NCBI GenBank assembly: GCA_963698885.1
Contig: CAVOSJ010000006.1
Span: 325,186 to 389,185 of the forward strand
Source: Nitrospirota bacterium
Lineage (GTDB): Bacteria > Nitrospirota > JACRHJ01
Length of the DNA: 64,000 nt
Direction of reading: 5' to 3'
Of this stretch, positions 1 through 64,000 are shown piece after piece. A program made the position numbers and the translations under genes. How positions within the stretch are numbered: the first letter of the stretch is position 1; every line of letters begins with the position of its first letter. The notes below the pieces were generated by a model. The model did not search any database, had not been told where the DNA came from, and saw only the letters and a program-made list of their open reading frames with translations.

Positions 1-2
1 AC

Positions 3-525
3 ATGACGGATTTCGCCGCCCTGGAGACCCGCCTTCGGCAGTTCCCCGGGATCAAGTTCATAGGGCACGGGCCGCTCTTCTGGGAAGGCATTTCCCTGGA
101 AGGCACCACGGAGGGGGTCCTGCCGCGCGGCAGGGTGATAGCCGGCGGGATAACGGTTAAGCTCATGGACGAGTACGACAACCTCTATGCCGACCTGTCG
201 GGCTATTCGGGCTACAGGGGACTCACGAGAGACCCCGGCGTTCGCACGGCAATTCATAATAAGGCATTCCGGCGAGATACTGTACGGGACCGACAACTTC
301 TTCCTGGGCCTTAAGCGATTTTTAGAGTCGCTTAAGCTCCCGGAGGACTGCGCCCGGCGCATATACGGTGAGAATGCATTACGGATCACGGGTGGAGCGG
401 GAGGGCTTTCGGAACCGAAACGCCTGAATACACAGGTAAGGCCTGCTGGTCCTTCAAATCACACGGGAAACGCGTCCGGCTTGGCGCGGCCTGACACATA
501 CGACACAGTCTTCAAGGAGGATTAG
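3..525 (+). CDS. amidohydrolase-family (TIM-barrel metal-dependent hydrolase) protein, 3' fragment entering the window; reading frame switches between ORF 3..314 and ORF 187..525
   Basis: C-terminal region ...FIIRHSGEILYGTDNFFLG...RIYGENALRITG resembles amidohydrolase C-termini; two overlapping ORFs in different frames imply an indel around 190-260. Confidence 0.35.
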
Positions 526-527
526 CC

Positions 528-2360
528 ATGTGCGGAATTGTGGGATATATAGGCGAAAAAAACGCCGTACCCATTCTCCTGGCGGGTCTTAAAAAGCTGG
601 AGTACAGGGGGTACGACTCCGCCGGCATCGCCTTCCTCCAGGACGGCAGTCTCGGCATCAGGCGCAGCGTCGGAAAGCTTAGGAACCTGGAGTCGGCCAT
701 AGAGGGAGAGGCCTGCATCTCCGGGGTAGGCATCGGGCATACCCGCTGGGCGACACATGGGAAACCCAGCGAGGCCAACGCACACCCCCACCGCTGCGGC
801 AAGGTGGCGGTAGTCCATAACGGCATTATCGAGAACTACGCCCAGCTAAGGACCGAGCTGGTACAACGGGGGCATACGTTCAAATCGGAGACAGACACTG
901 AAGTCATTGCACATCTTATAGACGATGGGCTTACAGAAGGGCTGGACCTGGAAGCCGCGGTAAGGCGGGGCCTAAGCCAACTGAAGGGCTCGTATGCGAT
1001 AGGCGTGGTGGTTGAGGACCGCCCGGACGTGCTGGTGGCCGCCCGCGCCGGCTGTCCGCTGGTGATAGGCCTGGGCGCCGGCGAATTTTTCATAGCCTCG
1101 GACCTCCCGCCGATACTGGGATACACGAAAGAAATCATATTCCTGGACGACTACGAGATGGCGGTGCTGTGCAGGGACGGAGTGAAGGTGACGGCCTTGG
1201 ACGGCTCCGCCAGGAAAAAAGACATAAGCCAGGTAAAGTGGAGCCCCGCGATGGCGGAAAAAGGGGGCTACAAGCATTTCATGCTTAAAGAGATATACGA
1301 GCAGCCCCAGGCGATCCGCGATACCTTCCTGGGCAGGATAGACGCCCCATCCGGCAGCGTCTCGTTTGAAGATTTAAACATCCCGGACGAGGTCTTGAAG
1401 ACGGTAAAAAAGGCCGCGCTTATCGCCTGCGGCACCTCCTGGCATTCGTGCCTGATAGCGAAGTTCATGCTGGAAGAGCTGGCCAGGCTCCCGGTGGAGG
1501 TGGATATCGCATCCGAGTTCAGGTACAGGAACCCTATAGTCGGCGCGGACACCCTGTTCGTGGCGGTAACGCAGTCCGGCGAGACGGCGGATACGCTGGC
1601 CGCGATGCGCGAGGCCAAAAAACTCGGGGCCAGGACGATTGCCATATGCAACGTGGTCGGAAGCACCGCGAGCCGGGACGCGGACGGCGTGATATACACC
1701 CACGCAGGCCCTGAGATAGGCGTCGCATCCACCAAGGCATTCACGGCACAGCTCACCGCTCTCTTCCTGCTCGCGGTCCGCATGGGTACCCTTCGCGGAA
1801 CGCTGGATAAGGAAAAAGCCGCCGCGTTACTTGGTGAGCTGACGGCCATACCGGAGAAGGTGGGACGCACCCTTTCCGTAATGGAAGACGAGATGGGCAA
1901 GCTGGCTAAAATTTTTTACAAAAGCAGCGACTTCCTTTACCTCGGGCGGGGGTACAGCTATCCGACGGCCCTGGAGGGCGCGCTGAAGCTGAAGGAAATT
2001 TCTTATATACATGCCGAAGGCTATCCGGCGGGAGAGATGAAACACGGGCCGATCGCGCTTATAGACGAGAACATGCCCGTGGTAGTCCTCGCGCCATCGG
2101 ACGACGTTTTTGAGAAAGTGGCTTCAAATATCGAGGAAGTCCGTTCGCGGGGCGGTCAGGTTATCGCCTTTGTGACGGACGGAGACTGGAAGCTGGAGGG
2201 GAAGGCAAACTATTTATACCGGGTGCCCGGCACCGTCCCATGTCTGACGCCTGTGTTGATGGCCATACCCCTCCAGCTCCTCGCCTATAAAATAGCGCTC
2301 TTAAGGGGGAGCGACGTGGACCAGCCGCGCAACCTGGCCAAGAGCGTAACGGTCGAATAG
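528..2360 (+). CDS. glmS: glutamine--fructose-6-phosphate aminotransferase (isomerizing)
   Basis: 610 aa; N-terminal MCGIVGY amidotransferase nucleophile, SIS-domain body, C-terminal ...KSVTVE; AAGGAGG RBS upstream. Confidence 0.95.
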   Translation: MCGIVGYIGEKNAVPILLAGLKKLEYRGYDSAGIAFLQDGSLGIRRSVGKLRNLESAIEGEACISGVGIGHTRWATHGKPSEANAHPHRCGKVAVVHNGIIENYAQLRTELVQRGHTFKSETDTEVIAHLIDDGLTEGLDLEAAVRRGLSQLKGSYAIGVVVEDRPDVLVAARAGCPLVIGLGAGEFFIASDLPPILGYTKEIIFLDDYEMAVLCRDGVKVTALDGSARKKDISQVKWSPAMAEKGGYKHFMLKEIYEQPQAIRDTFLGRIDAPSGSVSFEDLNIPDEVLKTVKKAALIACGTSWHSCLIAKFMLEELARLPVEVDIASEFRYRNPIVGADTLFVAVTQSGETADTLAAMREAKKLGARTIAICNVVGSTASRDADGVIYTHAGPEIGVASTKAFTAQLTALFLLAVRMGTLRGTLDKEKAAALLGELTAIPEKVGRTLSVMEDEMGKLAKIFYKSSDFLYLGRGYSYPTALEGALKLKEISYIHAEGYPAGEMKHGPIALIDENMPVVVLAPSDDVFEKVASNIEEVRSRGGQVIAFVTDGDWKLEGKANYLYRVPGTVPCLTPVLMAIPLQLLAYKIALLRGSDVDQPRNLAKSVTVE

Positions 2361-2397
2361 CGCGCGCGAGAAAAACTTAAGCCAAAAGGAGGACGCC

Positions 2398-3765
2398 ATG
2401 GAAACTTTTATCGAAAGAAATGAAAGCAGGAAGTTACAGAAGGCCGATATCTTTGAAGCCCTCCTGGAAAAGATCGAAACCCGCCGGGCCACGGTCGGCG
2501 TGATAGGCCTGGGATACGTAGGACTCCCCCTGGTGCAGGCGTTCACGGGGGCCGGGTTTCCTGTAATCGGGTTTGATAAGGACACCGAAAAGATAGAACA
2601 TCTCACCGCAGGGACGAGCTACATAAAGCACATCACCGATTCCTCCGTCACCGAGATGACCGGCTCCGGCAGGTTCTCAGCGACTGCCGATTTCGACAGG
2701 CTCAAAGAGGCCGACTGCATCCTCATCTGCGTGCCCACTCCGCTGAACGAGTACCGCGAGCCGGACCTCTCTTACGTGTTGAACTCGACGGCGGCGGTGG
2801 CAAGGACGCTCCGGGCGGGACAGCTGGTCGTACTCGAATCCACCACCTATCCCGGCACGACGGACGAGGAGATGCGCTCCGTCCTGGAGAAGACGGGGCT
2901 TCAGGCGGGCAAGGATTTTTTCCTCGCTTTCTCGCCGGAGCGCGAGGACCCCAATAACGGCAGCTTCAATACGGCCAGCATCCCCAAGGTCGTCGGCGGA
3001 TACACCGGCAAATGCCTCAAGGTCGCGAATACCCTTTACTGCGGCATCATCAAAAGGACCGTCCCGGTATCGTCCACCCGCGTGGCCGAGGCGACGAAAC
3101 TGCTCGAGAACATCTTCAGGAGCGTAAATATCGCGCTGGTCAACGAGCTGAAGGTGCTGTTCGACCGGATGGACATAGACGTCTGGGAAGTCATCTCGGC
3201 GGCAAGCACCAAGCCCTTCGGCTACATGCCGTTTTATCCCGGCCCGGGGCTCGGCGGGCACTGCATACCCATCGACCCGTTCTACCTCACCTGGAAGGCC
3301 CGCAAGTACGACTTCAATACGCGCTTCATCGAGCTGGCGGGCGAGATTATCACGTCCATGCCCTATTACGTGATGGATAAGACGGCGCAGGCGTTAAACC
3401 ACCACGGCAAGGCGCTTAAAGGGGCGAAGGTGCTGGTGCTTGGGGTCGCATACAAGAAGAACGTGGACGACATGCGGGAGTCCCCGTCCCTCAAGATCAT
3501 CAACCTCCTGATGGAGAAAGAGGCGAAGGTGGAATACTCGGACCCGTACGTCCCGAAGATACCGAAGCTCAGGAAATACAAGCTGGACATGGCCTCGGTG
3601 CCGCTGACGGAGAAGAACCTCTCGAAGTATGACGTGGCCATGATACTCACGGACCACGGCAGCTTCGATTACGAATTCATCTATGAACACTCGAACCTCA
3701 TAATAGATACCCGTAACGCGATGGCGGGGATAAGAGACACCAAAAAGAAGATTTTCAAGGCATAG
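2398..3765 (+). CDS. nucleotide-sugar 6-dehydrogenase (UDP-N-acetyl-D-glucosamine/mannosamine dehydrogenase family; WbpA/WecC/TviB-like)
   Basis: 455 aa; N-terminal Rossmann GLGYVGLP, UDP-glucose/GDP-mannose dehydrogenase family architecture; first gene of a WbpA-B-D-E-like set. Confidence 0.85.
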   Translation: METFIERNESRKLQKADIFEALLEKIETRRATVGVIGLGYVGLPLVQAFTGAGFPVIGFDKDTEKIEHLTAGTSYIKHITDSSVTEMTGSGRFSATADFDRLKEADCILICVPTPLNEYREPDLSYVLNSTAAVARTLRAGQLVVLESTTYPGTTDEEMRSVLEKTGLQAGKDFFLAFSPEREDPNNGSFNTASIPKVVGGYTGKCLKVANTLYCGIIKRTVPVSSTRVAEATKLLENIFRSVNIALVNELKVLFDRMDIDVWEVISAASTKPFGYMPFYPGPGLGGHCIPIDPFYLTWKARKYDFNTRFIELAGEIITSMPYYVMDKTAQALNHHGKALKGAKVLVLGVAYKKNVDDMRESPSLKIINLLMEKEAKVEYSDPYVPKIPKLRKYKLDMASVPLTEKNLSKYDVAMILTDHGSFDYEFIYEHSNLIIDTRNAMAGIRDTKKKIFKA

Positions 3766-3776
3766 AGGAGGATCAG

Positions 3777-4758
3777 ATGAGAAAGCCGGCGGTCGCCGTG
3801 ATAGGCGCGGGATACTGGGGCAAGAACATAATCAGGGCTCTGCACAAGCTTGACGCTCTCTCATGCATCTGCGATTCGAGCGATAAGGCGCTCGAACTCC
3901 AGAGAGAGGCATACGCGGGCGTGCGCACGGAGACGGATTACCAGGCGGTCCTGGATGACGCCACGATAACCGCCGTAGCCATAGCATCACCCGCCGCAAG
4001 ACACGCGGATATGATACGGCAGGCCCTGGAGGCGGGCAAGGACGTTTATGTGGAAAAGCCTCTCTGCCTTTCCGAATCAGAAGGCGCGTCTTTGGTGGCG
4101 TTGGCGGCCAGCCTGGGGAGGGTGCTGATGGTGGGGCATCTCCTGCATTACCACGACGCGGTGGTGAAGTTAAAAGAGATGATAAGCCAGGGGGAGATGG
4201 GGAAGATCCATTATATATACTCGAACCGGCTGAACCTGGGCAAGTTCAGGAGCGAGGAGAACGCGCTATGGAGCTTCGCGCCGCACGATGTCTCCGTGAT
4301 ATTGGGGTTAGCGGGAGAGATGCCTGAAACCGTATTCTGCAACGGCGGGGCCTTCCTGCAGGAAGGGGTCCACGACAGCACCTGCGCCCTGTTGAGCTTT
4401 CCCTCCGGGATGAGGGCTCACATATTCACAAGCTGGCTGAACCCGTTTAAAGAGCAGAAACTGGTGGTTGTGGGGAGCCGGAAGATGGCCGTTTTCGACG
4501 ACGTGCAGGCCCCGGAGCGGAAACTTCTGATTTATCCGCACGTCATCAACTGGAAGGGGAACTTCCCCGTGCCGGAGAAGAAGGAACCGGAAGCCGTGGG
4601 ACTTCAGGGCTCGGAGCCTCTTTTAAACGAGATGTCCCACTTCCTTGACGTGCGTGACGGAACGGAAAGTACCCGTGACCGACGGCGCGGAGGGTTTAAG
4701 GGTCCTGAAGGTGCTCCAGGCGTGCCAGAAGTCGCTCGATACCGGGACGAAGGTATCG
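3777..4758 (+). CDS. Gfo/Idh/MocA-family NAD-dependent oxidoreductase (WbpB-like); frame switches from frame 3 to frame 1 near 4650-4670 and no stop codon precedes the next gene
   Basis: N-terminal [11 protein letters not shown] Rossmann motif; C-terminal ...[25 protein letters not shown] continues in the frame of ORF 4645..5364. Confidence 0.7.
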
Positions 4759-5364
4759 ATGCCCGAAAAAAAGGAAACCTTCTTCGCCCATCCGACCGCA
4801 GTCGTCGACCAGCCCGCGGATATCGGCGAGGGGACGTCCATCTGGCACTTCACGCACGTGATGAAGGACTGCAGGATCGGCCGCTCATGCAACATCGGCC
4901 AGAACGTGGTCATATCGCCGGGCGTGAAGGTCGGGGATAAGGTGAAGATACAGAATAACGTCTCGGTCTACACCGGCGTGGTGCTGGAAGACGGCGTCTT
5001 CTGCGGCCCTTCCATGGTGTTCACGAACGTGATGAACCCGAGAAGCTACGTATCCCGGCGTGACGAATATAAAGAGACGCTGGTAAAGGAAGGCGCGACC
5101 CTGGGCGCGAACTGCACCGTGGTCTGCGGGCATACCATAGGGAGGTTCGCATTCGTCGGAGCGGGCGCGGTGGTCACGAAGGACGTGCCGGACTACGCCC
5201 TGGTGGTCGGGAATCCGGGCCGGATAATCGGGTACATGTGCGAGTGCGGCGCCAGGCTCTCTTTTAATGGAGAAGAAGCGGATTGCCCGGCCTGCGGCGC
5301 GTCGTATGAAAAGAGAAGCGGAAGAGTAGAGAGGAGGCAAAAAATTGAAAGTACCGTTGCTTGA
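4759..5364 (+). CDS. hexapeptide-repeat N-acetyltransferase (WbpD-like)
   Basis: ATG at 4759 gives [18 protein letters not shown]...; left-handed beta-helix hexapeptide repeats ([44 protein letters not shown]). Confidence 0.75.
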
Positions 5365-6467
5365 CCTGAAAGCGCAATACAGCACCATTAAAGAAGACGT
5401 TATCGGCGCCATGATGGAGGTGCTGGAGGCCCAGCATTTCATCCTCGGGCCGAAGGTTACGGAACTGGAGCGGCAGGTCGCCCAGTACTCGGAAACCAAG
5501 TGGGGAATAGGCGTATCCTCCGGAAGCGACGCCCTCATCATATCCCTGATGGGTCTTGAGGTAGGCCAGGGTGATTATGTCATCACCACGCCGTATACCT
5601 TTTTCGCCACGGCCGGCGCGGCCGCAAGAGTGGGCGCAATCCCCGTGTTCGCGGACATCGACCCGAAAACATATAATATCGACCCGGCAAAAATAGCCGA
5701 GGCGGCCGCAAAGATACCCAAGGGTAAACTGAAGGCGATAATACCGGTGCATCTCTACGGCCAGTGCTGCGACATGGACGGGGTCATGGAAGTCGCGCGC
5801 GAATACGGCGCGGCGGTAATCGAGGACGCGGCCCAGGCGATAGGCGCAAGGGACCGCCACGGCCGCCCGGCCGGGAGCATCGGGGATACCGGGTGCTTCT
5901 CGTTCTTCCCCAGCAAGAACTTGGGCTGCTTAGGTGACGGCGGGATGGTGGTGACAAGCCGCGACGAGCCTGAAGGACAAGCTGACCATACTCCGCGCGC
6001 ATGGAAGCAGTCCCAAATATTTCCATAAGATAATCGGCGGCAATTTCCGCCTGGACGCCCTCCAGGCGTCGGTGCTCTCGGTGAAGCTCAGGCACCTGGA
6101 CCTCTGGAGCGAGAAGAGGCAGGAAAACGCGGACCTGTACAACATGCTGCTTGCCGATGCCGGGCTTCCGGTCGAGACGCCGTATATAGAAGAAGGATGC
6201 CGGCATATATTCAATCAATACGTAATCCGGGCGAAGGACAGGGACCTCTTAATGAACTTCCTGAAGGAAAAAGGAGTCGGTTCGGAGGTGTATTATCCCC
6301 TTCCGATGCACCTTCAGGAGTGTTTTAGCTATCTGGGGTATAAAGAAGGCGATTTCCCCGAAAGCGAGAAGGCCGCAAGACAGACCCTCGCGCTGCCGGT
6401 ATACCCGGAGCTCAGCTCGGACGCGATAGCCTACGTCGTGGAGCGGATAAAGGAATTTTACGCTTAA
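5345..6467 (+). CDS. DegT/DnrJ/EryC1/StrS-family PLP-dependent sugar aminotransferase (WbpE-like); one apparent +1 indel near 5960
   Basis: ORFs 5345..6028 and 6072..6467 are the N- and C-terminal parts of one aminotransferase (LLDLKAQY..., ...GDGGMVVT then [32 protein letters not shown] in a shifted frame); AGGAGG RBS upstream. Confidence 0.8.
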
Positions 6468-6480
6468 AGTGGAGTCAGCC

Positions 6481-7698
6481 ATGAAAAAAATGCTCATACC
6501 TTTTTCCGTACCCTTTATCGGTAAGGAGGAGATCGACTCCGTGGTCGATACCCTGAGGTCCGGCTGGCTCACTACCGGGCCCAAGACGAAACAGTTCGAG
6601 GCGGACTTCGCCTCGTACATAGGCTGCAAGCACGCCATAGCCGTAAACTCCTGCACCGCGGCTTTGCATCTGGCGATGGATGCGGTAGGGGTGGGTAAGG
6701 GTGATAGTGTCCTGACCACTCCCATGACTTTCGCCGCGACCGCGGAAGTCATCGAATACATGGGGGCGACGCCGAGGTTCGTGGACATAGACCCGGGTAC
6801 GCTGAATATGTCGCCCGCGCTCCTCGAGCAGACGCTTCTGTCCATGCCAGAGGAGGAGCGCGCAAAGGTAAAGGCGATAATCCCGGTGCATATGGCCGGA
6901 CAGCCCTGCGACATGGACCCCATAACCGAAACGGCAAAGAGATACGGGCTGAAGGTCGTGGAGGACGCGGCGCATACCATGCCCGCCAGATACAAGGGGC
7001 GGATGGTGGGGACGATTAGCGGGATAACGTGCTTCTCCTTCTATCCCACAAAGTGCATCACCACGGGAGAAGGGGGGATGGTGACCACGGACGACGATGA
7101 ATATGCGGACCGGATGCGGGTGATGAGCCTGCACGGGATCTCAAGGGGCGCGTGGAACCGCTACTCGAAGGAAGGCTCCTGGTATTACGAGGTCCTTGAG
7201 CCGGGCTTCAAGTATAACCTGCCGGACGTCCTTTCCGCTATCGGCATCGGGCAGCTAAGGCGCTCGGAGGAGCTGCTGGAGCTTCGGATGCGGCACGCCG
7301 AAATCTATAACCAGGCCTTTAAGGATATGCCGGGGATAGAGTTGCCGGAGATCTCTCCGGACGTGGAACATTCATGGCACCTGTACATCATCAAGCTGAA
7401 CCTGGAGATGCTCTGCATAGACAGGGGGCAATTTATAGAGGAGCTTCGGGAGCGCGGCGTGTTCGCGTCGGTCCACTTCATCCCCCTGCACATCCACCCG
7501 TATTACCGGGAAAAATACGGCTATGAACCGTCCGATTTTCCGAGGGCGGATGAGCAATACCAGAGGATGCTCTCACTGCCGTTTTATCCGAAAATGAGCG
7601 ACGAGGAGTTGGATTACGTCATAGAAACTGTCAGGGAGGTCCTTGAAAGGAACTATGTTAAGCAAATTGCCGAGACGGGCAGCGGCTTAGCCGCGTAA
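6481..7698 (+). CDS. second DegT/DnrJ/EryC1/StrS-family sugar aminotransferase (PglE/PseC/ArnB-like)
   Basis: about 405 aa; MKKMLIPFSVPFIGKEEIDSVVDTLRSGWLTTGPK..., PLP-fold conserved blocks, intact frame. Confidence 0.85.
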   Translation: MKKMLIPFSVPFIGKEEIDSVVDTLRSGWLTTGPKTKQFEADFASYIGCKHAIAVNSCTAALHLAMDAVGVGKGDSVLTTPMTFAATAEVIEYMGATPRFVDIDPGTLNMSPALLEQTLLSMPEEERAKVKAIIPVHMAGQPCDMDPITETAKRYGLKVVEDAAHTMPARYKGRMVGTISGITCFSFYPTKCITTGEGGMVTTDDDEYADRMRVMSLHGISRGAWNRYSKEGSWYYEVLEPGFKYNLPDVLSAIGIGQLRRSEELLELRMRHAEIYNQAFKDMPGIELPEISPDVEHSWHLYIIKLNLEMLCIDRGQFIEELRERGVFASVHFIPLHIHPYYREKYGYEPSDFPRADEQYQRMLSLPFYPKMSDEELDYVIETVREVLERNYVKQIAETGSGLAA

Positions 7699-7712
7699 CG
7701 GAGCAATACACG

Positions 7713-10256
7713 ATGGGAATCCTAAAAAGGTTATTCGATATTGTGTTCTCATTGTTGGGGCTTGTCTTTCTCTCCCCGTTTTTGTGCCTCTCGGCGCTTG
7801 CGATAAAGATGCAGGACGGCGGGCCGGTATTTTTCAGGCAGGAGAGGATAGGGAAGGGCCTTCGGCCCTTCAAGATGTACAAGTTCCGCTCGATGACCCC
7901 TGAAACGTCCGGGACGGGCCCTTCCATCACGGTGGAAGGCGACGCGAGGGTGACGAAGCTCGGCAGGGCCTTAAGGAAGATGAAGGTGGACGAACTGCCC
8001 CAGCTTATAAACGTCCTGAAGGGGGATATGAGCCTGGTCGGGCCGCGCCCGGAGGTATGGAAATACGTAAACCATTTCATATCCGATTTCCGGGAGGTGC
8101 TGAAAGTACGCCCCGGCATCACCGACTACGCATCCATTATTTATCATGACGAGGAGGAAGTGCTAAGGAGCTCGGACGACCCGGAGAATTTTTATCTCAA
8201 GACGATACTCCCGGCGAAGATCGAGCTGAACAAACGCTACGTGCGGGAGATGAGTTTAGTCCGCGACGTGGACATAATCATGCGGACGTTCGCCGCCCTT
8301 TTCCAGAGCCGGTTCGCGCGGTGCGGCGGGCTGTTCCGCGCCACGGTCTGCGAGCTGTGCGGCACTACGGCCAAACGGTTCTACACCGCCAGGGAATTTA
8401 TACTTACCTACAGGCGTTTCTTCGTCTTCTTCTTTCACGCCTCCGCCGTAGCAATCGCGAATTATATCGCGTTCGCGCTCCCGTTCGAAGGAGCGGCGCC
8501 CGCAAGTCTCGCCCGGATCGTGCCGTACTCGATACTGCTCGTCCTGGCGGTGCGCCTTCCGCTCTTCAAGGCCTTCGGCCTGTACAAGGGTCTCTGGAAA
8601 TATACCGGTATCGGCGACGTAATCAGGATAGTCTTTTCCGTCACCGTCGGGACGCTGGTATATATGACGCTCGATCGCATCTGGCTCTTCGGGGCCCTGG
8701 ACATTCCGCTATCGGTCGTCGTCATGGACTGGCTCCTGACGCTGGCGCTCATCAGCAGCACAAGGCTCCTGCTCAGGATCTACGAGGACTACGTCGTTTC
8801 CGACAAGCAGGGGAAAAAGGTCCTTATAATCGGCGCGGGCAACGCCGGCGAAATGATCGTCAGGGACATGCGCAAGAACCTGCACCTGCACAAGCCGGTC
8901 GGCTTCGTGGACGACGACCGGCGCAAGAAGGGCCTGTCCATTCACGGCGTTCCCATACTTGGGACTACCGAAGACCTGTTCGCCATAATAAGCGAATACA
9001 GGCCGGAAGAGGTGCTTATCGCGATACCCTCCGCGAAGCCCGATACCATGATGGCCCTGATGAAGAGGTTAGTTGAGTTTAAGCTCCCGATAAAGACCCT
9101 GCCCTCCATCAGCGACATCATAAGCGGGCGCGTGAGCGTCAAGCAGATAAAACCGCTGGAACTGGAAGACTTGATGGCCCGGCCTCCGATTCAGGCGGAC
9201 AGGGTGCTGTTGGGCGCTTTCATACAGGGGAGGACGGTCATGGTCACCGGGGCCGGGGGTTCTATCGGCTCCGAGATTTGCAGGCAGGCGCTGGCCCTCG
9301 GCGCGAAGGCGGTCGTCGCGTACGAGCGGCACGAGAACAGCCTGTATAACCTGGAGATGGAAGTCCGGAGCAAGGACAAAAATGCGCCCCTGTACCCGGT
9401 CATCGGCGACGTAAACGACAGGCACAGGCTGGACGAAATCTTTACCACCTATATGCCCGATACCGTCTTCCACGCCGCGGCGCACAAGCACGTCCCGATG
9501 ATGGAGGTGAACCCGCGCGAGGCGATATACAATAATATCCTGGGCACCCGCAAATGCGCGCTCCTTGCCGGAGAGCACGGAGTGGAGCGGTTCGTCCTTA
9601 TCTCCACCGACAAGGCGGTCAACCCGAGCTCCGTGATGGGCGCCTCGAAACGCGCCTGCGAGCTCGTAGTCCACGCGTTTAACGAAGGCTCCTCCACCAA
9701 GTACATCACCGTCCGGTTCGGGAACGTCCTTGGCTCGTCGGGGAGCGTCGTGCCGCTATTCAGGGACCAGATAAAGCGCGGCGGCCCCGTGACTATAACC
9801 CACCCGGACATCGTGCGCTTCCTGATGCTGATACCGGAGGCTGTACAACTCGTGCTCCAGGCGGCAAGCATCGGGGACGGCGGCGAGATATTCGTGCTGG
9901 ACATGGGCGAGCCGATGAAGATCGCGGACCTTGCCAGGAACTTGATCGTCCTGGAAGGCTATGAGCCCGATAAAGACATCAAGCTGGAATATGTCGGCCT
10001 CAGGCCTGGCGAAAAGCTCTACGAGGAGCTATTCGATAAAAGCGAGGACGTCTCCCTGACTAAGGCGAGCAAGGTATTCATGGCCATATCGAAGGACCTT
10101 CCGGACCGGGCCGCGATAGCGAAGTTCGGGCACCTGCTTGAGCAGTGCGTGATAAGGAAGGATACCGACGGGATGCTAAGGCAGCTCTGCAGGCTGGTGA
10201 ATACCTATACGTACAACGGGCAGGTGGCCGCGGAGGAAATAAAGAAGGCGGCGTAG
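7713..10256 (+). CDS. fusion ORF: N-terminal PglC/WbaP-C-type phosphoglycosyl (sugar) transferase domain + C-terminal membrane-anchored CapD/PglF/WbpM-type UDP-sugar 4,6-dehydratase
   Basis: 847 aa in one frame; residues 1-200 match bacterial sugar transferase (KMYKFRSM, VGPRPEV, RPGITD); remainder has TM helices then SDR-extended dehydratase (TGAGGSIGSEI, HAAAHKHVP, STDKAVNP). Confidence 0.8.
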   Translation: MGILKRLFDIVFSLLGLVFLSPFLCLSALAIKMQDGGPVFFRQERIGKGLRPFKMYKFRSMTPETSGTGPSITVEGDARVTKLGRALRKMKVDELPQLINVLKGDMSLVGPRPEVWKYVNHFISDFREVLKVRPGITDYASIIYHDEEEVLRSSDDPENFYLKTILPAKIELNKRYVREMSLVRDVDIIMRTFAALFQSRFARCGGLFRATVCELCGTTAKRFYTAREFILTYRRFFVFFFHASAVAIANYIAFALPFEGAAPASLARIVPYSILLVLAVRLPLFKAFGLYKGLWKYTGIGDVIRIVFSVTVGTLVYMTLDRIWLFGALDIPLSVVVMDWLLTLALISSTRLLLRIYEDYVVSDKQGKKVLIIGAGNAGEMIVRDMRKNLHLHKPVGFVDDDRRKKGLSIHGVPILGTTEDLFAIISEYRPEEVLIAIPSAKPDTMMALMKRLVEFKLPIKTLPSISDIISGRVSVKQIKPLELEDLMARPPIQADRVLLGAFIQGRTVMVTGAGGSIGSEICRQALALGAKAVVAYERHENSLYNLEMEVRSKDKNAPLYPVIGDVNDRHRLDEIFTTYMPDTVFHAAAHKHVPMMEVNPREAIYNNILGTRKCALLAGEHGVERFVLISTDKAVNPSSVMGASKRACELVVHAFNEGSSTKYITVRFGNVLGSSGSVVPLFRDQIKRGGPVTITHPDIVRFLMLIPEAVQLVLQAASIGDGGEIFVLDMGEPMKIADLARNLIVLEGYEPDKDIKLEYVGLRPGEKLYEELFDKSEDVSLTKASKVFMAISKDLPDRAAIAKFGHLLEQCVIRKDTDGMLRQLCRLVNTYTYNGQVAAEEIKKAA

Positions 10257-10291
10257 CGGGAATTAAAGAAACGGCTATGGCGGAAATAGAA

Positions 10292-11447
10292 TTAACGCGG
10301 CTTTTCGGCGGACTCAAGCGCCCGCTCAAGGTCCTCTACGAGGTCATTTGCGTCTTCGATTCCCACGGAGAGCCTGACTGTGCCCTCGGTTATCCCGCGG
10401 GCGAGTTTCTCCGCTGCGGGCAGCGGCCCGTGGCTCATCGTCCACGGATGCCCGGCCAGCGACTCCACCCCCCCGAGGCTTTCGGCCAATGAAAATACCC
10501 TTAGGCTGTCTAAAAAAACCTTGGCCGCCGGGAGACCGCCCTTAAGCCGCACCGTCACCATGCCCCCGAAACCCCGCATCTGGGATTTTGCGACCGCATG
10601 GCCGGGATGGCCCTGTAAGCCCCGGATAATATACTTCCTCCGCCAGGGGGTGCGCCGTCAGGAAGCGCGCGACGGCAAGGGCGTTGGCTTCGTGCTGGCG
10701 CATCCGAACCGCGAGCGTCTTTAATCCCCTTAGCGCAAGCCAGCAGTCGAAAGGCCCGGGCACCGCCCCGGCAAGCCGAAGGTATAGCTGGACCTTCTGA
10801 AATATTTCCTGGTTTGAAGTTATTACCGCGCCGCCGATTAAGTCCGAGTGTCCCCCGATGTACTTGGTAGTGGAATGTACCACCACGTCCGCACCCAGTT
10901 CCAGCGGGTTCTGGAAGTAAGGCGTGGCAAACGTGTTGTCCACTACTAAAGGGATGGAGAGGGTCTTGCACCTCAGGGCGATAGCGCGTATATCCGAAAT
11001 CCCGAGTAACGGGTTGGCCGGAGACTCAAGCCACACCATCGCCACCGTCTCGTCTATCTTCGAGATGAATGAGCCCGTGTCGGACGAGCCGGCATAGACC
11101 GCGGTTATCCCGTTCTTTGCAAGCAGCCTGTCGAATATCCCATAGGTCCCGCCGTAGAGGTCTTCACAGACCAGCGCCTTCTCACCCGGCTGCAGCACGG
11201 AGAGCACGGCCATGGACGCAGCCTGGCCGGACGCGAAAGCGACGCAGGATTTTGCGCCTTCAAGTTCGGCAAGGCATGTCTCAAGGGCAGTCCGGGTCGG
11301 GTTCGCCACCCGCGAGTACTCATATCCCCGGTGCTTTCCAAGTTCGAGATGGGTAAAGGTGGAGGTCTGGTAAATGGGTACGACCGTCGCACCCGCAGCC
11401 TCGTCCGGCTCCTGCCCCGCGTGGATCGCCTTTGTCTCGAAACGCAT
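10292..11447 (-). CDS. PLP-dependent Cys/Met-metabolism enzyme (cystathionine gamma-synthase / O-acylhomoserine sulfhydrylase family); one apparent frameshift near 10560-10620
   Basis: ORF 10542..11447 (MRFETKAIHAGQ..., HSTTKYIGGHSD) plus ORF 10292..10579 (MRGFGGMVTVRLKGG...) together form the full-length fold. Confidence 0.8.
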
Positions 11448-11464
11448 AGAAAACCTCTAAAGTC

Positions 11465-11569
11465 GTTACTTTCTTTTCGGGTGAAAAGAAAGTAACACAA
11501 AGAAAAGCCGGGGTTTAAACCCCCCGCTTTCTTTTGTGTTACTTTTCTTTCCCGTGAAAGAAAAGTAAC
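11465..11569. repeat. mosaic palindromic intergenic repeat, copy 1 (R hairpin - GC-centred hairpin linker - R hairpin)
   Basis: GTTACTTTCTTTTC-GGGT-GAAAAGAAAGTAAC ... AAAGAAAAGCCGGGGTTTAAACCCCCCGCTTTCTTT ... GTTACTTTTCTTTC-CCGT-GAAAGAAAAGTAAC. Confidence 0.9.
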
Positions 11570-11574
11570 GGTTT

Positions 11575-11901
11575 TTATTCAAAAGAGCAGATATATTCCG
11601 TCACGCCCCCGTCCACGGCTATCTCGAAAAACGAGTCGCCGGGCACGTCGAAAAAAGTCCCCTCTTTATAAGCCGTCCAGGTCTGCTCGCCTTTCTGCTT
11701 CACGCGGCAGGAGCCTGCGATAATCTCCATCTTCTCCGGCGCGCCCGTGTTGAACTTGAACTCGCCCGGATATATAAGACCAAGGGTCTTTTTCGTCCCG
11801 TCCTTGAAAAGCACGGTGTGGCTGACCACCTTCCCGTCGAAATAAACGTTGGCCTTGCATACAACACTCACGTCGTCGAACTGCTTCGGCTGTTCCGGCA
11901 T
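11575..11901 (-). CDS. ppnP: pyrimidine/purine nucleoside phosphorylase PpnP (cupin-like, YaiE family)
   Basis: NVYFDGKVVS..., PGEFKFNTGAPEKMEIIAG..., ...TEYICSF align block-for-block with E. coli PpnP as I recall it; start set at internal ATG 11901. Confidence 0.8.
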   Translation of the reverse strand: MPEQPKQFDDVSVVCKANVYFDGKVVSHTVLFKDGTKKTLGLIYPGEFKFNTGAPEKMEIIAGSCRVKQKGEQTWTAYKEGTFFDVPGDSFFEIAVDGGVTEYICSFE

Positions 11902-12414
11902 AACCCCCACCCCCCAGTCCATTAAAAGTGAATTAATCCCGGTAATTGCCCTACTGTATAGCATGGAGCCGGCGATAATGTCAAACGCGCTGTATGCAGG
12001 CCATTAAATATGCCTAAATGGTACTTGAGAAAACGCCGCGATTATGGTAAACATCAGCAATGAATAAAAGGCTTGCCTTTATCATCTTCCCGGTCTGTTT
12101 TTTCATAGCTTTTTTGGGGGCGGACCTCCCAAAATTCGGGACCAGTCGTCACGCGAAACCGATCCCGATATTAAAGAGCCTTGTAGAATCTTCGGCGGAT
12201 TACTCCAAAGGCGCTTTAATAGATATCGGACCTTGCAAACACTATTACGATAATATCCCGCATAAGGAATATCCGCCTTTTTATCCGGAAGTTTCAAGGT
12301 TTAATCCCCGTATAGCGGTTTACTATATCGTAGCCAGGCCCCCTCCGACGATTTCCTGAAAACATTAATACGCAGTCGAAAAAAAGTTTACGGAATAACA
12401 AGGAGGTTCAACCC

Positions 12415-12975
12415 ATGGGGTCGTTTAAAAGGGGTTTGCTTATTTTCATCGCGGCGCTATTTATCTGCGCGGGTTTTTACGGCTGCGCGAAAAAACAGCT
12501 TAATACAGGCGGGGGCGAATTGAAAACCCAGCAGCCGCAAGCAGCCAAACAGACGCCGCCGGAAAACACGTCCAAAACCGAGGCGAAGGAAGTGCCTCCC
12601 GGCCCTAAGGAACAGCCTGCGCCGGTTGAAACGGCGCGGCAGGAGAAGGCGCTTAAGGATGTGCATTTCGCTTACGACAGCTACGACATTACGTCGGCGG
12701 AGGGCAATATACTGGAGGCCGACGCCAATTGGATAAAATCCAATAGGCCCGGGCTGGTCCTTATCGAGGGGAACTGCGACGAGCGTGGCACGGTAGAGTA
12801 TAACCTGGCTCTTGGTGAACGAAGGGCCGACGCCGCGGAAAAATATCTCGTGTCACTGGGTATTAAGGAAGCAAGGTTAAAGACCATCAGCTACGGGAAA
12901 AGCAAGCCCGTGGACGACGGGCACACGGAAGACGCCTGGGCGAAGAACAGACGCGACCATTTCGTCGTGCAGTAA
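12415..12975 (+). CDS. pal: peptidoglycan-associated lipoprotein (OmpA-C domain)
   Basis: signal peptide with lipobox ...AGFYGC; OmpA-like C-terminal domain (NCDERGTVEYNLALGERRA, GKSKP, NRRDHFV); AAGGAGG RBS. Confidence 0.85.
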   Translation: MGSFKRGLLIFIAALFICAGFYGCAKKQLNTGGGELKTQQPQAAKQTPPENTSKTEAKEVPPGPKEQPAPVETARQEKALKDVHFAYDSYDITSAEGNILEADANWIKSNRPGLVLIEGNCDERGTVEYNLALGERRADAAEKYLVSLGIKEARLKTISYGKSKPVDDGHTEDAWAKNRRDHFVVQ

Positions 12976-13071
12976 ATTCACCTGGATTCCAGCTGCAGGA
13001 ATGACACGGGGCGTATCATCTTCTCGAAACGCGGCATAGTCCAGTTAGGCGTGACCGACTACACTTAAGCG

Positions 13072-13099
13072 CTGGGGGGCGGAATATTCCGCCTCCCAG
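13072..13099. terminator. GC-rich hairpin (12-bp stem, 4-nt loop) between convergent pal and a minus-strand ORF; possible bidirectional terminator
   Basis: CTGGGGGGCGGA-ATAT-TCCGCCTCCCAG; no strong U-tract, so intrinsic termination is uncertain. Confidence 0.4.
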
Positions 13100-13106
13100 C
13101 CTTGGT

Positions 13107-13397
13107 TCACGCGGCCTTGCGAAGCGTTTTCCTGTCCGGCCGTAAAAGCCCGTCCGCGTCCCTTTTCACCTCGTCCCAGCAGTCCTCGCACGATTCGTGC
13201 AACCTGCCGAGCAGATTGGCCGCCTGGTCGCGGCGCTCCCCGAGCTCGATTATCATCTGCCTGTCGCGCAGCCTGCCGGCCGCATTTTCATTCTGCGACT
13301 TCTCTCGAAGCTCGTCTATCGCCAGGTCGATCTGCCGGACCTGCGCAGTCACCCGCAGGATATAGTCCTCTCTGGACTTCATGACGCTGGAGTTCAT
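13107..13397 (-). CDS. hypothetical protein (about 96 aa, predicted coiled-coil, basic C-terminus)
   Basis: ORF with internal ATG start at 13397 (MNSSVMKSREDYILRV...); divergent from the HD-GYP gene; no family recognised. Confidence 0.4.
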   Translation of the reverse strand: MNSSVMKSREDYILRVTAQVRQIDLAIDELREKSQNENAAGRLRDRQMIIELGERRDQAANLLGRLHESCEDCWDEVKRDADGLLRPDRKTLRKAA

Positions 13398-13497
13398 TTT
13401 ATACCCTCCCTGTTGGCCGCAGCGCCGCCACATCTGCCACACATTAAATTATATCAAAAAAATATATCAAAAAGTGACGGTGACGGAGTTAAAATCT

Positions 13498-13527
13498 TGA
13501 CAGCAAATTGTCAGTGCTGTAGTATTA
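13498..13527 (+). promoter_or_regulatory. putative sigma70-type promoter (TTGACA-17 nt-TAGTAT) with the -35 embedded in an 18-bp near-palindrome TTGACAGCAAATTGTCAG (candidate operator)
   Basis: direct reading of the HD-GYP upstream region; palindrome arms TTGACA/TGTCAG. Confidence 0.35.
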
Positions 13528-13588
13528 GCATCACTTAAATCTGGACGCACTGCAGTCCGCTTTAGCAATAAGTTTAGGAGTGCATTTG

Positions 13589-15487
13589 ATGGTCCTCGGC
13601 TTCTTAGGAAGCGGAAAGTTCAAGTGGGGGCTTATCGGCGCTTTAGCAGGCGTTGCGGCCCCCATTTTCTTTTTCATCCTCCAGCCTTCCGTACAAAACC
13701 GTGGCACGTTGTTCGCCTTGGGCGTCGCCTTATGCTCTGCCTGGGCGGTTGGCCTGGGCGGGCTTCTTTTTGGCCACCTCCGGGACGGGGACCTTAAGTA
13801 CCGCCAAAAGATGGAGCTCCGGGAAAAAGAGGTCACGGTGCTGGAGTCTCTTTCCGAAGCGATGTCCGGCACGAAAAACCTGGATTCGCTCCTACACTCC
13901 GCGCTCCGCGAGACCATCGAGTTTTCTTTTTTAAACGGCCTCACGAGATGCGCCGCGTTCGTGAAGGAATCGGCGGACGGGCCGCTCAAGCTTGCCGCGA
14001 AGATAGACAGGGACCCCAGGCTGGGCTCGTTTGAGAAAGATATAGAAGCCTGGAAGAGCCTGTGCGGCATTGCCGCCGAGACCGGCGAGATGATCATCTG
14101 TCCGGACGCCTCCAAAGACGAGCGGGTGCCTTCCGCGGAGCCGAGGGGATATGTCGCGGTCCCGCTGAAAAGCGCCGACAGAGTCCTGGGCGTCCTGGTT
14201 TACTGTCTGCCTGAAAATAGCACTCCCACATTCGAAGATGCGAAGCCGCTCTTTGCCGCCGCGGCCAGGATATGCTCATACGCCGAAAACCTCATGCTCT
14301 CCGGCCAGGCGCTCATGGTCTCCGAAGACATGGCGAAAAACGAACAGACGCTGGCTAAGAAGGTGGCCCAGCTCCATTCGCTGGTGGAGGTTGACCGCAT
14401 CATCCTCTCCACCATGGACAGAGACGAGATGCTGCACAAGGTCAGCGTGCAGATACGTACCCTCGTCCCGGCGGACCTTGGCGGCGTCGCGTTATGCGAC
14501 CCGGAGACCGGCGACTTCCGCTACATCGGCGGCTGGGGGATGGAGATACGAAACCGCGAGATACTTCAGACCTCGGACTGGCTGGGCAGCCCGGTCTTAA
14601 ACCGGGGGAAGCCGATGACGAGGAAGAATATCGACGAGGATATAATCCTCTCTCCCTTCGACAAGCTCCTGCACGAGTTGGGGGTGAAGTCGGACCTGTA
14701 CGCCCCCATCATCCGTAAGGGGAAGACGGTGGGGATATTCTTTCTCGGGTGCTTCAGGGAGGGCGCTTTTAACATGGAGGACGTGGATACCACCGTGGTC
14801 TTCGCCTCCAGGATGGGCCTCGCCTTAGAGCACGTCCGGCTCATCTACGACTTAGATGAGATGTCGGTGAACATCATCCATGCCCTGGCCTCCGCCATCG
14901 ACGCCAAAAGCTCGTGGACGAAAGGCCATTCGGAGCGCGTCTCCGATTACTCCCTGGCGATCGCCGAACGGATGGGCATGGCAAAACGCGAAATAGAGCG
15001 CCTACGTCTGGCCGGCCTCCTGCACGATATCGGCAAGATCGGGACGTACGACGTACTGCTGGACAAGACCGGCAGGCTGACGGACGAGGAATGGGAGCTT
15101 ATCAAGCTCCACCCGTCAAGGGGCTGCGAGATACTCGAACCTATAACGGAGTTCCGGGACATCCTTCCCGCCGTCAGGCACCACCACGAGCGCTGGGACG
15201 GCACCGGCTACCCGTCCGGGCTTCGCGGAGAGGCCATACCCCTCATGGCGCGCATCCTCACCGTCGCTGACTCGTTCGACACCATGACCGCGGACAGGCC
15301 GTACCGCTCCGCTATCGGCGTAACCAACGCCATACAGGAAATCCGTTACTGCACCGGGACGCAGTTCGCACCCGATGTCGCGGACGTATTCCTCCGGCTC
15401 GTCACGGAAAAGGGGGCGGACCTGAACCTGCTTCGGCAGAATGCAACCCACAGAGGCGCCTTCCCCGCCGCTTCCGGAACGTTATAA
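13589..15487 (+). CDS. membrane-anchored GAF-domain HD-GYP phosphodiesterase (c-di-GMP signalling)
   Basis: N-terminal TM helices, GAF region, C-terminal HD-GYP core (LAGLLHDIGKIG, HHERWDGTGYP); ATG at 13589 is 10 nt after AGGAG. Confidence 0.85.
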   Translation: MVLGFLGSGKFKWGLIGALAGVAAPIFFFILQPSVQNRGTLFALGVALCSAWAVGLGGLLFGHLRDGDLKYRQKMELREKEVTVLESLSEAMSGTKNLDSLLHSALRETIEFSFLNGLTRCAAFVKESADGPLKLAAKIDRDPRLGSFEKDIEAWKSLCGIAAETGEMIICPDASKDERVPSAEPRGYVAVPLKSADRVLGVLVYCLPENSTPTFEDAKPLFAAAARICSYAENLMLSGQALMVSEDMAKNEQTLAKKVAQLHSLVEVDRIILSTMDRDEMLHKVSVQIRTLVPADLGGVALCDPETGDFRYIGGWGMEIRNREILQTSDWLGSPVLNRGKPMTRKNIDEDIILSPFDKLLHELGVKSDLYAPIIRKGKTVGIFFLGCFREGAFNMEDVDTTVVFASRMGLALEHVRLIYDLDEMSVNIIHALASAIDAKSSWTKGHSERVSDYSLAIAERMGMAKREIERLRLAGLLHDIGKIGTYDVLLDKTGRLTDEEWELIKLHPSRGCEILEPITEFRDILPAVRHHHERWDGTGYPSGLRGEAIPLMARILTVADSFDTMTADRPYRSAIGVTNAIQEIRYCTGTQFAPDVADVFLRLVTEKGADLNLLRQNATHRGAFPAASGTL

Positions 15488-15785
15488 CCCGCGCCTGAAG
15501 TGAATTTGCGGATAATGAGGTCCCGCTGATATAATTTAGGTATGAATACCGAAAAGATAGTACGCTTTGCCGTCGGGGCAATCGTAGGCGCGGTTGCGGG
15601 ATTAGTCCTGGCCCGGTTAATCGCGGCTATCACGGCCAAAAAAGCAGTACCGGAACCGTACATGCCCAAAAAGATGGGGAAGCTTATCCGCCTCCCGCTC
15701 CCGAACCCAAGGGGCATAGATTAAAAAAGGTTAAAAAAGCTCCGAAAATACCTGCCGTTACCATTTTTTTAATTCCTTTTTAGTG

Positions 15786-15814
15786 TTGAACTATCCCCCT
15801 GCCTCTGGTATAAT
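15786..15814 (+). promoter_or_regulatory. putative sigma70-type promoter TTGAAC-17 nt-TATAAT upstream of the RDD-family gene
   Basis: near-consensus -35/-10 hexamers with 17-nt spacer, about 65 nt upstream of the start at 15879. Confidence 0.45.
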
Positions 15815-15878
15815 ATCCGCACTTTTGCAAGCGTTTGAGAAATGTGCGATTTTTTGCCTTGGAGGCCCCGCTTAAAGC

Positions 15879-16457
15879 ATGGTCAAACACGACCCGGAAG
15901 GCGACGACCTTCCTTCCGAGCTTGACGAGGAAGAAGACGAGGGGGGGCGGGCCGAAGAGGCTCTATTGGGTATAGGCGCCGCGGGCAGCCCGGAGACACC
16001 GTTGACGCCTTCCGTGATGGTGGCGGACGTGGGCGCGGCCTCTCAATCTTCAGCCGCGGAGGCGGCCAAGGCCAATACCTTAAACCGCTGCATCGCCAAG
16101 TTCATCGACATACTCATCGCGCTTCTTTTGGCGAGGCTCCCGGGTTACATAGGTTTCTGTTCAGGACTTTTGTATATCGGTATCGCCGACGGTGTGATGG
16201 GCGGCAGGAGTGTCGGGAAAAAGATTGCCGGTTTAAGGGTCTATTCGAAAAAGACGGGTCAACTGGCGGACTTCCGCGCGTCCATACTAAGGAACTCCAC
16301 GATAGGCGTCTTTTACATCTTCTCGCTTATCCCGTTCGTCGGCTGGGCCGCCGGGATACTTGGCCTTGGTTTCGAACTCCTGCTCATCATCGGCAGTCCC
16401 GAGGGCATGAGGCTTGGCGACGAGATTGCGCTTACGGTGGTGAAGGACGAGGAATAA
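15879..16457 (+). CDS. RDD-family membrane protein with acidic N-terminal extension
   Basis: 192 aa; acidic N-terminus followed by multi-TM RDD-like region (NRCIAKFIDILIALLLARLPGY..., GGRSVGKKIAGLRV); GGAGG RBS. Confidence 0.7.
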   Translation: MVKHDPEGDDLPSELDEEEDEGGRAEEALLGIGAAGSPETPLTPSVMVADVGAASQSSAAEAAKANTLNRCIAKFIDILIALLLARLPGYIGFCSGLLYIGIADGVMGGRSVGKKIAGLRVYSKKTGQLADFRASILRNSTIGVFYIFSLIPFVGWAAGILGLGFELLLIIGSPEGMRLGDEIALTVVKDEE

Positions 16458-16467
16458 AATAACATTC

Positions 16468-16562
16468 GTTACTTTTCTTTCGAGAAAGAAAAGTAACCAA
16501 AAGAAAGCTGGACTTAAAACCGGTTTTCTTTGGTTACTTTCTTTTTTCCAAAAGAAAGTAAC
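16468..16562. repeat. mosaic palindromic intergenic repeat, copy 2
   Basis: GTTACTTTTCTTTC-GA-GAAAGAAAAGTAAC ... GTTACTTTCTTTTTTCCAAAAGAAAGTAAC. Confidence 0.9.
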
Positions 16563-16584
16563 AAAGGGTTTTCAGGAGATATAG

Positions 16585-17616
<1,032 letters not shown>

Positions 17617-17619
17617 CCC

Positions 17620-17717
17620 GTTACCTTTTTAGTAAAAAGGTAACGCCAAAAACTTTTAAACTTTTTTGGCCCCGCTTTCTTTTGTGTTACTTTTCTTTCC
17701 CGCGAAAGAAAAGTGAC
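17620..17717. repeat. mosaic palindromic intergenic repeat, copy 3 (P hairpin - linker - R hairpin)
   Basis: GTTACCTTTTTAGTAAAAAGGTAAC GCCAAAAACTTTT ... GTTACTTTTCTTTC-CCGC-GAAAGAAAAGTGAC. Confidence 0.9.
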
Positions 17718-17732
17718 GGTTTGGATTCTTAG

Positions 17733-18611
17733 ATGTTTCGCTACCTTGCCAGGAACAAGGGCATCCTGCTCTTGTTCCTCATAATCCTTTCAAGCTTCCT
17801 GATTATTACCTCGCAGGTAAGAAAGCCCCGCAATGCCTCTTTGCCTGAACGGGCAGTAACGATGCTCCTATCCCCGTTCGCCATGGGGACGCAGGCGGTA
17901 AAAAACAAGGTTACAGGCGCCTGGGACGGTTACGCGGGCCTCGTATCCGCGAGGGACGAGAACCTTCAGCTTAAAGACGCGAACAGGCGGTTCTACCTGG
18001 AGAACCTCCGCCTCAGTGAAGCCCTCCTTCGAAATGCCCGGATGGCCGAGCTTTCGTCCGTGGCGAAAGATTTCGGGTACCCGGCCGTCCCCGCGCACGT
18101 CATCGGGCGGGACGCCTCATCGTGGTTCAATACCGCCTGGATAGACGCGGGCGAGAAAGACGGCCTGGCCAGGAACATGCCCGCCGCCGCCCATACGGGG
18201 GTCGTGGGACATATCTCCAAAGTCTCGGGCGGGACGTCCCGCCTCACGCTTCTCACCGACCCGGCAAGCGCCGTGTCCTGCATAACCCAGCGCACACGCG
18301 AGCCCGGCATACTTGTCGGGGAGGGCACCGAACTGTGCCGTTTCCAGTACGTGGGCAAACAGGCCGACATTGCCGTGGGCGACCTGCTCATCACCTCGGG
18401 GTTGGACGGGATATTCCCGGCGGGTCTGCCCGTGGGGCGGGTGGCGCAGGTGTCGAAGACGGGCCAGGGATACTTCGAGGAAATCTACGTGCGCCCTATA
18501 GCTGACATAAAGCGGATAGAGGAAGTTTCCATCGTCCGTTACCAGGCGAAGCCCCTCCCTGCGGGTGAGCAGTCAAAGCCGAGGGAAAAAGGTAACGCCA
18601 AAAACTTTTAA
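17733..18611 (+). CDS. mreC: rod shape-determining protein MreC
   Basis: 292 aa, N-terminal TM, coiled coil, beta-rich C-terminal domain; position between mreB and mreD; last 8 codons and the stop lie inside repeat copy 4. Confidence 0.85.
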   Translation: MFRYLARNKGILLLFLIILSSFLIITSQVRKPRNASLPERAVTMLLSPFAMGTQAVKNKVTGAWDGYAGLVSARDENLQLKDANRRFYLENLRLSEALLRNARMAELSSVAKDFGYPAVPAHVIGRDASSWFNTAWIDAGEKDGLARNMPAAAHTGVVGHISKVSGGTSRLTLLTDPASAVSCITQRTREPGILVGEGTELCRFQYVGKQADIAVGDLLITSGLDGIFPAGLPVGRVAQVSKTGQGYFEEIYVRPIADIKRIEEVSIVRYQAKPLPAGEQSKPREKGNAKNF

Positions 18612-18671
18612 GACAAGTTTAACTTGTCCCGTTTTCTTTTGCTGCTTTTCTTTTCCGTAAAAGAAAAGCAG
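18586..18671. repeat. mosaic palindromic intergenic repeat, copy 4 (degenerate; overlaps mreC 3' end)
   Basis: AAAAAGGTAACGCCAAAAACTTTTAA ... GCTGCTTTTCTTTTCCGTAAAAGAAAAGCAG. Confidence 0.8.
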
Positions 18672-18681
18672 GGATCTTAAA

Positions 18682-19206
18682 ATGAAGCTGAATATCTCCG
18701 TATACGTCACGTTTATAATAATCGCCGCCCTCCAGGCCGTGCTGGGAGACTCCCTTTCCATCTGGGGTATAAAACCCAGCCTGATGCTGGTCGCGGTCTA
18801 TGCCTTCTCCATCACGGAGAACGGCCCGTCGGGCATAATTTACGGGGCTTTCGCGGGCTTCCTGGACGACTGCCTCTCCGGCGGCTATATCGGCCTCTTC
18901 GTCTCGGGTTACGCCCTCGTGGGGTACCTGGCTGGCCGGGCGGGGAAGAAGTGGTTCAATATCGGCGAGTCCGCGAACTTCGCGGGTATTTTCGTACTCT
19001 CGCTCATCAACGGAATTTACACGGCCGCCCTGGTCGAGACGGTACGGGGCGGAAACGAGATTATATATATGTCCCTGAGGTACGGCCTTCCCCAGGCGTT
19101 CTACAACGCCCTGGCAGGGGCGCTTATCCTGTGGCTTTTCAGGTCGCGCCTGTCCCAGAGAGTGCCCTGGCTCAAGACCATCAGGCAGCTGCAGGTCCGG
19201 ATATAA
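18682..19206 (+). CDS. mreD: rod shape-determining protein MreD
   Basis: 174 aa polytopic membrane protein directly downstream of mreC and abutting mrdA. Confidence 0.7.
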   Translation: MKLNISVYVTFIIIAALQAVLGDSLSIWGIKPSLMLVAVYAFSITENGPSGIIYGAFAGFLDDCLSGGYIGLFVSGYALVGYLAGRAGKKWFNIGESANFAGIFVLSLINGIYTAALVETVRGGNEIIYMSLRYGLPQAFYNALAGALILWLFRSRLSQRVPWLKTIRQLQVRI

Positions 19207-21300
19207 ATGAAGTTCAATGGAAACGGCATCCACGGCGAGGGGGACGGCGCGGGCGACATAAAAAAGCGCCTGTGGCTGCTTAGCGTCTGCGTCCTGGTCT
19301 TTTTCGCGGTCATAGTCTTAAGGCTCTGGTACCTCCAGGTGATAAAGGGCTCGTACTACCGCGAGCTCTCCGAGAATAACCGCATCCGCATCATCAGCAT
19401 CCGCCCTCCCAGGGGAATCATCTACGACAGAAACGGTATCCCGCTGGCCGCCAATACGCCCAGCTACACCATAACCTTCACCCCCGAAGACGCGAAGGGG
19501 ATGCCGCAGGTGACGGCGAAGCTGGCCTCCATCATCGGGGCGACGCAGTCGGAGCTGGAGGGTTTTATCAGGTCGGAGAAGTACCGGAACCCCTACCAGC
19601 CTATACGGGTGCGGGAGAACGCCTCGTTCGCCGAGATATCGGAGGTCGAGGCGGCGAAGGACGACCTGCCCGGCGTGTCGGTGGAGGTGGAACTCAGGCG
19701 CTACTATCCTTACGGAGATTTCGCCTCGCACCTGCTCGGCTATATCGGCAAGATAACGCCGGACCAGCACGAGACGCCCGAGTATGCGGACCTGCCGCCG
19801 GATTTCCTAATCGGGCAGTACGGGATAGAAAAGCTCTTCGATAAAGTCATACGCGGCGTGCCCGGGAAGAAGGGCGTCGAGGTGGACGCGATGGGCCGCC
19901 AGAAAAGGATAATCTATACCGTGGAGCCGGTTGCCGGGGAAGACCTGGTCACCACGATTGACTATAGGGCGCAGGCTGCCGCGGAAGAGGCGATGAAGGG
20001 CCATGCCGGGGCGATTGTCGCCATCGACCCGCGAAACGGTGACGTGCTGGCGATGGTGTCGAAGCCCGGTTTCGACCCGAACATATTCCCCGTCGGCCTC
20101 ACCCGGAAAGACTGGCAATACCTTACGACGGACAAGGACAAGCCGCTGAATAACCGCGCGCTCCAGGGACAGTTCCCGCCGGGCTCGACGTTCAAGCTGG
20201 CCATGTCGCTCGCGGGGCTGGAGACAGGAAAGGCGAACCTGGAGGTCAACTGCACCGGCGGCTGGGGCTTCGGAGGCAGGGTCTTCCACTGCTGGGATAA
20301 GAAGGGGCACGGCCGCGTCCAGCTGCACATGGCCATAGTGGAGTCCTGCGACGTGTTCTTCTACAACCTCGGCAACAACATGGGTATAGACAACATCGCA
20401 AAGTACGCCAATTACCTGGGACTGGGGATGCCCACCGGCATCGGCCTCAGGGAAGCGAAGGGTCTTATTCCTTCCACCGCGTGGAAGGAGAAGGTCCGCC
20501 ACTGCAAGTGGTATCCCGGCGAGACCATATCCTGCTCGATAGGCCAGGGCTACGTGAGCGTCACCCCGATACAGCTCGCCCGGATGACGGCTACCCTGAC
20601 GAACGGCGGGACGCTCTACCAGCCGCAGGTGGTGAGCCAGATAAGATACAGGGACGGCCAGATAAAGCAGTTCCCGAAAGTGGCCCTGTGGAAGGTCCCG
20701 GCCAAGCAGCAGGACCTGGACATTATAAAGGACGGGATGACGGGCGTCGTCTGGGACCCCAGGGGCACCGCTCACGCGGCGCAGTCGGACAGGGTGATTA
20801 TCGGCGGCAAGACCGGCACGGCGCAGGTGATTGGCCTTGGCAAGGGTAAAGGCATGGATTACAAGGACCACGCCTGGTTCGTGGGGGCGGCCCCGATGGA
20901 CAACCCGAAAATAGCCATCTGCGTCCTGGTGGAGCACGGAGGGCACGGCGGCTCGGTGTCGGCGCCGATGGCGAAGCAGGTCAGTCGAGGCGTACCTGCG
21001 ATAGACGACAAGACGATTGCCCGGAAGAACGGCTTCGGAAACCTTACCGGCATCTTCCTTACAAAGGCGGTAAAGACTTTCAGCAATATCACCGGGAGCC
21101 GCCTGGCGGCATTCAGGACGATGACGGGCGCGGCGAAGACCAGGACGCTCCTTGTCAGTAACACGGAAAAAAATAATACGAAGGTAAAACCTGCGGATAA
21201 GCGGAAAAAAGAGGACAAAAAGAATCCGCACTCAAAGGCGCACGCGAAGCCGCGTGAGGCCCTGCCGGAAAAGAAGATGAAACTGAAGAAAAGGGCTTAA
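19207..21300 (+). CDS. mrdA: penicillin-binding protein 2 (peptidoglycan D,D-transpeptidase MrdA) with Lys-rich C-terminal tail
   Basis: 697 aa; N-terminal TM, PBP dimerisation domain, transpeptidase domain (STFK, SCS, KTGTA-type blocks). Confidence 0.9.
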   Translation: MKFNGNGIHGEGDGAGDIKKRLWLLSVCVLVFFAVIVLRLWYLQVIKGSYYRELSENNRIRIISIRPPRGIIYDRNGIPLAANTPSYTITFTPEDAKGMPQVTAKLASIIGATQSELEGFIRSEKYRNPYQPIRVRENASFAEISEVEAAKDDLPGVSVEVELRRYYPYGDFASHLLGYIGKITPDQHETPEYADLPPDFLIGQYGIEKLFDKVIRGVPGKKGVEVDAMGRQKRIIYTVEPVAGEDLVTTIDYRAQAAAEEAMKGHAGAIVAIDPRNGDVLAMVSKPGFDPNIFPVGLTRKDWQYLTTDKDKPLNNRALQGQFPPGSTFKLAMSLAGLETGKANLEVNCTGGWGFGGRVFHCWDKKGHGRVQLHMAIVESCDVFFYNLGNNMGIDNIAKYANYLGLGMPTGIGLREAKGLIPSTAWKEKVRHCKWYPGETISCSIGQGYVSVTPIQLARMTATLTNGGTLYQPQVVSQIRYRDGQIKQFPKVALWKVPAKQQDLDIIKDGMTGVVWDPRGTAHAAQSDRVIIGGKTGTAQVIGLGKGKGMDYKDHAWFVGAAPMDNPKIAICVLVEHGGHGGSVSAPMAKQVSRGVPAIDDKTIARKNGFGNLTGIFLTKAVKTFSNITGSRLAAFRTMTGAAKTRTLLVSNTEKNNTKVKPADKRKKEDKKNPHSKAHAKPREALPEKKMKLKKRA

Positions 21301-21306
21301 GCTTAA

Positions 21307-22428
21307 ATGGCTGACAGGCACAAAAGGATAATTTCCAACTTCGATATAAATTTCCTGATTGCAGTCGCGGCGCTCATCGGCATCGGCCTGACCGCGGTTT
21401 ACTCCGCAACCTACAGCATGAGCGGCGGCAGCCATGCGTTATTCAAGAAGCAGCTCGTCTGGATAATATTCGGGCTGGTGACGATGGCCGGCCTCGCCTT
21501 CTTCGATTACCGCCGCCTGGAACGCTGGGGGTACGTCCTGTACGGGATTGCGATAGCGCTCCTTCTGGCCACGCTCGCCGTCGGGCATTCGGGCATGGGC
21601 GCGCAGAGGTGGCTCCCGCTGGGGCCGTTCGCCTTCCAGCCGTCCGAGGTGGCGAAGCTCTGCATAATAATCGCATTGGCCAAGTATTTCTCGGAGGACA
21701 GAATAACAAGCGGGCACACTCTTCGCGAGCTGATCAAGCCGTTTTTGCTCGTGATAGTCCCGGTTGCCCTTGTGATAAAACAGCCGGACCTGGGCACCGG
21801 GCTCATGTTCCTTTTCATATTCTGCGCGGTCGTCATAGTCGCGGGGATAAGGATAAAATCGTTCCTGTACCTGGTGGTGACCGCGGCGCTCTCGGCCCCG
21901 CTCGTATGGGGAATCGCCTGGAGACACCTGAAGGACTATCAGAAGAAACGCCTCACCATGTTCCTCTCGCCGGAGCTGGACCCGGCGGGCGCGGGCTATC
22001 ATATCATACAGTCGAAGATCGCCATCGGCTCCGGCAGTCTCACGGGCAAGGGATTTCTGCACGGGACGCAGAGCCAGTTAAGTTTCCTTCCCGAGCGGCA
22101 CACGGATTTTATTTTCTCCGTAATCTCGGAGGAATGGGGGTTCATCGGCTCCATAACCGTCCTTGCGGTGTACCTGTTCATCGTGCTCTGGGGGATAGAG
22201 ACCGCGCAAAAGTCCAAGGACCGTTTCGGCTCGCTTATCGCCGTGGGCGCGGTCGCGATGATATTTTTCCATATCGTGATAAACATCGGGATGACAGTGG
22301 GCATAATGCCGGTCGTGGGCGTGCCGCTCCCGCTCGTCAGCTACGGCGGGACATCGGCGCTTACGACATTGATTGCCCTGGGATTACTCGCCAGCGTGAA
22401 TCTGAGACGGTTCAAGCTATTTTATTAA
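21307..22428 (+). CDS. rodA: peptidoglycan glycosyltransferase RodA (SEDS family)
   Basis: 373 aa, 10-TM FtsW/RodA/SpoVE-family protein directly after mrdA. Confidence 0.9.
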   Translation: MADRHKRIISNFDINFLIAVAALIGIGLTAVYSATYSMSGGSHALFKKQLVWIIFGLVTMAGLAFFDYRRLERWGYVLYGIAIALLLATLAVGHSGMGAQRWLPLGPFAFQPSEVAKLCIIIALAKYFSEDRITSGHTLRELIKPFLLVIVPVALVIKQPDLGTGLMFLFIFCAVVIVAGIRIKSFLYLVVTAALSAPLVWGIAWRHLKDYQKKRLTMFLSPELDPAGAGYHIIQSKIAIGSGSLTGKGFLHGTQSQLSFLPERHTDFIFSVISEEWGFIGSITVLAVYLFIVLWGIETAQKSKDRFGSLIAVGAVAMIFFHIVINIGMTVGIMPVVGVPLPLVSYGGTSALTTLIALGLLASVNLRRFKLFY

Positions 22429-22431
22429 ACC

Positions 22432-22528
22432 CTTTACTTTCTTTTCGAGAAAAGAAAGTAACAAAGAAAAGCTGGACTGAAAGTCTCGCTTTCTTTTGCT
22501 ACTTTTCTTTCACGGGAAAGAAAAGTAG
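22432..22528. repeat. mosaic palindromic intergenic repeat, copy 5
   Basis: CTTTACTTTCTTTTC-GA-GAAAAGAAAGTAAC ... GCTACTTTTCTTTC-ACGG-GAAAGAAAAGTAG. Confidence 0.9.
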
Positions 22529-22535
22529 GACTTAA

Positions 22536-25043
22536 ATGTTTAAAGATAAAATCCTGCGAATCCTCCCCCTTGTCACCAAGCCCACGCGCTACATCGGCGC
22601 GGAGGTCAACGCCGTAGTGAAGGACCCGGATTCGGTCTCGCTTACGTGGGCGCTCTGTTTCCCGGACGCATACGAAGTGGGCATGTCCCACCTGGGCTTG
22701 AAGGTCCTCTACGAGATACTGAACGCGCGTGCCGATATCTGGGCCCAGCGCGTGTTCGCGCCGTGGCCGGACATGGAGGAAAAACTCAGGGAGCATAACC
22801 TGCCGCTCTACGCCCTTGAAGGTTTCACGCCGCTTGGCGAAATGGACATCATCGCCTTCACGCTCCAGTACGAGCTGTCCTACACCAATATCCTGAACAT
22901 GCTGGATTTATCCGGACTCCCGGTATATTCGAAAGACAGAGACGAAACGCATCCGCTCGTGATTGCGGGCGGCCCCTGCGCCTTAAACCCGGAGCCGCTG
23001 GCTGAGTTCATAGACGTATTCGACATCGGGGATTCCGAGGAGTCGGTGCTTGAGATATCCGACATAGTGCTGGACTTCAAAAGGCGCGGCGTGAAGGATA
23101 AAAAAGCCCTGCTCCTCGCTCTTTCGAAAGTCGAAGGCGTTTACGTCCCGGCGCATTTCGAAGTTTTGAAAGACCAGGGCGGCAAAATAGAGAAGATAAA
23201 AAACGTGGCCGGCGGCCCGGACAGGGTCAGAAGGCGCCTGATAAAAGACCTGGACAAAGCGGCGTTCCCCGTGCGCCCGCCGGTGCCGTACATGGCCGCC
23301 GTGCATAACCGCATCACGCTTGAGATCTCGCGCGGATGCCCGCGCGGATGCCGGTTCTGCCAGGCCGGGTATATCTACAGGCCGATGCGCGAGAGGGGTC
23401 TTCCCCGCCTTATGGAACTGGCGGAGGCCGCCCTTTCATCTACCGGCTGCGACGAGCTGTCCCTTTCCTCGCTCTCGGCCGGGGACCACAGCTCCCTCCT
23501 CCCGCTGATGACGAACCTTATGGACGTCTATAGCCAGAGGAAGGTCTCGATATCGCTTCCGTCGTTAAGGGTGGGTACGCTCACGCCGGAGATGTGTAGC
23601 GAGATAAGGCGCGTCAGGAAGACCGGGTTCACCATCGCGCCCGAGGCGGGCACCCAACGCTTAAGGGACGTGATAAACAAAAATATCTCAGAGGACGCTC
23701 TGACCGAGACCGCGGCGACGGTATTTTCATCCGGCTGGGACCTGATAAAGCTCTACTTCATGGTGGGCCTGCCGACAGAGACCGACGACGACCTGCGCGG
23801 CATAATAGACCTGTCCCGGAAGGTATTGAACGCAGGTAAAGGCGGGGGCGGCAGGCGGAAGGGCGTGAATGTCGGCGTCAGCGCATTCGTGCCCAAGCCC
23901 CATACGCCGTTTGAGCGGCTGGGGCAGATACCGATATCCGAGATGCGCAGAAGGAAAGACATTTTAAAGAGCGCACTGGGCAGGAAACCGTTCGCGATGA
24001 AGACCGGCTTCGCCGAGACGAGCGCGCTTGAATCCGCATTCGCCAGGGGCGGCCGGGAAACAGGCCAGGCGCTTTATAACGCCTGGAAGGCCGGCGCGCG
24101 TTTCGACGGCTGGACGGAGTACTTCAACTGGCAGACGTGGCTGGACGCGTTCAAGGATGCCGGCATGGACGTGGAGGATGAGGCGGCGCGCGAGTTCACT
24201 CCGGACGAGATACTGCCCTGGGGCCACATCGACTGCGGCGTGACCGACAAATTTTTCAAAAGTGAGCTGGAAAAAGCCCTGCGCGGCGAGACCAGCCGGG
24301 ACTGCCTGGACAAGTGCACGGCGTGCGGCCTTGAGTGCAAAAAAGAGGAGAGCGATATAACGCCCCAGCCGCACGTCAGCCCGTCCGCGCCGCCGGGGGC
24401 GGGTTATGGCAATAGGACGGAGTGTGAGAAGCAGCCAATGGCTAAACGGCCAATGGCCGTGGCTGCGCCCGCGAGGATACGCATCTCGTACACGAAGCTC
24501 ATGCCGCTGGCCATGCTCTCGCATACGGAGATGATGACGCTTTTTTTCCGGGCAATCTCGCGCGCGGGGCTGCCCGTGGCTTTCTCGGAAGGTTTTAACC
24601 CGCACCCGAAGCTTTCGTTTGGTCCCGCGCTCGGTGTCGGGATAGAATCGGAGGCGGAAATCCTTGACATAGAACTGAGTTATGCTATAGACTTGATGAT
24701 GGCCGCGAAGGCCCTGAACATGGCGCTGCCGTCAGGCGTGAGGGTTTCAGAAGCCCGTTATATCTCGCCGAAAGAGGCCCCCGCGGGGGTCGGCCTTACC
24801 TCTTACGAGTACGAAATGGAAGTCCCCGGGGGAGCGGACGCCGAGGGTGCTATCTCCGGGTTCCTTGCAAAAGCAAAGCGCGGTGATTACCCGCGTCTCC
24901 GAGAAGGGGGACAAGGAAATAGATATACGCCCGATGGTGCGCAGCCTGGAGGCAGCTCGGGACGGGCGGACGGTTATTTTTACGCTGACGGCAGTCGATG
25001 GCAAGGGCGCAAAACCCTTCGAGGCGGCCCAGGCTATATTTAA
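22536..25043 (+). CDS. B12-binding radical SAM protein fused to a DUF2344-type C-terminal domain
   Basis: 835 aa; N-terminal B12-binding-like region, radical SAM core with CPRGCRFC cluster motif, C-terminal DUF2344-like block (RISYTKLMPLAMLSHTEMMTLFFRAISRAGLPVAFSEGFNPHPK); family often neighbours rodA/RNase G genes. Confidence 0.8.
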   Translation: MFKDKILRILPLVTKPTRYIGAEVNAVVKDPDSVSLTWALCFPDAYEVGMSHLGLKVLYEILNARADIWAQRVFAPWPDMEEKLREHNLPLYALEGFTPLGEMDIIAFTLQYELSYTNILNMLDLSGLPVYSKDRDETHPLVIAGGPCALNPEPLAEFIDVFDIGDSEESVLEISDIVLDFKRRGVKDKKALLLALSKVEGVYVPAHFEVLKDQGGKIEKIKNVAGGPDRVRRRLIKDLDKAAFPVRPPVPYMAAVHNRITLEISRGCPRGCRFCQAGYIYRPMRERGLPRLMELAEAALSSTGCDELSLSSLSAGDHSSLLPLMTNLMDVYSQRKVSISLPSLRVGTLTPEMCSEIRRVRKTGFTIAPEAGTQRLRDVINKNISEDALTETAATVFSSGWDLIKLYFMVGLPTETDDDLRGIIDLSRKVLNAGKGGGGRRKGVNVGVSAFVPKPHTPFERLGQIPISEMRRRKDILKSALGRKPFAMKTGFAETSALESAFARGGRETGQALYNAWKAGARFDGWTEYFNWQTWLDAFKDAGMDVEDEAAREFTPDEILPWGHIDCGVTDKFFKSELEKALRGETSRDCLDKCTACGLECKKEESDITPQPHVSPSAPPGAGYGNRTECEKQPMAKRPMAVAAPARIRISYTKLMPLAMLSHTEMMTLFFRAISRAGLPVAFSEGFNPHPKLSFGPALGVGIESEAEILDIELSYAIDLMMAAKALNMALPSGVRVSEARYISPKEAPAGVGLTSYEYEMEVPGGADAEGAISGFLAKAKRGDYPRLREGGQGNRYTPDGAQPGGSSGRADGYFYADGSRWQGRKTLRGGPGYI

Positions 25044-25105
25044 TTTACAGCCGCCGGAATCGAAGGCGATTCGGATAAAGCGGCTTAGGATTTTTTAAAC
25101 AACCC

Positions 25106-25202
25106 TTTACTTTCTTTTCGGGTGAAAAGAAAGTAACAAAGAAAAGCCGGAGTTAAAAGCCCAGCTTTCTTTTGCTACTTTTCTTTCTCGAAAGAAAAGT
25201 AG
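25106..25202. repeat. mosaic palindromic intergenic repeat, copy 6
   Basis: TTTACTTTCTTTTC-GGGT-GAAAAGAAAGTAAC ... GCTACTTTTCTTTC-TC-GAAAGAAAAGTAG. Confidence 0.9.
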
Positions 25203-25212
25203 AAAGACTTAA

Positions 25213-26743
25213 ATGCCAACTGAGATAATAGTAAGCGCGAGCCACCAGGAGACACGGGTGGCGCTGTTAGAGAACAAGCTTGTGACGGAGATATTCATCG
25301 AACGGGCGAAGGACCGCGGCAACACCGGCAACGTCTACAAAGGCCGCGTGGTGAAGGTCCTGCCGGGGATGCAGGCCGCGTTCGTGGATATCGGCCTTAG
25401 AGAAATCCGCCTTCCTTTACGTCGCCGACGTCTATAACTCCGTGGAAGAGTACGCCCACATGATGGCGGAGGACATAACGGCGGAAGAAGAGGAGATCGA
25501 GATAGAGGAAGAGGGCCGGCCCAGACGCAGGCGGCCGTCGTCCATGACCATAGAAGAGCTGCTCCAGGAAGGGCAGGAGATAATCGTGCAGGTGGCCAAG
25601 GAGCCTATCGGCACGAAGGGCGCGCGGGTAACGAGCTATGTCACCCTGCCCGGGCGCTACGCCGTCTATATGCCCACCGTGGACCATATCGGCATCTCCC
25701 GCCGGATCGAGAGCGAGGCGGAGAGAAAGCGCCTGAAGGACATAGTGATGTCGCTTAAGAAGCCCGGCGCGGGCTATATCGTCCGCACGGTCTCGGAGGG
25801 CCAGGACGATGCGGAGCTGAAGCGCGATATGGACTTCCTGGAGCTTCTCTGGCAGAGGATACTCAAAAAGAACGAAAAACTCTCCGCGCCGTCAGTGCTC
25901 CATTACGACCTGGACCTGGTCTTCCGCACCATACGCGACCTGTTCACCCTGGACGTCGAGAAGCTGGTGATAGACAGCGCCTCCGAATACCAGAGGGTGA
26001 AGGAGTTCGCCGACGCCTACCTCCCGCAGCTTAGCGAAAAGGTGGAGCTGTACGACAAGGACGAGCCGATATTCGACGCCTACGACGTGGAGATAGAGAT
26101 ATCGCGCGCGCTGGGCCGCAAGGTCTGGCTTAAATCCGGCGGCTATATCGTCATCGACCAGTCCGAGGCCCTGACGGCAATCGACGTGAACACCGGACGC
26201 TACGTCGGGAAACGGAACCTGGAGGACACGATCCTCAAGACAAACCTCGAAGCCGTGAGAGAGATCGCGTATCAGCTGAGGCTTCGGAACATCGGCGGCA
26301 TCATCATCCTGGACTTAATCGACATGGAGAAGGAGGAGAACCGCCGCAAGGTCTATACGTCGCTGCAGGAGTACCTCTCCCACGACAAGGCCAAGACGAA
26401 CATCTACCACCTCTCGGACCTGGGGCTCATCGAGATGACCCGCAAAAGGACGCGCGAGAGCCTGGGCAGAAGCCTTTGCGACCCGTGCCCCTACTGCGAG
26501 GGCCGTGGCTTCATCAAGAGCAGCGTCACCGTCTGCTACGAGATATTCCGCGAGATACGCCGCATCGCCCACTCCGCGAAAGAGAAGAAGATAATGGTCT
26601 CCGTGAACCCGGAGGTGGCGGACCTGCTCTTCGACGAGGAGCGCCAGGGCGTCGATGACCTGGAGATGGAGTTCAAGAAGAAGCTCATAATCAAGGGCGA
26701 CACGACGCTCCACCAGGAGCAGTACGATATCGTGATGGTATAG
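25213..26743 (+). CDS. rng: ribonuclease G/E-family endoribonuclease; one apparent +1 indel near 25397
   Basis: ORF 25213..25437 (S1 domain start, ...AAFVDIGL) continues in the next frame as EKSAFLYVADV... (ORF 25442..26743, catalytic domain). Confidence 0.85.
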
Positions 26744-26746
26744 ACC

Positions 26747-26842
26747 GTACTTTTCTTTCGCGAAAGAAAAGTACCAAAAGAAAGCCGGGCAGTTAAGTCC
26801 GGCTTTTCTTTGTTACTTTCTTTTCACCCGAAAAGAAAGTAA
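26747..26842. repeat. mosaic palindromic intergenic repeat, copy 7
   Basis: GTACTTTTCTTTC-GC-GAAAGAAAAGTAC ... GTTACTTTCTTTTC-ACCC-GAAAAGAAAGTAAG. Confidence 0.9.
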
Positions 26843-26862
26843 GGTCTGCTATAATTATTCCT

Positions 26863-27910
26863 ATGGCCGAGACCGAAAAAATTCCCGAAGAAGCAAAAGA
26901 GATGCTCGCGCGCCTCAAGGAGACGGCGGGCAGCTCCGGGCTGCTGCGGGTGATGATTTACGGGAACCCGGACCCGGACGCCCTGGCTTCCGCGATGGCG
27001 CTGAAGAGCGTGCTGGATGAGGCGACCGGCGGGAAGCTGACGGTGGAACTCAATTACACCGGCGCGGTCGGCAGGCCGGAAAACGCGTCCATGATACGCC
27101 AGTTGAAGATCCCGGTCACCCCGATATCCGAGGCGGAGGCGAAGGACGCGGACAGGATTGCGATAGTGGACGGCCAGCCGCAGTTCTTCCAGGACTTCAC
27201 CCTCCCGCGCTGCGACATCGTTATCGACCATCACCCCAGGCTCCTGGACCGCCCCGTCCCGTTCGAGGACATCCGGCCCGAATACCTCTCCACCTCCTCG
27301 ATAATGACGGAGTACATGCGGGCCTCCGGCATGCGCCTTACGCGGGGGATTGCCAGCGCACTCTTATACGGCATCAAGACCGACTCCCGGAATTTCATGG
27401 CCGACTTATCAATCGGCGACATTGACGCGCTCAAGTGGCTCCGGGCGAAATCCGACCGGGACATAGTGAAGCGCATAGAGTTCTCCCAGTTCTCGCGGGA
27501 CGCGCTGGACTATTTCTCCATCGCGCTGGTGCGGCGGCGGTTCGTGCAGGGCGTGATGTTCACGCACCTGGGCCCGGTGCCCAGCTATGACGTTTGCGTG
27601 CAGATAGCGGACTTCCTGATAAGGGTGGAGCACGTGGAGTGGGCGCTTGTCACGGGCATCGTGGCGACGGAACTGGTGGTGGTATTCAGGAACGACGGGG
27701 TGAAGAAGGACGCGGGCTATCTATCGCGCACGGCTTTCGGAAAGCTGGGGAGCGCCGGGCGGACATAAGTCCATGGGCCGCGCAAGCATCCCTCAGAAGA
27801 ACCTGCCGAACGGGCTACTCCTCACGGATAACAAGGGAATAGAAAAATTCGTCCTGACACAGCTAAGCAAGGTGGACCCGGTTTTCGCGCCGGTGTTGAA
27901 GACGATATAG
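26863..27910 (+). CDS. DHH/DHHA1-family phosphoesterase (NrnA-like); one apparent frameshift near 27760
   Basis: DHH motif region (IVIDHHP), DHHA1-like C-terminus continues in a shifted frame (...GSAGGHKSMGRASIPQKNL...) to a stop at 27908-27910. Confidence 0.75.
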
Positions 27911-27914
27911 AGAG

Positions 27915-28097
27915 CTACGCTTTCATCATCCCGACGACCCATAACGCATAGCAGACGACAACGGCGGAGCCCCAGAGAAGCGCCTTTTTATTGTCGAAGC
28001 GGCCCTGCTTCTGGAACGCGCCGAAGATGAAGCCGACCGTGCAGCCTATCCAGCCCAAAAAACCCAAGACCACAAGCGCGGCCCACGGATTGTCCAT
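27915..28097 (-). CDS. small two-TM membrane protein (60 aa), hypothetical
   Basis: ORF with two hydrophobic helices, compactly placed between the DHH gene and yraN; no family recognised. Confidence 0.35.
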   Translation of the reverse strand: MDNPWAALVVLGFLGWIGCTVGFIFGAFQKQGRFDNKKALLWGSAVVVCYALWVVGMMKA

Positions 28098-28119
28098 TCG
28101 TCCTCTCCTTAGTCGCTGG

Positions 28120-28491
28120 TCAGTACCCTTCGGATAACTCGAAGGCGTCCCTGACCACCTTTACCTTCAGACCCTCGCCGGGCAGGGAAAATATGCTTAC
28201 CACGTCGAACCGGCAGGGTGAATTGTATTTCTTCGTGCGGGTAAGGTACATCATGGCGGCGCGCGTAAGCTGCCTCTGTTTCCTTGCGTCCACCGCCAGC
28301 TCCGGCTCTCCGAACCTCTTGTCCCGGCGGGACTTCACTTCCACGAAGACTATAGTGTCCCCGTCCCTCGCGACAATGTCCAGCTCGCCCATCTTCGTCC
28401 GGTAGTTCCGCTCCAGGATTTTGTAGCCTAGCTTTTTGAGGTGCTTCTCCGCCGCATCCTCGCCGCTTGCCCCAAACTCCTTAGCGTCCAT
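28120..28491 (-). CDS. yraN: YraN-family endonuclease (UPF0102)
   Basis: 123 aa; GE(L)DIVA....VFVEVKSR pattern typical of the YraN family. Confidence 0.8.
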   Translation of the reverse strand: MDAKEFGASGEDAAEKHLKKLGYKILERNYRTKMGELDIVARDGDTIVFVEVKSRRDKRFGEPELAVDARKQRQLTRAAMMYLTRTKKYNSPCRFDVVSIFSLPGEGLKVKVVRDAFELSEGY

Positions 28492-28567
28492 AGGCCCCCG
28501 TTGCCCACATTATCCTAAATAACGCGGTAAGTTGTCAAGGAATTTGGGGGCCGATACACCGGGCGGA

Positions 28568-28664
28568 GGAGGCATTCCTTCCAGAACCTCATTATTCGCA
28601 ACCGCGCGTAAGTCGCTAATCTCTGTTTTACGCTCAACGATGAGCTTCTTCCAGGAACGCCTCC
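28568..28664 (-). repeat. structured ~95-bp element R1 (tandem duplicate of R2), closed by an 11-bp terminal stem
   Basis: GGAGGCATTCC...GGAACGCCTCC; near-identical partner at 28804-28896; the terminal stem is fully paired (with one G.U) only on the minus-strand transcript. Confidence 0.7.
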
Positions 28665-28681
28665 TCCGCCCGGTGAACCAG

Positions 28682-28790
28682 TTTGGGGAGGGAGTATTCT
28701 CGGAGAAAAATTATCGTTGAACGTAAAATAGAACGATTGCTGATGATGCGTTATTGTGAATAATAATTTTTCGGAGAGAATACTCCCTCC
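28682..28790. repeat. long imperfect inverted repeat between R1 and R2
   Basis: GGGAGGGAGTATTCTCGGAGAAAAATTAT ... ATAATTTTTCGGAGAGAATACTCCCTCCC. Confidence 0.7.
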
Positions 28791-28803
28791 CAATAAGGGG
28801 CTC

Positions 28804-28896
28804 GGAGGCATTCCTTCCAGAACCTCATTATTCGCAACCGCTCGTCAGCCGTTAATTTATTTTACGCTCAACGATGACCTCTTCAGGAACGCCTCC
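28804..28896 (-). repeat. structured ~95-bp element R2 (tandem duplicate of R1), immediately 3' of the UDG gene
   Basis: GGAGGCATTCCTTCCAGAACCTCATTATTCGCAACCGC...TTTTACGCTCAACGATGA...CAGGAACGCCTCC. Confidence 0.7.
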
Positions 28897-28903
28897 TCAG
28901 TAA

Positions 28904-29513
28904 TTAGAGCAGCGGCTTTACATGCTTCGCGATTAACGCGATTGCCTTCTCCAGCAACTTTTTATTATCCCCCATATACTGCCACGTGCTCCGGCCGGAC
29001 GGGTGCGGGAGCGCGATTACCAGCGTCTCGAAGCTGTGATACCTGCGCGGGACGGCCCTGCCCACGATGTCCGTAAGCTTCGCCGGGCCGAGCAGGCGCT
29101 CTATCGCGAGCTTCCCGATTGCCAGAATGACCTTCGGCTGGACGATGCGGAGTTCTTTTACAAGATACGCCGCGCAGTTATGTATTTCGATATCCCCCGG
29201 CGTCTCGCGGCGGCCGTTTTTGTCCGGGCCGGGATAGCACTTGGTTATGGCGGTCATGTAAGCATTCGCGCGGAAGGATTCTTCGTCGATGCCAGCACGG
29301 GCGAGCCATGAAAATAATGTCTGTCCCAGCCGTCCCGGCGAACGGCTTCCCTTCCCGGCACTCGACAAGCCCCGGCGACTGCCCGACGCTCATCACCTTC
29401 GCGCCGTATTTCCCGGATACGATCGGGTACGCGGGCGGCGGGATGTTGCACATCGTGCACGGGCGGATAAGCGAGATGAGGCGGGAGAATTCGGATTCGC
29501 GGCTCTCAAGCAT
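28904..29513 (-). CDS. uracil-DNA glycosylase, family 4; one apparent frameshift near 29300-29370
   Basis: ORF 29178..29513 carries the family-4 motif (GQSPGLVE...GKPFAGTAG) and ORF 28904..29368 the C-terminal half (AITKCYPG..., LPHPSGRS). Confidence 0.8.
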
Positions 29514-29557
29514 ATTTTTTCACCCGCTCCTCCGACCCCGGGCGTATCCCGCCCCGG

Positions 29558-30469
29558 CTATTTTATAAACGTACCCTTCTCGAACTCCTCGAATGCGACC
29601 CGCAGTTCTTCCCGCGTGTTCATCACGATGGGGCCGTACCATGCGACGGGCTCGCCGATAGGCTTGCCGGATATCAGCAGGAACCGGACCGGGCTATCTT
29701 GCGTGGTGATCGCGACTTCGTCCCCGTCCCCGTATAGGACGAGGTCCTTCGCGGCGCACTTGCACTTCTGCTTGAAGTCGAAATAATTTTCCCCTACCAC
29801 CTCGTGGGCGTAGGCGCTTCGCTCCGGGTCGAAATATCCCTCCCCCTCAACTATATAGGCGAAGACCTTGTACCCGGGCTTGAAGGCGCGGGTAAATGTC
29901 GTTTCCGCCGGTATGGTAACGTCCAGGTATTCAGGGTCCACGACGACATCTGTAACCGGCCCCGACACGTCCCCGACATGTCCGCAGATTATTTTAATCC
30001 GCACTCCGTCCTCGCTGGTTACCTCCGGGATGTCGCCGGCGGAAATCCCACGGTAGCGGGGCGCCATCATCTTCTGCTTTGCTGGCAGGTTCGCCCATAA
30101 CTGGAACCCCCACATAACGCCCGCGGCGTCTCCCTTCGGCATCTCCTGATGGATGATGCCGCTACCCGCCGTCATCCACTGCACGTCGCCGGGATGGATG
30201 ACACCGCTGTTGCCCATGCTGTCCCCATGCTCCACGCGGCCGTTATACATATATGTAATCGTCTCGATGCCCCGGTGCGGATGCCAGGGGAACCCCGGCA
30301 GGTACTCATCGGGAATAGCCGAATGAAAATCGTCCAGCAGCAGGAACGGGTCGAGCTGGGGCACCTGATTATTCCCGAACGCCCGCCGCAGATGCACCCC
30401 CGCCCCCTCGATTGTCGGCTTGCTCACCCATACCTGTTTTATTTTTCGGATTTTCATAGCTTCTCCCAT
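29558..30469 (-). CDS. pirin-family protein (bicupin)
   Basis: 303 aa; FPWHPHRGIETITYMYNGRVEHGDSMGN...HPGDVQWMTAGSGIIHQEMP. Confidence 0.9.
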   Translation of the reverse strand: MGEAMKIRKIKQVWVSKPTIEGAGVHLRRAFGNNQVPQLDPFLLLDDFHSAIPDEYLPGFPWHPHRGIETITYMYNGRVEHGDSMGNSGVIHPGDVQWMTAGSGIIHQEMPKGDAAGVMWGFQLWANLPAKQKMMAPRYRGISAGDIPEVTSEDGVRIKIICGHVGDVSGPVTDVVVDPEYLDVTIPAETTFTRAFKPGYKVFAYIVEGEGYFDPERSAYAHEVVGENYFDFKQKCKCAAKDLVLYGDGDEVAITTQDSPVRFLLISGKPIGEPVAWYGPIVMNTREELRVAFEEFEKGTFIK

Positions 30470-30644
30470 GTCAGCCCGTTTTGACCTCTGAACGTCCGCT
30501 ATTTAAATTTAACAGGTTTTTTCGGAATACGCATGGGCGGGGATGTTGCATAACGCGCGCGGGCGTATGAGAAAGAGAGGGGCGGTCAGATGCTTTGGTG
30601 CGGGTTTTTATTCCCGATTCTGAAACCGGCGTTAATGATGAGCT

Positions 30645-31134
30645 TTATTTGTCAGTAGCAGCTTCAAGTTGGTTTATTAAAAGTTCCCAATTATTACGAC
30701 TCATTTCATCTTCATGCATTTTTTGTAAAATTATCTCACGTCCGAATTCAAATTTTTCGCCTACGTCATTTTTTACGTAGTTTTGATTTGCTGCCGCAGC
30801 ATCTAATAGTTTAAAATCCATTTCAATTTCTTCAGGCTTCCGGAAGTTATTTTTTTTAACATGGATTAATAACTTATGAAATGCAGTTGTTGTAAATTTT
30901 TTCTTGCTGTCCCAGGATGTTAATAAAGAGATACCGAGTTTCATAAAAATAATCATCCATTAAAACTATCTCCTGTGTAAGAGCATCGAAATCAGCTCTT
31001 TTCATTTTTTTTCCAGTACGGGTATTATAGCTGTTAATTGCATCTTTAAAGTCATTAATATCATGTTCATTCAATTTATCCACCCGTGTCTTTGAGAATA
31101 CTTTAGATAATTTATCCATTTCTTCTGTATTCAA
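30645..31134 (-). CDS. hypothetical protein encoded in the low-GC island (about 163 aa); frame change at a homopolymer near 30895-30920
   Basis: ORFs 30874..31134 and 30645..30956 overlap in different frames across an A/T homopolymer; no family recognised. Confidence 0.5.
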
Positions 31135-31225
31135 CTTAGGATAATCGCAGAATCTTCTTTTGAAGAGGAATTCACAGGAGAGGAACTTTTATCGGAAAAA
31201 ATATAATAAGGCCAAACAACCCCTT

Positions 31226-31378
31226 TTAAAGTGGAAACAACCTCACCCAAAAAAACCATTTTACGAAGCCATTATCTCTTGCATATTGCCAATTAAATCG
31301 AGGTACAAACAGGGAGCAAGCGGCTATATAGAAAAAGAAAATAACGACAATTAATTTTCCGATTGGGTTGTTTGGCAT
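31226..31378 (-). CDS. candidate small hydrophobic peptide (50 aa: MPNNPIGKLIVVIFFFYIAACSLFVPRFNWQYARDNGFVKWFFWVRLFPL)
   Basis: below the ORF-track length cutoff; one predicted TM helix; start codon lies inside the right arm of a perfect 12-bp inverted repeat (31365-31376) whose partner (31212-31223) follows the stop. Confidence 0.25.
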   Translation of the reverse strand: MPNNPIGKLIVVIFFFYIAACSLFVPRFNWQYARDNGFVKWFFWVRLFPL

Positions 31379-31469
31379 AAGTCAAAACCTGTTTTATATT
31401 TGCTAACCCGCTAATGCCAAATATACCACTTCTTAAAAAAATGAAATTGGAGACAGGAATTCGGAACAG

Positions 31470-31800
31470 GTCCCTTATCTTTTCCGTTCTTAATAACCCC
31501 TCTTGCTTAATTGGGCTAAGCCATCATCGGTTCACATTTATTCAAAAAAAATAAAAAAATCGACAAATTTTTTACGGTATCGAATTCATGACATCTCCAC
31601 GCTCGGCACAATGCATTTTAGGGGGTCAGGGGCGGGTTTTTGAGACGTGAGTTTTTGGGGAAATGCAGAGATTTTCCCAGATTTTAAATAGGGTTACGCC
31701 ACTATACTGCGGCAATTCCGAAATCGGGTTTTGCATTTCGCAAGTCATTGAAAAGTAAGGAATATTTTTAGCGAAAAAATGCGAAAAAACGCCGGGATTT
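31470..31800 (-). repeat. ~300 bp non-coding module A, homologous to 49141-49435 (opposite strand)
   Basis: by-eye alignment of A against the reverse complement of B: shared blocks CGGTATCGAATTCATG, GGGGGTCAGGG, CCGATGATGGCTT(A/G)GCC, ATAAATGTG, CATTGAAAA(G/T)TAA(G/A)G(A/G); roughly 70 percent identity. Confidence 0.75.
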
Positions 31801-31837
31801 CCAATTTTTGGGGAAATTCTCGCCAAATTATTAACGC

Positions 31838-32813
31838 TCAGAATGACAGGTTCACGGCCTCCCGCACTTCCTCCATCGTCTCCCCCGCGACCTTGCGGGC
31901 GGTCTCTGCCCCGGCCTTCAGCATCTCACGCGTCTCGTCCTCACGGCCTGTCAGCGCGGCCCTTTTCTCCCGGAATGGCGCAAGGTAAGTGCTTAATATT
32001 TCGGCTAAATAGCTCTTGTGCTTCACGCAGCCAAGCCTTCCGGCCCGGCAGCCCTCATCGGCTAAAGGCGCGTCATTTGGCCCGAACGCCTTGTGGTAGT
32101 CCTGGACGGAGCAGATGTCCGGGTCGCCCGGGTCGGTCGCGTGGATTTTCTTAGGGTCCGTAATGAGTTGCATCACTTTCGGCTTCAATCTCTTCCGGCG
32201 GCTCGTCCAAAAAAATGGCGTTATTCAAGGACTTGGACATCTTCCGGCCGTCCGTGCCCGGCAGCTTCGGGGTCTGTGTCAGGAGCGCCTTCGGCTCCGG
32301 AAAAACCTGTTTATACCGATGGTTAAACGCCCTCGCGATCTCTCTGGCAAGCTCGATATGCGGGACCTGGTCAACCCCAACCGGCACCGCGCCCGCCTTG
32401 TATAACATTATGTCCGCCGCCTGAAGCACCGGGTATCCCATCAGGCCGTAGTTCACGCCATGTAAGTGCATGTCTTCAATCATGTTTTTTAGCGTCGGGT
32501 CCCGCTCCAGCCAGGGCATGGGGGTAATCATCCCGAAAAGGAGATAAAGCTCCGCATGCTCCTTCACATCGGACTGGACGAATACCGTCGAGCGGGAGAA
32601 ATCGATACCCAGCGCCCGCCAATCCAAAGCCATTTCCATAATGTTTTTAGGAAGTTCGGAGGTATCGGCGTAGGCGGTGGTCAGGGCGTGCCAGTCGGCG
32701 GCCATGAAAAAACATTCATACTCTTCCTGCAACGATAGCCAGTTGCCGAGCGCGCCGACTAAGTGCCCGATATGCAGTCTGCCGGTAGGCCGCATCCCGG
32801 ATAAGAGCCTCAT
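31838..32813 (-). CDS. trpS: tryptophan--tRNA ligase; one apparent frameshift near 32160-32190
   Basis: ORF 32151..32813 has class-I aaRS HIGH (TGRLHIGH) and KMSKS motifs; the C-terminal anticodon-binding part continues in ORF 31838..32188. Confidence 0.9.
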
Positions 32814-34480
32814 AAAGCAAAATCTCCCGCCTCCAGGTGTTCCTTTATGCGGTGCAGGAACTCATTCGCGGTCAAGCCGTCAACCACACGGTGGTCGTAG
32901 GAGAGCGCTATGTACATCATGGGCCGGATGGCGATGGCGTCCTCGCCGTCTTCCGCCGTAACTACCACGGCGCGCTTTACCAGCTCTCCCATCCGGAGTA
33001 TCCCCACCTGCGGCTGGCTGATTATCGGCGTCCCGAACAGGTTTCCATGCCTGCCGGGATTTGTCACGGTGAACGTCCCGCCTGCCATTTCGTCGGGGGT
33101 TATCTTTTTATCCCGCACTTTTACGGAAATCTCGGAGAGCGCCTTTGCCAAATCCAGCAGGGACATATCCTCCGCGCCCTTTATCACCGGGACCATCAGG
33201 CCCCGCTCGGAGTCCACGGCCACGCCCAGATTTATATGCCGCTTCGTAAGGATAGCATACCCCTGAACCACCGAATTCATCAGCGGGAACTCCTTCAAGG
33301 TCCTGATCGCCGCCGCCATGACGAAAGGCGTGTAAGTAAGGCTTATTCCCACTTCTGCCTTGATTTTATCTTTATTACGCTGTCGTATCCCCACTATATG
33401 TTCAAAATCGGCTTCCGTTATGGTCGTAACATGGGCCGACGTCCTTTTGCTGTAAACCATGTGGTCGGCGATTAATAGTCTGAGGCGCGAGAACGGAAGC
33501 TCCGCGTCACCCTCTTCTACTTCATAGGAAGGCGGCTTATATACCCCGTATCCTGCATGCATTTCAGGCGGGGGGGCCGACTCCAGAAGCTCTTCCTGCA
33601 CTATCCGGGGCGAAGGCGCCGGTTGACCGGCTTCGGACTTAATTTCTTTCCCTTCTCGCCTCTCTTTCTCCGGCTTTCCCCCTGCAGGCACCGTCTCTTC
33701 CGGCCCGGCCTTTTTCTCCGCGAGCACGCGCATAACGTCCGCCTTGGTTACCCGACCGCCTTCGCCGGTGCCTTTAATGGCCTTTAAATCCACGCCATGC
33801 TCCATAGCCAGGCGCATGACCGCAGGCGAGTAAAACCCGGACTTATCTGTGATCGCTCCCGCTGCTGCCTCAGGTTCCGGTACCTCCCGTTTTATCTCCG
33901 GCGGGGGGGTCAACTCCTCTTCGGGCCGGGTTTCCCGCTTTGCCTCGACGGCAGGGATTCCTTCCGCACGCGCGGGATGCTCCGACGGGCCGTCTCTTTT
34001 TATCGCCATCTCCGGCGGTTTGCCCTCTACAGTGGTCTTTGCCTCCGAGGTCTCTTGCGGAGGCGCAGTCTCTACCTTCGCGGTCTCAACCTTTTTTTCT
34101 ATTTCCGAACCAGGAACGCCTTCGGCAGGCTTCATGGCTTCCGGTTTCTCAGGCACGGCCTCTTCCGGCTTCGCGGCCTCCGGCGTTTCTGGTTTTTTGG
34201 GCTCCATAGCTCCCGGTTTAGGAGCATCTTTCCCCACTACCGCCGGTTTTTCATCAATCCTCGCTATTAACGCTCCCACTTGTATCGTTTCGCCCTCTTT
34301 GGCGATTATCTCCGTAAGGACGCCGGAAACGGGCGACGGGACATCCACGTCCGCCTTGTCCGTGGAGACCGTCACCAACGGATCATCGGCTTTTACCTTC
34401 TGCCCCTCATCCACCAGCCAGACGGATATCGTCCCTTCGGCTATGCTCTCCCCCATCTGGGGCATCTTTACGTCGGTCAT
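32810..34480 (-). CDS. 2-oxoacid dehydrogenase E2 component (dihydrolipoamide acyltransferase) with long Pro/Glu/Ala-rich linker
   Basis: N-terminal lipoyl domain (VSTDKADVDVPSPVSG), E3-binding domain, C-terminal catalytic domain with DHRVVDG motif. Confidence 0.9.
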   Translation of the reverse strand: MTDVKMPQMGESIAEGTISVWLVDEGQKVKADDPLVTVSTDKADVDVPSPVSGVLTEIIAKEGETIQVGALIARIDEKPAVVGKDAPKPGAMEPKKPETPEAAKPEEAVPEKPEAMKPAEGVPGSEIEKKVETAKVETAPPQETSEAKTTVEGKPPEMAIKRDGPSEHPARAEGIPAVEAKRETRPEEELTPPPEIKREVPEPEAAAGAITDKSGFYSPAVMRLAMEHGVDLKAIKGTGEGGRVTKADVMRVLAEKKAGPEETVPAGGKPEKERREGKEIKSEAGQPAPSPRIVQEELLESAPPPEMHAGYGVYKPPSYEVEEGDAELPFSRLRLLIADHMVYSKRTSAHVTTITEADFEHIVGIRQRNKDKIKAEVGISLTYTPFVMAAAIRTLKEFPLMNSVVQGYAILTKRHINLGVAVDSERGLMVPVIKGAEDMSLLDLAKALSEISVKVRDKKITPDEMAGGTFTVTNPGRHGNLFGTPIISQPQVGILRMGELVKRAVVVTAEDGEDAIAIRPMMYIALSYDHRVVDGLTANEFLHRIKEHLEAGDFAL

Positions 34481-34944
34481 TTTGGCACCTTACAGATTCT
34501 TCTTTGCCAACCGTTTCGAGTTAATTTCCGATGTGATCACTGTCATTATGATTGCTCCAAGGAACGCCGTGTGCGATTTTGTCCAATGGTATAAATTTTA
34601 TTCAGGCCACTCTCATCGCGATATTTTCTGCAACAATAGTCTCTTGCAAATATCAAAATCCATAAACCTCCGTTCACGTGACCATATATCATCTCCTTAT
34701 TTTTAAGATATGAGGGTAATTCTTTGACACCCTCTTTGCCTTAATATCTTATCATTAATATTCCAAGCAGAAGAAACTTCGCAAAATATGCTACCTTATC
34801 CTTTAGCGTCATGGCCACGAAATAGGATAATACTCTCTTCTATCCAGCTTGCTTCTCAACTCGATACTGAGGGCATTTATAACAACATGCGGCCATTCGC
34901 CAAGTAATTCATTACGATTGTCTTCATGTATATCCAAATGCTCC

Positions 34945-35922
34945 TTAATATCCCGCCAGTTTCCGCGCCGCCGCAAGGACCTTGTCCTTGTTCGGCAGGA
35001 TGTACTCCTCCATCGGCCCGGCGAAGGCGTTATGCGTATCCTTCGAGCCTACGCGCATTACTGGCGCATCGAGGTACTCGAATGCGTTCTCCATGATTAT
35101 CGCCGAGACCTCGCCTCCGATGCCGCCGGTCAACCGGTCCTCGTGGACTATCAGCACCTTGCCCGTCTTCTTCGCGCAGGAGAGTATCGCCTGCCTGTCC
35201 AGCGGCAGGAGCGTCCGCAAATCCAGCACCTCGGACGATACGCCTTCCTTCTCCAGTTCTTCAGCCGCCGCGAGGCAGAGGTAGAGCGCGGAGCCGTAGG
35301 TGATGAAGCAGATGTCGTCGCCCTCGCGCCGGAGCGCCGCCTCTCCAATTGGGACGATATAGCTGTCCTCGGGAATATCCTCCTTTATGCGCCGGTACAG
35401 GAACTTGTGCTCGAAGTACACTACCGGATCGTCGTCCTGAATTGCGGCGATAAGGAGCCCCTTGGCGTCGAATGCCGTCGCGGGCGCGACGACTTTAAGC
35501 CCTGGCACGCGCGTGAACCAGGCCTCCGGGTTCTGCGAATGGAACAGCCCGCCCCGCACGCCGCTACCGGACGGGCAACGGACCACCATCGGGCATTTGG
35601 CCTTCCCGCCGTGCCTGTACCGAAGTGTCGCCGCCATGTTCACGAGCTGGTCGAACCCGCAGGAGATGAAATCCGCGAACTGCATCTCCGCCACCGGCCG
35701 CATCCCGGCGATAGCAAGCCCGACCGATGCGCCGTTGATGAGAGATTCGGAAATAGGGGTATCGATTACCCGCTCCGGGCCGAACTCCTCGAACAGCCCC
35801 TCCGTGGCCAGAAACGCCCCGCCCAGCGCGGCAATGTCCTCGCCCAGGAGCACGACGTCAGAGTCCAGCCGCATGGACTGCCGGAGCGCTTCGTTAATCG
35901 CTTTTATGTAAGTCAGTTCCAT
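34945..35922 (-). CDS. 2-oxoacid dehydrogenase E1 component beta subunit (transketolase-like)
   Basis: 325 aa; MELTYIKAINEALRQSM...VVLLGEDIA...typical E1-beta. Confidence 0.9.
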   Translation of the reverse strand: MELTYIKAINEALRQSMRLDSDVVLLGEDIAALGGAFLATEGLFEEFGPERVIDTPISESLINGASVGLAIAGMRPVAEMQFADFISCGFDQLVNMAATLRYRHGGKAKCPMVVRCPSGSGVRGGLFHSQNPEAWFTRVPGLKVVAPATAFDAKGLLIAAIQDDDPVVYFEHKFLYRRIKEDIPEDSYIVPIGEAALRREGDDICFITYGSALYLCLAAAEELEKEGVSSEVLDLRTLLPLDRQAILSCAKKTGKVLIVHEDRLTGGIGGEVSAIIMENAFEYLDAPVMRVGSKDTHNAFAGPMEEYILPNKDKVLAAARKLAGY

Positions 35923-35932
35923 TAAAACCTTT

Positions 35933-36027
35933 GTACTTTTCTTTCGGGAAAGAAAAGTACCAAAAGAAAGCTGGGCTTAAAAACAGTCCAAAAGTTTTTG
36001 GCGTTACCTTTTTCCCAAAAAGGTAAC
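35933..36027. repeat. mosaic palindromic intergenic repeat, copy 8 (inverse module order: R - linker - P)
   Basis: GTACTTTTCTTTC-GG-GAAAGAAAAGTAC ... AAAAGTTTTTGGC GTTACCTTTTTCCCAAAAAGGTAAC. Confidence 0.9.
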
Positions 36028-36031
36028 GAAT

Positions 36032-37000
36032 TTATACCGGCGTCGCGTACAGCCCCTCCATCGCCTCCGGGCCGTCCGGCTCCGGGGAGTATTCCGCGAA
36101 TTTCACCGCCTCGTCCACCACCGCCTTTACTTTGGCGCCCGTCTCTTCCATTATTTTCGCCACGTCGTACCCTTTCTTTTCGAGGAAGAACTCGTAGCGC
36201 TGGATGGGGTCGCGGCTTTCCCACTCGATAAGCTCCTCCTTCGCCCGGTACGAGGCCATGTCGTGTTCGCTGTGGCCGGAGTAGCGGTAGGTCTTGCATT
36301 CGATCAGCTCCGGTCCCTCGCCACGCCTCGCCTGGTCGATTGCATGCTCCACCGCGCGCAGGACGGCAAAGAGGTCGTTGCCGCTGCACACGTGCCCATG
36401 AAAGCCGTATCCGGCCGCCCTGTCCGCCACGTCCTCTACCGCCATCTGATTGGATTGGGGCGTGGAAAAAGCGTAGAAGTTGTTCTCGCAGACGAAAACG
36501 ACGGGGAGCTTATGGACGCCGGCGAAGTTCAGCGCTTCGTGGAAATCGCCCCTGGAGGACGCGCCCTCGCCGAAAAAGGCGACGACTACCCGCGGCTCCT
36601 TCCTGATTTTAAACTTCAAGGCGACACCGCAGGCGACCGGCAGGGACGAGGCAAGCATGGAGGTGGAGCCGACTACACCGTTCTCCAGGACGCCGGCGTG
36701 CAGGAACGAGTCCCTGCCCCCGGAGAAGCCCGTCTTTTTGCCCATTATCTGGGCCATCAGGAGGTTCGGGTCAACGCCCTTTACGAGGAACGCGCCCAGG
36801 TCGCGGTGCAGAGGGAAGATGAAATCGTCGGGCTTCAGTCTATAAACCGAACCGACGACTACAGCCTCCTGACCGAGGCCGGAGTAAACGCCGCCCGGTA
36901 TCTTACCCTGGTGGTGTAACTTGGAGACCCTGTCCTCAAACTCACGGACGAGGCGAAGGTGGTAATAGAGATCGAGGTCCTGGTCCACACGCCTCCTCAC
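36032..37000 (-). CDS. 2-oxoacid dehydrogenase E1 component alpha subunit (TPP-dependent)
   Basis: 322 aa; TPP-binding blocks (GEGASSRGDFHEALNFA...) typical of E1-alpha. Confidence 0.9.
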   Translation of the reverse strand: MRRRVDQDLDLYYHLRLVREFEDRVSKLHHQGKIPGGVYSGLGQEAVVVGSVYRLKPDDFIFPLHRDLGAFLVKGVDPNLLMAQIMGKKTGFSGGRDSFLHAGVLENGVVGSTSMLASSLPVACGVALKFKIRKEPRVVVAFFGEGASSRGDFHEALNFAGVHKLPVVFVCENNFYAFSTPQSNQMAVEDVADRAAGYGFHGHVCSGNDLFAVLRAVEHAIDQARRGEGPELIECKTYRYSGHSEHDMASYRAKEELIEWESRDPIQRYEFFLEKKGYDVAKIMEETGAKVKAVVDEAVKFAEYSPEPDGPEAMEGLYATPV

Positions 37001-37492
37001 TCACGCCAATTTAAATCCTTTATTCTTTTTGAGGTACGGGACCAGTCCACCCGCCTCGAGGATATCCGTCATAACCTGGGGCATCGGCGGGAACGGCAGC
37101 TCGATACCCTTGGTCTTATCCCTTAATACCCCGGCTTTAAGGTCCAGCTCGAGCTCGTCCCCGTCCTCTATCTGGTCGGTATCAACGCGTACAGCCGGCA
37201 TGCCGATATTTATGCAGTTCCGGAAGAAAATCCGGGCGAAGGACTTGGCGGCGACACATGAGGTCCCGGCCATTTTTATAATCACCGGGGCATGCTCGCG
37301 GGAGGAGCCCATGCCGAAATTTGTCCCGCCCACGACGAAGTCGCCGGGTTTTACCTGGGCCCTGAACTCGTCGCGTGCGTCCTCCAGGACGTGCTTGGTA
37401 AGCTCCGGCAGGTTCGTCCTCAGGTACGCGTACCGGCCAGCCGCGATTAAGTCAGTGCTTATATTGTCCCCGAACTTCCAGGCCCTTCCCAT
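37001..37492 (-). CDS. leuD: aconitase-family dehydratase small subunit (LeuD-like 3-isopropylmalate/homoaconitate dehydratase)
   Basis: 163 aa swivel-domain protein immediately downstream of the large subunit. Confidence 0.75.
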   Translation of the reverse strand: MGRAWKFGDNISTDLIAAGRYAYLRTNLPELTKHVLEDARDEFRAQVKPGDFVVGGTNFGMGSSREHAPVIIKMAGTSCVAAKSFARIFFRNCINIGMPAVRVDTDQIEDGDELELDLKAGVLRDKTKGIELPFPPMPQVMTDILEAGGLVPYLKKNKGFKLA

Positions 37493-37506
37493 GGAACCTC
37501 CAGACC

Positions 37507-37604
37507 GTTACCTTTTTGGAAAAAGGTAACGCCAAAAACTTTTGGACTGTTTTAAGCCCGGCTTTCTTTTGTGTTACTTTTCTTTCACCCGAAAGAAAAG
37601 TAAC
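37507..37604. repeat. mosaic palindromic intergenic repeat, copy 9 (between large and small dehydratase subunits)
   Basis: GTTACCTTTTTGGAAAAAGGTAAC GCCAAAAACTTTT ... GTTACTTTTCTTTC-ACCC-GAAAGAAAAGTAAC. Confidence 0.9.
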
Positions 37605-37607
37605 GGT

Positions 37608-38867
37608 TTATATATATTTTCTTGGGTCGGCAAGCTTCCCTTCGATGGCGGAGGCCGCGACCAGCGCGGGCGAGGCAAGGTAAACGAATGACTTGGGGTT
37701 TCCCATCCTGCCCTTGAAGTTCCGGTTTATGGAGGCGGCGCAGTTCTCGCCGTCGCCCAGGATACCTTCATGGCTTCCGGGGCATGCCCCGCATCCCGGC
37801 GAATTGATTACGCCGCCCGCATCCAGGAATATATCCATAAGACCTTCGGCCATCATCTTTCGATAGACGCTCTTGGTGCCCGGTGTTACGACGAGCCTTG
37901 AGCCGGGGGCGACATGCCTTCCCTTCAGCACCCTGGCCGCCGCCTCGAAATCCTCGAAATAACCGTTGGTCGTAGAGCCAAGGTACGCCTGCTGGATCGG
38001 GACGTCTTTGCAGTCCGGGTGCGAGATGGGCCTCGTGTTGTCCACCATGTGTGGGAAAGAGACCATCGGCTCAAGGCTGCCCGCGTCTATCTTGACTTCC
38101 CTGACGTACTTCGCGCCGGGGTCGCCCTTTATCTCCTTGAAATCACTCTCGCGCTTATTCTCGCGGAGCCAGTCCAGGGTATGCCCGTCCGATTCGAACA
38201 GGCCGCACTTCCCGCCGGCTTCCACGGCCATCGACGAAATAGTCGTCCTTCCGGGGATGGATAACCCCTCGATGGTATCCCCGAAGAACTCAAGGGACTG
38301 GTATGTCGCGCCGTCCGCGCCGATTAAGCCGATAAGGTAGAGGATGATGTCCTTGGAATATACCCCCGGCGAAAGCTTCCCGGTGACTTCCACCCGGATT
38401 GCCTCCGGGCACAGCATCCAGGTCTCGCCTGTGGCCATGGCGACCGCGATGTCAGTCGAGCCCATGCCGGTGGCGAAGGCACCCAATGCGCCGCCCTGGC
38501 AGGTATGGGAGTCCGCCCCGACCATCAGCATGCCGGGTGACGTGACCTGCTCGCCCAGGACCAGGTGGCTCACCCCGCCGCCTATGTCGGAGAGCATGCA
38601 GCCGGAGTCCCTGGCGTACTCGCGGAGCTTGACGTGCCCGGTGGAGACTTCCTTGAAGGAAGACGGGGAGGCGTGGTCTATAAATACGGCGGTATGGGAG
38701 GGGACTTTTGCAAGTCCCGCTCCCAGTTCCACAATCTTGTCAACCGTCAGGGGGCCGGTCCAGTCCTGCACGTAGGCGAAATCTACCTTCACCACGGTCA
38801 GCTCGCCTGCGTGTACCTCGTGCCCCGCATGCATGGAGATAAGTTTTTCAGCCAGGGTCAGCGGCAT
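37608..38867 (-). CDS. leuC: aconitase-family dehydratase large subunit (LeuC-like)
   Basis: about 420 aa; Fe-S ligand cysteines (CGACPGS region), aconitase fold blocks; start set at internal ATG 38867. Confidence 0.8.
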   Translation of the reverse strand: MPLTLAEKLISMHAGHEVHAGELTVVKVDFAYVQDWTGPLTVDKIVELGAGLAKVPSHTAVFIDHASPSSFKEVSTGHVKLREYARDSGCMLSDIGGGVSHLVLGEQVTSPGMLMVGADSHTCQGGALGAFATGMGSTDIAVAMATGETWMLCPEAIRVEVTGKLSPGVYSKDIILYLIGLIGADGATYQSLEFFGDTIEGLSIPGRTTISSMAVEAGGKCGLFESDGHTLDWLRENKRESDFKEIKGDPGAKYVREVKIDAGSLEPMVSFPHMVDNTRPISHPDCKDVPIQQAYLGSTTNGYFEDFEAAARVLKGRHVAPGSRLVVTPGTKSVYRKMMAEGLMDIFLDAGGVINSPGCGACPGSHEGILGDGENCAASINRNFKGRMGNPKSFVYLASPALVAASAIEGKLADPRKYI

Positions 38868-38871
38868 ATTC

Positions 38872-39486
38872 TTACGCCGCCCTTCCCAGGGCCTCATCCA
38901 GTTTCAGGGATGTCTGAAGGCGCTTCTCCACCACGTTCCAGTCTATGTTCTGGAAGAACGCGTCAAGGTATGCCGCGCGCTTTACGCCGTAGTCTATCAT
39001 GTAGGCGTGCTCATAGACGTCCAGTATCAGAAGCGGGATCTCATTCCAGATAGCGCCGATATCGTGCATATCCATCATGTAGTTGTGCAAAGTGTTGTCG
39101 TTCATGCTCCAGGAGAGCACGGCCCAGCCGCGTCCGGACATTCCGACCGCCTTGAACTGTGCCATCCAGTTATCGAACGAACCCCAGCGCTCTTTTATCA
39201 TCTCCGCTATCCTGCCGCCTGGCGCGCCTCCCTTGCCGCCGAGGTTCTCGAAATACCACTCGTGCAGAAAAACGGCGTTTGTCGTAAAGGACTTCTCCTT
39301 GAACATCTCCCGGATAACGGCGTAAGTGGCGTTTGCGCCTTCGGTCGGCGCTTTTTTTATCTCTTCCTCAAACATGTTCAATTTATCCACGTATCCCTTA
39401 TAGAGCACGTCCCTGTGCTCCTGGATCTGCCTGTCGGAAATGCCCTTGAGTTTACCTTCCAGCTTGAATTCCTTTACTTTGTGCAT
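38872..39486 (-). CDS. Fe/Mn-family superoxide dismutase-like protein
   Basis: about 204 aa; SOD-like blocks incl. DVYEHAYMIDYG (variant of the DxWEHAYY signature); AGGA RBS before internal ATG 39486. Confidence 0.65.
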   Translation of the reverse strand: MHKVKEFKLEGKLKGISDRQIQEHRDVLYKGYVDKLNMFEEEIKKAPTEGANATYAVIREMFKEKSFTTNAVFLHEWYFENLGGKGGAPGGRIAEMIKERWGSFDNWMAQFKAVGMSGRGWAVLSWSMNDNTLHNYMMDMHDIGAIWNEIPLLILDVYEHAYMIDYGVKRAAYLDAFFQNIDWNVVEKRLQTSLKLDEALGRAA

Positions 39487-39728
39487 GATTGTACCGTCCT
39501 TTCTAATACGCGAGGCTAAGACAAAAAAGAAATGCGGCAAGGATTCTGCCGCAGGCGGCCGACTTCAAAAAGTATAACAAAGATTTAAGCAGTGTCAATT
39601 TTATAGAACAATTTTAAGTATTTTGATTAATAGGCGCGACTTGCGGACGGTAAAAATCCGTGGTATAAATTTATACAAAGGAATTTATTTTTATTGACGG
39701 TGCAATTCCGTTGCCTGAAGGAGACCTT

Positions 39729-41262
39729 ATGGAGCATAACCCCTCAACCCGGAACCAGGAAGTAAATGACCGTAGACTGCTTGAGGCGAGCCTCGACCCG
39801 ATCGTGGCGATAAACCTGGAAGGCAAGTTCGCCTACGTCAATGAGGCTATGGTAAGGGTCACGGGCATCCAGAGGGACGCCCTCATCGGGTCGGACCATT
39901 ACGGCTATCTTAACCGAGCCCGAAAAGGGGAAGGAGGGCCTTCTGCAGGCTATAACGAAAGGGTCCATCACCGACTATCCCCTGACCTTCAAGCACACGG
40001 ACGGGCACCTGACGGACGTACTTTGCAACGCCTCCGTTTACCGCGATGAAGAGGGCAAAGTCGCCGGCATCTTCGCGGAGGTAAGAGATATTACCGAGAG
40101 AAAAAGGGCCGAAGAGGCCCTCCGAGAGGCCGAAGCATATAACAGGAGCCTGCTGGAGGCGAGCCTCGACCCGCTCGTGGCAATAAATCTGGAGGGCAAG
40201 TACGTGTACGTCAACGAGGCTACGGAGAAGGTCACGGGCCTTTCGAGGGACGCTCTGATAGGGTCGGACTTCACAGGCTACTTCACCGAGCCCGAAGAGG
40301 CGAGAAAGGGTTACTTGCTGGTTTTTGCGACAGGGTCCGTCACCGACTATCCCCTCACCATCCGGCACAAGGACGGGCATCTGACGGACCTGCTTTGCAA
40401 CGCCTCCGTTTACCGCGATGAATGGGGCAAAGACGCCGGCATCTTCGCGGTGTCGAGAGATATTACCGAGAGAAAACGGGCCGCCGAGGCTCTTCGAGAG
40501 GCCGCAGCGTATAACAGAAGCCTGCTGGAGGAGGTAAGAAAATTAAACCTGGAGCTGGAGCAGAGGGTACGCGACCGGACTGCCCAGTTAGAGTCCGCCA
40601 ACTGCGAACTGGAATCCTTCAGCTACTCGGTCTCCCACGACCTGCGCGCGCCCCTTCGGAGCCTGGACGGCTTTTCCCAGGCCATCCTGGAGGAATATTC
40701 GGACAGGTTAGATGAAAAAGGGAAAGACTACCTGGGAAGGATCCGGCTTGCCAGCCAGAGGATGGGCCATCTTATAGACGACATGCTGAAGCTATCCCGG
40801 GTGACAAGGAGCGAGATGCGCTTTGAAAACGTGGACCTGACGGGGATTGCGAGAGAAATAGGAGATGAACTGAGTAGGGCGGAGCCGGGGCGCAAGGTCG
40901 AATTCATTATAGAAGAAGGCGTCACGGCATGGGGCGACTTGCCGCTGCATGCGGATGGTTATGCAGAACCTGCTGTCGAATTCCTGGAAATTCACATCCA
41001 GGCACGAGAAGGGGGTAATACAGTTCGGCGTCTCGGAGATGGGGGGGAAGAAAATTTATTTCGTGAAGGACGACGGCGCCGGTTTTGACATGGACTATCC
41101 GACAAACTCTTTACCCCATTCCAGCGTCTGCATTCCACGGCGGAGTTTCCGGGGACGGGCATTGGCCTCGTAATCGCAAAAAGGATTCTAAAGCGGCACG
41201 GGGGCGAAATCTGGGCTACGGCGAAACCGGAAAAAGGGGCGACCTTTTATTTCTCATTTTGA
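39729..41262 (+). CDS. tandem-PAS sensor histidine kinase (PAS-PAS-HisKA-HATPase_c); at least three apparent indels (near 39912, 40940, 41108)
   Basis: ORFs 39711..40049, 40177..41088, 40949..41173 and the frame ending at 41262 piece together into one kinase (H-box [13 protein letters not shown]; G-box GTGIGL). Confidence 0.8.
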
Positions 41263-41274
41263 AAGGGGGCAGGT

Positions 41275-41736
41275 ATGGCGGACAGGGAAATATTGCTGGT
41301 GGAGGATAACCCGGACGACGTCGAGCTTACGCTTCGCTCGTTCAAGGCAAACAACATTTGCAATAAAGTCGTTATCGCCCAGGACGGCGCGCAAGCGCTT
41401 GATTTTCTTTTCAGCACGGGCGCATATTCCGGGAGCAGCAGCAGACTGCCCCAGCTCGTGCTGCTTGACCTTAACCTGCCGAAGATATCGGGCCTGGACG
41501 TGCTGAAGCGCATCAGAAGCGACGAAAGGACAAAATGTCTGCCGGTAGTGATACTTACCTCCTCCAACGAGGAGAAAGACCTTATAACCGGCTACGCGCT
41601 GGGCGCAAACAGCTACGTGCGAAAGCCGGTGGATTTTGTCCAGTTCAACGAAGCCATAAAACAGCTCGGCCTCTACTGGCTTATCTTAAACGAATCGCTG
41701 CCGCAGACAAGGGAACCGAATGAAAAAGCCGCTTAG
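41275..41736 (+). CDS. single-domain response regulator (CheY-like receiver)
   Basis: 153 aa; LLVEDNPDD...LVLLDLNLP...receiver fold. Confidence 0.85.
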   Translation: MADREILLVEDNPDDVELTLRSFKANNICNKVVIAQDGAQALDFLFSTGAYSGSSSRLPQLVLLDLNLPKISGLDVLKRIRSDERTKCLPVVILTSSNEEKDLITGYALGANSYVRKPVDFVQFNEAIKQLGLYWLILNESLPQTREPNEKAA

Positions 41737-43723
41737 GGCATTGATTGTGGAAGACTCGGAAGACGACGCTATCTTAATGGCGGAGGAACTCCGGCGCGCG
41801 GGGTATGAGGTCTATTTCGAGAGGGTCGAGACGCCGGAAGAAATGTCCGAGGCCGCCCTGAGAGGGGGCTGGGACGTCATACTCTCGGATTACGTTATGC
41901 CCCGGTTCGACGGCCTGACGGCGCTTAAGCTCCTGAAGGAAAAGGGCCTCGATATCCCCTTCATCCTGGTTTCCGGAAAGATCGGCGAAGACACGGCTGT
42001 AGAGGCCATAAAGGCCGGGGCCTGCGATTATGTCATGAAGGACAGGATGGTAAAGCTCGCGCCCTCGGTGAAAAAGGCCCTCTCCGAGCACGAGTTGATG
42101 ATGGAAAGGGACCGGGCGCAGGAGGCGTTGAAGACCGAGCTGGAGGTATCCAACGCCCTGCTCAAGATGGCCGAGATAACGAGCGCGTCCCTTGACTGGG
42201 ACGAGACTGCGGATAAGGTGCTTCACGTCCTGAAGGGGATTATACATTTTGAGGGCGCGGCCGTGATGCTGGCGGAGGCGGACGGCACGCTGACCCCCAG
42301 GAAAGCGGTAGGTTGCGACGGCGGCATGCATTCCATGTTGATGGAGATGCGGCCAAGGCTGGCGGACGTCCCGGCGCTCGAGAAGGTGATGCTGACCAGG
42401 AAGCTTTTAAAAATAGGGGAAGAGGAGCTGCCCGGCCTCATCCCGGATTATATCGCGGCAAACCTGAAACTCAAGGAAGTGATTATTGCACCCGTTATGG
42501 CGAGGGAGCGAGTAGCCGGGTTCCTGGGGGTGAACTTTAAGAAAATCGGCGGCGATTCACGCGTCCCGGCCTTGATAAAGGGCATCGCGGACCAGCTTGG
42601 CGCGGCCTTTGAAAACGCCAGCCTTTACGAGGAGACCCAGAAGAAAAGGCTGGAGCTGGCAAAGGGTATGGAGGCGCTCAGGGTGCTGCATGAGATAGAC
42701 AGGATGATACTGTCCACTCTCGACAGGGACGAGATGCTGTCAAGGGTCTCGCTGCAGATAAAAAGGCTTATCCCGGCGGACGCGGGGTGCCTTTTACTGC
42801 TGGACGGGGAGGAGAAGACGCTTAGGGTAAACTGCGGCTGGGGTGCGGACTTTAAAAAAGACGAGCGGTTCATGCTGGACGGTTTCCCCGGCGCCGATAC
42901 GTTCCTTTCAGGCAGGCCGGTGATGAGGGCCGACGTCCTGAACGAGGCGAGGGAAAGCGGGGAGGATACCGTATTTCGTGACGCGGTAATCCGTTCCGAG
43001 ATAATCGTCCCGATAATGAGCAAGGGGACCGGACGGGGGCTGATCAGGCTCGGGAGCCAGAGGGTGGCGGGTTTCACTTTCGAGGATACGGCGACGGCTG
43101 AAAAACTGGCGTACCAGATAGGGATAGCGCTCGAGAATACGCGCCTGATAGCAGACCTGGAGGAGGTGTTGATAAACACAGTCCAGGCGCTTTCCTCCGC
43201 GATAGACGCAAAAAGCCACTGGACGCGCGGACATTCCACCCGCGTCACGGGCTATGCTGTGCGGGCTGGAAAAGAGCTGGGCCTTACAGACGAGCAGATG
43301 GAGAGGCTTAAGTTAGCTGGCCTTCTGCACGATATCGGGAAAATCGGGATACTGGATGCATTGCTGGACAAGCCGGGCGCGCTGACGATTGATGAGTACG
43401 AAGCGATTAAAAAACACTCCGACAGGGGGGCGGAGATACTCGCGCCCATAAGGCAGTTCAGGGATATCGTACCGTGCATACGCCACCACCACGAACGTTG
43501 GGACGGCAAAGGCTATCCCCTCCATCTGCAGGGAGAACAGATACCTTTCATGGCACGGATATTATCGGTCGCGGACTCTTTCGACTCCATCACCGCCGAC
43601 AGGCCTTACAGGAAGGCCAATGACAGGAACTTCGCTTTCGAGGAGCTTATGAAATGCTCGGGGACGCAGTTTGAGCCGAAGGTCGTGGACGCTTTCATCA
43701 GTATGCTGAAGGAGCCCGATTAG
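41720..43723 (+). CDS. response-regulator receiver + GAF + HD-GYP phosphodiesterase
   Basis: 667 aa; receiver (ALIVEDSEDD, ILSDYVMP), GAF region, HD-GYP core (LAGLLHDIGKIG, HHERWDGKGYP); paralogous to 13589..15487. Confidence 0.85.
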   Translation: MKKPLRALIVEDSEDDAILMAEELRRAGYEVYFERVETPEEMSEAALRGGWDVILSDYVMPRFDGLTALKLLKEKGLDIPFILVSGKIGEDTAVEAIKAGACDYVMKDRMVKLAPSVKKALSEHELMMERDRAQEALKTELEVSNALLKMAEITSASLDWDETADKVLHVLKGIIHFEGAAVMLAEADGTLTPRKAVGCDGGMHSMLMEMRPRLADVPALEKVMLTRKLLKIGEEELPGLIPDYIAANLKLKEVIIAPVMARERVAGFLGVNFKKIGGDSRVPALIKGIADQLGAAFENASLYEETQKKRLELAKGMEALRVLHEIDRMILSTLDRDEMLSRVSLQIKRLIPADAGCLLLLDGEEKTLRVNCGWGADFKKDERFMLDGFPGADTFLSGRPVMRADVLNEARESGEDTVFRDAVIRSEIIVPIMSKGTGRGLIRLGSQRVAGFTFEDTATAEKLAYQIGIALENTRLIADLEEVLINTVQALSSAIDAKSHWTRGHSTRVTGYAVRAGKELGLTDEQMERLKLAGLLHDIGKIGILDALLDKPGALTIDEYEAIKKHSDRGAEILAPIRQFRDIVPCIRHHHERWDGKGYPLHLQGEQIPFMARILSVADSFDSITADRPYRKANDRNFAFEELMKCSGTQFEPKVVDAFISMLKEPD

Positions 43724-44028
43724 CCGGCGTCTTTCTTTTCTTCTATCTCCGTTATTTTAATCCCGTCTTTAAAAAGAAAAGACTTCATTTCCTTCGCGAA
43801 AACGGGGTCGTTTCGCCGCACCCACTCAAGGAGCATCGCCGCGTGTTCCTTCTCCTCGTCCCGGTTGTGGGCGAGGATGCTCTTAAGCTCCTCGTCCTCC
43901 GTCGCGTCCACCCGCTGCTGGTACCAGTCTATCGCTTCCAGTTCCTCCACTATCGACCGAAGCGCCCTGTGTAGCTCTTTTGTCTTTCCGGTCAGCTTAT
44001 CTTCGCTTTCATGCAACAGGTATGGCAT
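43720..44028 (-). CDS. ferritin-like protein of the encapsulated-ferritin (EncFtn) type, without an adjacent encapsulin gene
   Basis: EELEAIDWYQQRVDATEDEELKSILAHNRDEEKEHAAMLLEWVRRND closely matches the EncFtn core as I recall it; AAGGAGG RBS 9 nt before ATG 44028. Confidence 0.6.
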   Translation of the reverse strand: MPYLLHESEDKLTGKTKELHRALRSIVEELEAIDWYQQRVDATEDEELKSILAHNRDEEKEHAAMLLEWVRRNDPVFAKEMKSFLFKDGIKITEIEEKKDAG

Positions 44029-44117
44029 GTGAGGGGGCCTCCTTTTCTTTTCAATTATAGCAGACGCCATGCCGGATTATTGTTTTTATTGAGGTAAGGT
44101 GTTATTATCCGGCTTAT

Positions 44118-45335
44118 ATGGAACAGCTTCTGGAAATAATAAAAGAAGAAATCCGGACGGCGGGAAGGATTACCTTCGAGCGCTACGTGGAACTTGCGCT
44201 CTACCATCCCCGGTACGGCTACTACTCGTCCGGGGCGGCATCCATTGGCAAGGCGGGGGATTTCTATACCTCGTCGCAGGCCACCCGCATGTACGGGACG
44301 CTGATGGCCGAAGTCTATGTAAAGCTCGCGGAGAAGTCAGGTCCGGATTTTGTTGAGATGGGTGCGGGAGAGGGGCTGTTCGCGGCCGACTTCCTGCGCG
44401 CGCTTTCTAAGTCCCATCCGCTCGAATATGGGAAATGCCGGTATTTTATAGTGGAGAGCGCGGGAGGGATGGCGGCAAAACAGAAGGATGCGCTTTTAGA
44501 TTTTAGTGACAAAGTCACCTGGACTGAGGACTTAGACGGCCTGCCCGATATAGAGGGAATATTTTTTTCAAACGAGCTGGTCGATGCGTTTCCTTTTCAC
44601 AGGGTCAAACAGGGCCCGGACGGGCTGTCCGAAATTTACGTGTGCCTGCAAGGGGGGTCAAGTAGACAAGCGGGGCAAGCTGGGCAGGAGACGCAATGGG
44701 GGCAGGATGGGCCGGATGAGAAACTGGCCTTTGTGGCCGGGCCGCTCTCCACGCAGGAACTGGAGAAGCATTTCAAACGGCTGACGCCGAGACTGCCGGC
44801 GGGTATGATAACCGAGGCGAACCTCAGGGTTTCCGGGTGGATGGACAAGGTCGGCGGGAAGCTGAAGAAAGGTTTTGTTATCACGGTGGATTACGGGTAT
44901 ACCGCGGAGCAATATTACTCCCCCTCAAAGATGAACGGCACCGCGCTCTGCCATTACAGGCATTCAACCAACGAAGACTTTTTCGAGCGGGTCGGGGAGC
45001 AGGATATTACCGCGCACGTTGACTTTACCGCCATCGGCCTCGAAGGGAAAAACAGCGGCCTCGCCTCGGAGCTTTTCTGTGATCAGGGACAGTTCCTTAT
45101 GGAAACGCTGCCGTGGTTCGAGGACTCCGCCAGGCGTACAAATGCGTCTTTGGATGAGCTTATAGAGGCGGGGCAGGGAATAAAAACATTGCTCCATCCG
45201 GAATGGCTGGGAGGTGCGTTCAAGGTCCTGGTCCAGTCGAAAGAGTGTTCCCTGGACGGATTATTCGGCAGGATACGGAACAGGGTGGAAAGCTGCTCGA
45301 TAACTCCGGGCGTACGTATTGAAAGTAACGGATGA
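44118..45335 (+). CDS. MidA/NDUFAF7-family SAM-dependent methyltransferase (DUF185)
   Basis: 405 aa; ITFERYVELALYHPRYGYYSSG...GDFYTSSQ...typical of the family. Confidence 0.75.
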   Translation: MEQLLEIIKEEIRTAGRITFERYVELALYHPRYGYYSSGAASIGKAGDFYTSSQATRMYGTLMAEVYVKLAEKSGPDFVEMGAGEGLFAADFLRALSKSHPLEYGKCRYFIVESAGGMAAKQKDALLDFSDKVTWTEDLDGLPDIEGIFFSNELVDAFPFHRVKQGPDGLSEIYVCLQGGSSRQAGQAGQETQWGQDGPDEKLAFVAGPLSTQELEKHFKRLTPRLPAGMITEANLRVSGWMDKVGGKLKKGFVITVDYGYTAEQYYSPSKMNGTALCHYRHSTNEDFFERVGEQDITAHVDFTAIGLEGKNSGLASELFCDQGQFLMETLPWFEDSARRTNASLDELIEAGQGIKTLLHPEWLGGAFKVLVQSKECSLDGLFGRIRNRVESCSITPGVRIESNG

Positions 45336-46109
45336 AACTAGCCGCCTGAGTATAATTATCTGCTGGCCCGGTAATATATGGATGCCGCGCCGGCGAGGGA
45401 TTTTCCTTTGAAATCCAGGCGGTGCGACCACTTGACCTGCCTTGAGCCCGGCCATCTCCAGAAGGTTCAGCATCTCCGGTATCTTAAAGCAGTTGACCTC
45501 GAAAGCCTGGTCGTAGTTCTCCTTTACGAAATGTCCCTTCATCAGGACGGTCCCGTTATCTTCCTGAAGCTCCCGCTCCCAGATGACCGATATCTCGCCG
45601 GAGGCGTCCCGCACTATGATATTTTTGAAGAAGGGCTGAGACCAGTAGACCGCGTTGAAGACGAATGCGCCTCGCGGGGCAAGGAGCCTGCGGACCCTGT
45701 CGAAGACCACCACCAGCTGGCTTCTTTTGAGCTGGGATACCGTATTTCCGAGACTTATGACCAGGTTCTGGATCCCATAAGGCACCAGGCTATCGCTCTC
45801 TAAGTCGGAGAGGTGGAACTGCACGTTCGGAATGTCCACCGCCCGTTCCTTCGCGGCAATTAAGGCGGCTTCCGTGCGGGCCAGGCCGGTCACGGTAAAG
45901 CCGTTCCGGGCAAGGGCAATGGAATGAAGGCCCGGCCCGCATCCCAGTTCCAGAACGCGGCCCCCCCCGGGCGGCCGGCCGGCCGCTTCCCAGGTTTTTT
46001 TATACCAGAAAAGGATTTGCTCTACTTCGGCCTTTTCTTCTCCGTTGGAGTGATGGGCCTGCTCGAAAAGGTCCACCCGTTCCCTGTTTATTTTCAAAGA
46101 CTCAGCCAT
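45261..46109 (-). CDS. class I SAM-dependent methyltransferase
   Basis: VLELGCGPGLHSIALARNG SAM-binding motif; start set at ATG 46109. Confidence 0.75.
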   Translation of the reverse strand: MAESLKINRERVDLFEQAHHSNGEEKAEVEQILFWYKKTWEAAGRPPGGGRVLELGCGPGLHSIALARNGFTVTGLARTEAALIAAKERAVDIPNVQFHLSDLESDSLVPYGIQNLVISLGNTVSQLKRSQLVVVFDRVRRLLAPRGAFVFNAVYWSQPFFKNIIVRDASGEISVIWERELQEDNGTVLMKGHFVKENYDQAFEVNCFKIPEMLNLLEMAGLKAGQVVAPPGFQRKIPRRRGIHILPGQQIIILRRLVSSVTFNTYARSYRAAFHPVPYPAE

Positions 46110-46125
46110 ACACCCTCTCAAGGTC

Positions 46126-46218
46126 GTTACCTTTTTGGGAAAAAGGTAACACCAAAAACTTTTAAACTAAAAACAGTCCGGCTTTCTTTTGGTACTTTTC
46201 TTTCATCCAGAAAGTAAC
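46126..46218. repeat. mosaic palindromic intergenic repeat, copy 10
   Basis: GTTACCTTTTTGGGAAAAAGGTAAC ACCAAAAACTTTT ... GGTACTTTTCTTTCATCCAGAAAGTAAC. Confidence 0.9.
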
Positions 46219-46233
46219 AGTTACCGGCCTATC

Positions 46234-47016
46234 TTAAGCTGCGGCCCGGTAGCCCCATTTCATGAAATGGTCTTCCGTCCCTATCTCTCCCGACAACTCG
46301 TCCGACTGTTCCGACGCCAGAAAAACCGCCAGCTTCGCTACCTCGGACGGCTGCTTTAACTGGCCGGATTTTTTAAGGCCCCAGAAGACCCGGTATGCGT
46401 CCGGCCCCAGCACGTTCATGTCCAGCTTACGGATGTCGTCATGCATCCTGGTGTCCACGGAGCCGGGGTCCATCCCGTAAACTTTAATATTATACGGTTC
46501 GAGCTCCCGCGCCAGCGCCTTCGTCAGCGCGTTCAGCCCCGATTTAGATATGCTGTAGGCGCCCAGGCGCGGAATAACGAAGTCAGCCAGGCCTGAAGTA
46601 ATGTTTATTATCTTGCCGTAGCGTTTTTTAATCATACCCGGGATGCACGCCTTCGACAGGAGCCATGCGCCGGTGAGGTTAATATCCATGCAGCGGTGGA
46701 ACTCGGGGTCGGGAATATCCTTCATGGGGGCGATAGGGCCGGTTACCCCCGCGTTATTCACCAGTATGGAAGGCGGGCCGAACTTCATCTCCACCGCGCG
46801 GTAGAGGTTCTTTACGTCCCCCGGGTCGGACACGTCCGCTTTTATCGCGATGGCCTGCCCGCCCTTGTCCGCAATAATGGAAACCGTATCTTCCAGTTCC
46901 TCCCTGGTCCTGGAAGCAACCGCCACTTTCGCGCCAGCCTCAGCCAAGGCTACGGCAATTGCGCGCCCAAGACCCCGCCCGCCGCCGGTTACGACAGCAA
47001 TCCGCCTTTTGAGCAC
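46234..47016 (-). CDS. SDR-family oxidoreductase (short-chain dehydrogenase/reductase)
   Basis: VVTGGGRGLGRAIA cofactor motif, catalytic YxxxK region; GTG start at 47016 preceded by GGAGG. Confidence 0.85.
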   Translation of the reverse strand: MLKRRIAVVTGGGRGLGRAIAVALAEAGAKVAVASRTREELEDTVSIIADKGGQAIAIKADVSDPGDVKNLYRAVEMKFGPPSILVNNAGVTGPIAPMKDIPDPEFHRCMDINLTGAWLLSKACIPGMIKKRYGKIINITSGLADFVIPRLGAYSISKSGLNALTKALARELEPYNIKVYGMDPGSVDTRMHDDIRKLDMNVLGPDAYRVFWGLKKSGQLKQPSEVAKLAVFLASEQSDELSGEIGTEDHFMKWGYRAAA

Positions 47017-47134
47017 GCTACCTCCTCTTCGGCTGATGGAAATGGGAAAAAAGGGAACAGCGGTAAAGTTCCCCCCATTCAAATAATAATCGAGCGGGGG
47101 CGACTTGTCAAAAAAGGGGGGAAAAGGGGGGAAT

Positions 47135-48229
47135 TTATTTAATCTCGATTTCGGCTTCGGAAACTTTTACCGGCTCCGCGCTCTTTGCCGGTATCCCTAA
47201 CTTCGCGGCCGCGGCGGGGGTAACCAGCCGGTAATAAAGGGCGGCCTTAGCCTTCGCCGCACCCTTCGGCAGGTCGTATGTCAGCGCCCGCTCCTCGTGG
47301 TCTTTTATCCTTGAATCAAGCGCCTCTTTCGCCTCCCAGGTCGGCACGCCGACCTTGCCGTCCGCGCTGAATACGCGCATGAACAGCTCTTTCTGGCCGG
47401 CCGCGGGGGCGGGGCTCTCGAAGAGGGGCTTCCCCTCTTTATCGAGGACTAAAACTTTCAGATATGCCGCACGCATCGGGTTCGTGGACGGGAAAAAGTG
47501 CGGGTTGTCGTTTTTGACGATTACTATCAGCTTACCCATCTCCGCACCCAGGGAAAGGGAGATACCTTTCTTCAGCATCTCTTTATCATGTCCGCCCGGG
47601 AAAAAGTGGGAGTAGTGCGAGCTTTTAGCCGAGCCTTCGGCGGGCGGGCCCGCTTTTTCTTCCATGTGGCACTTGACGCAGTTTGAGTATCCTTCCAGGT
47701 CCGCGCTGCATATTACCGTCCCTTTGCCGTTCACCATCTTGCCGTGGCAGCCAAGGCACATCATGAACGGCTGGGCGAACGACCACTGGCTTACCTTGTG
47801 CGGCGCCTGCTGCGCCGAAGGAGCGGTTATGGTGGTGGCGAGGTTGTAGGTGTTGAACATTTTCCCTTCCGAAACGCCCTCGGCGCCGTGGCAGAACGTG
47901 CAGGGTATGCCTGGCATTGACGAAGAGGTCTTTGCCATGGCTTCCGACGCGGGGTTATGACAGCTTGCGCAGAAATAGGGCGCTTTTTTGCCCGTTTTGG
48001 CCATAGCCTGGGAAAATGCGGAGAAGACGGCGTTGTGGGCGGGATCGGAGGCCCTGGACGACTGCGCGTGCATGGACGCGCCCCACTCGTCATAGATGGT
48101 CTTATGGCACGGGGCGCAAGAGGCCGAATCCGCAAAACCCTTGAACCCCGCCGGATACTGGTGCGCAAATGCCCCGGAAGGCAGGATTGCCAGAAAAATA
48201 AAAGCCAACAGGATTTTGCCCGCCCTCAT
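47135..48229 (-). CDS. multiheme c-type cytochrome (five CxxCH motifs), secreted
   Basis: signal peptide MRAGKILLAFIFLAILPSGAFA; CAPCH, CASCH, CTFCH, CLGCH, CVKCH. Confidence 0.85.
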   Translation of the reverse strand: MRAGKILLAFIFLAILPSGAFAHQYPAGFKGFADSASCAPCHKTIYDEWGASMHAQSSRASDPAHNAVFSAFSQAMAKTGKKAPYFCASCHNPASEAMAKTSSSMPGIPCTFCHGAEGVSEGKMFNTYNLATTITAPSAQQAPHKVSQWSFAQPFMMCLGCHGKMVNGKGTVICSADLEGYSNCVKCHMEEKAGPPAEGSAKSSHYSHFFPGGHDKEMLKKGISLSLGAEMGKLIVIVKNDNPHFFPSTNPMRAAYLKVLVLDKEGKPLFESPAPAAGQKELFMRVFSADGKVGVPTWEAKEALDSRIKDHEERALTYDLPKGAAKAKAALYYRLVTPAAAAKLGIPAKSAEPVKVSEAEIEIK

Positions 48230-48522
48230 CCTTCGGTCTCCTCCTCAGCCTGTATCTTTACCTGGTCGCCGGGGTGGATCATCTCCTTGAACTCGGGCAT
48301 GACCTCCGCCGCGAGCGCGTAGTAGCTGCGCTGGTTCTTGATGAACCTGTCGGAGGTTTCGTCGTAGACCTTGTCGAAGAGGGTCGAGCCGCATGTCGGG
48401 CAGGTGATAACCGCATGGCCCCTCTCGTCAAAGCAGAGAAAAGACATCACGTGCGCCCCGCAGAGCCTGCACGGTGTTATAATGAGTTCCGGGCATGTAG
48501 TCATAACTATAAAGTCTATCAC
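48226..48522 (-). CDS. small Cys-rich (zinc-ribbon-like) protein, start overlapping the cytochrome gene (ATGA)
   Basis: CxxC...CxxC pairs (CRLCGAH...CPTCGSTL); 4-nt overlap with cytochrome start suggests translational coupling; start position uncertain. Confidence 0.4.
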   Translation of the reverse strand: MIDFIVMTTCPELIITPCRLCGAHVMSFLCFDERGHAVITCPTCGSTLFDKVYDETSDRFIKNQRSYYALAAEVMPEFKEMIHPGDQVKIQAEEETEG

Positions 48523-48680
48523 GAAAAAAAATCAGGTTCAACGTCAAATAAGCTTTATAGCCATATAAAAATGTGGTATTTGAAGGGGCCTGCATGGGCG
48601 GATCTACCGCAACGGGAAAATTGTCGTCACAGTGCATAAAATTTATTGACTGCGTATTTAGATTATGCGTAAATAATCAA

Positions 48681-48926
48681 ATGGCGCCAAAACAAAAAAA
48701 TCAGCGAAAATTGCCCCCGGGTTTGAGAGCGGCAGTTGAGACGAGTTTTATCGTTTTTCTCTTTTATTCCAACCTTCTGATGGGAGAATTTACTCATACC
48801 AACGGACAAGGAAAGAGTTTGTTTTTTGCTGTTCAGGATATTTTTACGGTTGCTAATTTTGTAATTGCCATCATCACCGCGCTGATCGGTTATATAGTTG
48901 TTGAATTTCTTAGAAAGAAATTATAA
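48681..48926 (+). CDS. small membrane protein, hypothetical (AT-rich)
   Basis: ORF from ATG 48681 (MAPKQKNQRK...), two hydrophobic segments; no family recognised. Confidence 0.3.
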   Translation: MAPKQKNQRKLPPGLRAAVETSFIVFLFYSNLLMGEFTHTNGQGKSLFFAVQDIFTVANFVIAIITALIGYIVVEFLRKKL

Positions 48927-49020
48927 TGACCCATAGTTTTGAAATGCGTTTCCAGCACGAAACATGGGATATGTACTAAGCACCCCCGCCACACCTAACT
49001 CGAATCTTTCACTTTAATAC

Positions 49021-49096
49021 CGCCGCTTAATCTGCTAAACTTTCCTCTATATGAAATCCGCAATCTTAATCAGCCCCGGCGTGATGTATAAACCGC
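49021..49096 (+). repeat. left direct repeat: duplicated 5' end (upstream region + first 12 codons) of the Zn-ADH gene
   Basis: shares an identical 37-nt core TATGAAATCCGCAATCTTAATCAGCCCCGGCGTGATG with 51292-51328 plus similar flanks; encodes MKSAILISPGVM then diverges to a stop. Confidence 0.85.
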
Positions 49097-49140
49097 TGTT
49101 TATTTTTCGCGCGGAACGTTGAAAATCAGTTCAGGCCGCG

Positions 49141-49435
49141 CGAAAATACCTTTAATTTTCAATAACTTCTAAAAGTGCAAAGCGTGATTTCCATGCCGCC
49201 GAAATTGGCCGAAAAGTGGACGTAACCATATGTAAAACAAGGGTAAAAATACCGCCGCCCCATTAAAAACATATGCCTCCAAAACCCATCCCTGACCCCC
49301 CAAAATCGCCGCATTTACCCTGACAACCCCCCATGAATTCGATACCGCATGAAATTCGTTGATTTTTCCATTTATATATGGATAAATGTGGGCCGATGAT
49401 GGCTTGGCCGATTAAGGAGGAATAGCTATTAAAAG
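49141..49435 (+). repeat. ~300 bp non-coding module B, homologous to 31470-31800 (opposite strand); contains TTGATT-17 nt-ATAAAT promoter-like hexamers and the REase RBS
   Basis: by-eye alignment to the reverse complement of module A (see module A entry). Confidence 0.75.
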
Positions 49436-49449
49436 CAGGGAGGAAAGTT

Positions 49450-50052
49450 TTGCAAATAACTCGCAACAAACCCGATGACAGCAAATTCAATCAAGAAGCT
49501 TTATTGCCATACGAACTGAGGCTGAACGACTTCGAAATGGCAATGCAAGATGTATACGACTTCTTCTATGATGTGAATTTATTTTTAACGAAGAAGGGGC
49601 TCTTAAGACTGGATGACATGCTCCGGCCCGCAATTATGTCCGGTGTGTTATCGGATATGCTTACCGCGAGTCTTGCTAAACATTCGCGGGTACTTAAGGA
49701 AAATAAATTTTTTAATGGTCATCCAGACCTCGTGGTACAGGGTATATATCCGGATAACGCAGTCAAGGCCGGGACGGAGGGTGTTGAAATAAAAAGTACG
49801 CGCAAGGCGGGTGGCGCTGTTGACACTCATGGCGCGAGAGATCAGTGGATGTGCGTATTCGTCTATGATATTGACTGCGTGACCGAACCTGCCGGAGACA
49901 GAACGCCAATGGCGTTCACGGAAATATATCTCGGCAAGGTAACAGTTGAAGATTTCAGGCGCAATCTCCGTGGCGAACTCGGCACCAGGACAGCCACCCT
50001 TCATCGTGAAGGGATTATAAAACTTCGCCAGAACTGGATATATCGGATTTAG
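49450..50052 (+). CDS. putative type II restriction endonuclease (PD-(D/E)xK-like)
   Basis: 200 aa; GHPDLVV ... EGVEIKSTRK fits PD...ExK spacing; convergent with and 3'-overlapping the adjacent DNA methyltransferase; TTG start after GGAGG. Confidence 0.55.
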   Translation: MQITRNKPDDSKFNQEALLPYELRLNDFEMAMQDVYDFFYDVNLFLTKKGLLRLDDMLRPAIMSGVLSDMLTASLAKHSRVLKENKFFNGHPDLVVQGIYPDNAVKAGTEGVEIKSTRKAGGAVDTHGARDQWMCVFVYDIDCVTEPAGDRTPMAFTEIYLGKVTVEDFRRNLRGELGTRTATLHREGIIKLRQNWIYRI

Positions 50053-51211
50053 CGTTTGATTTGAAATCCGTAAGTTTAGGAATTGCAGTACGCGCAATAT
50101 CGAAATAGTGACGGTCTTTTTCGATGCCGATACTTTGATAACCTATAGCTTCTGCGGCCGCAAGAGTTGACCCGGCCCCGGCAAACGGGTCAAGTATTAC
50201 TCCCTCCCCGAGCGGGAGGACGCCACGTATAACTTGCCGCAGAAATGCCTGTGGTTTAAGGCTTGGATGTGGTGCAAGGGCCCGCTCGTTTTTTTGGGTA
50301 GGCGCGGACTGTATCACGTCCCCGAAAGGCTTGTCCGCAGAAGGGCGGCGAAATCCGCCTGTTTTCCATTTTCTAAGATTATCCTGAGCTCTTCCTTCCA
50401 AAGGTTTTCGGAATAATATCCAAGGCTCCCACATTGAACGCGGCATTACGCTTATTTCCTCAAATTCAGTGTGAGCATGTTTCGGACGATCTCCCCCACG
50501 CATAGTCATTACTAGACGAATAATCTCGCCGCGTCTTTCCAGGCCGGCATCTGCCAAAGCATTAGATAGGATATATGAAAGAAGGGGGTTGGAAGCCACC
50601 AAGACGTTTGCGCCGGGTACGAGTTTCGGTAGCAGAAGCCTCGCCCAAACGAAGAAAAAGGCGCTCAATCGCTCACGCTGGTCATCCGTAAGAGTTGTAA
50701 ATCTAGGAAGCGGAGACCTCGTATGGCCATCAAAGGAAGGCGGAATACGCCAGACCCCCCCTTTTCGGTTACGCAATTTTAATTGTTGGTCAGGCGTATA
50801 TTCATGAAGTCCGTAAGGGGGGTCTGTTACCACCGCATGTATACTCTGATCCTGCCTCTTCTCAATCCAGTCAAAACAGTCTCCATGGTATAGAGTAGTT
50901 CTGCCTAATACAAATGGCTGTTCCATTTCGGAGTGATATGAAAAATCGCGATGCATTTCTCCGGCATGCTGTTGCCGGACGCGGTATACGCCTCGACCTT
51001 CTTTGATAAAAAGCGAGGGAGTATTAAGACGGAGATAAGACCGGACGGATGAAGCAGGGGTCGGCCCCATTATCTTGTTTATTCTTTCTTCAATTTGCAT
51101 AATGGAAAGCGCTTCGGAAGTTAGCGACAGCACTTGTAAGATGGCATCGCGCACGCGTCCGGGTGCATATCTTTTTTCGGTTGATTGCATGAATAAAATA
51201 TAAACGTCCAA
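50015..51211 (-). CDS. DNA methyltransferase, beta-class amino-methyltransferase (N6-adenine or N4-cytosine)
   Basis: 398 aa; motif IV DPPY (TDPPYG) precedes motif I FAGAGST. Confidence 0.85.
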   Translation of the reverse strand: MDVYILFMQSTEKRYAPGRVRDAILQVLSLTSEALSIMQIEERINKIMGPTPASSVRSYLRLNTPSLFIKEGRGVYRVRQQHAGEMHRDFSYHSEMEQPFVLGRTTLYHGDCFDWIEKRQDQSIHAVVTDPPYGLHEYTPDQQLKLRNRKGGVWRIPPSFDGHTRSPLPRFTTLTDDQRERLSAFFFVWARLLLPKLVPGANVLVASNPLLSYILSNALADAGLERRGEIIRLVMTMRGGDRPKHAHTEFEEISVMPRSMWEPWILFRKPLEGRAQDNLRKWKTGGFRRPSADKPFGDVIQSAPTQKNERALAPHPSLKPQAFLRQVIRGVLPLGEGVILDPFAGAGSTLAAAEAIGYQSIGIEKDRHYFDIARTAIPKLTDFKSNAKSDISSSGEVL

Positions 51212-51240
51212 ACGTCTTTTGTCAAGGATTAAATTACGCG

Positions 51241-51340
51241 CGCCGCATCTTTAATCTTTTGCTTTTCAAGCCAGTTCTGCTAAAATCTCCTTATGAAATC
51301 CGCAATCTTAATCAGCCCCGGCGTGATGGAAATAAACCGC
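51241..51340 (+). repeat. right direct repeat: authentic promoter-proximal region and 5' end of the Zn-ADH gene
   Basis: partner of 49021-49096; contains the true ADH start codon at 51293. Confidence 0.85.
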
Positions 51341-52319
51341 AAGGCCCCGGTGCCTTCGCCCGGGCCGGGCGAGGTCGTCGTGCAGGTGAAGGCGGCGCTC
51401 ACCTGCGGCACGGACATAAAGGCATATCTCAGGGGCCATCCGAAGATACCGATGCCCTCGCCGCTCGGGCACGAGTTCTCAGGCGACATCTATAAAATCG
51501 GCGAAGGGGTGGAAGGCTGGGCGGAGGGCGATGCTGTAATGGCGGTGCATTCCGCGCCGTGCGGCGAGTGCGCGTTCTGCAAGATGGGCAGGGAGAACCT
51601 CTGCACGACCATAATGGACGAAAAAGTCCTGGGTGCGTATGCGGACTTCATAAAGCTCCCGGCGCGCGTCGTGAAGCAGAACATGTTCAAAAAGCCCGAG
51701 TCGCTCCCCTATCCGGAGGCGGCGATGCTGGAGCCGCTCGCGTGCGTCGTGCACGGGTACCGCATGACGGAGGCCGAGAAGCCGAAGAGCGTCCTGATAC
51801 TTGGCGCGGGGCCGATAGGGCTTCTGCACCTGATGCTGCATAAGAAAAACGGCGCGAAGGTCATCCTCGCGGGCAGGAGGGCCGACCGGCTTGAGACGGC
51901 GAAGGACCTGGGCGCGGACGCCGTGCTGGAAGGCGACCTCCAGGACATCGCATGGAAGGTAACCGAAGAGACCGAGGGGCTCGGCGCGGACCTTGTCATC
52001 GAAGCGACCGGGAACAAGGACCTCTGGGAGAACTCGCCGTCCCTTGTGAGACGCGGCGGGACGGTACTGCTGTTCGGGGGCTGTCCCTCCGGCACGCGCG
52101 CCTGTTTCGACGCCGGACGCGTCCATTACGACGAGATAAAGCTGATGGGCGCGTTCCATTTCACGCCCTCGGACGTCAAGGCGGCTTTCGAGCCTCCTGA
52201 CAGCCGAAAGGTTAAACGTCTCCAAACTAATCTCGGGAAGGTATAACCTGGACGACCTTCAGATAGCGTTCGACGAGCTTATCGGCGGCCGAGGGATAAA
52301 GTTCGCGATAATACCGTAA
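51293..52319 (+). CDS. zinc-dependent alcohol dehydrogenase (MDR family); apparent frameshift near 52200
   Basis: GHEFSGD catalytic-zinc motif, structural-zinc Cys cluster (CGECAFC), GAGPIGL Rossmann; C-terminus continues in shifted frame (...YNLDDLQIAFDELIGGRGIKFAIIP). Confidence 0.85.
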
Positions 52320-52322
52320 ACC

Positions 52323-52399
52323 GTTACCTTTTTTGTAAAAAGGTAACGCCAAAAACTTTTGGACGTTTTTGGCTCCACCTTTTTCCGTAAAAAGGTGGA
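52323..52399. repeat. mosaic palindromic intergenic repeat, copy 11 (P - linker - P-variant)
   Basis: GTTACCTTTTTTGTAAAAAGGTAAC GCCAAAAACTTTT ... CCACCTTTTTCCGTAAAAAGGTGG. Confidence 0.85.
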
Positions 52400-52408
52400 A
52401 AAGGTTTT

Positions 52409-53309
52409 ATGCTCCCGTACGAAATACTCCGCAAAATTAAGCGACTGGAAATTAAGACCTCCCGGCTGGTCGAGGGCGCGCTCTCCGGCGGATACCTGTC
52501 CACGTTCAAGGGGCGGGGTATCGAGTTCACCGAGGTGCGCGAGTACGTACCCGGCGACGACGTCCGGGCGATAGACTGGAACGTTACGGCCAGGACGGGC
52601 ATCCCCCACATCAAGACGTTTGTCGAGGAGAGAGACTTAACCGTCATGCTCGCCGTGGACGTATCGGCCTCGATGGACTTCGGCACTACTACACAAACAA
52701 AAAAAGAGCTGGCCGTGGAGTTCGCCGCCGCCGCCGCGCTCCTCGCCGCCCAGGGCGGGGACAGGGCGGGGCTTATCGCATACACGGACAGGGTGGAGTT
52801 GTTTATCCCGCCTAAGCGCGGCAAAAGACACGTCTATAACCTCCTGACCGCGCTCTCGACAATCACACCGAAGGGCAAGAGGACGGACCTGGCCGCACCC
52901 GCCGAGCTGCTTATACGCGCGCTTAAAACCCGCTCCACGCTGTTCTGGGTATCGGACTTCCTGGAGGCCGGTCTGCCGGTCTGCGGCCACCGGCACGCGC
53001 GCGCTGAAGGCGCTCTCACGGCGGCACGAGCTTGTGCCGGTCGTGCCCTCGGACAGGCGGGAGCGCGAGCTTCCGCCAGGGGGCGGGATGGCGGAGCTTA
53101 TCGACCCGGAGACGGGCGCCTTAGTCCTGGTGGACCTCTCGTCCCCCCGTTTTATTAAGGCGTTTAAAAGCTGGAAAGACGAGGCGGAAAAGGGCAGGAC
53201 GGCGCTTTTTAACGCCCTGAAGGCGGAGCCCGTATGGCTTGCCACGGGCAGTTCGCCCATCACGCCGCTCGCGAGATACTTCCACCGGCACGCGAGGAGG
53301 CGCGTCTAA
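52409..53309 (+). CDS. DUF58-domain protein (MoxR-associated); apparent frameshift near 52970
   Basis: GRGIEFTEVREYVPGDDVRAIDWNVTARTG...LAVDVSASM; C-terminus continues in ORF 53034..53309. Confidence 0.8.
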
Positions 53310-54296
53310 TGGGTTTGTTTGTGCACCCGTCTCTCCTCTGGCTGGCTGCTGTCGTGCCGGTTATTTTTTATATAGCCATCCGTAAAAAAGGTAAGCCCAT
53401 CCCCTTTCCCGGCATATCACTGGCGAAGGACCTCCCGCGCGTAAAATTAAGTGGCTTCCGCCGCTTCTTTTGTCGCTTGCCGCGCTCTGCCTGATAATCT
53501 CCGCCGCGCGCCCGAGAGTTGCCCAGGGGATGGAGGAGACGAAGATTATCGGCGTGGACGTGGCTCTTGCCATAGACCTGTCCGGGAGCATGCGGGCCGA
53601 GGATTTAAAGCCCAACCGCATAGAGGCGGCGAAGGCGACGCTTAAGGAGTTCGTTCAAGGGTTCAACCAGGGGAGGATGGCGCTGGTGGCCTTCGCCGGG
53701 CGCTCGTTCACCCAGTGTCCCCTGACATCCGACGGCGAGATACTGACAAGCCTGCTCGACCAGTTAGACGTCGGCTCCGTCCAGCTTGACGGCACCGCCA
53801 TCGGGGACGCGATAGTAAACTGCATAAACAAGTTCAAGGAAAAATCCGCCTACCCGGATCATCATCCTGTTAACCGACGGCGAGAATAACTCCGGCTCCG
53901 TGGACCCGATAACCGCGGCGCGCGCGGCGGCTGAGAAGGGGATAAAAATTTACGCCATCGGCATCGGCACCCCCGAAGGCGCGCCCATTCCAGTATATGG
54001 CCCGGACGGGCGGAAAGATTACCTCCGGGACGATTTTGGACATGTTTTGATCGATAAGGCGGATTTTTCCGCGTTGAAAAAGGTAGCCGACATAACCGGG
54101 GGCCGTTTCTTCCAGGCTACGGATAACCGCGCGCTGAAGGATATATACGGCGAGATTTCGCGCATGGAGAAAAAAGAGCTGACCGTGAAACGGACGAGAG
54201 CATACCGTGAACTCTTCCCTTATCCCGCCGGAGTTAGGGTTTATCCTGCTGACTCTGGGCGGGTCGCTCATGGCGTGGAGGAGGCGGCTTTCGTGA
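53309..54296 (+). CDS. BatA-like vWA-domain membrane protein; about three frame changes
   Basis: pieces in ORFs 53234..53494, 53470..53889, 53900.. and a final frame ending at TGA 54294-54296; vWA MIDAS region (VALAIDLSGSM). Confidence 0.7.
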
Positions 54297-55285
54297 GCGT
54301 GTTAGGATATCCCGTGTTCCTGTGGCTGCTTCTCCTTGTGGCGGGCCTTGGAGCCGCGTTCCTGCTCTCTTACCGGAAAGTTAAAAGGGCGCAACGCGCC
54401 TTTGCGTCGGTGGAGATGACGGCGCGGCTTGGCCTTGGGAACGGGTCGAAAAAATTCATGGCCCGGTCGTCATTTATTTTAATATCTGCCGTACTTGCCG
54501 TCGTCGCGCTGGCCCGTCCCCTGGGGCCCTCCGCCAATGCGGCGGAAGCGGTCCCGGTCTCCATGGACGTAATCGTCGCGCTTGATATTTCCGACAGCAT
54601 GGGGGTAACGGACGGAGGGGCCGGTGGTAACGGGGACAGGCTTTCCGCCGCGAAGGAATTCATAAATAACCTGGCGGCCGCCGCGCCTTCGGACAGGTTC
54701 GGGCTGGTGCTTTTCTCCGGCAATTCCATAATAAGCTGCCCGCCCACGATGGACCATGACGCGTTCCTGACTATTCAGGGCGATGCAGGCATGGACAAGC
54801 AGGACCTGCCGGGTACGGCCATAGGCGACGCGCTCATCACCGCCGCGAATAAGTTCAAAAAATCAAACCTTCCGCGCGCCGTGGTAGTGGTTTCGGACGG
54901 GGAGAATACCTACGGGCCGGAACCTGCCGAGGCGGCAAGGGCGGCGGAGGCGAAGGGGCTGAAGGTCTATACCGTGGGCGTCGGGACGGCGCATGGCGGG
55001 AGGATCCCGGAGGGCCTCGACTTCTTCGGCCAGATGACATTCAAGAAGGACAAGGCGGGCCAAACGGTAGTTTCGTCGCTGGATGAAGGGACGCTGAAAT
55101 CCGTCGCGGAGGCTGGCGGCGGGAAGTATTTCTATTCTCTGGACCCCGGCGCGGCAAGCGGGCTTGCGAAAGAGCTGTCGCCAAAAGCGAAAGGGAACTC
55201 GCTTGAAAAATTCGCGGGCGCGGAGGAATACGGGCCGTGGTTTGCGCTCGGCGCGGCGGATAGGCGCTGGGGCGGATGGCGTTGA
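54293..55285 (+). CDS. BatB-like vWA-domain membrane protein
   Basis: GTG start 54293 after GGAGGAGG; TM helices then vWA MIDAS region (VIVALDISDSMG); overlaps BatA stop (GTGA). Confidence 0.75.
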   Translation: MSVLGYPVFLWLLLLVAGLGAAFLLSYRKVKRAQRAFASVEMTARLGLGNGSKKFMARSSFILISAVLAVVALARPLGPSANAAEAVPVSMDVIVALDISDSMGVTDGGAGGNGDRLSAAKEFINNLAAAAPSDRFGLVLFSGNSIISCPPTMDHDAFLTIQGDAGMDKQDLPGTAIGDALITAANKFKKSNLPRAVVVVSDGENTYGPEPAEAARAAEAKGLKVYTVGVGTAHGGRIPEGLDFFGQMTFKKDKAGQTVVSSLDEGTLKSVAEAGGGKYFYSLDPGAASGLAKELSPKAKGNSLEKFAGAEEYGPWFALGAADRRWGGWR

Positions 55286-55289
55286 TAAT

Positions 55290-55640
55290 ATGAAACCCTC
55301 TCATAATATAATATTTCTGTTGCCGTTTATTTTCGCCTTCTCCCCCGTCGCCACGCCGACTGAGAAGGGCATCGACGCGTTTTCCGCCGGGAAATACGAC
55401 GACGCGCTCTCTCAATTCGGGAAGGCGGCGAAGGATAACCCGGACAAGGCCGAGGCGCATATAAACCTTGGCGACGCGCTGTACAAGAAGGGCGAGTTCG
55501 ATAAGGCGGCGAAGGAATATTCCGAGGCGGCAAGGCTTAAGCCAAATATGCCCGAGGCCTGGTATAACATGGGGGACGCGTTCTACAAGATGGGCGCATA
55601 CGACAAGGCGCTATCGGCCTTCCAGAAGGCGGATTCTTAA
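55290..55640 (+). CDS. TPR-repeat protein (BatC-like)
   Basis: signal-like N-terminus then TPR repeats (AEAHINLGDALYKKGEFDKAAKEY..., AWYNMGDAFYKMGAYDKAL). Confidence 0.65.
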   Translation: MKPSHNIIFLLPFIFAFSPVATPTEKGIDAFSAGKYDDALSQFGKAAKDNPDKAEAHINLGDALYKKGEFDKAAKEYSEAARLKPNMPEAWYNMGDAFYKMGAYDKALSAFQKADS

Positions 55641-55672
55641 AAAAGGAAGCGGACACGAAGCATAATATAGAA

Positions 55673-56165
55673 GTGACAATGGAGAAGGTGAAGAAGGAGC
55701 AGGTCAAAAAAAACGGGGGCGGCCCCCAGGAAAAAAGCGGCGGGCAGGGGAAGCAGGGCAGCAGGGTAAACAGGGGCCGGGAACCGGAAGTCAAAACCGG
55801 CCTGGGCAGGCCGGAAGCCAAAACCAGCCTGGGCTGGCGGCGCGTAATAATCAGCCGGGTCAGGGGCAGAGCGGGCAGGGCCAGAATCAGCAGAAGCAGG
55901 CTGGTCAGAATAGGCAGGCCCAGAGCGGACTGGGACAGGGCGGCACAGTGGCGCGGGGGGGCTGTCGGAGGGCGACGTCTCCCGTATGCTGTCAAAGCAG
56001 AGCGAGGAAGAGAAGAGCCTGCGCAGCTATTTCCGGCCCGGGAAGAGGGACCCGTTAAGCGAGAGGGAGGCCCAGATAGAACAGATGCTGCGCGGGATGG
56101 GCGCGCCGGTGCCGTCCGCGAGGGCCGTGAAACCGGGCGCTCCATACGTCGAAAAGGACTGGTAA
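55673..56165 (+). CDS. Gly/Gln-rich low-complexity protein region, frames unresolved (possibly a C-terminal continuation of the TPR protein or a separate BatD-like gene)
   Basis: homopolymer-rich G/Q-coding DNA; plausible C-terminus ...EEEKSLRSYFRPGKRDPLSEREAQIEQMLRGMGAPVP...EKDW in another frame. Confidence 0.3.
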
Positions 56166-56227
56166 TAGCCTTATTCCCTTGACTTAACCCCTTAAATTTT
56201 ATAAAATTTCAATCTTGTTACCAGTTT

Positions 56228-56264
56228 AAAAGTTTTTGGCGTTACCTTTTTCCAAAAAGGTAAC
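56228..56264. repeat. mosaic palindromic intergenic repeat, copy 12 (linker + P hairpin only)
   Basis: AAAAGTTTTTGGC GTTACCTTTTTCCAAAAAGGTAAC. Confidence 0.85.
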
Positions 56265-56281
56265 AGGTTTAAGGAGTTGTT

Positions 56282-56734
56282 ATGCCAGGCTTAGGTTTCC
56301 CAAGCGAGATAATATTAATATTCATTGTCGCCCTGATCGTTTTCGGGCCTAAGAGGCTGCCCGATATGGCGAAATCCCTCGGCAGGGCAATGAATGAGTT
56401 CAAGCGCTCCATGAACGACTTCAAGCGCCAGATCGAGGCGGAGGTCGGGACCGAGAGTATAAAGGAAGACCTTTTAAGGCAGCAGAAAGAGATACAGGAT
56501 AAACTCGCCGGCTTAAACCCGACCGGGCAAGGTCCCGCCCCGGATAAGATAGACAAGATAGAGACGACGGATTACGCGGATTCCGGACAGGCGGCGGCCA
56601 ATAAGGCGAGCGTCGCTTCCGTAAAGGCTCCGGCCAGCCAGGCGGACGTCCCTGACGGACAGACGCCGGACGATAAAGCGAGCGCCTCCCCTGCTTCCCC
56701 CGCCCCAGAGGAACCGAAGAAAAAAGATGCCTGA
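56282..56734 (+). CDS. twin-arginine translocase TatA/TatB-family protein (TatB-like length)
   Basis: N-terminal TM + amphipathic helix (IILIFIVALIVFGPKRLPDMAKSLGRA), long acidic/Pro-rich tail; AAGGAG RBS. Confidence 0.8.
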   Translation: MPGLGFPSEIILIFIVALIVFGPKRLPDMAKSLGRAMNEFKRSMNDFKRQIEAEVGTESIKEDLLRQQKEIQDKLAGLNPTGQGPAPDKIDKIETTDYADSGQAAANKASVASVKAPASQADVPDGQTPDDKASASPASPAPEEPKKKDA

Positions 56735-56750
56735 TCAAGAAGGAAAGACG

Positions 56751-57530
56751 ATGTCCATACTCGCGCATCTGGACGAGCTCCGGAAGCGGCTTGTCTATAC
56801 CGTCATCGTGCTTTTCATAGCCTTTCTGGTCTGTTTCCAGTACTGGGAATACCTGCTCCGCTGGATGAAGGTCCCGCTGACCCTGGTGCTTACGGTAAAG
56901 ACCACATATCCCTTCGTGTTCCCGACGTACCTGCCCAGCCCCACGAAGCTCATAGCCGTCGCTCCGGGCGAGGTGTTCTGGATAGCGCTGAAGATCGCCT
57001 TTATCGCCAGCATCTTCCTCTCGCTGCCTTTCATCCTCGCCCAGGTATGGCTCTTCATTGCGCCCGGGCTATTGCCCAAGGAACGCAAATGGGCGCTGCC
57101 TTTCGTCTTCTCGGCGACGTTCATGTTCGTCCTCGGGGCGCTGTTCTGCCAGTACGTCGTCCTGCCGTTTGCGATGCGGTTTCTGCTGACATACGGCATA
57201 GAAGAAGTGACCCCGATGATTACGATCAAGGAATATATCGATTTCTGCGGTAAGTTCCTGCTCTCGTTCGGCCTGGTTTTCGAGCTTCCTCTTATCATAA
57301 CGCTCCTTTCGCGCCTGGGTCTCGTCACGCCCCAGTTCCTTGCCAAGAACAGGAAGTTCGCCATACTCATCGCCTTCATCGCGGCGGCCATCCTTACCCC
57401 GACCCCCGACATGTTCAACCAGACCCTCATGGCGGTGCCCATAATACTGCTCTACGAGGTAGGCATCCTCATGGCCAGGATTACCAGGAGGCGAAAGGAT
57501 AACGCGGCCGAGGCGGAGACGGATTTATAA
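56751..57530 (+). CDS. tatC: twin-arginine translocase subunit TatC
   Basis: LAHLDELRKRL N-terminal motif, six TM helices; start set at ATG 56751. Confidence 0.9.
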   Translation: MSILAHLDELRKRLVYTVIVLFIAFLVCFQYWEYLLRWMKVPLTLVLTVKTTYPFVFPTYLPSPTKLIAVAPGEVFWIALKIAFIASIFLSLPFILAQVWLFIAPGLLPKERKWALPFVFSATFMFVLGALFCQYVVLPFAMRFLLTYGIEEVTPMITIKEYIDFCGKFLLSFGLVFELPLIITLLSRLGLVTPQFLAKNRKFAILIAFIAAAILTPTPDMFNQTLMAVPIILLYEVGILMARITRRRKDNAAEAETDL

Positions 57531-57534
57531 ACCT

Positions 57535-57629
57535 GTTACCTTTTTGGAAAAAGGTAACGCCAAAAACTTTTAGGGTTAAACACCCCAGCTTTCTTTTGTG
57601 TTACTTTTCTTTCCCGAAAGAAAAGTAAC
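57535..57629. repeat. mosaic palindromic intergenic repeat, copy 13
   Basis: GTTACCTTTTTGGAAAAAGGTAAC GCCAAAAACTTTT ... GTTACTTTTCTTTC-CC-GAAAGAAAAGTAAC. Confidence 0.9.
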
Positions 57630-57646
57630 GACTTTCCATTTTACCC

Positions 57647-57675
57647 TTGACAGCCGTCTATCCTTTTTTTATACT
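57647..57675 (+). promoter_or_regulatory. putative sigma70-type promoter TTGACA-17 nt-TATACT upstream of a ~240-nt GC-rich leader and the porin gene
   Basis: consensus -35, 17-nt spacer, near-consensus -10. Confidence 0.4.
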
Positions 57676-57915
57676 CGCAAAAATTTAATATTCTTCCGAA
57701 GCCGGACCGCCCTACAGTCTTTTCGCAGGGGCCAGGGGTCCCGGCCGACAGGGTCGCATCCGAAAGGGTGCGGTCTCCCATAGAAGCCGGTTACCGGTTT
57801 TGGAAAGGAGGGCAAGCTCGCGGCAAGGCACCTCTTTATTCAAAGAAGGCGCCTTTTTTTATTTCGAACTGTTTTCATTATTTTTTAGCAGGCAATCCGA
57901 AAGGGGAACTCCGTT

Positions 57916-59589
57916 ATGAGGCTGATATCGGTTTTAACGTCTTCATTATTAATCCTGCTCTTATCCGTGAGCGCCGCTTTTGCCGACGGACAGAAGGTCA
58001 CAAGCGACCTGCTGGACGTGCTTAAGGCAAAGGGCGTGTTAGACGACGCGTCTTACGACAGCCTGAAGAAAAAAGAGGCCGCCTCCCCGACCCCGGCGGC
58101 GAGTACACTACAACTTCTCGATGTCCTTAGGGCGAAGGGCGTGCTGGGCGAGGAGGACTACAACAGGCTGTCCAGGGAGGCCGCGCCCACAGCCGTCCCG
58201 GCAGTCGCAACCAACCCCGCACCCGCGGCCGTGCCCGTGGCGGAAACCGTAACCGCGCCCGAGCCAGCTACAGCGCCCGCGCCGACTGCCGCGGCATCGC
58301 CCGGAGGGCCGGAAAGGCCGATAGACGGTACCCTGACAAAGGTTGAAGATAGTTTCGCGAGGGTGACGGGGGATATTGTAAGGCTGAAAATCGGCGGCTA
58401 CTTACAGGCCGGCTATTTAAACGACGACGCAGGCTTCTCTTACGGCGCGCCGCCTAATAACTTGTTCAGCCCGACCTCCGGCAATCAGTTCTTCGTCAGG
58501 CGGGCAAGGCTCATTTTCGATTTCGGCGTGGGCCCGAAGGTGGGCGCGCGGGTCTCGATTGAGCCAGCGGTCGACCTCAACACGGCAAGCACGACCAGCG
58601 GCGGCAGGAGCATCCTCCGGGACGCCTATGGCTGGACCGACTACATCCCTTATACAAGAATAACCCTGGGCCAGTTCAAGACCCCGTTCGGACTGGAGGG
58701 CGTGGAGTCGTTATCGGACAACCCCACGATTAACCGCTCCATGGTCACGAACCTTGTGCACTACCCGCTCCTCAGGGACATAGGCGTCATGGCCGCCTGG
58801 AACTTCAAAACGGATGTCTCTGGCCTGCCGCTTGGCGCGCAATGGGCGGTGGCGCTCGTCAACGGCACGGGATACAACCTCCCGGACGACAACGACCAGA
58901 AAGACCTCGTGTTCAGAGGGACAGTCAATCCGCTTGTGGAAGGCCTTAACATCGGAGGTTCTCTCTATGGGGGCAAGACGCACGTAACGCCGGCTGCGGG
59001 CGCCGCCTTCAATAAATACCACGACAGCTGGGCCGCCGAGGCCGAGTATGTCCCGCCCTTCCTGAAAGGCTTGAAGCTCAGGGGCGAATATCTCTGGAAC
59101 AGGCAGTACTATACCAAATATTACAGCTACGCGAGCGTTACAGGCACGGCCAGCAACACCCCGCCCGCTACCGCGTCTACAGTGGGGACCCTCCCCAATA
59201 ACCCCAGCACTGCAAACGCCGCCCGCACGGTCCATACCGCCGGATGGTATGCGCTGGCGGTTTACAGGGTGGACGGACTGCAGGGCATCGGGAGCTACCT
59301 TAACGGCCTTGAGCCCCTTGTACGCTACGACACCATGAACGAGGACGAGGACGGGACTCCCTGGGTATTTACCAGCGGCTCGGGCGCTGCAACGAAGACA
59401 CTCACAGTCAATTCGCACACCAGATACCGTACAACGGTGGGTCTAAACTACTACTTCAATAATTACGCGCGGCTGATGCTGGACTACGAGATGATACATG
59501 CGGACGCGGGCCTCAGGAGGGCTTCAATAGAGTCCATAGACCTTATATCGCACCGCCTCTTCACGACGCTCTTGCAGGTGAAGTTTTAA
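57916..59589 (+). CDS. outer-membrane beta-barrel porin (possibly phosphate-selective OprO/P-like)
   Basis: signal peptide ...VSAAFA; Ala/Pro-rich linker; beta-rich body ending in C-terminal Phe (...LQVKF). Confidence 0.5.
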   Translation: MRLISVLTSSLLILLLSVSAAFADGQKVTSDLLDVLKAKGVLDDASYDSLKKKEAASPTPAASTLQLLDVLRAKGVLGEEDYNRLSREAAPTAVPAVATNPAPAAVPVAETVTAPEPATAPAPTAAASPGGPERPIDGTLTKVEDSFARVTGDIVRLKIGGYLQAGYLNDDAGFSYGAPPNNLFSPTSGNQFFVRRARLIFDFGVGPKVGARVSIEPAVDLNTASTTSGGRSILRDAYGWTDYIPYTRITLGQFKTPFGLEGVESLSDNPTINRSMVTNLVHYPLLRDIGVMAAWNFKTDVSGLPLGAQWAVALVNGTGYNLPDDNDQKDLVFRGTVNPLVEGLNIGGSLYGGKTHVTPAAGAAFNKYHDSWAAEAEYVPPFLKGLKLRGEYLWNRQYYTKYYSYASVTGTASNTPPATASTVGTLPNNPSTANAARTVHTAGWYALAVYRVDGLQGIGSYLNGLEPLVRYDTMNEDEDGTPWVFTSGSGAATKTLTVNSHTRYRTTVGLNYYFNNYARLMLDYEMIHADAGLRRASIESIDLISHRLFTTLLQVKF

Positions 59590-59595
59590 AGAGCT

Positions 59596-59679
59596 GTTAC
59601 CTTTTTGAAAAAAGGTAACGCCAAAAACTTTTAGTCCGGCTTTCTTTTGGTACTTTTCTTTCACCTGAAAGAAAAGTAC
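59596..59679. repeat. mosaic palindromic intergenic repeat, copy 14
   Basis: GTTACCTTTTTGAAAAAAGGTAAC GCCAAAAACTTTT ... GGTACTTTTCTTTC-ACCT-GAAAGAAAAGTAC. Confidence 0.9.
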
Positions 59680-59690
59680 GAGGTACTATA

Positions 59691-60520
59691 ATGCGCCTTT
59701 TATCGAGACTTATACTGTTAGTAATGCTTGCCGCGCTCTGGCGTGCTCTCTCCCGGCCCAGGCCGAAACCAACATCGTGCTCGCCTCCACGACTTCTACG
59801 GAGAATACGGGGCTTTTCAAGGTGCTTATCCCCGCATATTATAAATGGACGAAACTGAAGGACGTGAGGATACATGTCGTCGCGGTAGGCACGGGAAAGG
59901 CCATCGAGATAGCGAAGCGGGGCGACGCGGACCTGCTGCTGGTGCACGACAGGGTGAAGGAGGACGCCTTCATTAAGGCGGGGTACGGGGTGGACAGGCG
60001 CAACGTGATGTATAACGATTTCATTATCACCGGGCCAAAGAACGACCCGGCGGGAGTGAAATCCGCGAAGAGCGCCGCCGACGCCTTCAAGAAAATCGCC
60101 GCCTCCGGGTCCGTCTTCGTATCAAGGGGAGATGAGTCCGGCACCGAAGCCAGGGAGAAGATACTCTGGAAGGCGGCGGGTCTGGAAGTGCCCGTGAAGA
60201 ACTACCTCTCCGTGGGGCAGGGAATGGAGGAGACGCTCCGGATAGCGGACGAAAAGCAGGCGTACACCATCTCCGACCGCTCCACGTACCGCACCCTTCT
60301 TGACAGGCTGAAATATACGACGCTCCTGTATCAGGGCGACCCGGGCCTTTTTAACCAGTACGGGACGATTGCCGTAAACCCGGAGAAATTCCCCCACACC
60401 CATTACAGGGAGGCGGAGGATTTTATGAACTTCATCACGGGGCCGGAAGGACAGAAAGTAATAGGAAACTACGCAGATAAAACGGGCACAAAAATATTTT
60501 TTCCGGACGCCGCGAAGTAG
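59691..60520 (+). CDS. tupA: tungstate ABC transporter substrate-binding protein (TupA-like); apparent frameshift in the signal-peptide region near 59750
   Basis: TSTENTGLFKVLIPAYYKW...VVAVGTGKAIEIAKRGDADLLLVHD...VSRGDESGT match TupA as I recall it. Confidence 0.75.
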
Positions 60521-60523
60521 CGG

Positions 60524-61223
60524 ATGGGCGATATCCAAAACGGGGTCTATAACGCCGTCCATCTGATCCTTTCGCTCGACCCGGATTTATACGCCGTAAT
60601 CTTGCTGTCGCTCAAGGTAACAGGCGTTGCGGTAATTATCGCCTCAGCACTTGGCATCCCTGCCGGGACATTTCTGGCGCTCCGGAATTTTCCCGGCAGG
60701 GGCGCGCTGATTACACTCTTCAATACCTTTATGGGTCTGCCGCCCGTGGTCGCGGGGTTGGCGGTCTATCTCTTCCTCTCCCGGAGCGGCCCCCTTGGCT
60801 CGCTCCAGCTTTTATTTACCCCTTCCGCGATGGTAATCGCACAGGCGCTCGTGGTATTCCCCATCGTCGTAGCCCTGACATGGTCCGCCGTGTCCTCAGT
60901 CAACCCCGCCGTCCGGCAGACCGCAATCCTTTTAGGGGCGCCGCCTGTTAAAGTCGAGATGCGGGTGGCCCTGGAGGCGAAGCTGGGAATATATTCCGCG
61001 GTAATCGCAGGGTTCGGCAGGGCAATGGCCGAGGTAGGCGCGGTACTTATGGTAGGCGGCAATATCGCGGGCTATACCAGGGTAATGACGACGGCGATAC
61101 TGCTGGAGACGCAAAAAGGGAGCGTTCGACATGGCGATAGCGCTGGGTATCGTGCTTTTGACCCTTGCCTTTATCGTGAACGCGCTCTTAAGGCTTGGGC
61201 AGATGAAGGGTTTTGCGCCATGA
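60524..61223 (+). CDS. tupB: ABC transporter permease (TupB-like); apparent frameshift near 61120
   Basis: ABC permease fold with multiple TM helices; C-terminus continues in shifted frame to TGA 61221-61223. Confidence 0.75.
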
Positions 61224-61947
61224 GCCTTACCTGCCATTTAAAGGATGTATCGCAAGTCTTACGGCGGAAGAAAAATCCTCGAGCCCGCGGACTATGAGTT
61301 TCCGCCCGGCAAAATCACCTGCATAATCGGGCCGAACGGCAGCGGGAAGAGCACGCTTTTAAACATCGCATCATATCTTGAGAAGCCGGACGCCGGCACC
61401 GTGGAATATAAAGACGGCGGCAGTTCCATACCGCCCGGCCTGTCCTTAAGGAGAAGGCTGACCTGCGTAACCCAGGCCCCGCTTCTTTTCAGTACGACGC
61501 TTTTTAAAAATATTATTTTTGGGCTTAAGTTCAGAGACCTGACGGACGGATGAGATAAGGACAAGGGCGATGGAATCTCTTGAGCTGGGCGGGCTGTCCC
61601 ATCTTGCGAATGCAGGGGCCAGGACCCTGTCAGGAGGAGAGGCGCAGCGGGCGGCCATGGTCCGGGCATACGCGCTCCGGCCGGAGGTTATTTTTTTAGA
61701 CGAGCCTTTTGCGAACCTGGACCCGGAAGGCGGCCGGCTGATGGAGCGGCTGACGCTCAAGATGAAAGACGAAGGCGCGGCCGTGGTGTTAGTCACGCAT
61801 AACCTTTTCCAGGCCCGGCGTCTTTCGGACCAGGTATATTTTTTATTCAACGGACGACTGATAGAATCTGGGGAGTCCAAAAAATTTTTTAATGAGCCCA
61901 GGGAAGAACTGACCCGGCAGTTCGTGAGCGGCGAAATGTTTTTCTAA
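61220..61947 (+). CDS. tupC: ABC transporter ATP-binding protein (TupC-like); two apparent frame changes
   Basis: Walker A GPNGSGKST, signature LSGGEAQR, Walker B IFLDEP spread over frames 2, 3 and 1. Confidence 0.75.
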
Positions 61948-61984
61948 GGCTTGACCGGCGCCTCTAAAAATTATATTATGTGGC

Positions 61985-62311
61985 ATGACTTTCGCCGGAG
62001 CGCTCATATCTTCTTTTCGTTCGCCTTCGACCTTCATAGCATTTATGAGAAGCATACCTTTCGCCGACAGGGTAATAATTCTCGTAGGGGTCGCCTTTCT
62101 CTCAAACCTCCCGCTGGGATATCTGAGAAGGCCGGTCAGGAAGTTCTCCGCACTGTGGTTCCTGTATATTCACGCGTCCATACCGTTTCTCGTACTGATG
62201 AGGCTGGGACTAGGCATATCCTTCTGGTACATCCCCCTCTCGCTTATATTCGCCGTGACGGGCCAGGTCGCGGGGGCAAGGAGCAGGGCCATGCCCACGG
62301 AGAATAGCTGA
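61985..62311 (+). CDS. small multi-TM membrane protein, hypothetical
   Basis: 108-aa ORF with three hydrophobic segments; no family recognised. Confidence 0.4.
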   Translation: MTFAGALISSFRSPSTFIAFMRSIPFADRVIILVGVAFLSNLPLGYLRRPVRKFSALWFLYIHASIPFLVLMRLGLGISFWYIPLSLIFAVTGQVAGARSRAMPTENS

Positions 62312-62592
62312 TGGGCGAAAGCTTCTTAAAGGGAAAGAACCTTGAGTCGGTGGCGAAGGACATCGCGGACGGGTACGTCTTTGTAAACCCAGTCTATTTA
62401 AAGAAATTCGACCACGAGACCCTGAAGAAGCTTATGGCGGGCGTACAGAGGGTCATGATACTCGTCAGGAACGAAAAATTTCCAACCGGCGACGTTGAAG
62501 GCATCAGACGAAGGAACATGCGGCTCTCCCGCCTCAATAACGCGGGTACTATAATCAAACATTTCGCCAAGGAAAGACACTGGGTCATATAA
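62311..62592 (+). CDS. hypothetical protein (93 aa)
   Basis: ORF directly coupled to the preceding gene; no family recognised. Confidence 0.35.
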   Translation: MGESFLKGKNLESVAKDIADGYVFVNPVYLKKFDHETLKKLMAGVQRVMILVRNEKFPTGDVEGIRRRNMRLSRLNNAGTIIKHFAKERHWVI

Positions 62593-62715
62593 ATCATTAA
62601 AAAAAACTAACCTCCTTTTTCCTTGACAATTCCCTTGCCGTTGGGCTATCTATTGAACTTATCAAATATCAGGATTTTTTCACTGGCATCTCCAAGTTAT
62701 CAGGGAGGGACGTAG

Positions 62716-63540
62716 ATGAAGATTGCCCGCAGGATGTCCGCCCGCGCAGTTATAGGGCTATCGCTTCTGGTCCCGGTCTTTTCATTGACCGGCTGCTTCG
62801 CTACCCAGCAGGACCTTGAGCCGATGCGAAGCGACATCATGGTACTGGAGAAGCAGTTTACCGAGGTCCAGAGACAGGTGGCTAAGGCCAAGTACTCGGA
62901 AGAAGACAGGACTACTGGGAGCCAGATGCAGGACAAGTTAAAAGAGATGGACAAGCGCCTGGCGGGCTTGGAGGAACGCATGGACAAGGTGGAAGGCCAG
63001 GCGCATGACCAGGGCTCCTCTGAAGCGCCAGCCGCGCCGCAGGCGATACCCCCTGACGAGCCTGGCGCTCCGGCCGCACCCGACGCGGAGTCCGCTCCGG
63101 AGACGCCCGCCGCTCCTAATGCAGAGGCGCCGACAGCCCCTCAGCCGACAAAGGGCATGCTGGCCGCCGACGAGGCCTACAAAGAGGCGATGGCTTCTTA
63201 TAGTTCCGGAGATTACGAAAAGGCGGCAGCCGGGTTCGACGCGTTCCTTAAGAGCTATCCGAACGACAGGCTCTCCGACGACTCCGTTTTCATGCTGGGT
63301 GAGATAGCCTTCGCCCGGAAAGACTACAAAGGCGCCGTAAAGCAGTACCAGAGGGTCGTGGACGAATATCCGCTCGCGGACAGGGTGCCGGACGCCCTTT
63401 ACAAGATGGGTATCGCGTACCAGCTTTCAGGAGAGCCGGACAAGGCGAAAGAGAGCTTTACCCGCGTAATGGATAATTACCCTTACAGCGATGGTGCCAA
63501 AAAGGCGAGCCAGGAGCTCGAAAAGTCGAAGAGCCGATAA
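62716..63540 (+). CDS. ybgF: Tol-Pal system protein YbgF/CpoB (lipoprotein with coiled coil and C-terminal TPR)
   Basis: lipobox ...SLTGC; coiled-coil N-terminus, Pro/Ala-rich linker, TPR-like C-terminus. Confidence 0.8.
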   Translation: MKIARRMSARAVIGLSLLVPVFSLTGCFATQQDLEPMRSDIMVLEKQFTEVQRQVAKAKYSEEDRTTGSQMQDKLKEMDKRLAGLEERMDKVEGQAHDQGSSEAPAAPQAIPPDEPGAPAAPDAESAPETPAAPNAEAPTAPQPTKGMLAADEAYKEAMASYSSGDYEKAAAGFDAFLKSYPNDRLSDDSVFMLGEIAFARKDYKGAVKQYQRVVDEYPLADRVPDALYKMGIAYQLSGEPDKAKESFTRVMDNYPYSDGAKKASQELEKSKSR

Positions 63541-63559
63541 GCGAGGAGAGTATTTTCTT

Positions 63560-64000
63560 ATGAAAAACAGACTCCTGTTAACGACATTATTGTTTGCATT
63601 GTTTCTAATCCTGACCCCCGCGTTCGCCCAGGAAGAACAGGCCGCCACAGGCCCGGCGGCGGGCTGGAATACTTATACCATCAAGAAAGGGGACACGCTC
63701 TGGGACATATCGAAGTCCCGGCTTTCCGACCCCTTCGCCTGGCCCAGGATCTGGAAGGACAACCCGTTTATACACGACCCGGACCTCATATACCCCGGGC
63801 AGGTCCTTAAACTGCCGCCGGGAGTCACCATAGCCCCGCGCGCGCAGGGCGAAGAGGGTCCCGCCAGGCCGCCGGCCGAAGGGGAAACACCTTTCGTGGA
63901 GAAGGGCGAGCTGACGACGACCCTGCCCTCGGTCTCGGAAGGGAACATAATCAATATCCGGGGGGCGGAGGAGCGGCAGCCGGTGGCGAACGCCGTGGCA
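63560..64000 (+). CDS. LysM-domain peptidoglycan-binding protein, 5' part (runs off the window)
   Basis: signal peptide then LysM motif (YTIKKGDTLWDISKSRLSDPFAWPRIWKDN); GAGGAG RBS; no stop before window end. Confidence 0.7.
   Translation, partial: MKNRLLLTTLLFALFLILTPAFAQEEQAATGPAAGWNTYTIKKGDTLWDISKSRLSDPFAWPRIWKDNPFIHDPDLIYPGQVLKLPPGVTIAPRAQGEEGPARPPAEGETPFVEKGELTTTLPSVSEGNIINIRGAEERQPVANAVA

What the first reader, a model, noticed from the sequence alone, without database searches (positions are those of the whole stretch)
28568..28896. Tandemly duplicated ~95-nt structured element between UDG and yraN, with strand-specific base pairing
Two near-identical ~95-bp units (28568-28664 and 28804-28896) flank a long inverted repeat (28682-28790). 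Each unit is closed by an 11-bp terminal stem (GGAGGCATTCC ... GGAACGCCTCC). On the plus-strand RNA this stem has an A-C mismatch; on the minus-strand RNA the same position is a G.U wobble, and both copies carry it. This strand asymmetry suggests selection at the RNA level on the minus strand, the strand of both flanking genes. It could be a tandem riboswitch-like leader for yraN, a pair of sRNAs, or a structured terminator array for the UDG gene.
Basis: seen in the sequence. Interest (0 to 1): 0.55.

Follow-up and report, generated by a model that had tools for sequence, protein, structure and literature searches.

The report
Palindromic repeat cluster in Nitrospirota spacer
The spacer between the UDG and yraN genes holds three copies of a roughly 105-base hairpin-forming repeat that is scattered through the genomes of related uncultivated Nitrospirota, so it is an undescribed family of a known kind of small bacterial repeat and not a riboswitch or small-RNA gene for yraN.

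Summary
The spacer holds three copies, not two. A (28564-28668) and C (28800-28900) belong to one subfamily. The "long inverted repeat" B (28686-28791) is a second subfamily in the opposite orientation.

About 27 further copies lie next to unrelated housekeeping genes in Nitrospirota MAGs and peat or wetland metagenomes. Orthologous UDG-yraN spacers carry zero, one and a half, two and a half, or three copies. In one lineage the element sits in frame inside a glycosyltransferase gene.

All copies fold into a rod-like hairpin: 97% of stem positions are paired and 13 pairs show changes on both sides. They share an asymmetric core and a GGA/GGA internal loop. 26 of 27 copies fold better on one strand. 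That strand is the sense strand of flanking genes at about 12-14 of 15-17 independent sites. Orthologous copies are much better conserved than four-fold degenerate sites (92% against 42%).

There is no match in Rfam, plasmids, phages or E. coli genomes. The conserved yraN promoter lies downstream of the array.

Verdict: a new family of ERIC/RPE-like palindromic repeats, probably acting as a co-transcribed RNA hairpin. How it moves is unknown.

The parts
28564..28668 (-). Copy A, subfamily 1 (about 105 nt). In this copy the closing stem extends outward to 28557-28675.
   Evidence: Covariance-model match of 114 bits and 111 bits. The minus strand folds at -71.9 kcal/mol and the plus strand at -64. 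Orthologs L027 and L014 retain only its 5' arm.
28686..28791 (+). Copy B, subfamily 2 (106 nt).
   Evidence: Covariance-model match of 123 bits on the plus strand. It aligns with A and C when reverse-complemented, and the stem changes are compensated. Orthologous copies are present in L014, L023/L027 and L035.
28800..28900 (-). Copy C, subfamily 1 (101 nt, with two small internal deletions). It starts 3 nt after the UDG stop codon.
   Evidence: Covariance-model match of 84 bits. It is present in L023/L027 and absent from the orthologous site in L014.
28626..28641 (-). Conserved core motif 1 of copy A. On the functional strand it reads AUCGUUGARCGUAAAA. The same motif occurs at 28713-28728 in B and 28860-28875 in C.
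   Evidence: Three exact matches in the window, all in this spacer. The motif is invariant in all subfamily-1 and subfamily-2 copies.
28591..28601 (-). Conserved core motif 2 of copy A. On the functional strand it reads UUGYGAAUAAU. Its Y covaries with the R of motif 1.
   Evidence: The pair at alignment columns 38/75 is A-U in 19 copies, G-C in 6 and unpaired in 2.
28509..28538 (-). Sigma-70-like promoter of yraN (TTGACA, 18 nt, GATAAT). It lies downstream of the array and is not part of the repeat.
   Evidence: 11 of 12 consensus matches. It is conserved in orthologous loci both with and without the repeats.
28120..28491 (-). yraN (UPF0102) gene, downstream neighbour of the array.
   Evidence: Pfam PF02021, E = 5e-31.
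28904..29513 (-). UDG-superfamily gene, upstream neighbour of the array. In this window it is split by a frameshift into ORFs 29178-29513 and 28904-29368.
   Evidence: Pfam PF03167. Comparison with the intact 201-aa ortholog in L014.

Best explanation
The spacer holds a cluster of three members of a previously undescribed family of about 105-bp imperfect-palindrome interspersed repeats. The family is confined, as far as the searches reached, to a clade of uncultivated Nitrospirota. It belongs to the same general kind as ERIC, RPE, Correia and other bacterial MITE-like elements.

**Shown**
- The family has two main subfamilies plus one divergent variant.
- Copies are dispersed next to unrelated genes.
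- Orthologous sites differ in whether a copy is present.
- One lineage carries an in-frame insertion in a gene.
- All copies keep a rod-like hairpin. It has an outer stem, a 3x3 GGA/GGA internal loop, a second stem, a conserved asymmetric core and a variable tip. Pairing is kept through compensatory changes.
- Stems and core are conserved far above neutral sites.
- One strand folds better, and it is usually the sense strand of the neighbouring genes.

**Inferred**
- The element spread as a non-autonomous mobile sequence, by an enzyme not identified here.
- It is co-transcribed with its neighbours.
- It is retained because the sense-strand RNA hairpin does something in the mRNA. The most likely role is to set 3'-end stability or processing between cistrons, as shown for ERIC and REP elements.
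- At this locus the array would form the 3' untranslated end of the UDG transcript, upstream of yraN's own promoter.
For: **Family and dispersal.** A pattern scan of GTDB genomes gave 12 loci in three Nitrospirota MAGs. A metagenome scan added more. Covariance-model searches confirm 27 full copies plus a truncated one.

**Structure.** 97.2% of 727 stem cells are paired. 13 of 27 pairs show changes on both sides. Slid-partner controls give only 41-60% pairing.

**Mobility.** Copy C is absent from the orthologous site in L014. Copy A is truncated in L014 and L027. No copies occur in L040, L042 or L043. The GT2 gene carries two independent in-frame insertions, in opposite orientations and at different positions. 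Close homologs of 331-336 aa lack them.

**Constraint.** The element inside GT2 is 92% identical between L005 and L012, against 42% at four-fold degenerate sites. Copy B is 90% identical against 74-80% at such sites, and its changes are concentrated in the apical loop.

**Strand.** 26 of 27 copies are more stable on one strand. In stems G.U outnumbers A.C by 88 to 8. About 12-14 of 15-17 independent sites are in the sense orientation.

**Not gene-specific.** The neighbours include dxs, pepA, gatB, ffh, brkB, RACo/MarR, SMC-like and GT2 genes.

**Not a described family.** There is no Rfam match. There is no match in plasmids, phages or E. coli genomes.

**The known class.** Bacterial MITE-like repeats, ERIC's orientation-dependent effect on mRNA decay, and in-frame RPE insertions are described in PMC2229807.
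Against: - No transcript data exist, so co-transcription and any RNA-level effect are inferred.
- No transposase or parent IS was found. There is no consistent target-site duplication. One empty/filled comparison is merely compatible with a duplicated TTAY.
- The strand asymmetry rests mainly on four inherited positions. Two are invariant core G.U pairs. Two lie at a CpG-like GCGUUC site, which could be a deamination hot spot. Sporadic G.U (12 cells) and A.C (8 cells) are nearly balanced.
- Three sites carry well-conserved antisense copies, including B here.
- The orientation bias is modest (binomial p about 0.02-0.04, my calculation from the tally). It could instead reflect a replication-strand bias.
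- Copy number is low. At least 8 exact pattern matches were found in the richest MAG, and only this one locus in the 64-kb window.
Confidence: 0.6

Rival explanations
1. The element works as single-stranded DNA. It is a REP/REPIN-like or IS200/IS605-end-like hairpin, recognised on one DNA strand by a HUH/Y1 transposase. Hairpin conservation, G.T wobble pairs and orientation bias would then reflect the needs of that enzyme and the direction of replication, not any RNA function.
For: - The structure is strand-specific and tolerates wobble pairs.
- No clear target-site duplication is seen, as expected for Y1 transposition.
- The cluster has alternating orientation, like a BIME.
- Genes mostly follow the direction of replication. 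A replication-strand bias would therefore look like a sense-strand bias (established knowledge of IS200/IS605 and REP/RAYT biology).
Against: - At 105 nt with a long asymmetric core, the element is about three times the size of a REP.
- There is no conserved GTAG-like 5' motif.
- No Y1 transposase appears among the neighbours examined.
- Orthologous fixed copies are conserved far above neutral sites. Enzyme recognition of a few active copies does not explain that.
Confidence: 0.17
2. The element is a double-stranded DNA binding platform for a host protein, such as a nucleoid-associated or regulatory protein. The palindromic arms would be paired half-sites and the core a specific recognition sequence.
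For: - The core sequences are conserved in both orientations, including the antisense copies.
- Copies lie in intergenic positions.
Against: - The two subfamilies coexist in one genome with arms that are fully changed but still complementary. 6 of 9 pairs in the second stem changed on both sides. Selection for pairing explains this more simply than two co-evolving proteins.
- Invariant G.U positions and an internal loop have no meaning in duplex DNA.
- A copy sits inside a coding sequence.
Confidence: 0.08
3. This is the first reader's reading: a dedicated cis-regulatory RNA (a tandem riboswitch-like leader) or a pair of small-RNA genes serving yraN or UDG.
For: - The hairpins are stable and strand-asymmetric on the strand of both flanking genes.
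- There is no rival annotation in Rfam.
Against: - The array lies upstream of the conserved yraN promoter.
- It is absent from the same spacer in close relatives.
- The same element occurs beside functionally unrelated genes and inside a GT2 ORF.
- There is no room for separate promoters or terminators at most sites.
- The fold is a plain rod with no multi-helix ligand pocket.
Confidence: 0.04

Closest known systems
ERIC / IRU (enterobacterial repetitive intergenic consensus, 127 bp)
   Same: - It is an imperfect palindrome of similar size.
- Copy number is low.
- It sits in transcribed spacers of operons in either orientation.
- It is present or absent at orthologous sites.
- It is co-transcribed, with an orientation-dependent effect on mRNA decay (PMC2229807).
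- From my own knowledge of Wilson and Sharp 2006, which I did not read here, ERIC copies are also unusually well conserved, with compensatory changes.
   Different: - There is no sequence similarity: nothing matched in 5,426 E. coli genomes.
- The phylum is different.
- The most conserved part here is an asymmetric inner core, not the termini.
- No TA termini or target duplication could be shown.
- Any RNase E-type effect is untested.
RPE (Rickettsia palindromic elements, 105-146 bp)
   Same: - The length is the same (105 nt, or 35 codons).
- It forms a long stem-loop.
- It occurs both in spacers and fused in frame inside a conserved protein gene whose reading frame stays open (PMC2229807).
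   Different: - Only one gene (GT2, two independent events) was seen with an in-frame copy, against 19 in Rickettsia.
- Subfamily 2 has stop codons in all three sense frames.
- The host here is free-living and environmental, not an obligate intracellular bacterium.
- Sequence homology was not tested.
REP / BIME clusters with RAYT transposases
   Same: - Extragenic hairpins are clustered in alternating orientation in one spacer, as with A, B and C here.
- They lie at the 3' ends of genes.
- The structure is strand-specific.
   Different: - REPs are 20-40 nt with a conserved GTAG-type 5' motif and an associated Y1 transposase gene. Here the unit is 105 nt.
- No such motif is present.
- No such gene was seen in the sequence examined.
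Correia / NEMIS elements of Neisseria
   Same: - It is a palindromic repeat of about 100-155 bp.
- It is co-transcribed with neighbouring genes.
- It forms long RNA hairpins.
   Different: - Correia elements have conserved 24-26-bp terminal inverted repeats, a TA duplication, an IHF site and outward promoters (PMC2229807).
- Here the termini are the most variable part.
- A promoter inside the element is not conserved: the -35 region matches only 1-5 of 6.

Membership tests
Bacterial MITE-like small palindromic repeats (the class reviewed in PMC2229807) | Small (under 200 bp), non-coding, forming a long stem-loop with inverted-repeat arms | tested here: met
   Copies are 101-109 nt. Stems are 97% paired. 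No reading frame is conserved across copies.
Bacterial MITE-like small palindromic repeats (the class reviewed in PMC2229807) | Multiple dispersed copies per genome at unrelated loci | tested here: met
   One MAG has at least 8 exact pattern matches on 7 contigs, and another has 4. Neighbouring genes are unrelated. Within this window all 3 copies lie in one spacer.
Bacterial MITE-like small palindromic repeats (the class reviewed in PMC2229807) | Presence/absence polymorphism at orthologous sites (evidence of insertion) | tested here: met
   The UDG-yraN spacer carries 0 to 3 copies. The GT2 gene occurs with and without the insert.
Bacterial MITE-like small palindromic repeats (the class reviewed in PMC2229807) | Target-site duplication and/or TA at the termini | tested here: inconclusive
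   Flanks of about 30 copies show no consistent direct repeat. One empty/filled comparison for copy C is compatible with a duplicated TTAY.
Bacterial MITE-like small palindromic repeats (the class reviewed in PMC2229807) | A cognate transposase or parent IS with matching ends | not testable with these tools
No transposase appears among the neighbours examined.
ERIC in the strict sense | Sequence homology to the enterobacterial 127-bp consensus | tested here: not met
   Sensitive blastn of the whole array against 5,426 complete E. coli genomes, which carry ERIC, REP and RU-3 copies, gave no match.
REP/BIME with RAYT | A 20-40-nt hairpin with a conserved 5' tetranucleotide, and an associated Y1 transposase | tested here: not met
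   The unit is 105 nt and has no conserved flanking tetranucleotide. For the transposase, only local neighbours could be checked.
Riboswitch or cis-regulatory leader | Lies in the 5' untranslated region, between promoter and start codon, of functionally related genes, and is conserved at that position | tested here: not met
   It lies upstream of the yraN promoter. It is absent in close relatives. Neighbours are unrelated and most copies directly follow a stop codon. There is no Rfam match.
Intrinsic (Rho-independent) terminator | A G+C-rich hairpin followed directly by a U-tract | tested here: not met
   No T-run follows any copy. The scan found no terminator-like site formed by a copy's own closing stem and a following T-run; its one site in the spacer (28799-28785, minus strand) is a 5-bp hairpin spanning the C-B junction. 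Copies also occur inside an ORF.
Integron attC site | R'' RYYYAAC and R' GTTRRRY boxes, same-orientation arrays separating cassettes, and a nearby integrase | tested here: not met
   Direct reading of the aligned copies shows no GTTRRRY/RYYYAAC ends. The copies alternate in orientation with no cassettes between them.
RPE-like behaviour (in-frame residence in protein genes) | A copy fused in frame within a conserved protein gene whose reading frame remains open | tested here: met
   In L005 and L012 the copy is in sense orientation and spans 35 codons. In L021 it is in antisense orientation. All three are read through without a stop codon. Homologs of 331-336 aa lack the insert. This is a shared behaviour, not evidence of homology to RPE.

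The most novel reading that the evidence does not exclude
The element is not just a tolerated selfish repeat. It would be a host-retained, about 105-nt structured RNA module. Its features are a GGA/GGA internal loop, two invariant G.U pairs and an A-rich loop in an asymmetric core. A Nitrospirota RNA-binding protein or ribonuclease would read this module to set differential stability or processing of operon transcripts. This would be a new RNA family that spreads as a mobile unit and is then kept by purifying selection, even inside a coding sequence.
Probability: 0.2. Interest if true: 0.6.

Novelty: new member of a known kind. Interest (0 to 1): 0.35.

Why it matters
- The result removes a false lead: there is no riboswitch or sRNA pair for yraN.
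- It documents a repeat family in a poorly studied, uncultivated group of Nitrospirota.
- The family is unusual in being conserved far above neutral sites at fixed orthologous positions, including inside a protein-coding gene. That pattern bears on the long-running question of whether ERIC-like repeats are selfish DNA or functional RNA elements.
- On the practical side, unmasked repeats of this kind can break MAG assemblies and mislead searches for non-coding RNAs.
- The covariance model built here could be used to annotate the family.

Tried and rejected
- **Rfam.** Searched at gathering threshold over the whole window and at E up to 10 over the spacer. Only weak microRNA and snoRNA look-alike hits to long hairpins appeared.
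- **Element-borne promoter.** The conserved AATAAT could act as a -10 box, but the -35 region matches only 1-5 of 6 across copies. Rejected as a general feature.
- **Small ORF in the element.** The frame is not conserved between copies that differ by 1 nt in length. Subfamily 2 has stops in all sense frames.
- **Intrinsic terminator.** No U-tract follows any copy.
- **Integron attC, retron, CRISPR.** The anatomy does not fit, judged by direct reading.
- **Plasmid, phage or E. coli origin.** No blastn match.
- **Further copies in the window.** An unfiltered covariance-model search found none. The weak hits at 11464-11570 and 16464-16566 belong to a different palindromic family.
- **Exact look-up of the window's YraN.** Not on record.
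- **Literature.** Searches for REP or MITE elements in Nitrospirae/Nitrospirota found nothing relevant.
- **Chance pattern hits.** L006, L008, L010, L011, L017 and about ten metagenome contigs did not match the covariance model and were discarded.
- **Target-site duplication.** No consistent signal.

Full report
**1. The observation**

The 412-nt spacer lies between yraN (28120-28491, minus strand, Pfam UPF0102) and a UDG-superfamily gene (28904-29368, minus strand). The terminal stem carries an A-C mismatch on the plus strand, which is a G.U pair on the minus strand. Each unit and the whole spacer fold far better than shuffled sequence, with z-scores of -3 to -11.5.

Aligning unit A, the reverse complement of the central repeat, and unit C shows that the central repeat is a third copy of the same element in inverted orientation. 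Two motifs are invariant. On the plus strand of A they read ATTATTCRCAA and TTTTACGYTCAACGAT. The arms differ between copies but stay complementary.

**2. A dispersed family**

Rfam has nothing here. The only family at gathering score in the window is a Moco riboswitch at 57682-57826. A permissive search of the spacer gives only weak microRNA-like hairpin hits.

A two-motif pattern scan of one genome per GTDB species found 12 loci in three Nitrospirota MAGs, plus four chance hits elsewhere. A metagenome scan added peat and wetland contigs. A covariance model built from 15 copies recovered 27 full copies and one truncated copy. Each scored far higher on one strand, 79-123 bits against 10-44.

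There are two subfamilies:
- Subfamily 1 includes A and C and has about 50% G+C.
- Subfamily 2 includes B and has about 40% G+C.

L046 carries a more divergent third variant. A and C are 86% identical to each other. Each is closer to a copy elsewhere (91%), so they are not a local duplication. An unfiltered search finds no further copy in the 64-kb window. Blastn finds nothing in plasmids, phages or E. coli genomes.

**3. Anatomy**

On the better-folding strand, which is the minus strand for A and C and the plus strand for B, every copy forms a rod. From the outside in:
- an outer stem of about 12 bp (GGGAGGGAG.. / ..CUCCCUCCC or GGAGGCGUUCC / GGAAUGCCUCC);
- a symmetric 3x3 internal loop, GGA opposite GGA;
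- a second stem of about 9 bp;
- the conserved core, AUCGUUGARCGUAAAA paired with UUGYGAAUAAU, which includes two invariant G.U pairs and an R-Y pair that covaries between subfamilies;
- a variable tip of about 20 nt.

Of 727 stem cells, 97.2% are standard pairs. 13 of 27 pairs show changes on both sides. Sliding the partners drops pairing to 41-60%.

**4. Strand asymmetry**

G.U cells outnumber A.C cells by 88 to 8. 26 of 27 copies are more stable on this strand, by a mean of 8.4 kcal/mol. There is a caveat. 52 of the G.U cells come from the two invariant core pairs. Another 24 come from two adjacent pairs at a CpG-like GCGUUC site, which flips among CG, UG, CA and UA. The remaining sporadic cells are nearly balanced, at 12 G.U to 8 A.C. 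The asymmetry is therefore a real property of the family, but it is largely inherited. It is not proof of ongoing RNA-level selection.

**5. Genomic context**

Gene calls scored by codon usage place almost all copies in short spacers between co-directional genes. They often lie 0-15 nt after a stop codon and 20-30 nt before the next start, which leaves no room for their own promoter or terminator.

Grouping orthologous loci gives about 12-14 sense sites and 3 antisense sites. The antisense sites are B at this locus, L015/L026, and L021. The binomial p is about 0.02-0.04 by my calculation.

The neighbours are unrelated housekeeping genes: dxs, an S4-domain gene, pepA, gatB, ffh, brkB, RACo/MarR, an SMC-like gene, a methyltransferase and others. 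No transposase was seen. No copy is followed by a U-tract.

**6. Evidence of insertion and loss**

Orthologous UDG-yraN spacers differ in content:

| Locus | Content of the spacer |
|---|---|
| Window | C, B, A |
| L027/L023 | C, B, and only the 5' arm of A (a deletion between two ATCG) |
| L014 | B and the same truncated A, no C |
| L035 | A copy of B next to the yraN promoter |
| L040 | None of the three; a different palindromic repeat occupies the spacer |
| L042/L043 | None; a PAS-histidine-kinase gene occupies the spacer |

All of these loci keep a TTGACA-18-GATAAT promoter just upstream of yraN (28538-28509 in the window). The array therefore lies in the 3' region of UDG and upstream of the yraN promoter, not in a yraN leader.

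**7. A copy inside a gene**

In L005 and L012 a subfamily-1 copy lies inside a family-2 glycosyltransferase gene. It is read through in frame as 35 codons (...GGVPGRSSSLSVKQKL..RLRIMRFWKECL...). In L021 another copy lies a few codons away in the opposite orientation and is also read through. The closest homologs, 87-89% identical outside the insert and 331-336 aa long, lack it. This is the behaviour described for Rickettsia palindromic elements (PMC2229807). Subfamily 1 has two or three open frames. Subfamily 2 has stops in all three sense frames.

**8. Conservation**

Orthologous copies are as well or better conserved than the flanking coding DNA. They are much better conserved than four-fold degenerate sites:

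| Comparison | Element identity | Four-fold degenerate sites |
|---|---|---|
| Element in GT2, L005 vs L012 | 92% | 42% |
| L003 vs L004 | 93% | 77% |
| Copy B, window vs L014 | 90% | 74-80% |

In copy B, 6 of the 11 differences fall in the 20-nt tip. A decaying selfish insertion does not predict this. It needs host-level selection on stems and core, recurrent gene conversion under a constrained consensus, or site-specific re-insertion.

**9. Interpretation**

The best-supported reading is a new family of ERIC/RPE-like palindromic interspersed repeats. The spread by insertion is shown. The enzyme is unknown, and no consistent target duplication was found.

Four observations favour a role for the sense-strand RNA hairpin within operon transcripts. 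These are selection for pairing irrespective of arm sequence, the strand asymmetry, the sense-strand bias, and residence only in transcribed positions. The most plausible role is in 3'-end protection or processing, by analogy with ERIC and REP. This step is inferred and untested.

A single-strand DNA model of the REP/RAYT type remains a serious rival. A duplex-DNA binding platform is less likely. A dedicated riboswitch or sRNA for yraN is essentially excluded.

**10. Loose ends**

The truncated A is shared by L014 and L027, while C is shared by the window and L027. This is not compatible with a single history unless the deletion recurred or the window's A was restored by conversion. The window genome also carries a second, more abundant palindromic repeat family, so this lineage is rich in such elements.

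Noticed in passing
window 28904-29513 (minus strand): The UDG gene is split by a frameshift near residue 60. The N-terminal 62 residues are in ORF 29178-29513 and the rest in ORF 28904-29368. The ortholog in L014 is an intact 201-aa protein. This is either a pseudogene or an assembly error.
   Followed up: partly
window 11459-11575 and 16458-16572; motif hits also near 22462, 25137 and 26812: A second, unrelated family of about 115-bp palindromic repeats, with motifs GTTACTTTTCTTTC...GAAAGAAAAGTAAC. It has no Rfam match at gathering score. It also occurs in L016, L040, L042 and L043. In L040 (9860-9960) it fills the UDG-yraN spacer in place of the element studied here.
   Followed up: partly
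window 30500-31850: An AT-rich island (30-40% G+C against a window mean of 56%) just downstream of the pirin gene. It contains only short AT-rich ORFs and may be foreign DNA.
   Followed up: no
window 57682-57826 (plus strand): A molybdenum-cofactor riboswitch (RF01055, 44 bits against a gathering score of 36). It is the only Rfam family at gathering score in the window.
   Followed up: no
L005 3343-3447, L012 620-724, L021 1593-1697: Copies of the element lie inside a family-2 glycosyltransferase ORF and are read through in frame. There were two independent insertions, in opposite orientations, in the same variable linker after the DDGG motif. Other homologs (P0127, P0128) carry different insertions at that spot.
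   Followed up: yes
L042 1972-3123 and L043 2419-3570: In these close relatives a PAS/HisKA sensor-kinase gene sits between UDG and yraN. Together with the repeats, this marks the spacer as a hot spot for insertions.
   Followed up: no
L027 about 560-600 and L014 about 4730-4770, compared with window 28557-28675: L014 and L027 share an identical truncation of copy A, a deletion between two ATCG tetranucleotides. The window has the full copy, although the window and L027 are the closer pair and share copy C. Either the deletion recurred or the window's copy was repaired by conversion.
   Followed up: partly
L046 8477-8581 (plus strand): A divergent third variant of the element (82-92 bits) with an altered core, CAUC-UUGACCGUAAGA...UUGCGGAUAAU. 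It overlaps the 3' end of a SPASM-domain gene in genome GCA_021784575.1. The family is therefore broader than the strict search pattern.
   Followed up: partly

Follow-up and report, generated by a model that had tools for sequence, protein, structure and literature searches.

Horizontal gene transfer hot spots without recognisable mobile elements, diversified by recombination in the flanking core genes, have been documented (Oliveira, Touchon, Cury and Rocha 2017, PMC5635113). The model for such sites is illegitimate acquisition followed by homologous exchange via the flanking core genes (PMC5635113). The spacer described here, which separates the E1-beta and E2 genes of a 2-oxoacid dehydrogenase operon in a Nitrospirota bacterium, is best read as a new example of this known phenomenon: an AT-rich islet that varies between strains and sits at a hot spot of horizontal transfer. 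It was analysed within a 64,000-nucleotide stretch of contig CAVOSJ010000006.1, called the window below. As in the published hot spots (PMC5635113), variable content of foreign composition lies between conserved core genes, strains hold unrelated content or none, neither integrase nor transposase is present, and turnover is rapid. The junction differs from them (PMC5635113) in its scale, with only 0.2-1.5 kb and zero to three genes, in its position, not between transcription units but within an operon whose two genes otherwise stand 1 bp from each other, and in that no raised recombination is detected in the short flanks of the three to five sequences compared. Its content differs among close genomes with conserved flanks and its composition deviates from that of the host, as is characteristic of a hot spot.

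Prophage morons offer a second comparison. A moron is an extra gene that lies between two adjacent genes in one phage and is absent from its relatives, and it typically carries its own promoter and terminator. The locus shares with morons a gene-sized insert of deviant composition between conserved neighbours, present in some relatives and absent from others. Unlike a moron, it sits in a chromosomal housekeeping operon, has no detected promoter or terminator and, in the window, holds no intact gene.

The spacer and its operon

The spacer lies among the following features.

34481-34944, minus strand: E1-beta/E2 spacer (AT-rich insert), 464 bp, GC 0.386
34945-35922, minus strand: E1-beta gene (Pfam), 325 aa, stop codon TAA at 34947-34945; left flank of the insertion site
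32810-34480, minus strand: E2 acyltransferase gene (Pfam), 556 aa, with lipoyl, E3-binding and catalytic domains; borders the insertion site on the right
36032-37000, minus strand: E1-alpha gene (Pfam)
37608-38897, minus strand: aconitase-family large subunit
37001-37492, minus strand: aconitase-family small subunit
32151-32813 and 31838-32188, minus strand: TrpRS-type tRNA synthetase gene, in two pieces
29558-30469, minus strand: pirin, with an AT-rich island between it and TrpRS
34486-34491, minus strand: AAGGTG, a putative Shine-Dalgarno-like motif inside the insert, 5 nt before the E2 ATG
35923-36031: E1-alpha/E1-beta gap, 109 bp, with REP-like palindromic copies at 35933-35976 and 35984-36020

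The AT-rich gap of 460 bp noted in the preliminary description of this DNA is real: it measures 464 bp, with a GC content of 0.386 (38.6%) against a window mean of 0.563 (56.3%). For 464-bp sliding windows over the whole stretch, the first percentile of GC is 0.366 and the fifth 0.457, which places the spacer among the lowest few percent. Both of its ends are exact at codons, the E1-beta stop on one side and the E2 start (ATG at 34480-34478) on the other, and both genes are intact. There is no tRNA anywhere in the window. The composition and the length of the gap exceed chance; its ORF content does not.

Downstream of E2, the TrpRS-type gene (31838-32813, minus strand) is split into ORFs of 220 aa and 116 aa that overlap at 32151-32188. 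A run of seven T residues lies about 15-20 nt upstream of the overlap, and the gene is intact in relatives, where it mostly encodes 324 aa. The split reflects either a sequencing error at the homopolymer or a genuine frameshift.

On the other side of E1-beta, the 109-bp gap to E1-alpha does hold the repeat copy previously reported there, in the form of REP-like palindromes. This gap is a second operon junction of variable length, ranging from 3 to 608 bp across relatives. Two REP-like palindromic families, GTTACTTTTCTTTC...GAAAGAAAAGTAAC and GTTACCTTTTTGG..AAAAAGGTAAC, occur, often together, in most intergenic gaps of the window, for example in the following.

11459-11575, 16458-16577, 17610-17722, 25086-25218, 26747-26863 and 35923-36031: gaps with REP-like repeats
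37496-37616, 46116-46234, 52313-52425, 56216-56274, 57524-57644 and 59585-59692: further gaps with REP-like repeats

The REP-like copy at 37506-37606 is missing in the close relative L161; thus these repeats vary between strains.

Other islets and repeats in the window

The window has only three AT-rich islands, namely the spacer, 30.5-31.8 kb and 48.4-49.8 kb. A second AT-rich islet at 30551-31506 (GC 0.35), 3 kb from the spacer and between TrpRS and pirin, contains overlapping orphan ORFs of 86 aa and 103 aa. L161 and L177 have other, unrelated AT-rich DNA in its place (903 bp and 1426 bp, respectively), and the alignment of L162 ends at the same islet boundary (window position 31475). This replacement pattern suggests that variable islets may be common in this population.

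A repeat of about 240 bp (31480-31720 and, in reverse complement, 49200-49440) is found in two of the AT-rich islands, its copies being about 70% identical with blocks at 81-83%. The first copy ends at the conserved/variable boundary downstream of TrpRS and the second abuts a low-GC gene pair; neither has an Rfam or tRNA match. The repeat could be a recombination site or the end of an element. A direct repeat of 42 bp, with copies at 49045-49086 and 51287-51328 that are 95% identical, includes the start codon of a 317-aa gene at 51293, by eye a putative alcohol dehydrogenase. It brackets a lower-GC island of 2.2 kb with a 398-aa putative DNA methyltransferase, also identified by eye, and a 200-aa ORF. 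To judge from its sequence, the segment 49045-51328 looks like a putative restriction-modification island inserted with duplication of the 5' end of its target gene. A tandem duplication at 39759-40531, with a period of about 372 bp and copies 81-84% identical, overlaps two ORFs, one at 39910-40380 on the minus strand and one at 40177-41088 on the plus strand.

The junction in orthologous operons and close relatives

The orthologous set comprises 93 loci that hold both the end of E1-beta and the start of E2. In these loci the two genes are separated by a median of 23 bp (interquartile range 12-77 bp, 95th percentile about 486 bp), and by more than 400 bp in only nine operons (9/93). In some Acidobacteriota operons (L029, L031, L033, L040, L070 and L044), the same junction carries an extra element of 370-485 bp, a gene for a protein of about 95 aa (MPKYVIEREIPGAG...) that is presumably DUF4242-like. 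The resemblance to the window ends with the extra element at the same junction: the Acidobacteriota element is one conserved gene of near-host GC found across genera, whereas the window spacer is unrelated to it and AT-rich.

When genomes and metagenomes were scanned with E1-beta, the matches listed were at most about 72% identical; the close relatives come from a protein search. This search yielded E1-beta proteins 77-100% identical to that of the window, the named ones belonging to Nitrospirota/Nitrospirae MAGs. The relatives compared at the junction have E1-beta identities of 84-98% and are listed below.

L161: E1-beta 98%; 25-bp gap
L177: E1-beta 97% at the amino acid level (from the protein search; frameshifted gene); 24-bp gap
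L164-167: E1-beta 92%; 1-bp gap
L170-172: E1-beta 88%; 1-bp gap, with a 608-bp AT-rich insert (GC 0.35) at E1-alpha/E1-beta instead
L175/176: E1-beta 84%; 64-bp GC-rich palindromic element
L162: E1-beta 98%; 488 bp, GC 0.39; glycine-rich, membrane-like ORF of 163 aa, beginning directly behind the E1-beta TAA and overlapping the E2 ATG
L163: E1-beta 92%; 512 bp, GC 0.36; 160-aa ORF with weak helix-turn-helix similarity
L168: E1-beta 96%; 211 bp, GC 0.31; 66-aa ORF with the look of a two-helix membrane protein; 10 bp left before E2
L169: E1-beta 95%; at least 214 bp, GC 0.28; open frame to the contig end
L173/174: E1-beta 87%; 1515 bp, GC 0.45; three ORFs, one of them DUF559 endonuclease-like; a 37-nt inverted repeat brackets the insert

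The junction is thus filled in the window and in five other lineages, each time differently, and measures 1-64 bp in five lineages. The inserts of the relatives have GC contents of 0.28-0.45 against 0.55-0.60 for their loci, and blastn and tblastx detect no similarity between any two of them or with the window spacer. The window flanks are about 91-97% identical at the nucleotide level to L161, L162 and L177, the three closest relatives, up to the stop and start codons, so the 464 bp are an insertion or replacement specific to this genome. The suggestion that the spacer is the remnant of an insertion is supported by these genomes: it is absent from L161 and L177 (flanks 90-97%) and replaced by unrelated sequence in L162. 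A conserved spacer of similar size and composition in orthologous operons would have spoken against this suggestion; the spacer is not conserved, and in L162 and L163 the same place holds DNA of similar size and GC but unrelated sequence. By these alignments, at least six independent fillings of the junction have taken place in this lineage. Patches of apparent homology between the spacer and the L162 insert in a MAFFT alignment were rejected, the best blastn and tblastn E-values being 0.09 or worse.

At the neighbouring junction, the 608-bp insert of L170 (positions 2174-2781, GC 0.35) contains an 84-aa ORF resembling a membrane protein with a zinc ribbon; the insert of L170-172 was recovered in three separate records (ENA, NCBI and JGI).

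The spacer might instead be an assembly artefact, produced by a chimeric join or misassembled metagenome reads. The contig is of the MAG type, the neighbouring TrpRS gene is frameshifted at a T7 run, and the exact insert is seen in this one assembly. Against this, an artefact would have had to join precisely at the E1-beta stop and the E2 start and leave both genes intact, and analogous inserts are found at the same place in other assemblies. Moreover, the L173/L174 insert at this junction and the L170-172 insert at E1-alpha/E1-beta are each identical across separate records. We give the artefact reading almost no credence.

The filled alleles share an arrangement. Four unrelated insert ORFs in the relatives are co-oriented with the operon, follow the E1-beta stop at a distance of 0 or -1 nt and nearly fill their inserts, and every relative's insert ends with an AGG-containing motif just before E2. 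Database searches of the insert ORFs with PADLOC and NCBIfam gave weak matches only, except for DUF559 in one L173 ORF. Such regularity might be explained if the E1-beta/E2 stop/start junction were a dedicated capture site, where recombination would place AT-rich orphan cassettes, made up of ORFs alone and without promoters, exactly between a stop codon and the following start codon, and translational coupling within the housekeeping operon would express them, the window spacer being a decayed cassette. The relatives' inserts do resemble integron cassettes in being promoterless, ORF-only, co-oriented and reliant on upstream expression signals. Unlike integron cassettes, they are so filled by their ORFs that no room is left for attC (the L162 ORF overlaps the E2 ATG and that of L168 leaves 10 bp). 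They have no shared ends, and no integrase is encoded by the neighbouring genes examined. No imperfect palindrome is common to the insert ends. Selection for unbroken translational coupling to E2 may also yield flush insert ORFs, by filtering. We hold a dedicated capture site to be improbable.

Insertion scars are likewise lacking at the window spacer. There are no terminal inverted repeats or flanking target-site duplications at its ends, no ends shared with other inserts and no integrase or recombinase nearby among the genes examined (aconitase-like, E1, E2, TrpRS and pirin). A nested or composite insertion with duplicated target was also considered, based on the spacer motifs GATATTAAGG, which is like the E1-beta end, and ATGACGCTAAAG, which is like the E2 start plus the first bases of the L162 insert. 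It was discarded, as 111/500 and 432/500 shuffles align at least as well.

Coding potential of the spacer

Four short ORFs lie in tandem on the sense strand of the spacer.

34809-34937, minus strand: ORF A, 42 aa if read from an internal TTG; stop codon overlapping the ATG of the next ORF (ATGA); chance-level
34741-34818, minus strand: ORF B, 25 aa (GTG start) or 23 aa (ATG start), hydrophobic in its C-terminal half (VAYFAKFLLLGILMI); chance-level
34546-34692, minus strand: ORF C, 48 aa, without credible homolog; the ORF singled out in the preliminary description
34490-34546, minus strand: ORF D, 18 aa; its start shares bases with the ORF C stop (TAATG), and the TAA that ends it overlaps the AAGGTG region

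ORF C had been described as a 47-codon, Cys-rich frame, the longest of the spacer, directly preceded by AAGGAG. It is present at 34546-34692, its length is 48 aa, and with two Cys in 48 residues the term Cys-rich is an overstatement. A TTG ORF of 55 aa (34809-34976) is longer, yet it starts within E1-beta. The AAGGAG (34698-34693) does adjoin the ATG of ORF C, but with no nucleotide between them it is too close to work as a Shine-Dalgarno sequence.

A functional spacer could encode at least one small protein, made by coupled translation of successive ORFs on the operon mRNA; candidates are the hydrophobic 23-25-aa peptide of ORF B (34741-34818), which might behave as a small membrane toxin, and the 48-aa ORF C. 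ORF statistics were obtained from 2000 dinucleotide shuffles of the spacer. Sense-strand coverage by ORFs of at least 18 aa amounts to 86%, which is marginal against the shuffles (P=0.04); it is made up by the four tandem ORFs, with overlapping stop/start codons at two junctions (ATGA and TAATG). The same-site inserts of relatives are clearly coding, several of them for small membrane proteins, and in L162 and L163 the insert ORFs are longer than chance, none of 500 shuffles (0/500) reaching their open frames. By these shuffle tests, the L162 and L163 inserts are unambiguously coding whereas the window insert is not: both its longest ORF (48 aa, P=0.29) and its longest stop-free run (64 codons, P=0.17) are within chance. 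Further points against small proteins are the zero spacing of the AAGGAG and a hydrophobic stretch in ORF B of just about 15 residues.

Homology searches point the same way. No spacer reading frame has a Pfam or PHROGs match, and the exact sequences of the short ORFs are absent from the protein collection. An exhaustive HMMER search with ORF C found no credible homolog, just summed weak matches to tandem-repeat proteins. The top hits, P0127 (E=1e-25) and P0128 (8e-5), were rejected as homologs: both are tandem-repeat proteins, and their scores add up 7 and 5 weak, near-identical stretches, respectively. Word-indexed protein searches with the spacer frames or the insert ORFs joined by X also gave no match, which carries little weight since the same format missed proteins known to be in the collection. 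Taken with the ORF statistics, we regard a small-protein function as unlikely.

ORF B invites comparison with type I toxin-antitoxin loci, which the spacer resembles in its length of a few hundred bp, its sporadic distribution and a 23-25-aa peptide with a hydrophobic half. It differs from them in that the ORF is at chance level and no antisense promoter or terminator, structured RNA or family match is found.

RNA, promoter and repeat searches

The preliminary description had also proposed an internal promoter or regulatory leader for E2, or an sRNA locus, and neither idea fares well. A leader or promoter in the spacer could uncouple E2, and TrpRS downstream of it, from E1. Promoters frequently arise in AT-rich DNA, and the spacer is directly upstream of E2 and provides its putative ribosome-binding site. 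However, close relatives with flanks about 95% identical at the nucleotide level have 1-25 bp here, so E2 does not need the spacer, and it is not conserved in them. The promoter search, which covered the sigma-70 type alone (-35 and -10 hexamers with 16-18 nt spacing), found 0 sites on both strands, where shuffled sequence would be expected to give 1.4. The spacer matches no riboswitch or leader family and shows no excess structure. A regulatory role for the spacer is, on balance, quite improbable.

For a small RNA, sense or antisense, the setting is apt in that sRNA genes are usually found in long ORF-poor intergenic DNA. The scan against Rfam, however, gives no spacer match at the gathering score and chance-level hits only up to an E-value of 10. 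Predicted folding shows no excess stability over dinucleotide shuffles on either strand (z = -1.15 and -0.62), and no intrinsic terminator is present in the spacer on either strand, just as no sigma-70-like promoter is. The spacer is not conserved in any relative examined. An sRNA gene is accordingly highly improbable. Elsewhere in the window, a molybdenum/tungsten cofactor riboswitch (RF01055, 57682-57826, plus strand, 44.2 bits, above the gathering score) lies upstream of a 557-aa ORF at 57916-59589.

Internal repeats of the spacer are short and weak, the best being an inverted repeat of 18 nt at 78% identity, located 25 and 70 nt inside the ends. Its reading as a MITE was rejected, the repeat being weak, internal and without target duplication. 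REP/BIME-like repeats and MITEs do occupy intergenic gaps of this genome, including that between E1-alpha and E1-beta, and are strain-variable like the spacer. The spacer differs from them in being single-copy in the window, in belonging to none of the repeat families and in having just the weak internal inverted repeat. No second copy was found in the window or in loci L001-L176. A viral origin was considered and set aside. Phage and plasmid records contain no blastn match to the spacer, and in viral contigs there is neither an exact match to one spacer 24-mer nor any relative of the L162 and L163 insert ORFs.

Probable origin and maintenance of the insert

The spacer is probably a horizontally acquired AT-rich insert at a small intercistronic insertion hot spot, most likely the decayed remnant of a cassette or island that is passively carried. 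The junction shows presence/absence and replacement polymorphism, and the spacer has a foreign composition and no coding, RNA-family or structural signal. The word foreign refers here to composition and absence from relatives, since neither donor nor homolog was found.

Under this acquisition model, the DNA would have arrived by illegitimate insertion and then been spread or replaced via homologous recombination in the flanking core genes. The model for known hot spots would fit the junction, though divergence beside it is not raised: the flanks are no less identical in the bins beside the junction than in those farther off, as judged from three to five sequences with short flanks. The insert holds no intact gene and most likely derives by decay from either a small ORF cassette or a larger island. 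The flanks are about 5% diverged, time enough for a useless ORF to decay or an island to be trimmed, which favours the decayed-remnant reading. A counterpoint is the ORF coverage of the sense strand with its overlapping stop/start junctions, which could mean translation. The homopolymer-associated frameshift of TrpRS in this assembly also means that the spacer ORFs might be broken by sequencing errors.

The insert would have no function of its own and would be transcribed passively within the operon mRNA; with no terminator-like site in it, the operon transcript should read through. The AAGGTG at its 3' end would supply ribosome binding for E2, replacing the 1-bp stop/start coupling of the empty alleles. 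Its location 5 nt before the E2 ATG could explain why the insert is tolerated.

Implications

The spacer is a real feature and likely an insertion remnant, rather than a conserved regulatory element or an RNA gene. The insert at E1-beta/E2 is ordinary genome variation at an unusually small, busy site, and the spacer is best annotated as passenger DNA, without an invented function. What sets this hot spot apart is that it is a single intercistronic junction within a conserved central-metabolism operon. At least six unrelated AT-rich fillings occur among genomes with E1-beta 84-98% identical, and most encode orphan proteins flush with the upstream stop. A specific insertion mechanism, if true, would be new. 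The alleles form a natural series for studying the tolerance of foreign ORFs, their expression via translational coupling and their decay. Horizontal-transfer hot spots can be as small as one stop/start junction in an operon.

What the first reader, a model, noticed from the sequence alone, without database searches (positions are those of the whole stretch)
43720..44028. EncFtn-type ferritin-like protein with no encapsulin shell gene nearby
The protein carries the EncFtn core (EELEAIDWYQQRVD...ILAHNRDEEKEHAAM...LEWVRRND). Its neighbours are an HD-GYP regulator and a MidA-type methyltransferase, not an encapsulin, and its C-terminus (...ITEIEEKKDAG) does not resemble the Gly/Ser-Leu-rich cargo-loading peptides I know. 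It may be a free-standing ferroxidase or cargo for a shell encoded elsewhere.
Basis: partly seen in the sequence, partly recalled or inferred. Interest (0 to 1): 0.45.

Follow-up and report, generated by a model that had tools for sequence, protein, structure and literature searches.

The report
Short shell-less EncFtn-type ferritin-like protein
This is a real, well-conserved 102-residue gene for an "encapsulated-ferritin"-type iron-oxidising protein that has no shell-targeting tail and no shell gene nearby; such short forms are already recognised in the literature and common in nature, but nobody has yet tested what they do.

Summary
Window 43720-44028 (minus strand) encodes a 102-aa protein that passes the curated cut-offs of Pfam EncFtn-like (E=1.3e-39) and NCBIfam TIGR04535. 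It is about 60% identical to solved EncFtn decamers and keeps every ferroxidase-centre residue. It ends where the conserved domain ends (…YLFxxGxITEIEE…), which is where shell-loaded relatives continue into a linker and a …LGIGSLKG-type targeting peptide. No Family 1 encapsulin, other capsid-like Pfam family, or classical ferritin was found in the 64-kb window.

Across 80 reference-genome loci the split is nearly clean. All 14 loci with a shell directly downstream have long tails; 12 of them carry a clear targeting peptide. All 65 short forms (93-104 aa) have neither. The one other locus, L046, has a TP-like tail but no shell nearby.

The short class is already named "s-FLP" (PDB 3k6c, NE0167; Eren et al. 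2024), so this is a new member of a known, functionally untested kind. It belongs to a "KITEIEE"-tailed subgroup common in Nitrospirota and Acidobacteria-like metagenomes.

The most likely function is a free-standing decameric ferroxidase used in iron and oxidative-stress defence. Its neighbours in three lineages are Fe-SOD, a rubrerythrin operon and a NUDIX hydrolase. A shell encoded elsewhere in the genome could not be excluded.

The parts
43720..44028 (-). Coding sequence of the short EncFtn-type ferritin-like protein (102 aa plus TAA stop). Ferroxidase-centre residues are E29, Y36, E59 and H62; entry-site residues are E28, E31 and W35; exit-site residues are H54, E58 and E61.
   Evidence: ORF and translation. 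Pfam and NCBIfam. PDB matches and residue correspondence to R. rubrum EncFtn. These residues are invariant in a 35-sequence alignment. AF2 model with Foldseek. dN/dS 0.05-0.25.
43723..43773 (-). C-terminal tail FLFKDGIKITEIEEKKDAG. This is the conserved end of the EncFtn domain followed by only about 5 residues, with no linker and no targeting peptide.
   Evidence: TP-bearing relatives carry the same YLFTEGxITExEE segment and then 15-40 more residues ending in ..LGIGSLKG or ..SVGSLRGG. The TP regex finds nothing in this tail, in any other short-form locus, or in the 120 closest database proteins.
44038..44042 (-). GGAGG ribosome-binding site 9 nt upstream of the ATG at 44028.
   Evidence: Read directly from the sequence. 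Conserved as AAGGAG in relatives L004 and L005.
44054..44062 (-). TGCTATAAT, an extended -10-like promoter element. This is an inference only. If used, the transcript would start downstream of the alternative ATG at 44070.
   Evidence: Sequence. The same TGCTATAAT is present in L005 although the surrounding DNA cannot be aligned. The consensus scan instead flagged a different weak site at 44105-44076. Neither site has been tested.
41720..43723 (+). Convergent neighbour: a response-regulator-GAF-HD-GYP protein (667 aa). Its stop codon overlaps the EncFtn stop at 43720-43723. The arrangement is conserved in the Nitrospirota lineage, but a functional link is not shown.
   Evidence: Pfam. The same convergent arrangement occurs in 6 of 6 Nitrospirota loci, down to 78% EncFtn identity.
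38872..39486 (-). Fe/Mn superoxide dismutase (204 aa), on the same strand as the EncFtn gene and 4.2 kb away. This is a lineage-conserved neighbour and counts only as context for an oxidative-stress role.
   Evidence: tblastn gives 98.5% identity over 204 aa. Sod_Fe_C appears in the precomputed annotation. It lies within 2.1-4.2 kb in 6 of 6 Nitrospirota loci.

Best explanation
The gene encodes a free-standing member of the EncFtn family, meaning one that is not loaded into a shell. By homology it forms a two-helix hairpin that pairs into four-helix-bundle dimers with a di-iron ferroxidase centre at the dimer interface, and five dimers form a ring-shaped decamer.

Without a shell it cannot hold a mineral core. 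Its most likely job is catalytic: oxidising cytosolic Fe(II) with O2 or H2O2 so that less Fenton chemistry occurs. That would make it part of the cell's oxidative-stress and iron-detoxification equipment, not an iron store. It appears to be transcribed from its own promoter as a single gene.

Shown here: family membership, fold, an intact active site, absence of a targeting peptide, absence of a shell gene in the window, strong purifying selection, and the family-wide link between peptide and adjacent shell. Inferred: the decamer, ferroxidase activity, the choice of oxidant, the physiological role, and the absence of a shell elsewhere in the genome.
For: Family and fold:
- Pfam, NCBIfam and PDB matches place it in the EncFtn family.
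- The AF2 model (pLDDT 82.5) has helices at 14-42, 46-73 and 75-86. All top Foldseek hits are EncFtn structures, TM 0.63-0.78.

Active site:
- All ferroxidase, entry-site and exit-site residues defined for R. rubrum EncFtn (PMC5012862) are present and invariant across 35 clade members.

No targeting peptide:
- The protein stops about 5 residues after the conserved domain end. TIGR04535 model positions 96-114 are unmatched.

Peptide and shell travel together:
- 14 of 80 reference loci have a Family 1 shell directly downstream, and all 14 have 111-138 aa proteins with long tails. Twelve have a clear TP, one has a near-TP, and one is probably frameshifted.
- All 65 short reference loci, the window and 7 further sampled loci have no shell within the DNA held, up to 10 kb each side and less where contigs are short.

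Selection:
- dN/dS is 0.05-0.25 with dS up to about 2 among Nitrospirota orthologues.
- The 120 closest database clusters are almost all 97-106 aa; the 9 longer calls mostly end in the same short tail, and none has a TP.
- 51 of the top 150 representatives at 50% clustering are short without a TP, against 35 with a clear TP.

Stress-related contexts arose independently:
- Fe-SOD lies nearby in 6 of 6 Nitrospirota loci.
- The gene sits inside the rubrerythrin-RFO-DUF3501 operon in 7 proteobacterial loci. That operon is described as oxidative-stress defence in PMC5114695.
- It forms a co-directional NUDIX-sFLP-DUF2007 unit in 6 of 6 Acidobacteria-like loci.

Published biochemistry:
- Isolated EncFtn proteins oxidise Fe(II) without a shell but do not store mineral (PMC5012862, PMC11202242).
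- The short homologue NE0167 crystallises as a decamer (3k6c, as described in PMC11202242).
Against: - Only the 64-kb window and +-10 kb of related loci could be searched, so a shell elsewhere in the genome is not excluded.
- Secondary cargo encoded away from the shell gene is known (10.1101/085266), although that cargo carries targeting peptides.
- The review PMC11202242 notes that a short tail would not sterically prevent encapsulation, because archaeal fusion forms use an 8-residue connector.
- Published assays show that the shell greatly enhances EncFtn activity, and that free EncFtn yields insoluble Fe(III). This makes a purely free ferroxidase look wasteful unless a partner takes the product.
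- Most short-form loci (about 55 of 74) show no recognisable stress-gene neighbour, and each conserved context may simply reflect synteny within one lineage.
- No expression or biochemical data exist for any member of this subgroup.
Confidence: 0.55

Rival explanations
1. It is cargo after all. A shell encoded elsewhere in the genome would take it up, either through a non-canonical contact such as the conserved ...GxITEIEE end or the ring surface, or by co-assembly with a TP-bearing EncFtn paralogue into mixed decamers.
For: Secondary cargo encoded away from shell operons exists (10.1101/085266). L046 carries a TP-like tail (LHIGRL) with no shell within +-10 kb, so distant cargo genes do occur in this family. 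PMC11202242 regards encapsulation of s-FLPs as sterically possible and lists the tail as a 'putative' TP. The window's tail IKITEI loosely fits the hydrophobic spacing of the review's consensus [LF]x[VI]xx[LI].
Against: The ITEIEE segment is also present in TP-bearing proteins upstream of their real TP, so it belongs to the domain and is not a loading signal. In most clade members the first hydrophobic position of that pattern is Gly or Lys. None of the 73 short-form loci examined (72 plus the window) has a shell or a second EncFtn gene nearby. Short forms account for about as much family diversity as TP forms, or more, which is not expected for accessory cargo.
Confidence: 0.2
2. It works with a different partner and not alone. 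It could hand Fe(III) to a classical ferritin or bacterioferritin. It could act with a lineage-specific neighbour such as rubrerythrin/RFO/DUF3501 or DUF2007. Or it could serve as an iron or redox buffer or sensor tied to the adjacent HD-GYP c-di-GMP regulator, since HD-GYP enzymes are themselves iron-dependent.
For: The gene is tightly embedded between RFO and DUF3501, with gaps of 0-21 bp on the RFO side and 0-13 bp on the DUF3501 side in six of the seven loci (271 bp in L038). The NUDIX-sFLP-DUF2007 arrangement is conserved and co-directional in 6 loci. The convergent, stop-overlapping HD-GYP gene is conserved in 6 of 6 Nitrospirota loci, even where the MidA gene has moved away.
Against: No partner is shared across lineages. 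No Bfr, FtnA or Dps homologue was found in the window or in any of 89 loci, using seed sequences validated against the PDB. Convergent orientation argues against co-transcription with the HD-GYP gene. Each association is confined to one lineage and may be plain synteny.
Confidence: 0.17
3. It is a decaying remnant: a truncated cargo gene left behind after loss of an encapsulin operon, or an assembly artefact in an error-prone long-read MAG.
For: The window does contain several frameshift-split genes, for example the PAS histidine kinase at 39711-41173 and DegT at 5345-6467.
Against: The ORF is intact and its protein is identical in two other assemblies, one of them short-read. dN/dS is 0.05-0.25. 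Length and tail are conserved in hundreds of database clusters across phyla. All catalytic residues are invariant.
Confidence: 0.03

Closest known systems
s-FLP / NE0167 of Nitrosomonas europaea (PDB 3k6c; class named in Eren et al. 2024, PMC11202242; 'non-targeted Flp' in Giessen & Silver 2017)
   Same: Short EncFtn-family protein (95 vs 102 aa) with no long disordered tail and no targeting peptide. It is the best PDB sequence match (E=1.5e-30, about 62% identity) and has an identical ferroxidase motif. Shell-less genomic context is shared with the other 95-aa, NE0167-type reference loci; NE0167's own locus was not examined.
   Different: The tail differs...FLFKDGIKITEIEEKKDAG here, against the review's s-FLP consensus LFTD(E/N)KPIAHE. 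A neighbour-joining tree of the core domain, with no support values, puts the window with a separate 'KITEIEE' group (Nitrospirota, Acidobacteria-like, Abyssobacteria) and apart from the proteobacterial NE0167 group, with TP-bearing forms between them. Genomic contexts also differ.
Classical encapsulated ferritin (FLP-TP), e.g. R. rubrum Rru_A0973 (5da5) and H. ochraceum EncFtn (5n5f)
   Same: Same Pfam and NCBIfam family, about 58-60% identity over the structured domain, and the same predicted fold. The residues E31/E32/E34/W38/Y39/H57/E61/E62/E64/H65 are all conserved, and the ...YLFTEGxITxIE domain end is shared.
   Different: It lacks the 15-40 residue linker and the SLGIGSLK-type targeting peptide, and it is not followed by an encapsulin gene.
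Archaeal Flp-encapsulin fusions (P. furiosus 2e0z/5n5e)
   Same: Contain an EncFtn-type domain, detected weakly by sequence at E=2e-5 to 5e-4.
   Different: In those proteins the domain is covalently fused to the shell protein. Here it stands alone in a bacterium, with only distant sequence similarity.
Other shell-independent di-iron ferritin-superfamily antioxidants (rubrerythrin, Dps)
   Same: Proposed working analogy only: a di-iron carboxylate site that consumes O2 or H2O2 while oxidising Fe(II), encoded next to oxidative-stress genes. Some short EncFtn genes lie inside a rubrerythrin operon.
   Different: No family membership: none of the Pfam or NCBIfam matches listed is to rubrerythrin or Dps. 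The subunit is a half-bundle that needs dimerisation, it forms no cage (Dps does), and it has no rubredoxin domain.

Membership tests
EncFtn family (Pfam PF22277; NCBIfam TIGR04535) | Profile match above the curated cut-off | tested here: met
   PF22277 scores 134.3 bits against a cut-off of 27, covering profile positions 2-85 of 85. TIGR04535 scores 131.2 bits against 125, but only model positions 2-95 of 114 are matched.
EncFtn family (Pfam PF22277; NCBIfam TIGR04535) | Two long antiparallel helices plus a short third helix (half of a four-helix bundle) | tested here: met
   The AF2 model has mean pLDDT 82.5 and helices at 14-42, 46-73 and 75-86. The top 50 Foldseek PDB hits are all EncFtn structures, TM 0.63-0.78.
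EncFtn family (Pfam PF22277; NCBIfam TIGR04535) | Ferroxidase-centre ligands Glu/Glu/His plus the nearby Tyr (R. rubrum E32, E62, H65, Y39) and the HxxxEExEH motif | tested here: met
   The window protein has E29, E59, H62 and Y36, and the motif H54-NRD-E58-E59-K-E61-H62. All are invariant in 35 clade members. Residue roles are from PMC5012862 and PMC11202242.
EncFtn family (Pfam PF22277; NCBIfam TIGR04535) | D5 decameric ring and ferroxidase activity | not testable with these tools
   Inferred only, from about 60% identity to the decameric structures 3k6c and 5da5.
Family 1 encapsulin cargo ('encapsulated' ferritin, FLP-TP) | C-terminal targeting peptide (consensus [LF]x[VI]xx[LI], typically ..LGIGSLKG or ..SVGSLRGG) after a flexible linker | tested here: not met
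   The protein ends 5 residues after the conserved ITEIEE domain end, and the TP regex is negative. The positive controls behave as expected: 12 of 14 shell-adjacent relatives match.
Family 1 encapsulin cargo ('encapsulated' ferritin, FLP-TP) | Encapsulin shell gene in the same operon, directly downstream | tested here: not met
   The query was T. maritima encapsulin, validated as 100% identical to 3dkt. An iterated HMM over six-frame translations finds 14 shells in reference loci and none in the window, L001, L003-L005 or L083-L089. Pfam annotation of the window shows no capsid-like family.
Family 1 encapsulin cargo ('encapsulated' ferritin, FLP-TP) | A shell encoded anywhere in the genome, and physical encapsulation | not testable with these tools
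The stored copy of the encapsulin census supplement is truncated and has no Nitrospirae entry in the part held.
s-FLP (short ferritin-like protein class; Eren et al. 2024) | EncFtn-type domain of about 95-100 aa with no long disordered C-terminus and no apparent targeting peptide | tested here: met
   102 aa; the tail extends 16 residues beyond the YLF motif, of which 11 are the conserved domain end. The class definition is in PMC11202242.
s-FLP (short ferritin-like protein class; Eren et al. 2024) | C-terminal consensus LFTD(E/N)KPIAHE, listed in the review as characteristic of NE0167 homologues | tested here: not met
   The window has LFKDGIKITEIEEKKDAG. This places it in a second short subgroup, not the NE0167 subgroup.

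The most novel reading that the evidence does not exclude
Short EncFtn proteins, this one included, would be a large and ancient shell-independent branch of the 'encapsulated ferritin' family. They would act as soluble decameric ferroxidases or peroxide scavengers in the cytosol, and would have been recruited independently into at least three oxidative-damage gene neighbourhoods: Fe-SOD in Nitrospirota, the aerobic rubrerythrin-RFO-DUF3501 operon in Proteobacteria, and a NUDIX unit in Acidobacteria-like bacteria. If so, the family name and the automatic annotation 'encapsulin-associated ferritin-like protein' would be misleading for roughly 40% of the family's sequence diversity, and encapsulation would be a specialisation and not the default state.
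Probability: 0.45. Interest if true: 0.45.

Novelty: new member of a known kind. Interest (0 to 1): 0.3.

Why it matters
EncFtn proteins are usually described as needing an encapsulin shell to work as an iron store. A large, strongly conserved group of family members that has neither a targeting peptide nor an adjacent shell raises two questions: what does a ring-shaped ferroxidase do on its own, and was encapsulation the ancestral or a derived state? The practical consequence is for annotation. PGAP and NCBIfam name these proteins 'encapsulin-associated', which can lead to false inference of nanocompartments in Nitrospirota, Acidobacteria and many Proteobacteria. For this particular window the result is modest: an ordinary member of an already noted but biochemically untested class.

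Tried and rejected
- Alternative start at 44070 (116 aa): rejected, because homologue N-termini and the RBS support 44028.
- The tail as a new targeting peptide: rejected, because TP-bearing relatives have the same ITExEE segment upstream of their true TP.
- MidA-type methyltransferase as a functional partner: rejected. The adjacency is lost in the 78%-identical locus L084, while HD-GYP and SOD stay.
- A universal conserved neighbour of short forms: none found. The two biggest 'neighbour' clusters were antisense shadow ORFs of the EncFtn gene itself.
- Linkage to Bfr, FtnA or Dps: no hit in the window or in 89 loci. This was single-sequence phmmer, so very divergent ferritins could be missed.
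- Fur/PerR-type operator upstream: the intergenic DNA aligns only among near-identical relatives, so comparison has no power. An imperfect CCGGATAAT...ATAATCCGG inverted repeat was seen but not pursued.
- Genome-wide shell co-occurrence from the Andreas & Giessen 2021 supplement: the stored file is truncated, so the result is inconclusive.
- PMC11518796 (Pasteurella PMCNA_RS00975) looked like a study of an EncFtn but concerns a prophage capsid-like protein, so it is irrelevant.
- Literature searches for functional work on NE0167 or shell-less EncFtn found only the 2024 review. The Annual Review article PMC9944552 is not held.
- The NJ tree rests on 84 columns with no support values, so the 'two independent short clades' reading is only suggestive.
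- The window is not the same contig as L001, L003 or L083 (94-97% nucleotide identity). Their precomputed annotations were therefore used only as corroboration.
Full report
**Observation**

The feature is real. On the minus strand, 43720-44028 is an intact ORF: ATG at 44028-44026, TAA stop at 43722-43720. It encodes 102 aa, from MPYLLHESEDKL... to ...FLFKDGIKITEIEEKKDAG. A longer reading from the ATG at 44070 is possible on paper. However, homologue N-termini align to the 44028 start, and a GGAGG lies 9 nt upstream of that start. An extended -10-like TGCTATAAT at 44062-44054 would put the transcript start downstream of the 44070 ATG; this is inference only. The same protein sequence is encoded on two other public assemblies, one of them short-read. 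This matters because the window carries several frameshift-split genes typical of long-read MAGs.

**Identity**

- The protein matches Pfam EncFtn-like (PF22277) at E=1.3e-39.
- It passes the curated cut-off of NCBIfam TIGR04535, 'encapsulin-associated ferritin-like protein', with 131.2 bits against 125. Only model positions 2-95 of 114 are matched.
- The best solved relatives are NE0167 of Nitrosomonas europaea (3k6c, E=1.5e-30) and the R. rubrum and H. ochraceum encapsulated ferritins at about 1e-27 to 1e-29.
- An AlphaFold2 model built from a 35-sequence alignment (mean pLDDT 82.5) has the expected two long helices plus a short one. Its top 50 Foldseek hits in the PDB are all EncFtn structures.
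- Mapping through the alignment to R. rubrum EncFtn gives three sets of residues. The ferroxidase centre is E32/E62/H65/Y39, which corresponds to window E29/E59/H62/Y36. The entry site is E31/E34/W38, corresponding to E28/E31/W35. The exit site is H57/E61/E64, corresponding to H54/E58/E61. All are present and invariant in the clade. Residue roles are from PMC5012862 and PMC11202242.
- Among Nitrospirota orthologues dN/dS is 0.05-0.25 with dS up to about 2.

This is therefore a functional gene under strong constraint and not a remnant.

**The C-terminus**

The 120 closest protein clusters in a 5.8-billion-sequence database are almost all 97-106 aa. The 9 longer calls mostly end in the same tail...YLF-x-x-G-K-ITEIEE plus 3-5 residues.

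The decisive comparison came from 80 loci fetched from species-representative genomes. I searched them for Family 1 encapsulin with an iterated profile. The seed was the T. maritima shell sequence, which I had first validated as 100% identical to 3dkt.

| Group | Reference loci | Protein length | Tail | Shell within the held flanks |
|---|---|---|---|---|
| Shell directly downstream | 14 | 111-138 aa | long; 12 end in ...LGIGSLKG / ...SVGSLRGG-type peptides, one has a near-match (GSLGLGG), one looks frameshifted | yes |
| Short forms | 65 | 93-104 aa | no targeting peptide | none |
| L046 | 1 | 117 aa | TP-like (LHIGRL) | none within 10 kb |

The window has neither a peptide nor a shell. The peptide-bearing proteins also contain the ...YLFTEGxITExEE segment and then continue into a linker. 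The window's tail is therefore just the conserved end of the domain, not a new loading signal.

**No shell and no classical ferritin in the window**

- The encapsulin profile finds nothing in the six-frame translation of all 64 kb, even at E<=100 with filters off.
- Pfam annotation of the window's ORFs shows housekeeping genes: GlmS, sugar-nucleotide enzymes, MreB/MreC/PBP2/RodA, RNase G, pirin, TrpRS, 2-oxoacid dehydrogenase, aconitase, Fe-SOD, a two-component system, TatA/TatC, a porin and others. Every ORF retained in the greedy map (>=90 aa) was scanned; the small ones left out are mostly overlapping or frameshift pieces, and a few gave no hit. There is no capsid-like family and no ferritin, Bfr or Dps (with corroboration).
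- PDB-validated Bfr, FtnA and Dps seeds also found nothing in the window or in any of 89 loci.

**Context**

The window is about 94-97% identical at the DNA level to contigs of Nitrospirota MAGs.

- *Nitrospirota lineage.* The EncFtn gene is always convergent with a response-regulator-GAF-HD-GYP gene whose stop codon it overlaps, and an Fe-SOD gene lies 2-4 kb away on the same strand. This holds in 6 of 6 loci, down to 78% protein identity.
- *Wider 'KITEIEE' clade.* The five Acidobacteria-like contigs sampled, plus L006, show a co-directional FBPase-NUDIX-sFLP-DUF2007 block next to the mraZ/dcw cluster.
- *Proteobacteria.* In seven loci a short EncFtn sits between RFO and DUF3501 of the 'aerobic-type rubrerythrin' operon. 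PMC5114695 describes that operon as oxidative-stress defence and does not mention this gene.

No partner is shared across lineages. Most short-form loci show a solitary gene.

**How common the short form is**

An exhaustive profile search of 1.84 billion cluster representatives found 1,563 family members at E<=1e-3. I classified the best 150 as follows:

| Class | Count |
|---|---|
| Short, no targeting peptide | 51 |
| Long tail with a clear targeting peptide | 35 |
| Long tail without a strict motif (peptide variants or frameshifted calls) | 33 |
| Fragments | 32 |

Short forms are therefore a major part of the family and not a rarity. A neighbour-joining tree of the core domain (84 columns, no support values) separates a proteobacterial NE0167-type group (95 aa...KPIAHE) from the window's KITEIEE group, with peptide-bearing forms between them. 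I treat this as only suggestive.

**What is already known**

- Eren et al. 2024 (PMC11202242) define 's-FLP' as shorter FLPs with no long disordered C-terminus or apparent targeting peptide, typified by 3k6c. They note that such proteins were first classed as non-encapsulated by Giessen & Silver 2017, that 3k6c is a decamer, and that it is unclear whether they are encapsulated.
- Giessen & Silver also mention non-targeted Flps near archaeal systems.
- I found no functional study of any shell-less EncFtn in the held literature.
- Published biochemistry on truncated or isolated EncFtn shows ferroxidase activity without mineral storage, and enhancement of activity by the shell (PMC5012862, PMC11202242, PMC7762939).

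**Interpretation**

The best-supported reading (confidence about 0.55) is a free-standing decameric ferroxidase. It would lower cytosolic Fe(II) and reactive oxygen species rather than store iron. This fits four observations: the intact active site, the missing peptide, the absence of shells next to any short form, and the repeated placement beside SOD, rubrerythrin or NUDIX genes.

- The main rival (about 0.2) is loading into a shell encoded elsewhere by a non-canonical route. It cannot be excluded without the whole genome.
- A partner-dependent role (about 0.17) is suggested by the tight operon embedding in some lineages, but no common partner exists.
- A pseudogene or artefact explanation is effectively ruled out.

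**Verdict**

The case is, however, a new member of an already recognised, very widespread and biochemically untested class, belonging to a second tail-type subgroup. Interest is modest at 0.3. The wider question has more value: whether 'encapsulated ferritins' are often not encapsulated at all. It could be tested directly by the genome-wide co-occurrence analysis and the simple biochemistry listed under next steps.

Noticed in passing
L009, L029, L038, L050, L051, L060, L080 (EncFtn gene at about 10001-10270 in most; e.g. L038 8035-11143): In seven proteobacterial reference loci a short EncFtn gene lies between the RFO (CCG-domain Fe-S oxidoreductase) and DUF3501 genes of the 'aerobic-type rubrerythrin' operon RBR-RFO-DUF3501. 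The intergenic gaps are 0-21 bp in most. The paper that defined this operon (PMC5114695) does not mention an EncFtn-like member.
   Followed up: partly
L006, L085-L089 (e.g. L087 8365-10588): A conserved, co-directional FBPase_3 - NUDIX - short EncFtn - DUF2007 block lies immediately upstream of the mraZ/rsmH/ftsL/PBP/mur (dcw) cluster in all six Acidobacteria-like loci sampled. NUDIX, sFLP and DUF2007 may form one operon.
   Followed up: partly
window 43720-43723: The stop codons of the EncFtn gene (minus strand) and the convergent RR-GAF-HD-GYP gene (plus strand) overlap, leaving no room for a terminator between them. The same tail-to-tail overlap occurs in 6 of 6 Nitrospirota loci, so the two transcripts may overlap at their 3' ends.
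   Followed up: partly
window 39711-41173; 5345-6467; 10292-11447; 31838-32813: Several genes are split by frameshifts: a PAS histidine kinase in three pieces, a DegT aminotransferase, a Cys/Met PLP enzyme and TrpRS. The relative L083 has at least the histidine kinase intact. This is consistent with indel errors of a long-read assembly and not with real pseudogenes.
   Followed up: partly
window 13580-15487 (+): A second GAF-GAF-HD-GYP protein (635 aa, no receiver domain, N-terminal hydrophobic segment) is encoded 26 kb from the first. The genome seems rich in HD-GYP c-di-GMP phosphodiesterases.
   Followed up: no
window 49450-51211: An N6/N4 DNA methylase (398 aa, minus strand) lies next to a 200-aa ORF with no Pfam match. 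DNA similarity to relatives L001, L003 and L083 drops or breaks here (83-89% or no alignment, against 94-97% elsewhere). This suggests a variable restriction-modification-like insertion.
   Followed up: no
window 47135-48229 (-) and 48274-48639: A 364-aa multihaem cytochrome (Cytochrome_C554, C7-like, several CxxCH motifs) with a signal peptide lies 3 kb from the EncFtn gene. It is conserved in the same position in L001, L083 and L084, preceded there by a small ORF of 72-94 aa.
   Followed up: no
L046 10001-10336: An Acidimicrobiales EncFtn (117 aa) ends in a TP-like ...SLHIGRLEE but has no encapsulin within +-10 kb. It may be a secondary cargo gene encoded away from its shell.
   Followed up: no
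window 44070-44117 (intergenic, between the EncFtn and MidA-type genes): An imperfect inverted repeat, CCGGATAAT-N21-ATAATCCGG, lies in the 89-bp divergent promoter region. It is conserved only in near-identical relatives, so nothing can be said about function.
   Followed up: no
Database annotation of P0005 and P0021: NCBI names shell-less short homologues 'encapsulin-associated ferritin-like protein', because they just pass the TIGR04535 cut-off. The name implies a nanocompartment that the loci do not show.
   Followed up: yes

What the first reader, a model, noticed from the sequence alone, without database searches (positions are those of the whole stretch)
49021..51340. Restriction-modification cassette inserted into the 5' end of the Zn-ADH gene with a ~75 bp long target duplication
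The first 12 codons and upstream region of the alcohol dehydrogenase gene (51241-51340) are present a second time at 49021-49096, sharing an identical 37-nt core (TATGAAATCCGCAATCTTAATCAGCCCCGGCGTGATG). The 2.1 kb between the copies is lower in GC and holds a convergent PD-(D/E)xK-like endonuclease and a beta-class amino-methyltransferase. No transposase, integrase or short terminal inverted repeats are present, and a duplication this long is not what DDE transposition produces. It matches the insertion-with-long-target-duplication pattern reported for R-M genes in Helicobacter pylori genome comparisons. The upstream ADH copy would also place the endonuclease downstream of a duplicated host promoter.
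Basis: partly seen in the sequence, partly recalled or inferred. Interest (0 to 1): 0.8.

Follow-up and report, generated by a model that had tools for sequence, protein, structure and literature searches.

The report
Restriction cassette between duplicated gene starts
A two-gene restriction-modification (DNA-defence) cassette sits just upstream of an alcohol-dehydrogenase gene in a Nitrospirota genome, flanked by two copies of that gene's first 50-100 bases; this pattern is already known for such cassettes, but here the two copies come from two different versions of the locus, which hints at how the pattern arises.

Summary
A 37-nt exact repeat (49050-49086 and 51292-51328; 0 expected by chance) extends to about 110 nt and flanks an intact Type II R-M pair: R (49450-50052) and M (51190-50015). 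R has the fold of EcoRV/NaeI-type restriction enzymes. M is a beta-class amino-methyltransferase.

The locus meets the published criteria for "R-M insertion with long target duplication". The same R-M family is also flanked by 44-120 nt repeats of unrelated host DNA in three other genomes.

Related genomes complicate the story:
- The closest relative carries the same module at the same place without the upstream copy. It has a native transporter gene there instead.
- The upstream copy is the right end of a 510-bp low-GC block that replaced that transporter gene. It carries a different allele of the ADH leader.
- Another relative has the same kind of two-copy arrangement around a glycosyltransferase gene, not an R-M system.

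The repeat is therefore best read as a junction between two haplotypes of a hypervariable hotspot, made by one homologous crossover plus one illegitimate joint. It is a new member of a known kind, of moderate interest. A conserved 350-nt non-coding element ahead of R remains unexplained.

The parts
48584..49093 (+). 510-bp low-GC block found only in the window. It replaces the ArsB/CitMHS-like transporter gene of the closest relative. Its right end is the upstream ADH copy. It also holds a 117-aa ORF (48573-48926) with no family match.
   Evidence: Window/L010 homology stops at 48583 and resumes at 49092. Three-way alignments with the outgroup L005 show that the transporter gene is ancestral at this position. 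GC is 38.8%. No Pfam, NCBIfam or PADLOC hit.
48986..49096 (+). Upstream (truncated) copy of the ADH 5' region: an A-type leader, the ATG at 49051, 12 ADH codons, then a 2-nt indel and ATAAACCGC.
   Evidence: nhmmer with the ADH-leader profile gives E = 3.8e-14. Alignments. Its leader is 42/51 identical to the functional ADH leader of L004. It translates to a 23-aa peptide.
49050..49086 (+). Left copy of the 37-nt identical core.
   Evidence: Exact match; 0 expected by chance.
49094..49149 (+). Spacer shared only with L010, where it starts about 15 nt after the transporter gene's stop codon. It holds the hairpin CGCGCGG-N21-CCGCGCG. Its left edge (AAACCGC|TGTTT) is the novel joint.
49150..49449 (+). 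Element E, a conserved non-coding sequence that ends at R's Shine-Dalgarno site (the nhmmer profile match spans 49100-49449). It holds a near-invariant block with the palindrome CCATTTAT-N6-ATAAATG. Function unknown.
   Evidence: nhmmer finds copies in the window at 49100-49449 and 31829-31473 (minus strand), in L010, in L001:1-253 and in L011. Alignments. No Rfam match. The consensus fold is weak.
49450..50052 (+). R: a 200-aa PD-(D/E)XK restriction endonuclease (HPD at residues 91-93, E-I-K at 113-115), with a TTG start preceded by GGGAGGAAAG.
50015..51190 (-). M: a 391-aa beta-class N6/N4 amino-methyltransferase (DPPY at residue 123, FAGAGS at 336) with an N-terminal extension of about 100 aa.
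   Evidence: PF01555. PADLOC MTase_II PDLC03215, E = 1.7e-107. PDB sequence relatives are CcrM, DpnA, MboIIA and RsrI. Motif positions.
51197..51225 (-). M promoter: TTGACA, a 17-nt spacer holding two GACGT(T/C) repeats, then TATATT. The ATG lies 6 nt after the -10 box, so the mRNA is probably leaderless.
   Evidence: The promoter scan matches 11 of 12 positions. The architecture is conserved in L010, L012, L017 and L027.
51244..51292 (+). B-type ADH leader, with the likely ADH promoter (TTGCTT-16-TGcTAAAAT, 6 nt before the ATG). Every close relative has different DNA to the left of this point.
   Evidence: 53/53 identical to L002, 50/53 to L001 and 47/53 to L010. Alignment. The promoter assignment is my reading of the sequence.
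51292..51328 (+). Right copy of the 37-nt identical core, at the start of the full-length ADH gene.
51293..52320 (+). Zn-dependent alcohol dehydrogenase gene. It is read as 317 aa because of a 1-nt frameshift near codon 300; relatives are 341 aa.
   Evidence: Pfam ADH_N and ADH_zinc_N. Homologues are 341 aa. Frame comparison.
31473..31829 (-). Second copy of element E. It lies between the 3' end of trpS and an 830-nt, 33% GC block of small ORFs, ahead of a pirin gene.

Best explanation
What it is. An intact Type II restriction-modification module lies in a hypervariable hotspot immediately 5' of the Zn-ADH gene of a Nitrospirota genome. The hotspot coincides with one end of an old 4.5-kb inversion.

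How the repeat arose (inferred). The direct repeat is the seam between two alternative haplotypes of that hotspot:
- an R-M-free haplotype (low-GC block, A-type leader, ADH), kept only up to about ADH codon 16 (+45);
- an R-M-bearing haplotype (spacer, element E, R, M, B-type leader, ADH), kept whole.

Two joints made the seam. One is a homologous crossover inside the 37-nt stretch where the two haplotypes were identical. The other is an illegitimate joint, AAACCGC|TGTTT. Two routes give this product:
(a) A fragment carrying R-M and about 50 nt of the ADH start was re-circularised and integrated by a single crossover.
(b) A fragment of the R-M-free haplotype entered a genome that already carried R-M by homology-facilitated illegitimate recombination. 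It replaced the transporter gene but not the R-M.

Either way the product is an R-M pair flanked by a long duplication of the target, and ADH stays intact under the leader that came with the R-M haplotype. This is the outcome class called 'insertion with long target duplication'.

How the module works (partly inferred). M is transcribed from its own conserved promoter as a probably leaderless mRNA. Its N-terminal extension probably binds the two GACGT repeats in the promoter spacer. R is read from upstream, through element E.
For: Shown:
- The repeat is real and far beyond chance.
- R and M are intact, and each is identified by fold or by family.
- L010 shares both flanks at 94-95% identity and carries the same spacer-E-R-M module (window 49092-51239). 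It lacks the upstream copy and has an ArsB-like transporter gene there instead.
- The outgroup L005 keeps the first and last ~100-150 nt of that transporter gene next to the same neighbouring gene, so the transporter is ancestral and the window's 510-bp block is derived.
- The repeat is a mosaic. The upstream copy has an A-type leader (42/51 to L004's ADH leader) and the ADH has a B-type leader (53/53 to L002). Yet the 36 coding nt are identical in both copies and specific to this lineage: 35/36 with L010 but only 26-30/36 with L001, L002, L004 and L007.
- L004 shows the reciprocal arrangement (B-type fragment, cargo, A-type leader, ADH) around a non-R-M gene.
- The site is hypervariable. L001 has E plus two small ORFs; L002 and L003 have a D12-class DNA MTase gene; L010 has 5 kb of extra 46% GC cargo.
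- Other members of this R-M family have long flanking repeats. Best flank-to-flank scores are 56-86 bits, against a control median of 20 and 95th percentile of 26 (n = 160).

Precedent:
- Single-crossover integration of partly degraded, re-circularised DNA gave 109-950-bp duplications of the homologous locus in E. coli. HFIR typically couples an insertion of about 1 kb with a deletion of about 1 kb (PMC3240628).
- Furuta et al. note that most hosts showing this pattern are naturally competent (PMC2853133).
Against: - Neither parental haplotype was found as such. No genome with the window's left flank directly followed by the low-GC block, an A-type leader and a full ADH was recovered.
- The direction of the event, route (a) or route (b), cannot be decided.
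- The microhomology at the illegitimate joint is only 2 nt (GC), below the 3-10 bp usually reported for HFIR.
- E and M differ more between the window and L010 (88.8% and 86.4%) than the flanks do (about 95%). The two genomes therefore may not have inherited one and the same insertion.
- A 37-nt stretch is near the lower limit for RecA-type crossovers (own knowledge).
- The upstream copy is seen in a single assembly, and that assembly has apparent indel errors.
- The repeats in L012 and L027 show no extended diverged homology that would mark a two-haplotype origin.
Confidence: 0.55

Rival explanations
1. Classical 'insertion with long target duplication'. The E-R-M unit inserted into the ADH 5' end of this lineage and duplicated about 50-100 nt of local sequence in one event (staggered breaks or double-strand-break repair). 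The leaders diverged or were converted afterwards, and L010 later lost the left copy.
For: All the formal criteria of Furuta et al. that could be tested are met: R and M are in the insert, the insert is under 20 kb, the repeat exceeds 30 bp, and there are no mobility genes. Three other genomes carry the same R-M family between long repeats: L027 47 nt at 98%, L012 about 44 nt, L017 about 120 nt at about 82%. Six related genomes have a single ADH 5' copy.
Against: The two leaders are different allelic types, not decayed copies of one sequence, while the adjacent 37 nt are identical. Two extra events are needed: a precise loss of the left copy in L010, and replacement of the transporter gene in the window. 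L004 has the same kind of duplication around a non-R-M gene.
Confidence: 0.2
2. Site-specific integration. The ADH 5' core is an attachment site used by a recombinase encoded elsewhere, and element E is the conserved end of a family of integrase-less cargo elements that are mobilised in trans.
For: An identical core flanked by diverged arms is what att sites look like. The site has been used repeatedly by different cargo. E leads unrelated low-GC cargo at three independent places, always in the same orientation as the first cargo gene.
Against: No integrase or recombinase is annotated within about 10 kb in the window's relatives. The duplicated segments differ between cases: about -55 to +45 in the window, -20 to +15 in L004, and only leader sequence in L010. 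The second E copy has no flanking repeat. The same R-M family is flanked by repeats of unrelated sequences elsewhere, which argues against a fixed att site. E was not found in three public collections.
Confidence: 0.1
3. Assembly artefact: a chimeric join of two co-existing strains in a metagenome assembly.
For: The upstream copy is seen in one assembly only. That assembly shows apparent frameshifts in ADH, trpS and DUF58, which suggests a noisy long-read consensus. Two haplotypes of the locus clearly circulate.
Against: A switch between strains inside the shared 37-nt core would continue into ADH, not into the spacer and E. The joint AAACCGC|TGTTT must therefore exist in real DNA. The spacer-E-R-M order is confirmed independently in L010 and L011. 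The two copies differ outside the core, so this is not a collapsed or expanded repeat.
Confidence: 0.05

Closest known systems
R-M 'insertion with long target duplication' (Nobusato et al. 2000, Gene 259:99; Furuta, Abe and Kobayashi 2010, NAR 38:2428, PMC2853133)
   Same: A small R+M unit with no mobility genes and lower GC than the host, flanked by direct repeats longer than 30 bp that span the start of the target gene and leave that gene intact. The target is single-copy in relatives.
   Different: The two repeat copies come from different alleles of the locus. No exact empty site was found. The nearest relative has the R-M without the left repeat. At the same site a non-R-M gene is flanked in the same way. 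The host is a Nitrospirota MAG; no Nitrospirota host appeared in the parts of that survey I read.
Homology-facilitated illegitimate recombination, and single-crossover integration of re-circularised DNA (de Vries and Wackernagel 2002, from own knowledge; Amarir-Bouhram et al. 2011, PMC3240628)
   Same: One homologous joint and one illegitimate joint. An insertion of about 0.5 kb is coupled with a deletion of about 1.4 kb if the R-M-bearing genome was the recipient. If a circle integrated instead, the homologous segment is duplicated.
   Different: Inferred from sequence only. The microhomology is 2 nt and the homologous crossover segment is only about 37-50 nt. Competence of this organism is unknown.
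Type IIP R-M systems with EcoRV/NaeI-like endonucleases and beta-class amino-methyltransferases (for example M.RsrI, M.MboIIA, CcrM-type)
   Different: R shows no sequence similarity to any solved structure, Pfam, NCBIfam or PADLOC model. Recognition site and methylated base are unknown. M has an N-terminal extension of about 100 aa and a conserved, probably leaderless promoter.
The same R-M pair on small ColE1-type mobilisable plasmids of Enterobacteriaceae (for example pCAV1321-4938, NZ_CP011607.1)
   Same: R is about 68% identical and is annotated 'hypothetical protein'. It is convergent with a 372-aa 'DNA methyltransferase' gene.
   Different: The plasmid copies have no flanking long repeats.

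Membership tests
Type II restriction-modification system | DNA methyltransferase with a catalytic (D/S)PP(Y/F) motif and an FxGxG AdoMet-binding motif | tested here: met
   DPPY at residue 123 and FAGAGS at residue 336 of the 391-aa M. PF01555, E = 2.4e-16. PADLOC MTase_II, E = 1.7e-107.
Type II restriction-modification system | Adjacent gene encoding an endonuclease with a restriction-enzyme fold | tested here: met
Type II restriction-modification system | Sequence-specific cleavage that is blocked by the cognate methylation | not testable with these tools
   Needs a methylome or enzymology. GACGTC, the motif repeated in the M promoter, is not avoided in the window (22 observed against 14.7 expected). 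That gives no support for it as the recognition site.
Beta-class amino-methyltransferase | Circular permutation in the order motif IV (DPPY), target-recognition domain, motif I (FxGxG) | tested here: met
   DPPY at residue 123 precedes FAGAGS at 336. The nearest solved relatives are the beta-class enzymes CcrM, DpnA, MboIIA and RsrI.
R-M insertion with long target duplication (criteria of Furuta et al. 2010) | Both an R and an M homologue lie inside the inserted segment | tested here: met
   R at 49450-50052 and M at 50015-51190 lie between the repeats.
R-M insertion with long target duplication (criteria of Furuta et al. 2010) | Insert shorter than 20 kb, with no other mobile-element genes | tested here: met
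   About 2.15 kb. The only other content is element E. No transposase or integrase.
R-M insertion with long target duplication (criteria of Furuta et al. 2010) | Direct repeat of the target longer than 30 bp | tested here: met
   37 nt identical, 42 nt at 95%, and about 52 nt with one indel.
R-M insertion with long target duplication (criteria of Furuta et al. 2010) | A related genome has an empty site: both flanks align and the repeat is present once | tested here: inconclusive
   The ADH 5' region is single-copy in L001, L002/3, L005, L007, L008/9 and L010. None of these joins the window's left flank directly to it. L010 has the R-M but lacks the left repeat.
DDE transposon / insertion sequence | Transposase gene, terminal inverted repeats and a short (2-14 bp) target duplication | tested here: not met
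   No transposase. No terminal inverted repeats above background. The repeat is at least 37 nt.
Integrase-mediated genomic island | Tyrosine or serine recombinase gene in or beside the island, with a fixed att core | tested here: not met
   No such gene is annotated in the syntenic 20-kb loci L005 and L010. The duplicated segments differ between the window, L004 and L010.
Homology-facilitated illegitimate recombination product | One homologous joint plus one illegitimate joint with 3-10 bp of microhomology; an insertion coupled with a deletion of similar size | tested here: inconclusive
   Relative to L010, 0.51 kb was gained and 1.38 kb lost. The microhomology at the joint is only GC, 2 nt. 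The parental haplotypes were not recovered.
Known structured RNA (for element E) | Match to an Rfam covariance model, or a covariation-supported fold | tested here: not met
   No Rfam match at gathering score or at E <= 5 beyond noise. The consensus fold is -23 kcal/mol over 335 columns, with 3 compensated pairs from 3 sequences.

The most novel reading that the evidence does not exclude
The mosaic repeat may record how 'long target duplications' around R-M systems arise in general. The idea is recombination between R-M-bearing and R-M-free alleles of one locus: a homologous crossover at one end and illegitimate joining or re-circularisation at the other. Loss of the R-M kills the cell, so only products that keep the R-M survive, and these carry a duplicated target.

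This unannotated endonuclease family has thousands of members across phyla and is repeat-flanked in 4 of 5 chromosomal contexts examined. It could therefore provide the data to settle that long-open mechanism. Separately, element E could be the conserved leading end of an undescribed family of integrase-less cargo modules in Nitrospirota.
Probability: 0.2. Interest if true: 0.7.

Novelty: new member of a known kind. Interest (0 to 1): 0.45.

Why it matters
R-M systems behave as mobile, selfish defence genes. How units that carry no transposase or integrase enter chromosomes with 30-400-bp target duplications has been unexplained since 2000.

This locus adds a Nitrospirota example in which the two repeat copies carry different alleles. 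That points to recombination between haplotypes rather than a transposition-like staggered cut.

It also flags a very large restriction-endonuclease family that is uniformly annotated 'hypothetical' and has no domain model. The family is repeatedly found between long host-derived repeats, so many insertion sites are available for comparison.

In practical terms, the work shows a strain-variable defence hotspot next to a housekeeping-type gene, at an inversion breakpoint, in an uncultivated lineage.

Tried and rejected
- Exact look-ups of the window's ADH and R proteins found nothing. For R this is probably because the TTG start translates as L; the identical protein P0121 is on record, on a contig of 411,921 nt.
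- Pattern scans for element E gave 0 hits in genome contigs, one chance hit inside an unrelated coding region in metagenome contigs (L006), and 0 hits in viral contigs.
- A pattern scan for the ADH leader plus start in genome contigs gave only two chance hits, L013 and L014. GTDB r220 therefore holds no close relative.
- E as a known or structured RNA: rejected for lack of evidence.
- E as coding sequence: rejected, because the copies differ by indels of 1, 2 and 8 nt.
- GACGTC as the recognition site: not supported.
- A suspected remnant of L001's second small ORF at window 48930-48978 was not significant (tblastn E = 0.23) and was dropped.
- A test for extended diverged homology beyond the repeats in L012, L017 and L027 found nothing significant. 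The test also failed on the window's own leaders, so its power is low.
- The 18-nt inverted pair 49030-49047 / 49440-49457 was judged to be at chance level.
- PADLOC, Pfam and NCBIfam gave nothing for the small cargo ORFs of L001, of window 30.6-31.1 kb, or for the 117-aa ORF.
Full report
**1.
The 37-nt sequence TATGAAATCCGCAATCTTAATCAGCCCCGGCGTGATG occurs exactly twice in the window, at 49050-49086 and 51292-51328. None of 100 shuffles produced a match, even with 3 mismatches allowed. The repeat finder extends it to 42 nt at 95%. After a 2-nt indel, ATAAACCGC matches as well. A profile built from eight ADH 5' regions recognises the upstream copy over 48986-49096 (E = 3.8e-14).

The upstream copy carries the ATG and 12 ADH codons and would encode only a 23-aa peptide. 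The interval between the copies is 47% GC against 56-62% for the flanks.

**2. The two genes are a Type II R-M pair.**
- M (51190-50015, 391 aa) matches PF01555 and a PADLOC Type II MTase model (E = 1.7e-107). DPPY at residue 123 precedes FAGAGS at 336, which is the beta-class order. Its nearest solved relatives are CcrM, DpnA, MboIIA and RsrI.
- R belongs to a very large family. All 8000 scored candidates were significant, with about 80% identity across Chloroflexota, Planctomycetota and others. Every member is unnamed. The family also occurs on small ColE1 plasmids of Klebsiella, Citrobacter and Raoultella.
- In every context examined, R is convergent with the same kind of MTase gene.
- The M promoter is conserved across phyla: TTGACA, a 17-nt spacer with two GACGT(C/T) repeats, TATAYT, then the ATG 6-7 nt later. 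This implies a leaderless mRNA.
- That the roughly 100-aa N-terminal extension of M binds those repeats is my inference. GACGTC is not depleted in the window.

**3. Relatives show a hotspot, not a simple filled or empty site.**
ADH homologues place the window in Nitrospirota. To the left of a conserved leader of about 52 nt, every close relative carries different DNA:

| Locus | What lies upstream of ADH |
|---|---|
| L001 | element E plus two small ORFs |
| L002 / L003 | a D12-class DNA MTase gene |
| L004 | a Glyco_transf_20 gene |
| L007 | an unrelated ORF |
| L005, L008 (more distant) | a Methyltransf_28 gene |

Window 44075-48555 is inverted relative to L005 and L008, and the right end of that inversion is the hotspot itself.

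**4. The closest relative is the most informative.**
L010 shares the left flank (95.5%), the ADH (95.4%) and the right flank (94.4%). It also has the same module, window 49092-51239, with E at 88.8%, R at 94.5% and M at 86.4%. It has no upstream ADH copy.

In place of window 48584-49093, L010 has an ArsB/CitMHS-like transporter gene of native GC. The outgroup L005 retains the start and the end of that gene beside the same neighbouring gene. The transporter is therefore ancestral, and the window's 510-bp low-GC block, whose right end is the upstream ADH copy, is derived.

L010 also has 5 kb of 46% GC cargo between the R-M and ADH. That cargo is flanked by a degenerate piece of the leader.

**5. 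The repeat is a mosaic.**
- The leader of the upstream copy is of a type seen as the functional ADH leader in L004 (42/51 identical).
- The leader in front of the window's ADH is 53/53 identical to that of L002.
- The 36 coding nt are identical in both copies and specific to this lineage: 35/36 with L010, but only 26-30/36 with L001, L002, L004 and L007.
- L004 has the mirror arrangement. A fragment of the B-type leader plus 5 codons (707-742) is followed by the glycosyltransferase gene, then an A-type leader and ADH.

**6. Interpretation.**
The simplest account is a recombinant between two haplotypes of the hotspot. They are joined by one homologous crossover inside the 37-nt identical stretch and by one illegitimate joint, AAACCGC|TGTTT. 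I cannot tell which haplotype was the recipient.

Experimental precedent exists for both routes (PMC3240628). Partly degraded, re-circularised DNA integrated by a single crossover and duplicated 109-950 bp of the homologous locus. HFIR couples an insertion of about 1 kb with a deletion of about 1 kb.

This is compatible with the descriptive class 'insertion with long target duplication' (PMC2853133). The criteria of that class are met here, except for a clean empty site.

**7. The class assignment gains support from other members of the family.**

| Locus | Repeat flanking the R-M | Source of the repeat |
|---|---|---|
| L027 | 47 nt, 98% | 3' end of a DUF4186 gene |
| L012 | about 44 nt | terminator hairpin |
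| L017 | about 120 nt, about 82% | intergenic |

Best flank-to-flank scores are 56-86 bits, against a control median of 20 and a 95th percentile of 26. In all of these cases the insert has lower GC than its flanks. L010 and four plasmid contexts lack such repeats.

**8. Element E is unexplained.**
E (about 49100-49449) also occurs at 31829-31473 and in L001. Each time it lies directly upstream of low-GC cargo and in the same orientation as that cargo. It is not a known RNA, has no convincing fold and is not coding. It was not found in three public collections.

**9. Caveats.**
- The upstream copy is seen in one assembly only, and that assembly has apparent frameshifts in ADH, trpS and DUF58.
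- A chimeric join at the shared core could not create the core-to-spacer joint, so I consider an artefact unlikely.
- Mechanism and direction of the event are inferred, not shown.

Noticed in passing
window 49100-49449 and 31473-31829 (minus strand); L001:1-253; L010:9651-10000: A conserved non-coding element of about 350 nt (E) sits directly upstream of unrelated low-GC cargo: R-M here, small ORFs in L001, and small ORFs between trpS and a pirin gene in the window. It has a near-invariant block containing the palindrome CCATTTAT-N6-ATAAATG. It has no Rfam match and was not found in three public collections.
   Followed up: partly
window 44075-48555, compared with L005:6209-9879 and L008: This block (Methyltransf_28, SDR, multihaem cytochrome, small ORF) is inverted relative to more distant relatives. 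One breakpoint coincides with the ADH-upstream hotspot where the R-M sits.
   Followed up: partly
L004:707-742 and 3263-3297: A related genome has a 35-nt direct repeat of the ADH leader and start that flanks a 2.5-kb Glyco_transf_20 gene of native-like GC (55.8%). The leader types are swapped relative to the window.
   Followed up: partly
L010:11794-16753: A 5-kb, 46% GC insert (SDR, FAD_binding_4, UbiA and TPR genes) lies between the R-M and ADH in the closest relative. It is bordered by a degenerate piece of the ADH leader (about 11822-11855).
   Followed up: no
window 11465-11580, 16465-16570, 17612-17728, 18583-18668, 22420-22538, 25093-25223, 26744-26842, 35913-36036, 37498-37613, 46117-46222, 52314-52384, 56222-56274, 57524-57635, 59585-59681: A dispersed family of palindromic intergenic repeats of about 100 nt, with about 14 copies in 64 kb. 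One copy lies immediately downstream of ADH. The family is also present in L001, L007 and L010.
   Followed up: no
window 52195 (ADH), about 32190 (trpS), about 53100 (DUF58): Apparent single-base frameshifts split ADH (317 aa against 341 aa), the essential trpS gene, and the DUF58 gene. These are more likely consensus indel errors than pseudogenes.
   Followed up: partly
window 51197-51225 (minus strand); L010, L012, L017, L027: The M promoter is conserved across phyla: TTGACA, a 17-nt spacer with two GACGT(C/T) repeats, TATAYT, then the ATG after 6-7 nt. This implies a leaderless mRNA and a likely operator for the N-terminal extension of M.
   Followed up: partly
window 57682-57826 (+): Molybdenum/tungsten cofactor riboswitch (RF01055, 44.2 bits). 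It is the only Rfam match in the window. No tRNA genes are present in the 64 kb.
   Followed up: no
window 39759-40159 and 40132-40531: A tandem duplication of about 400 nt at 82% identity.
   Followed up: no
L033 (Logan SRR29900437 contig, 2147 nt): This contig begins and ends with the same 26 nt of the 47-nt repeat that flanks the R-M in L027-type genomes. That is what a graph assembler produces for a repeat-bounded insert. It would also fit a circular or tandemly amplified form.
   Followed up: no
L002:1-342 (minus strand): In a relative whose ADH is 96% identical, a D12-class (Dam-like) DNA adenine methyltransferase gene occupies the position taken by the R-M in the window (PF02086, E = 4.9e-21).
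   Followed up: partly
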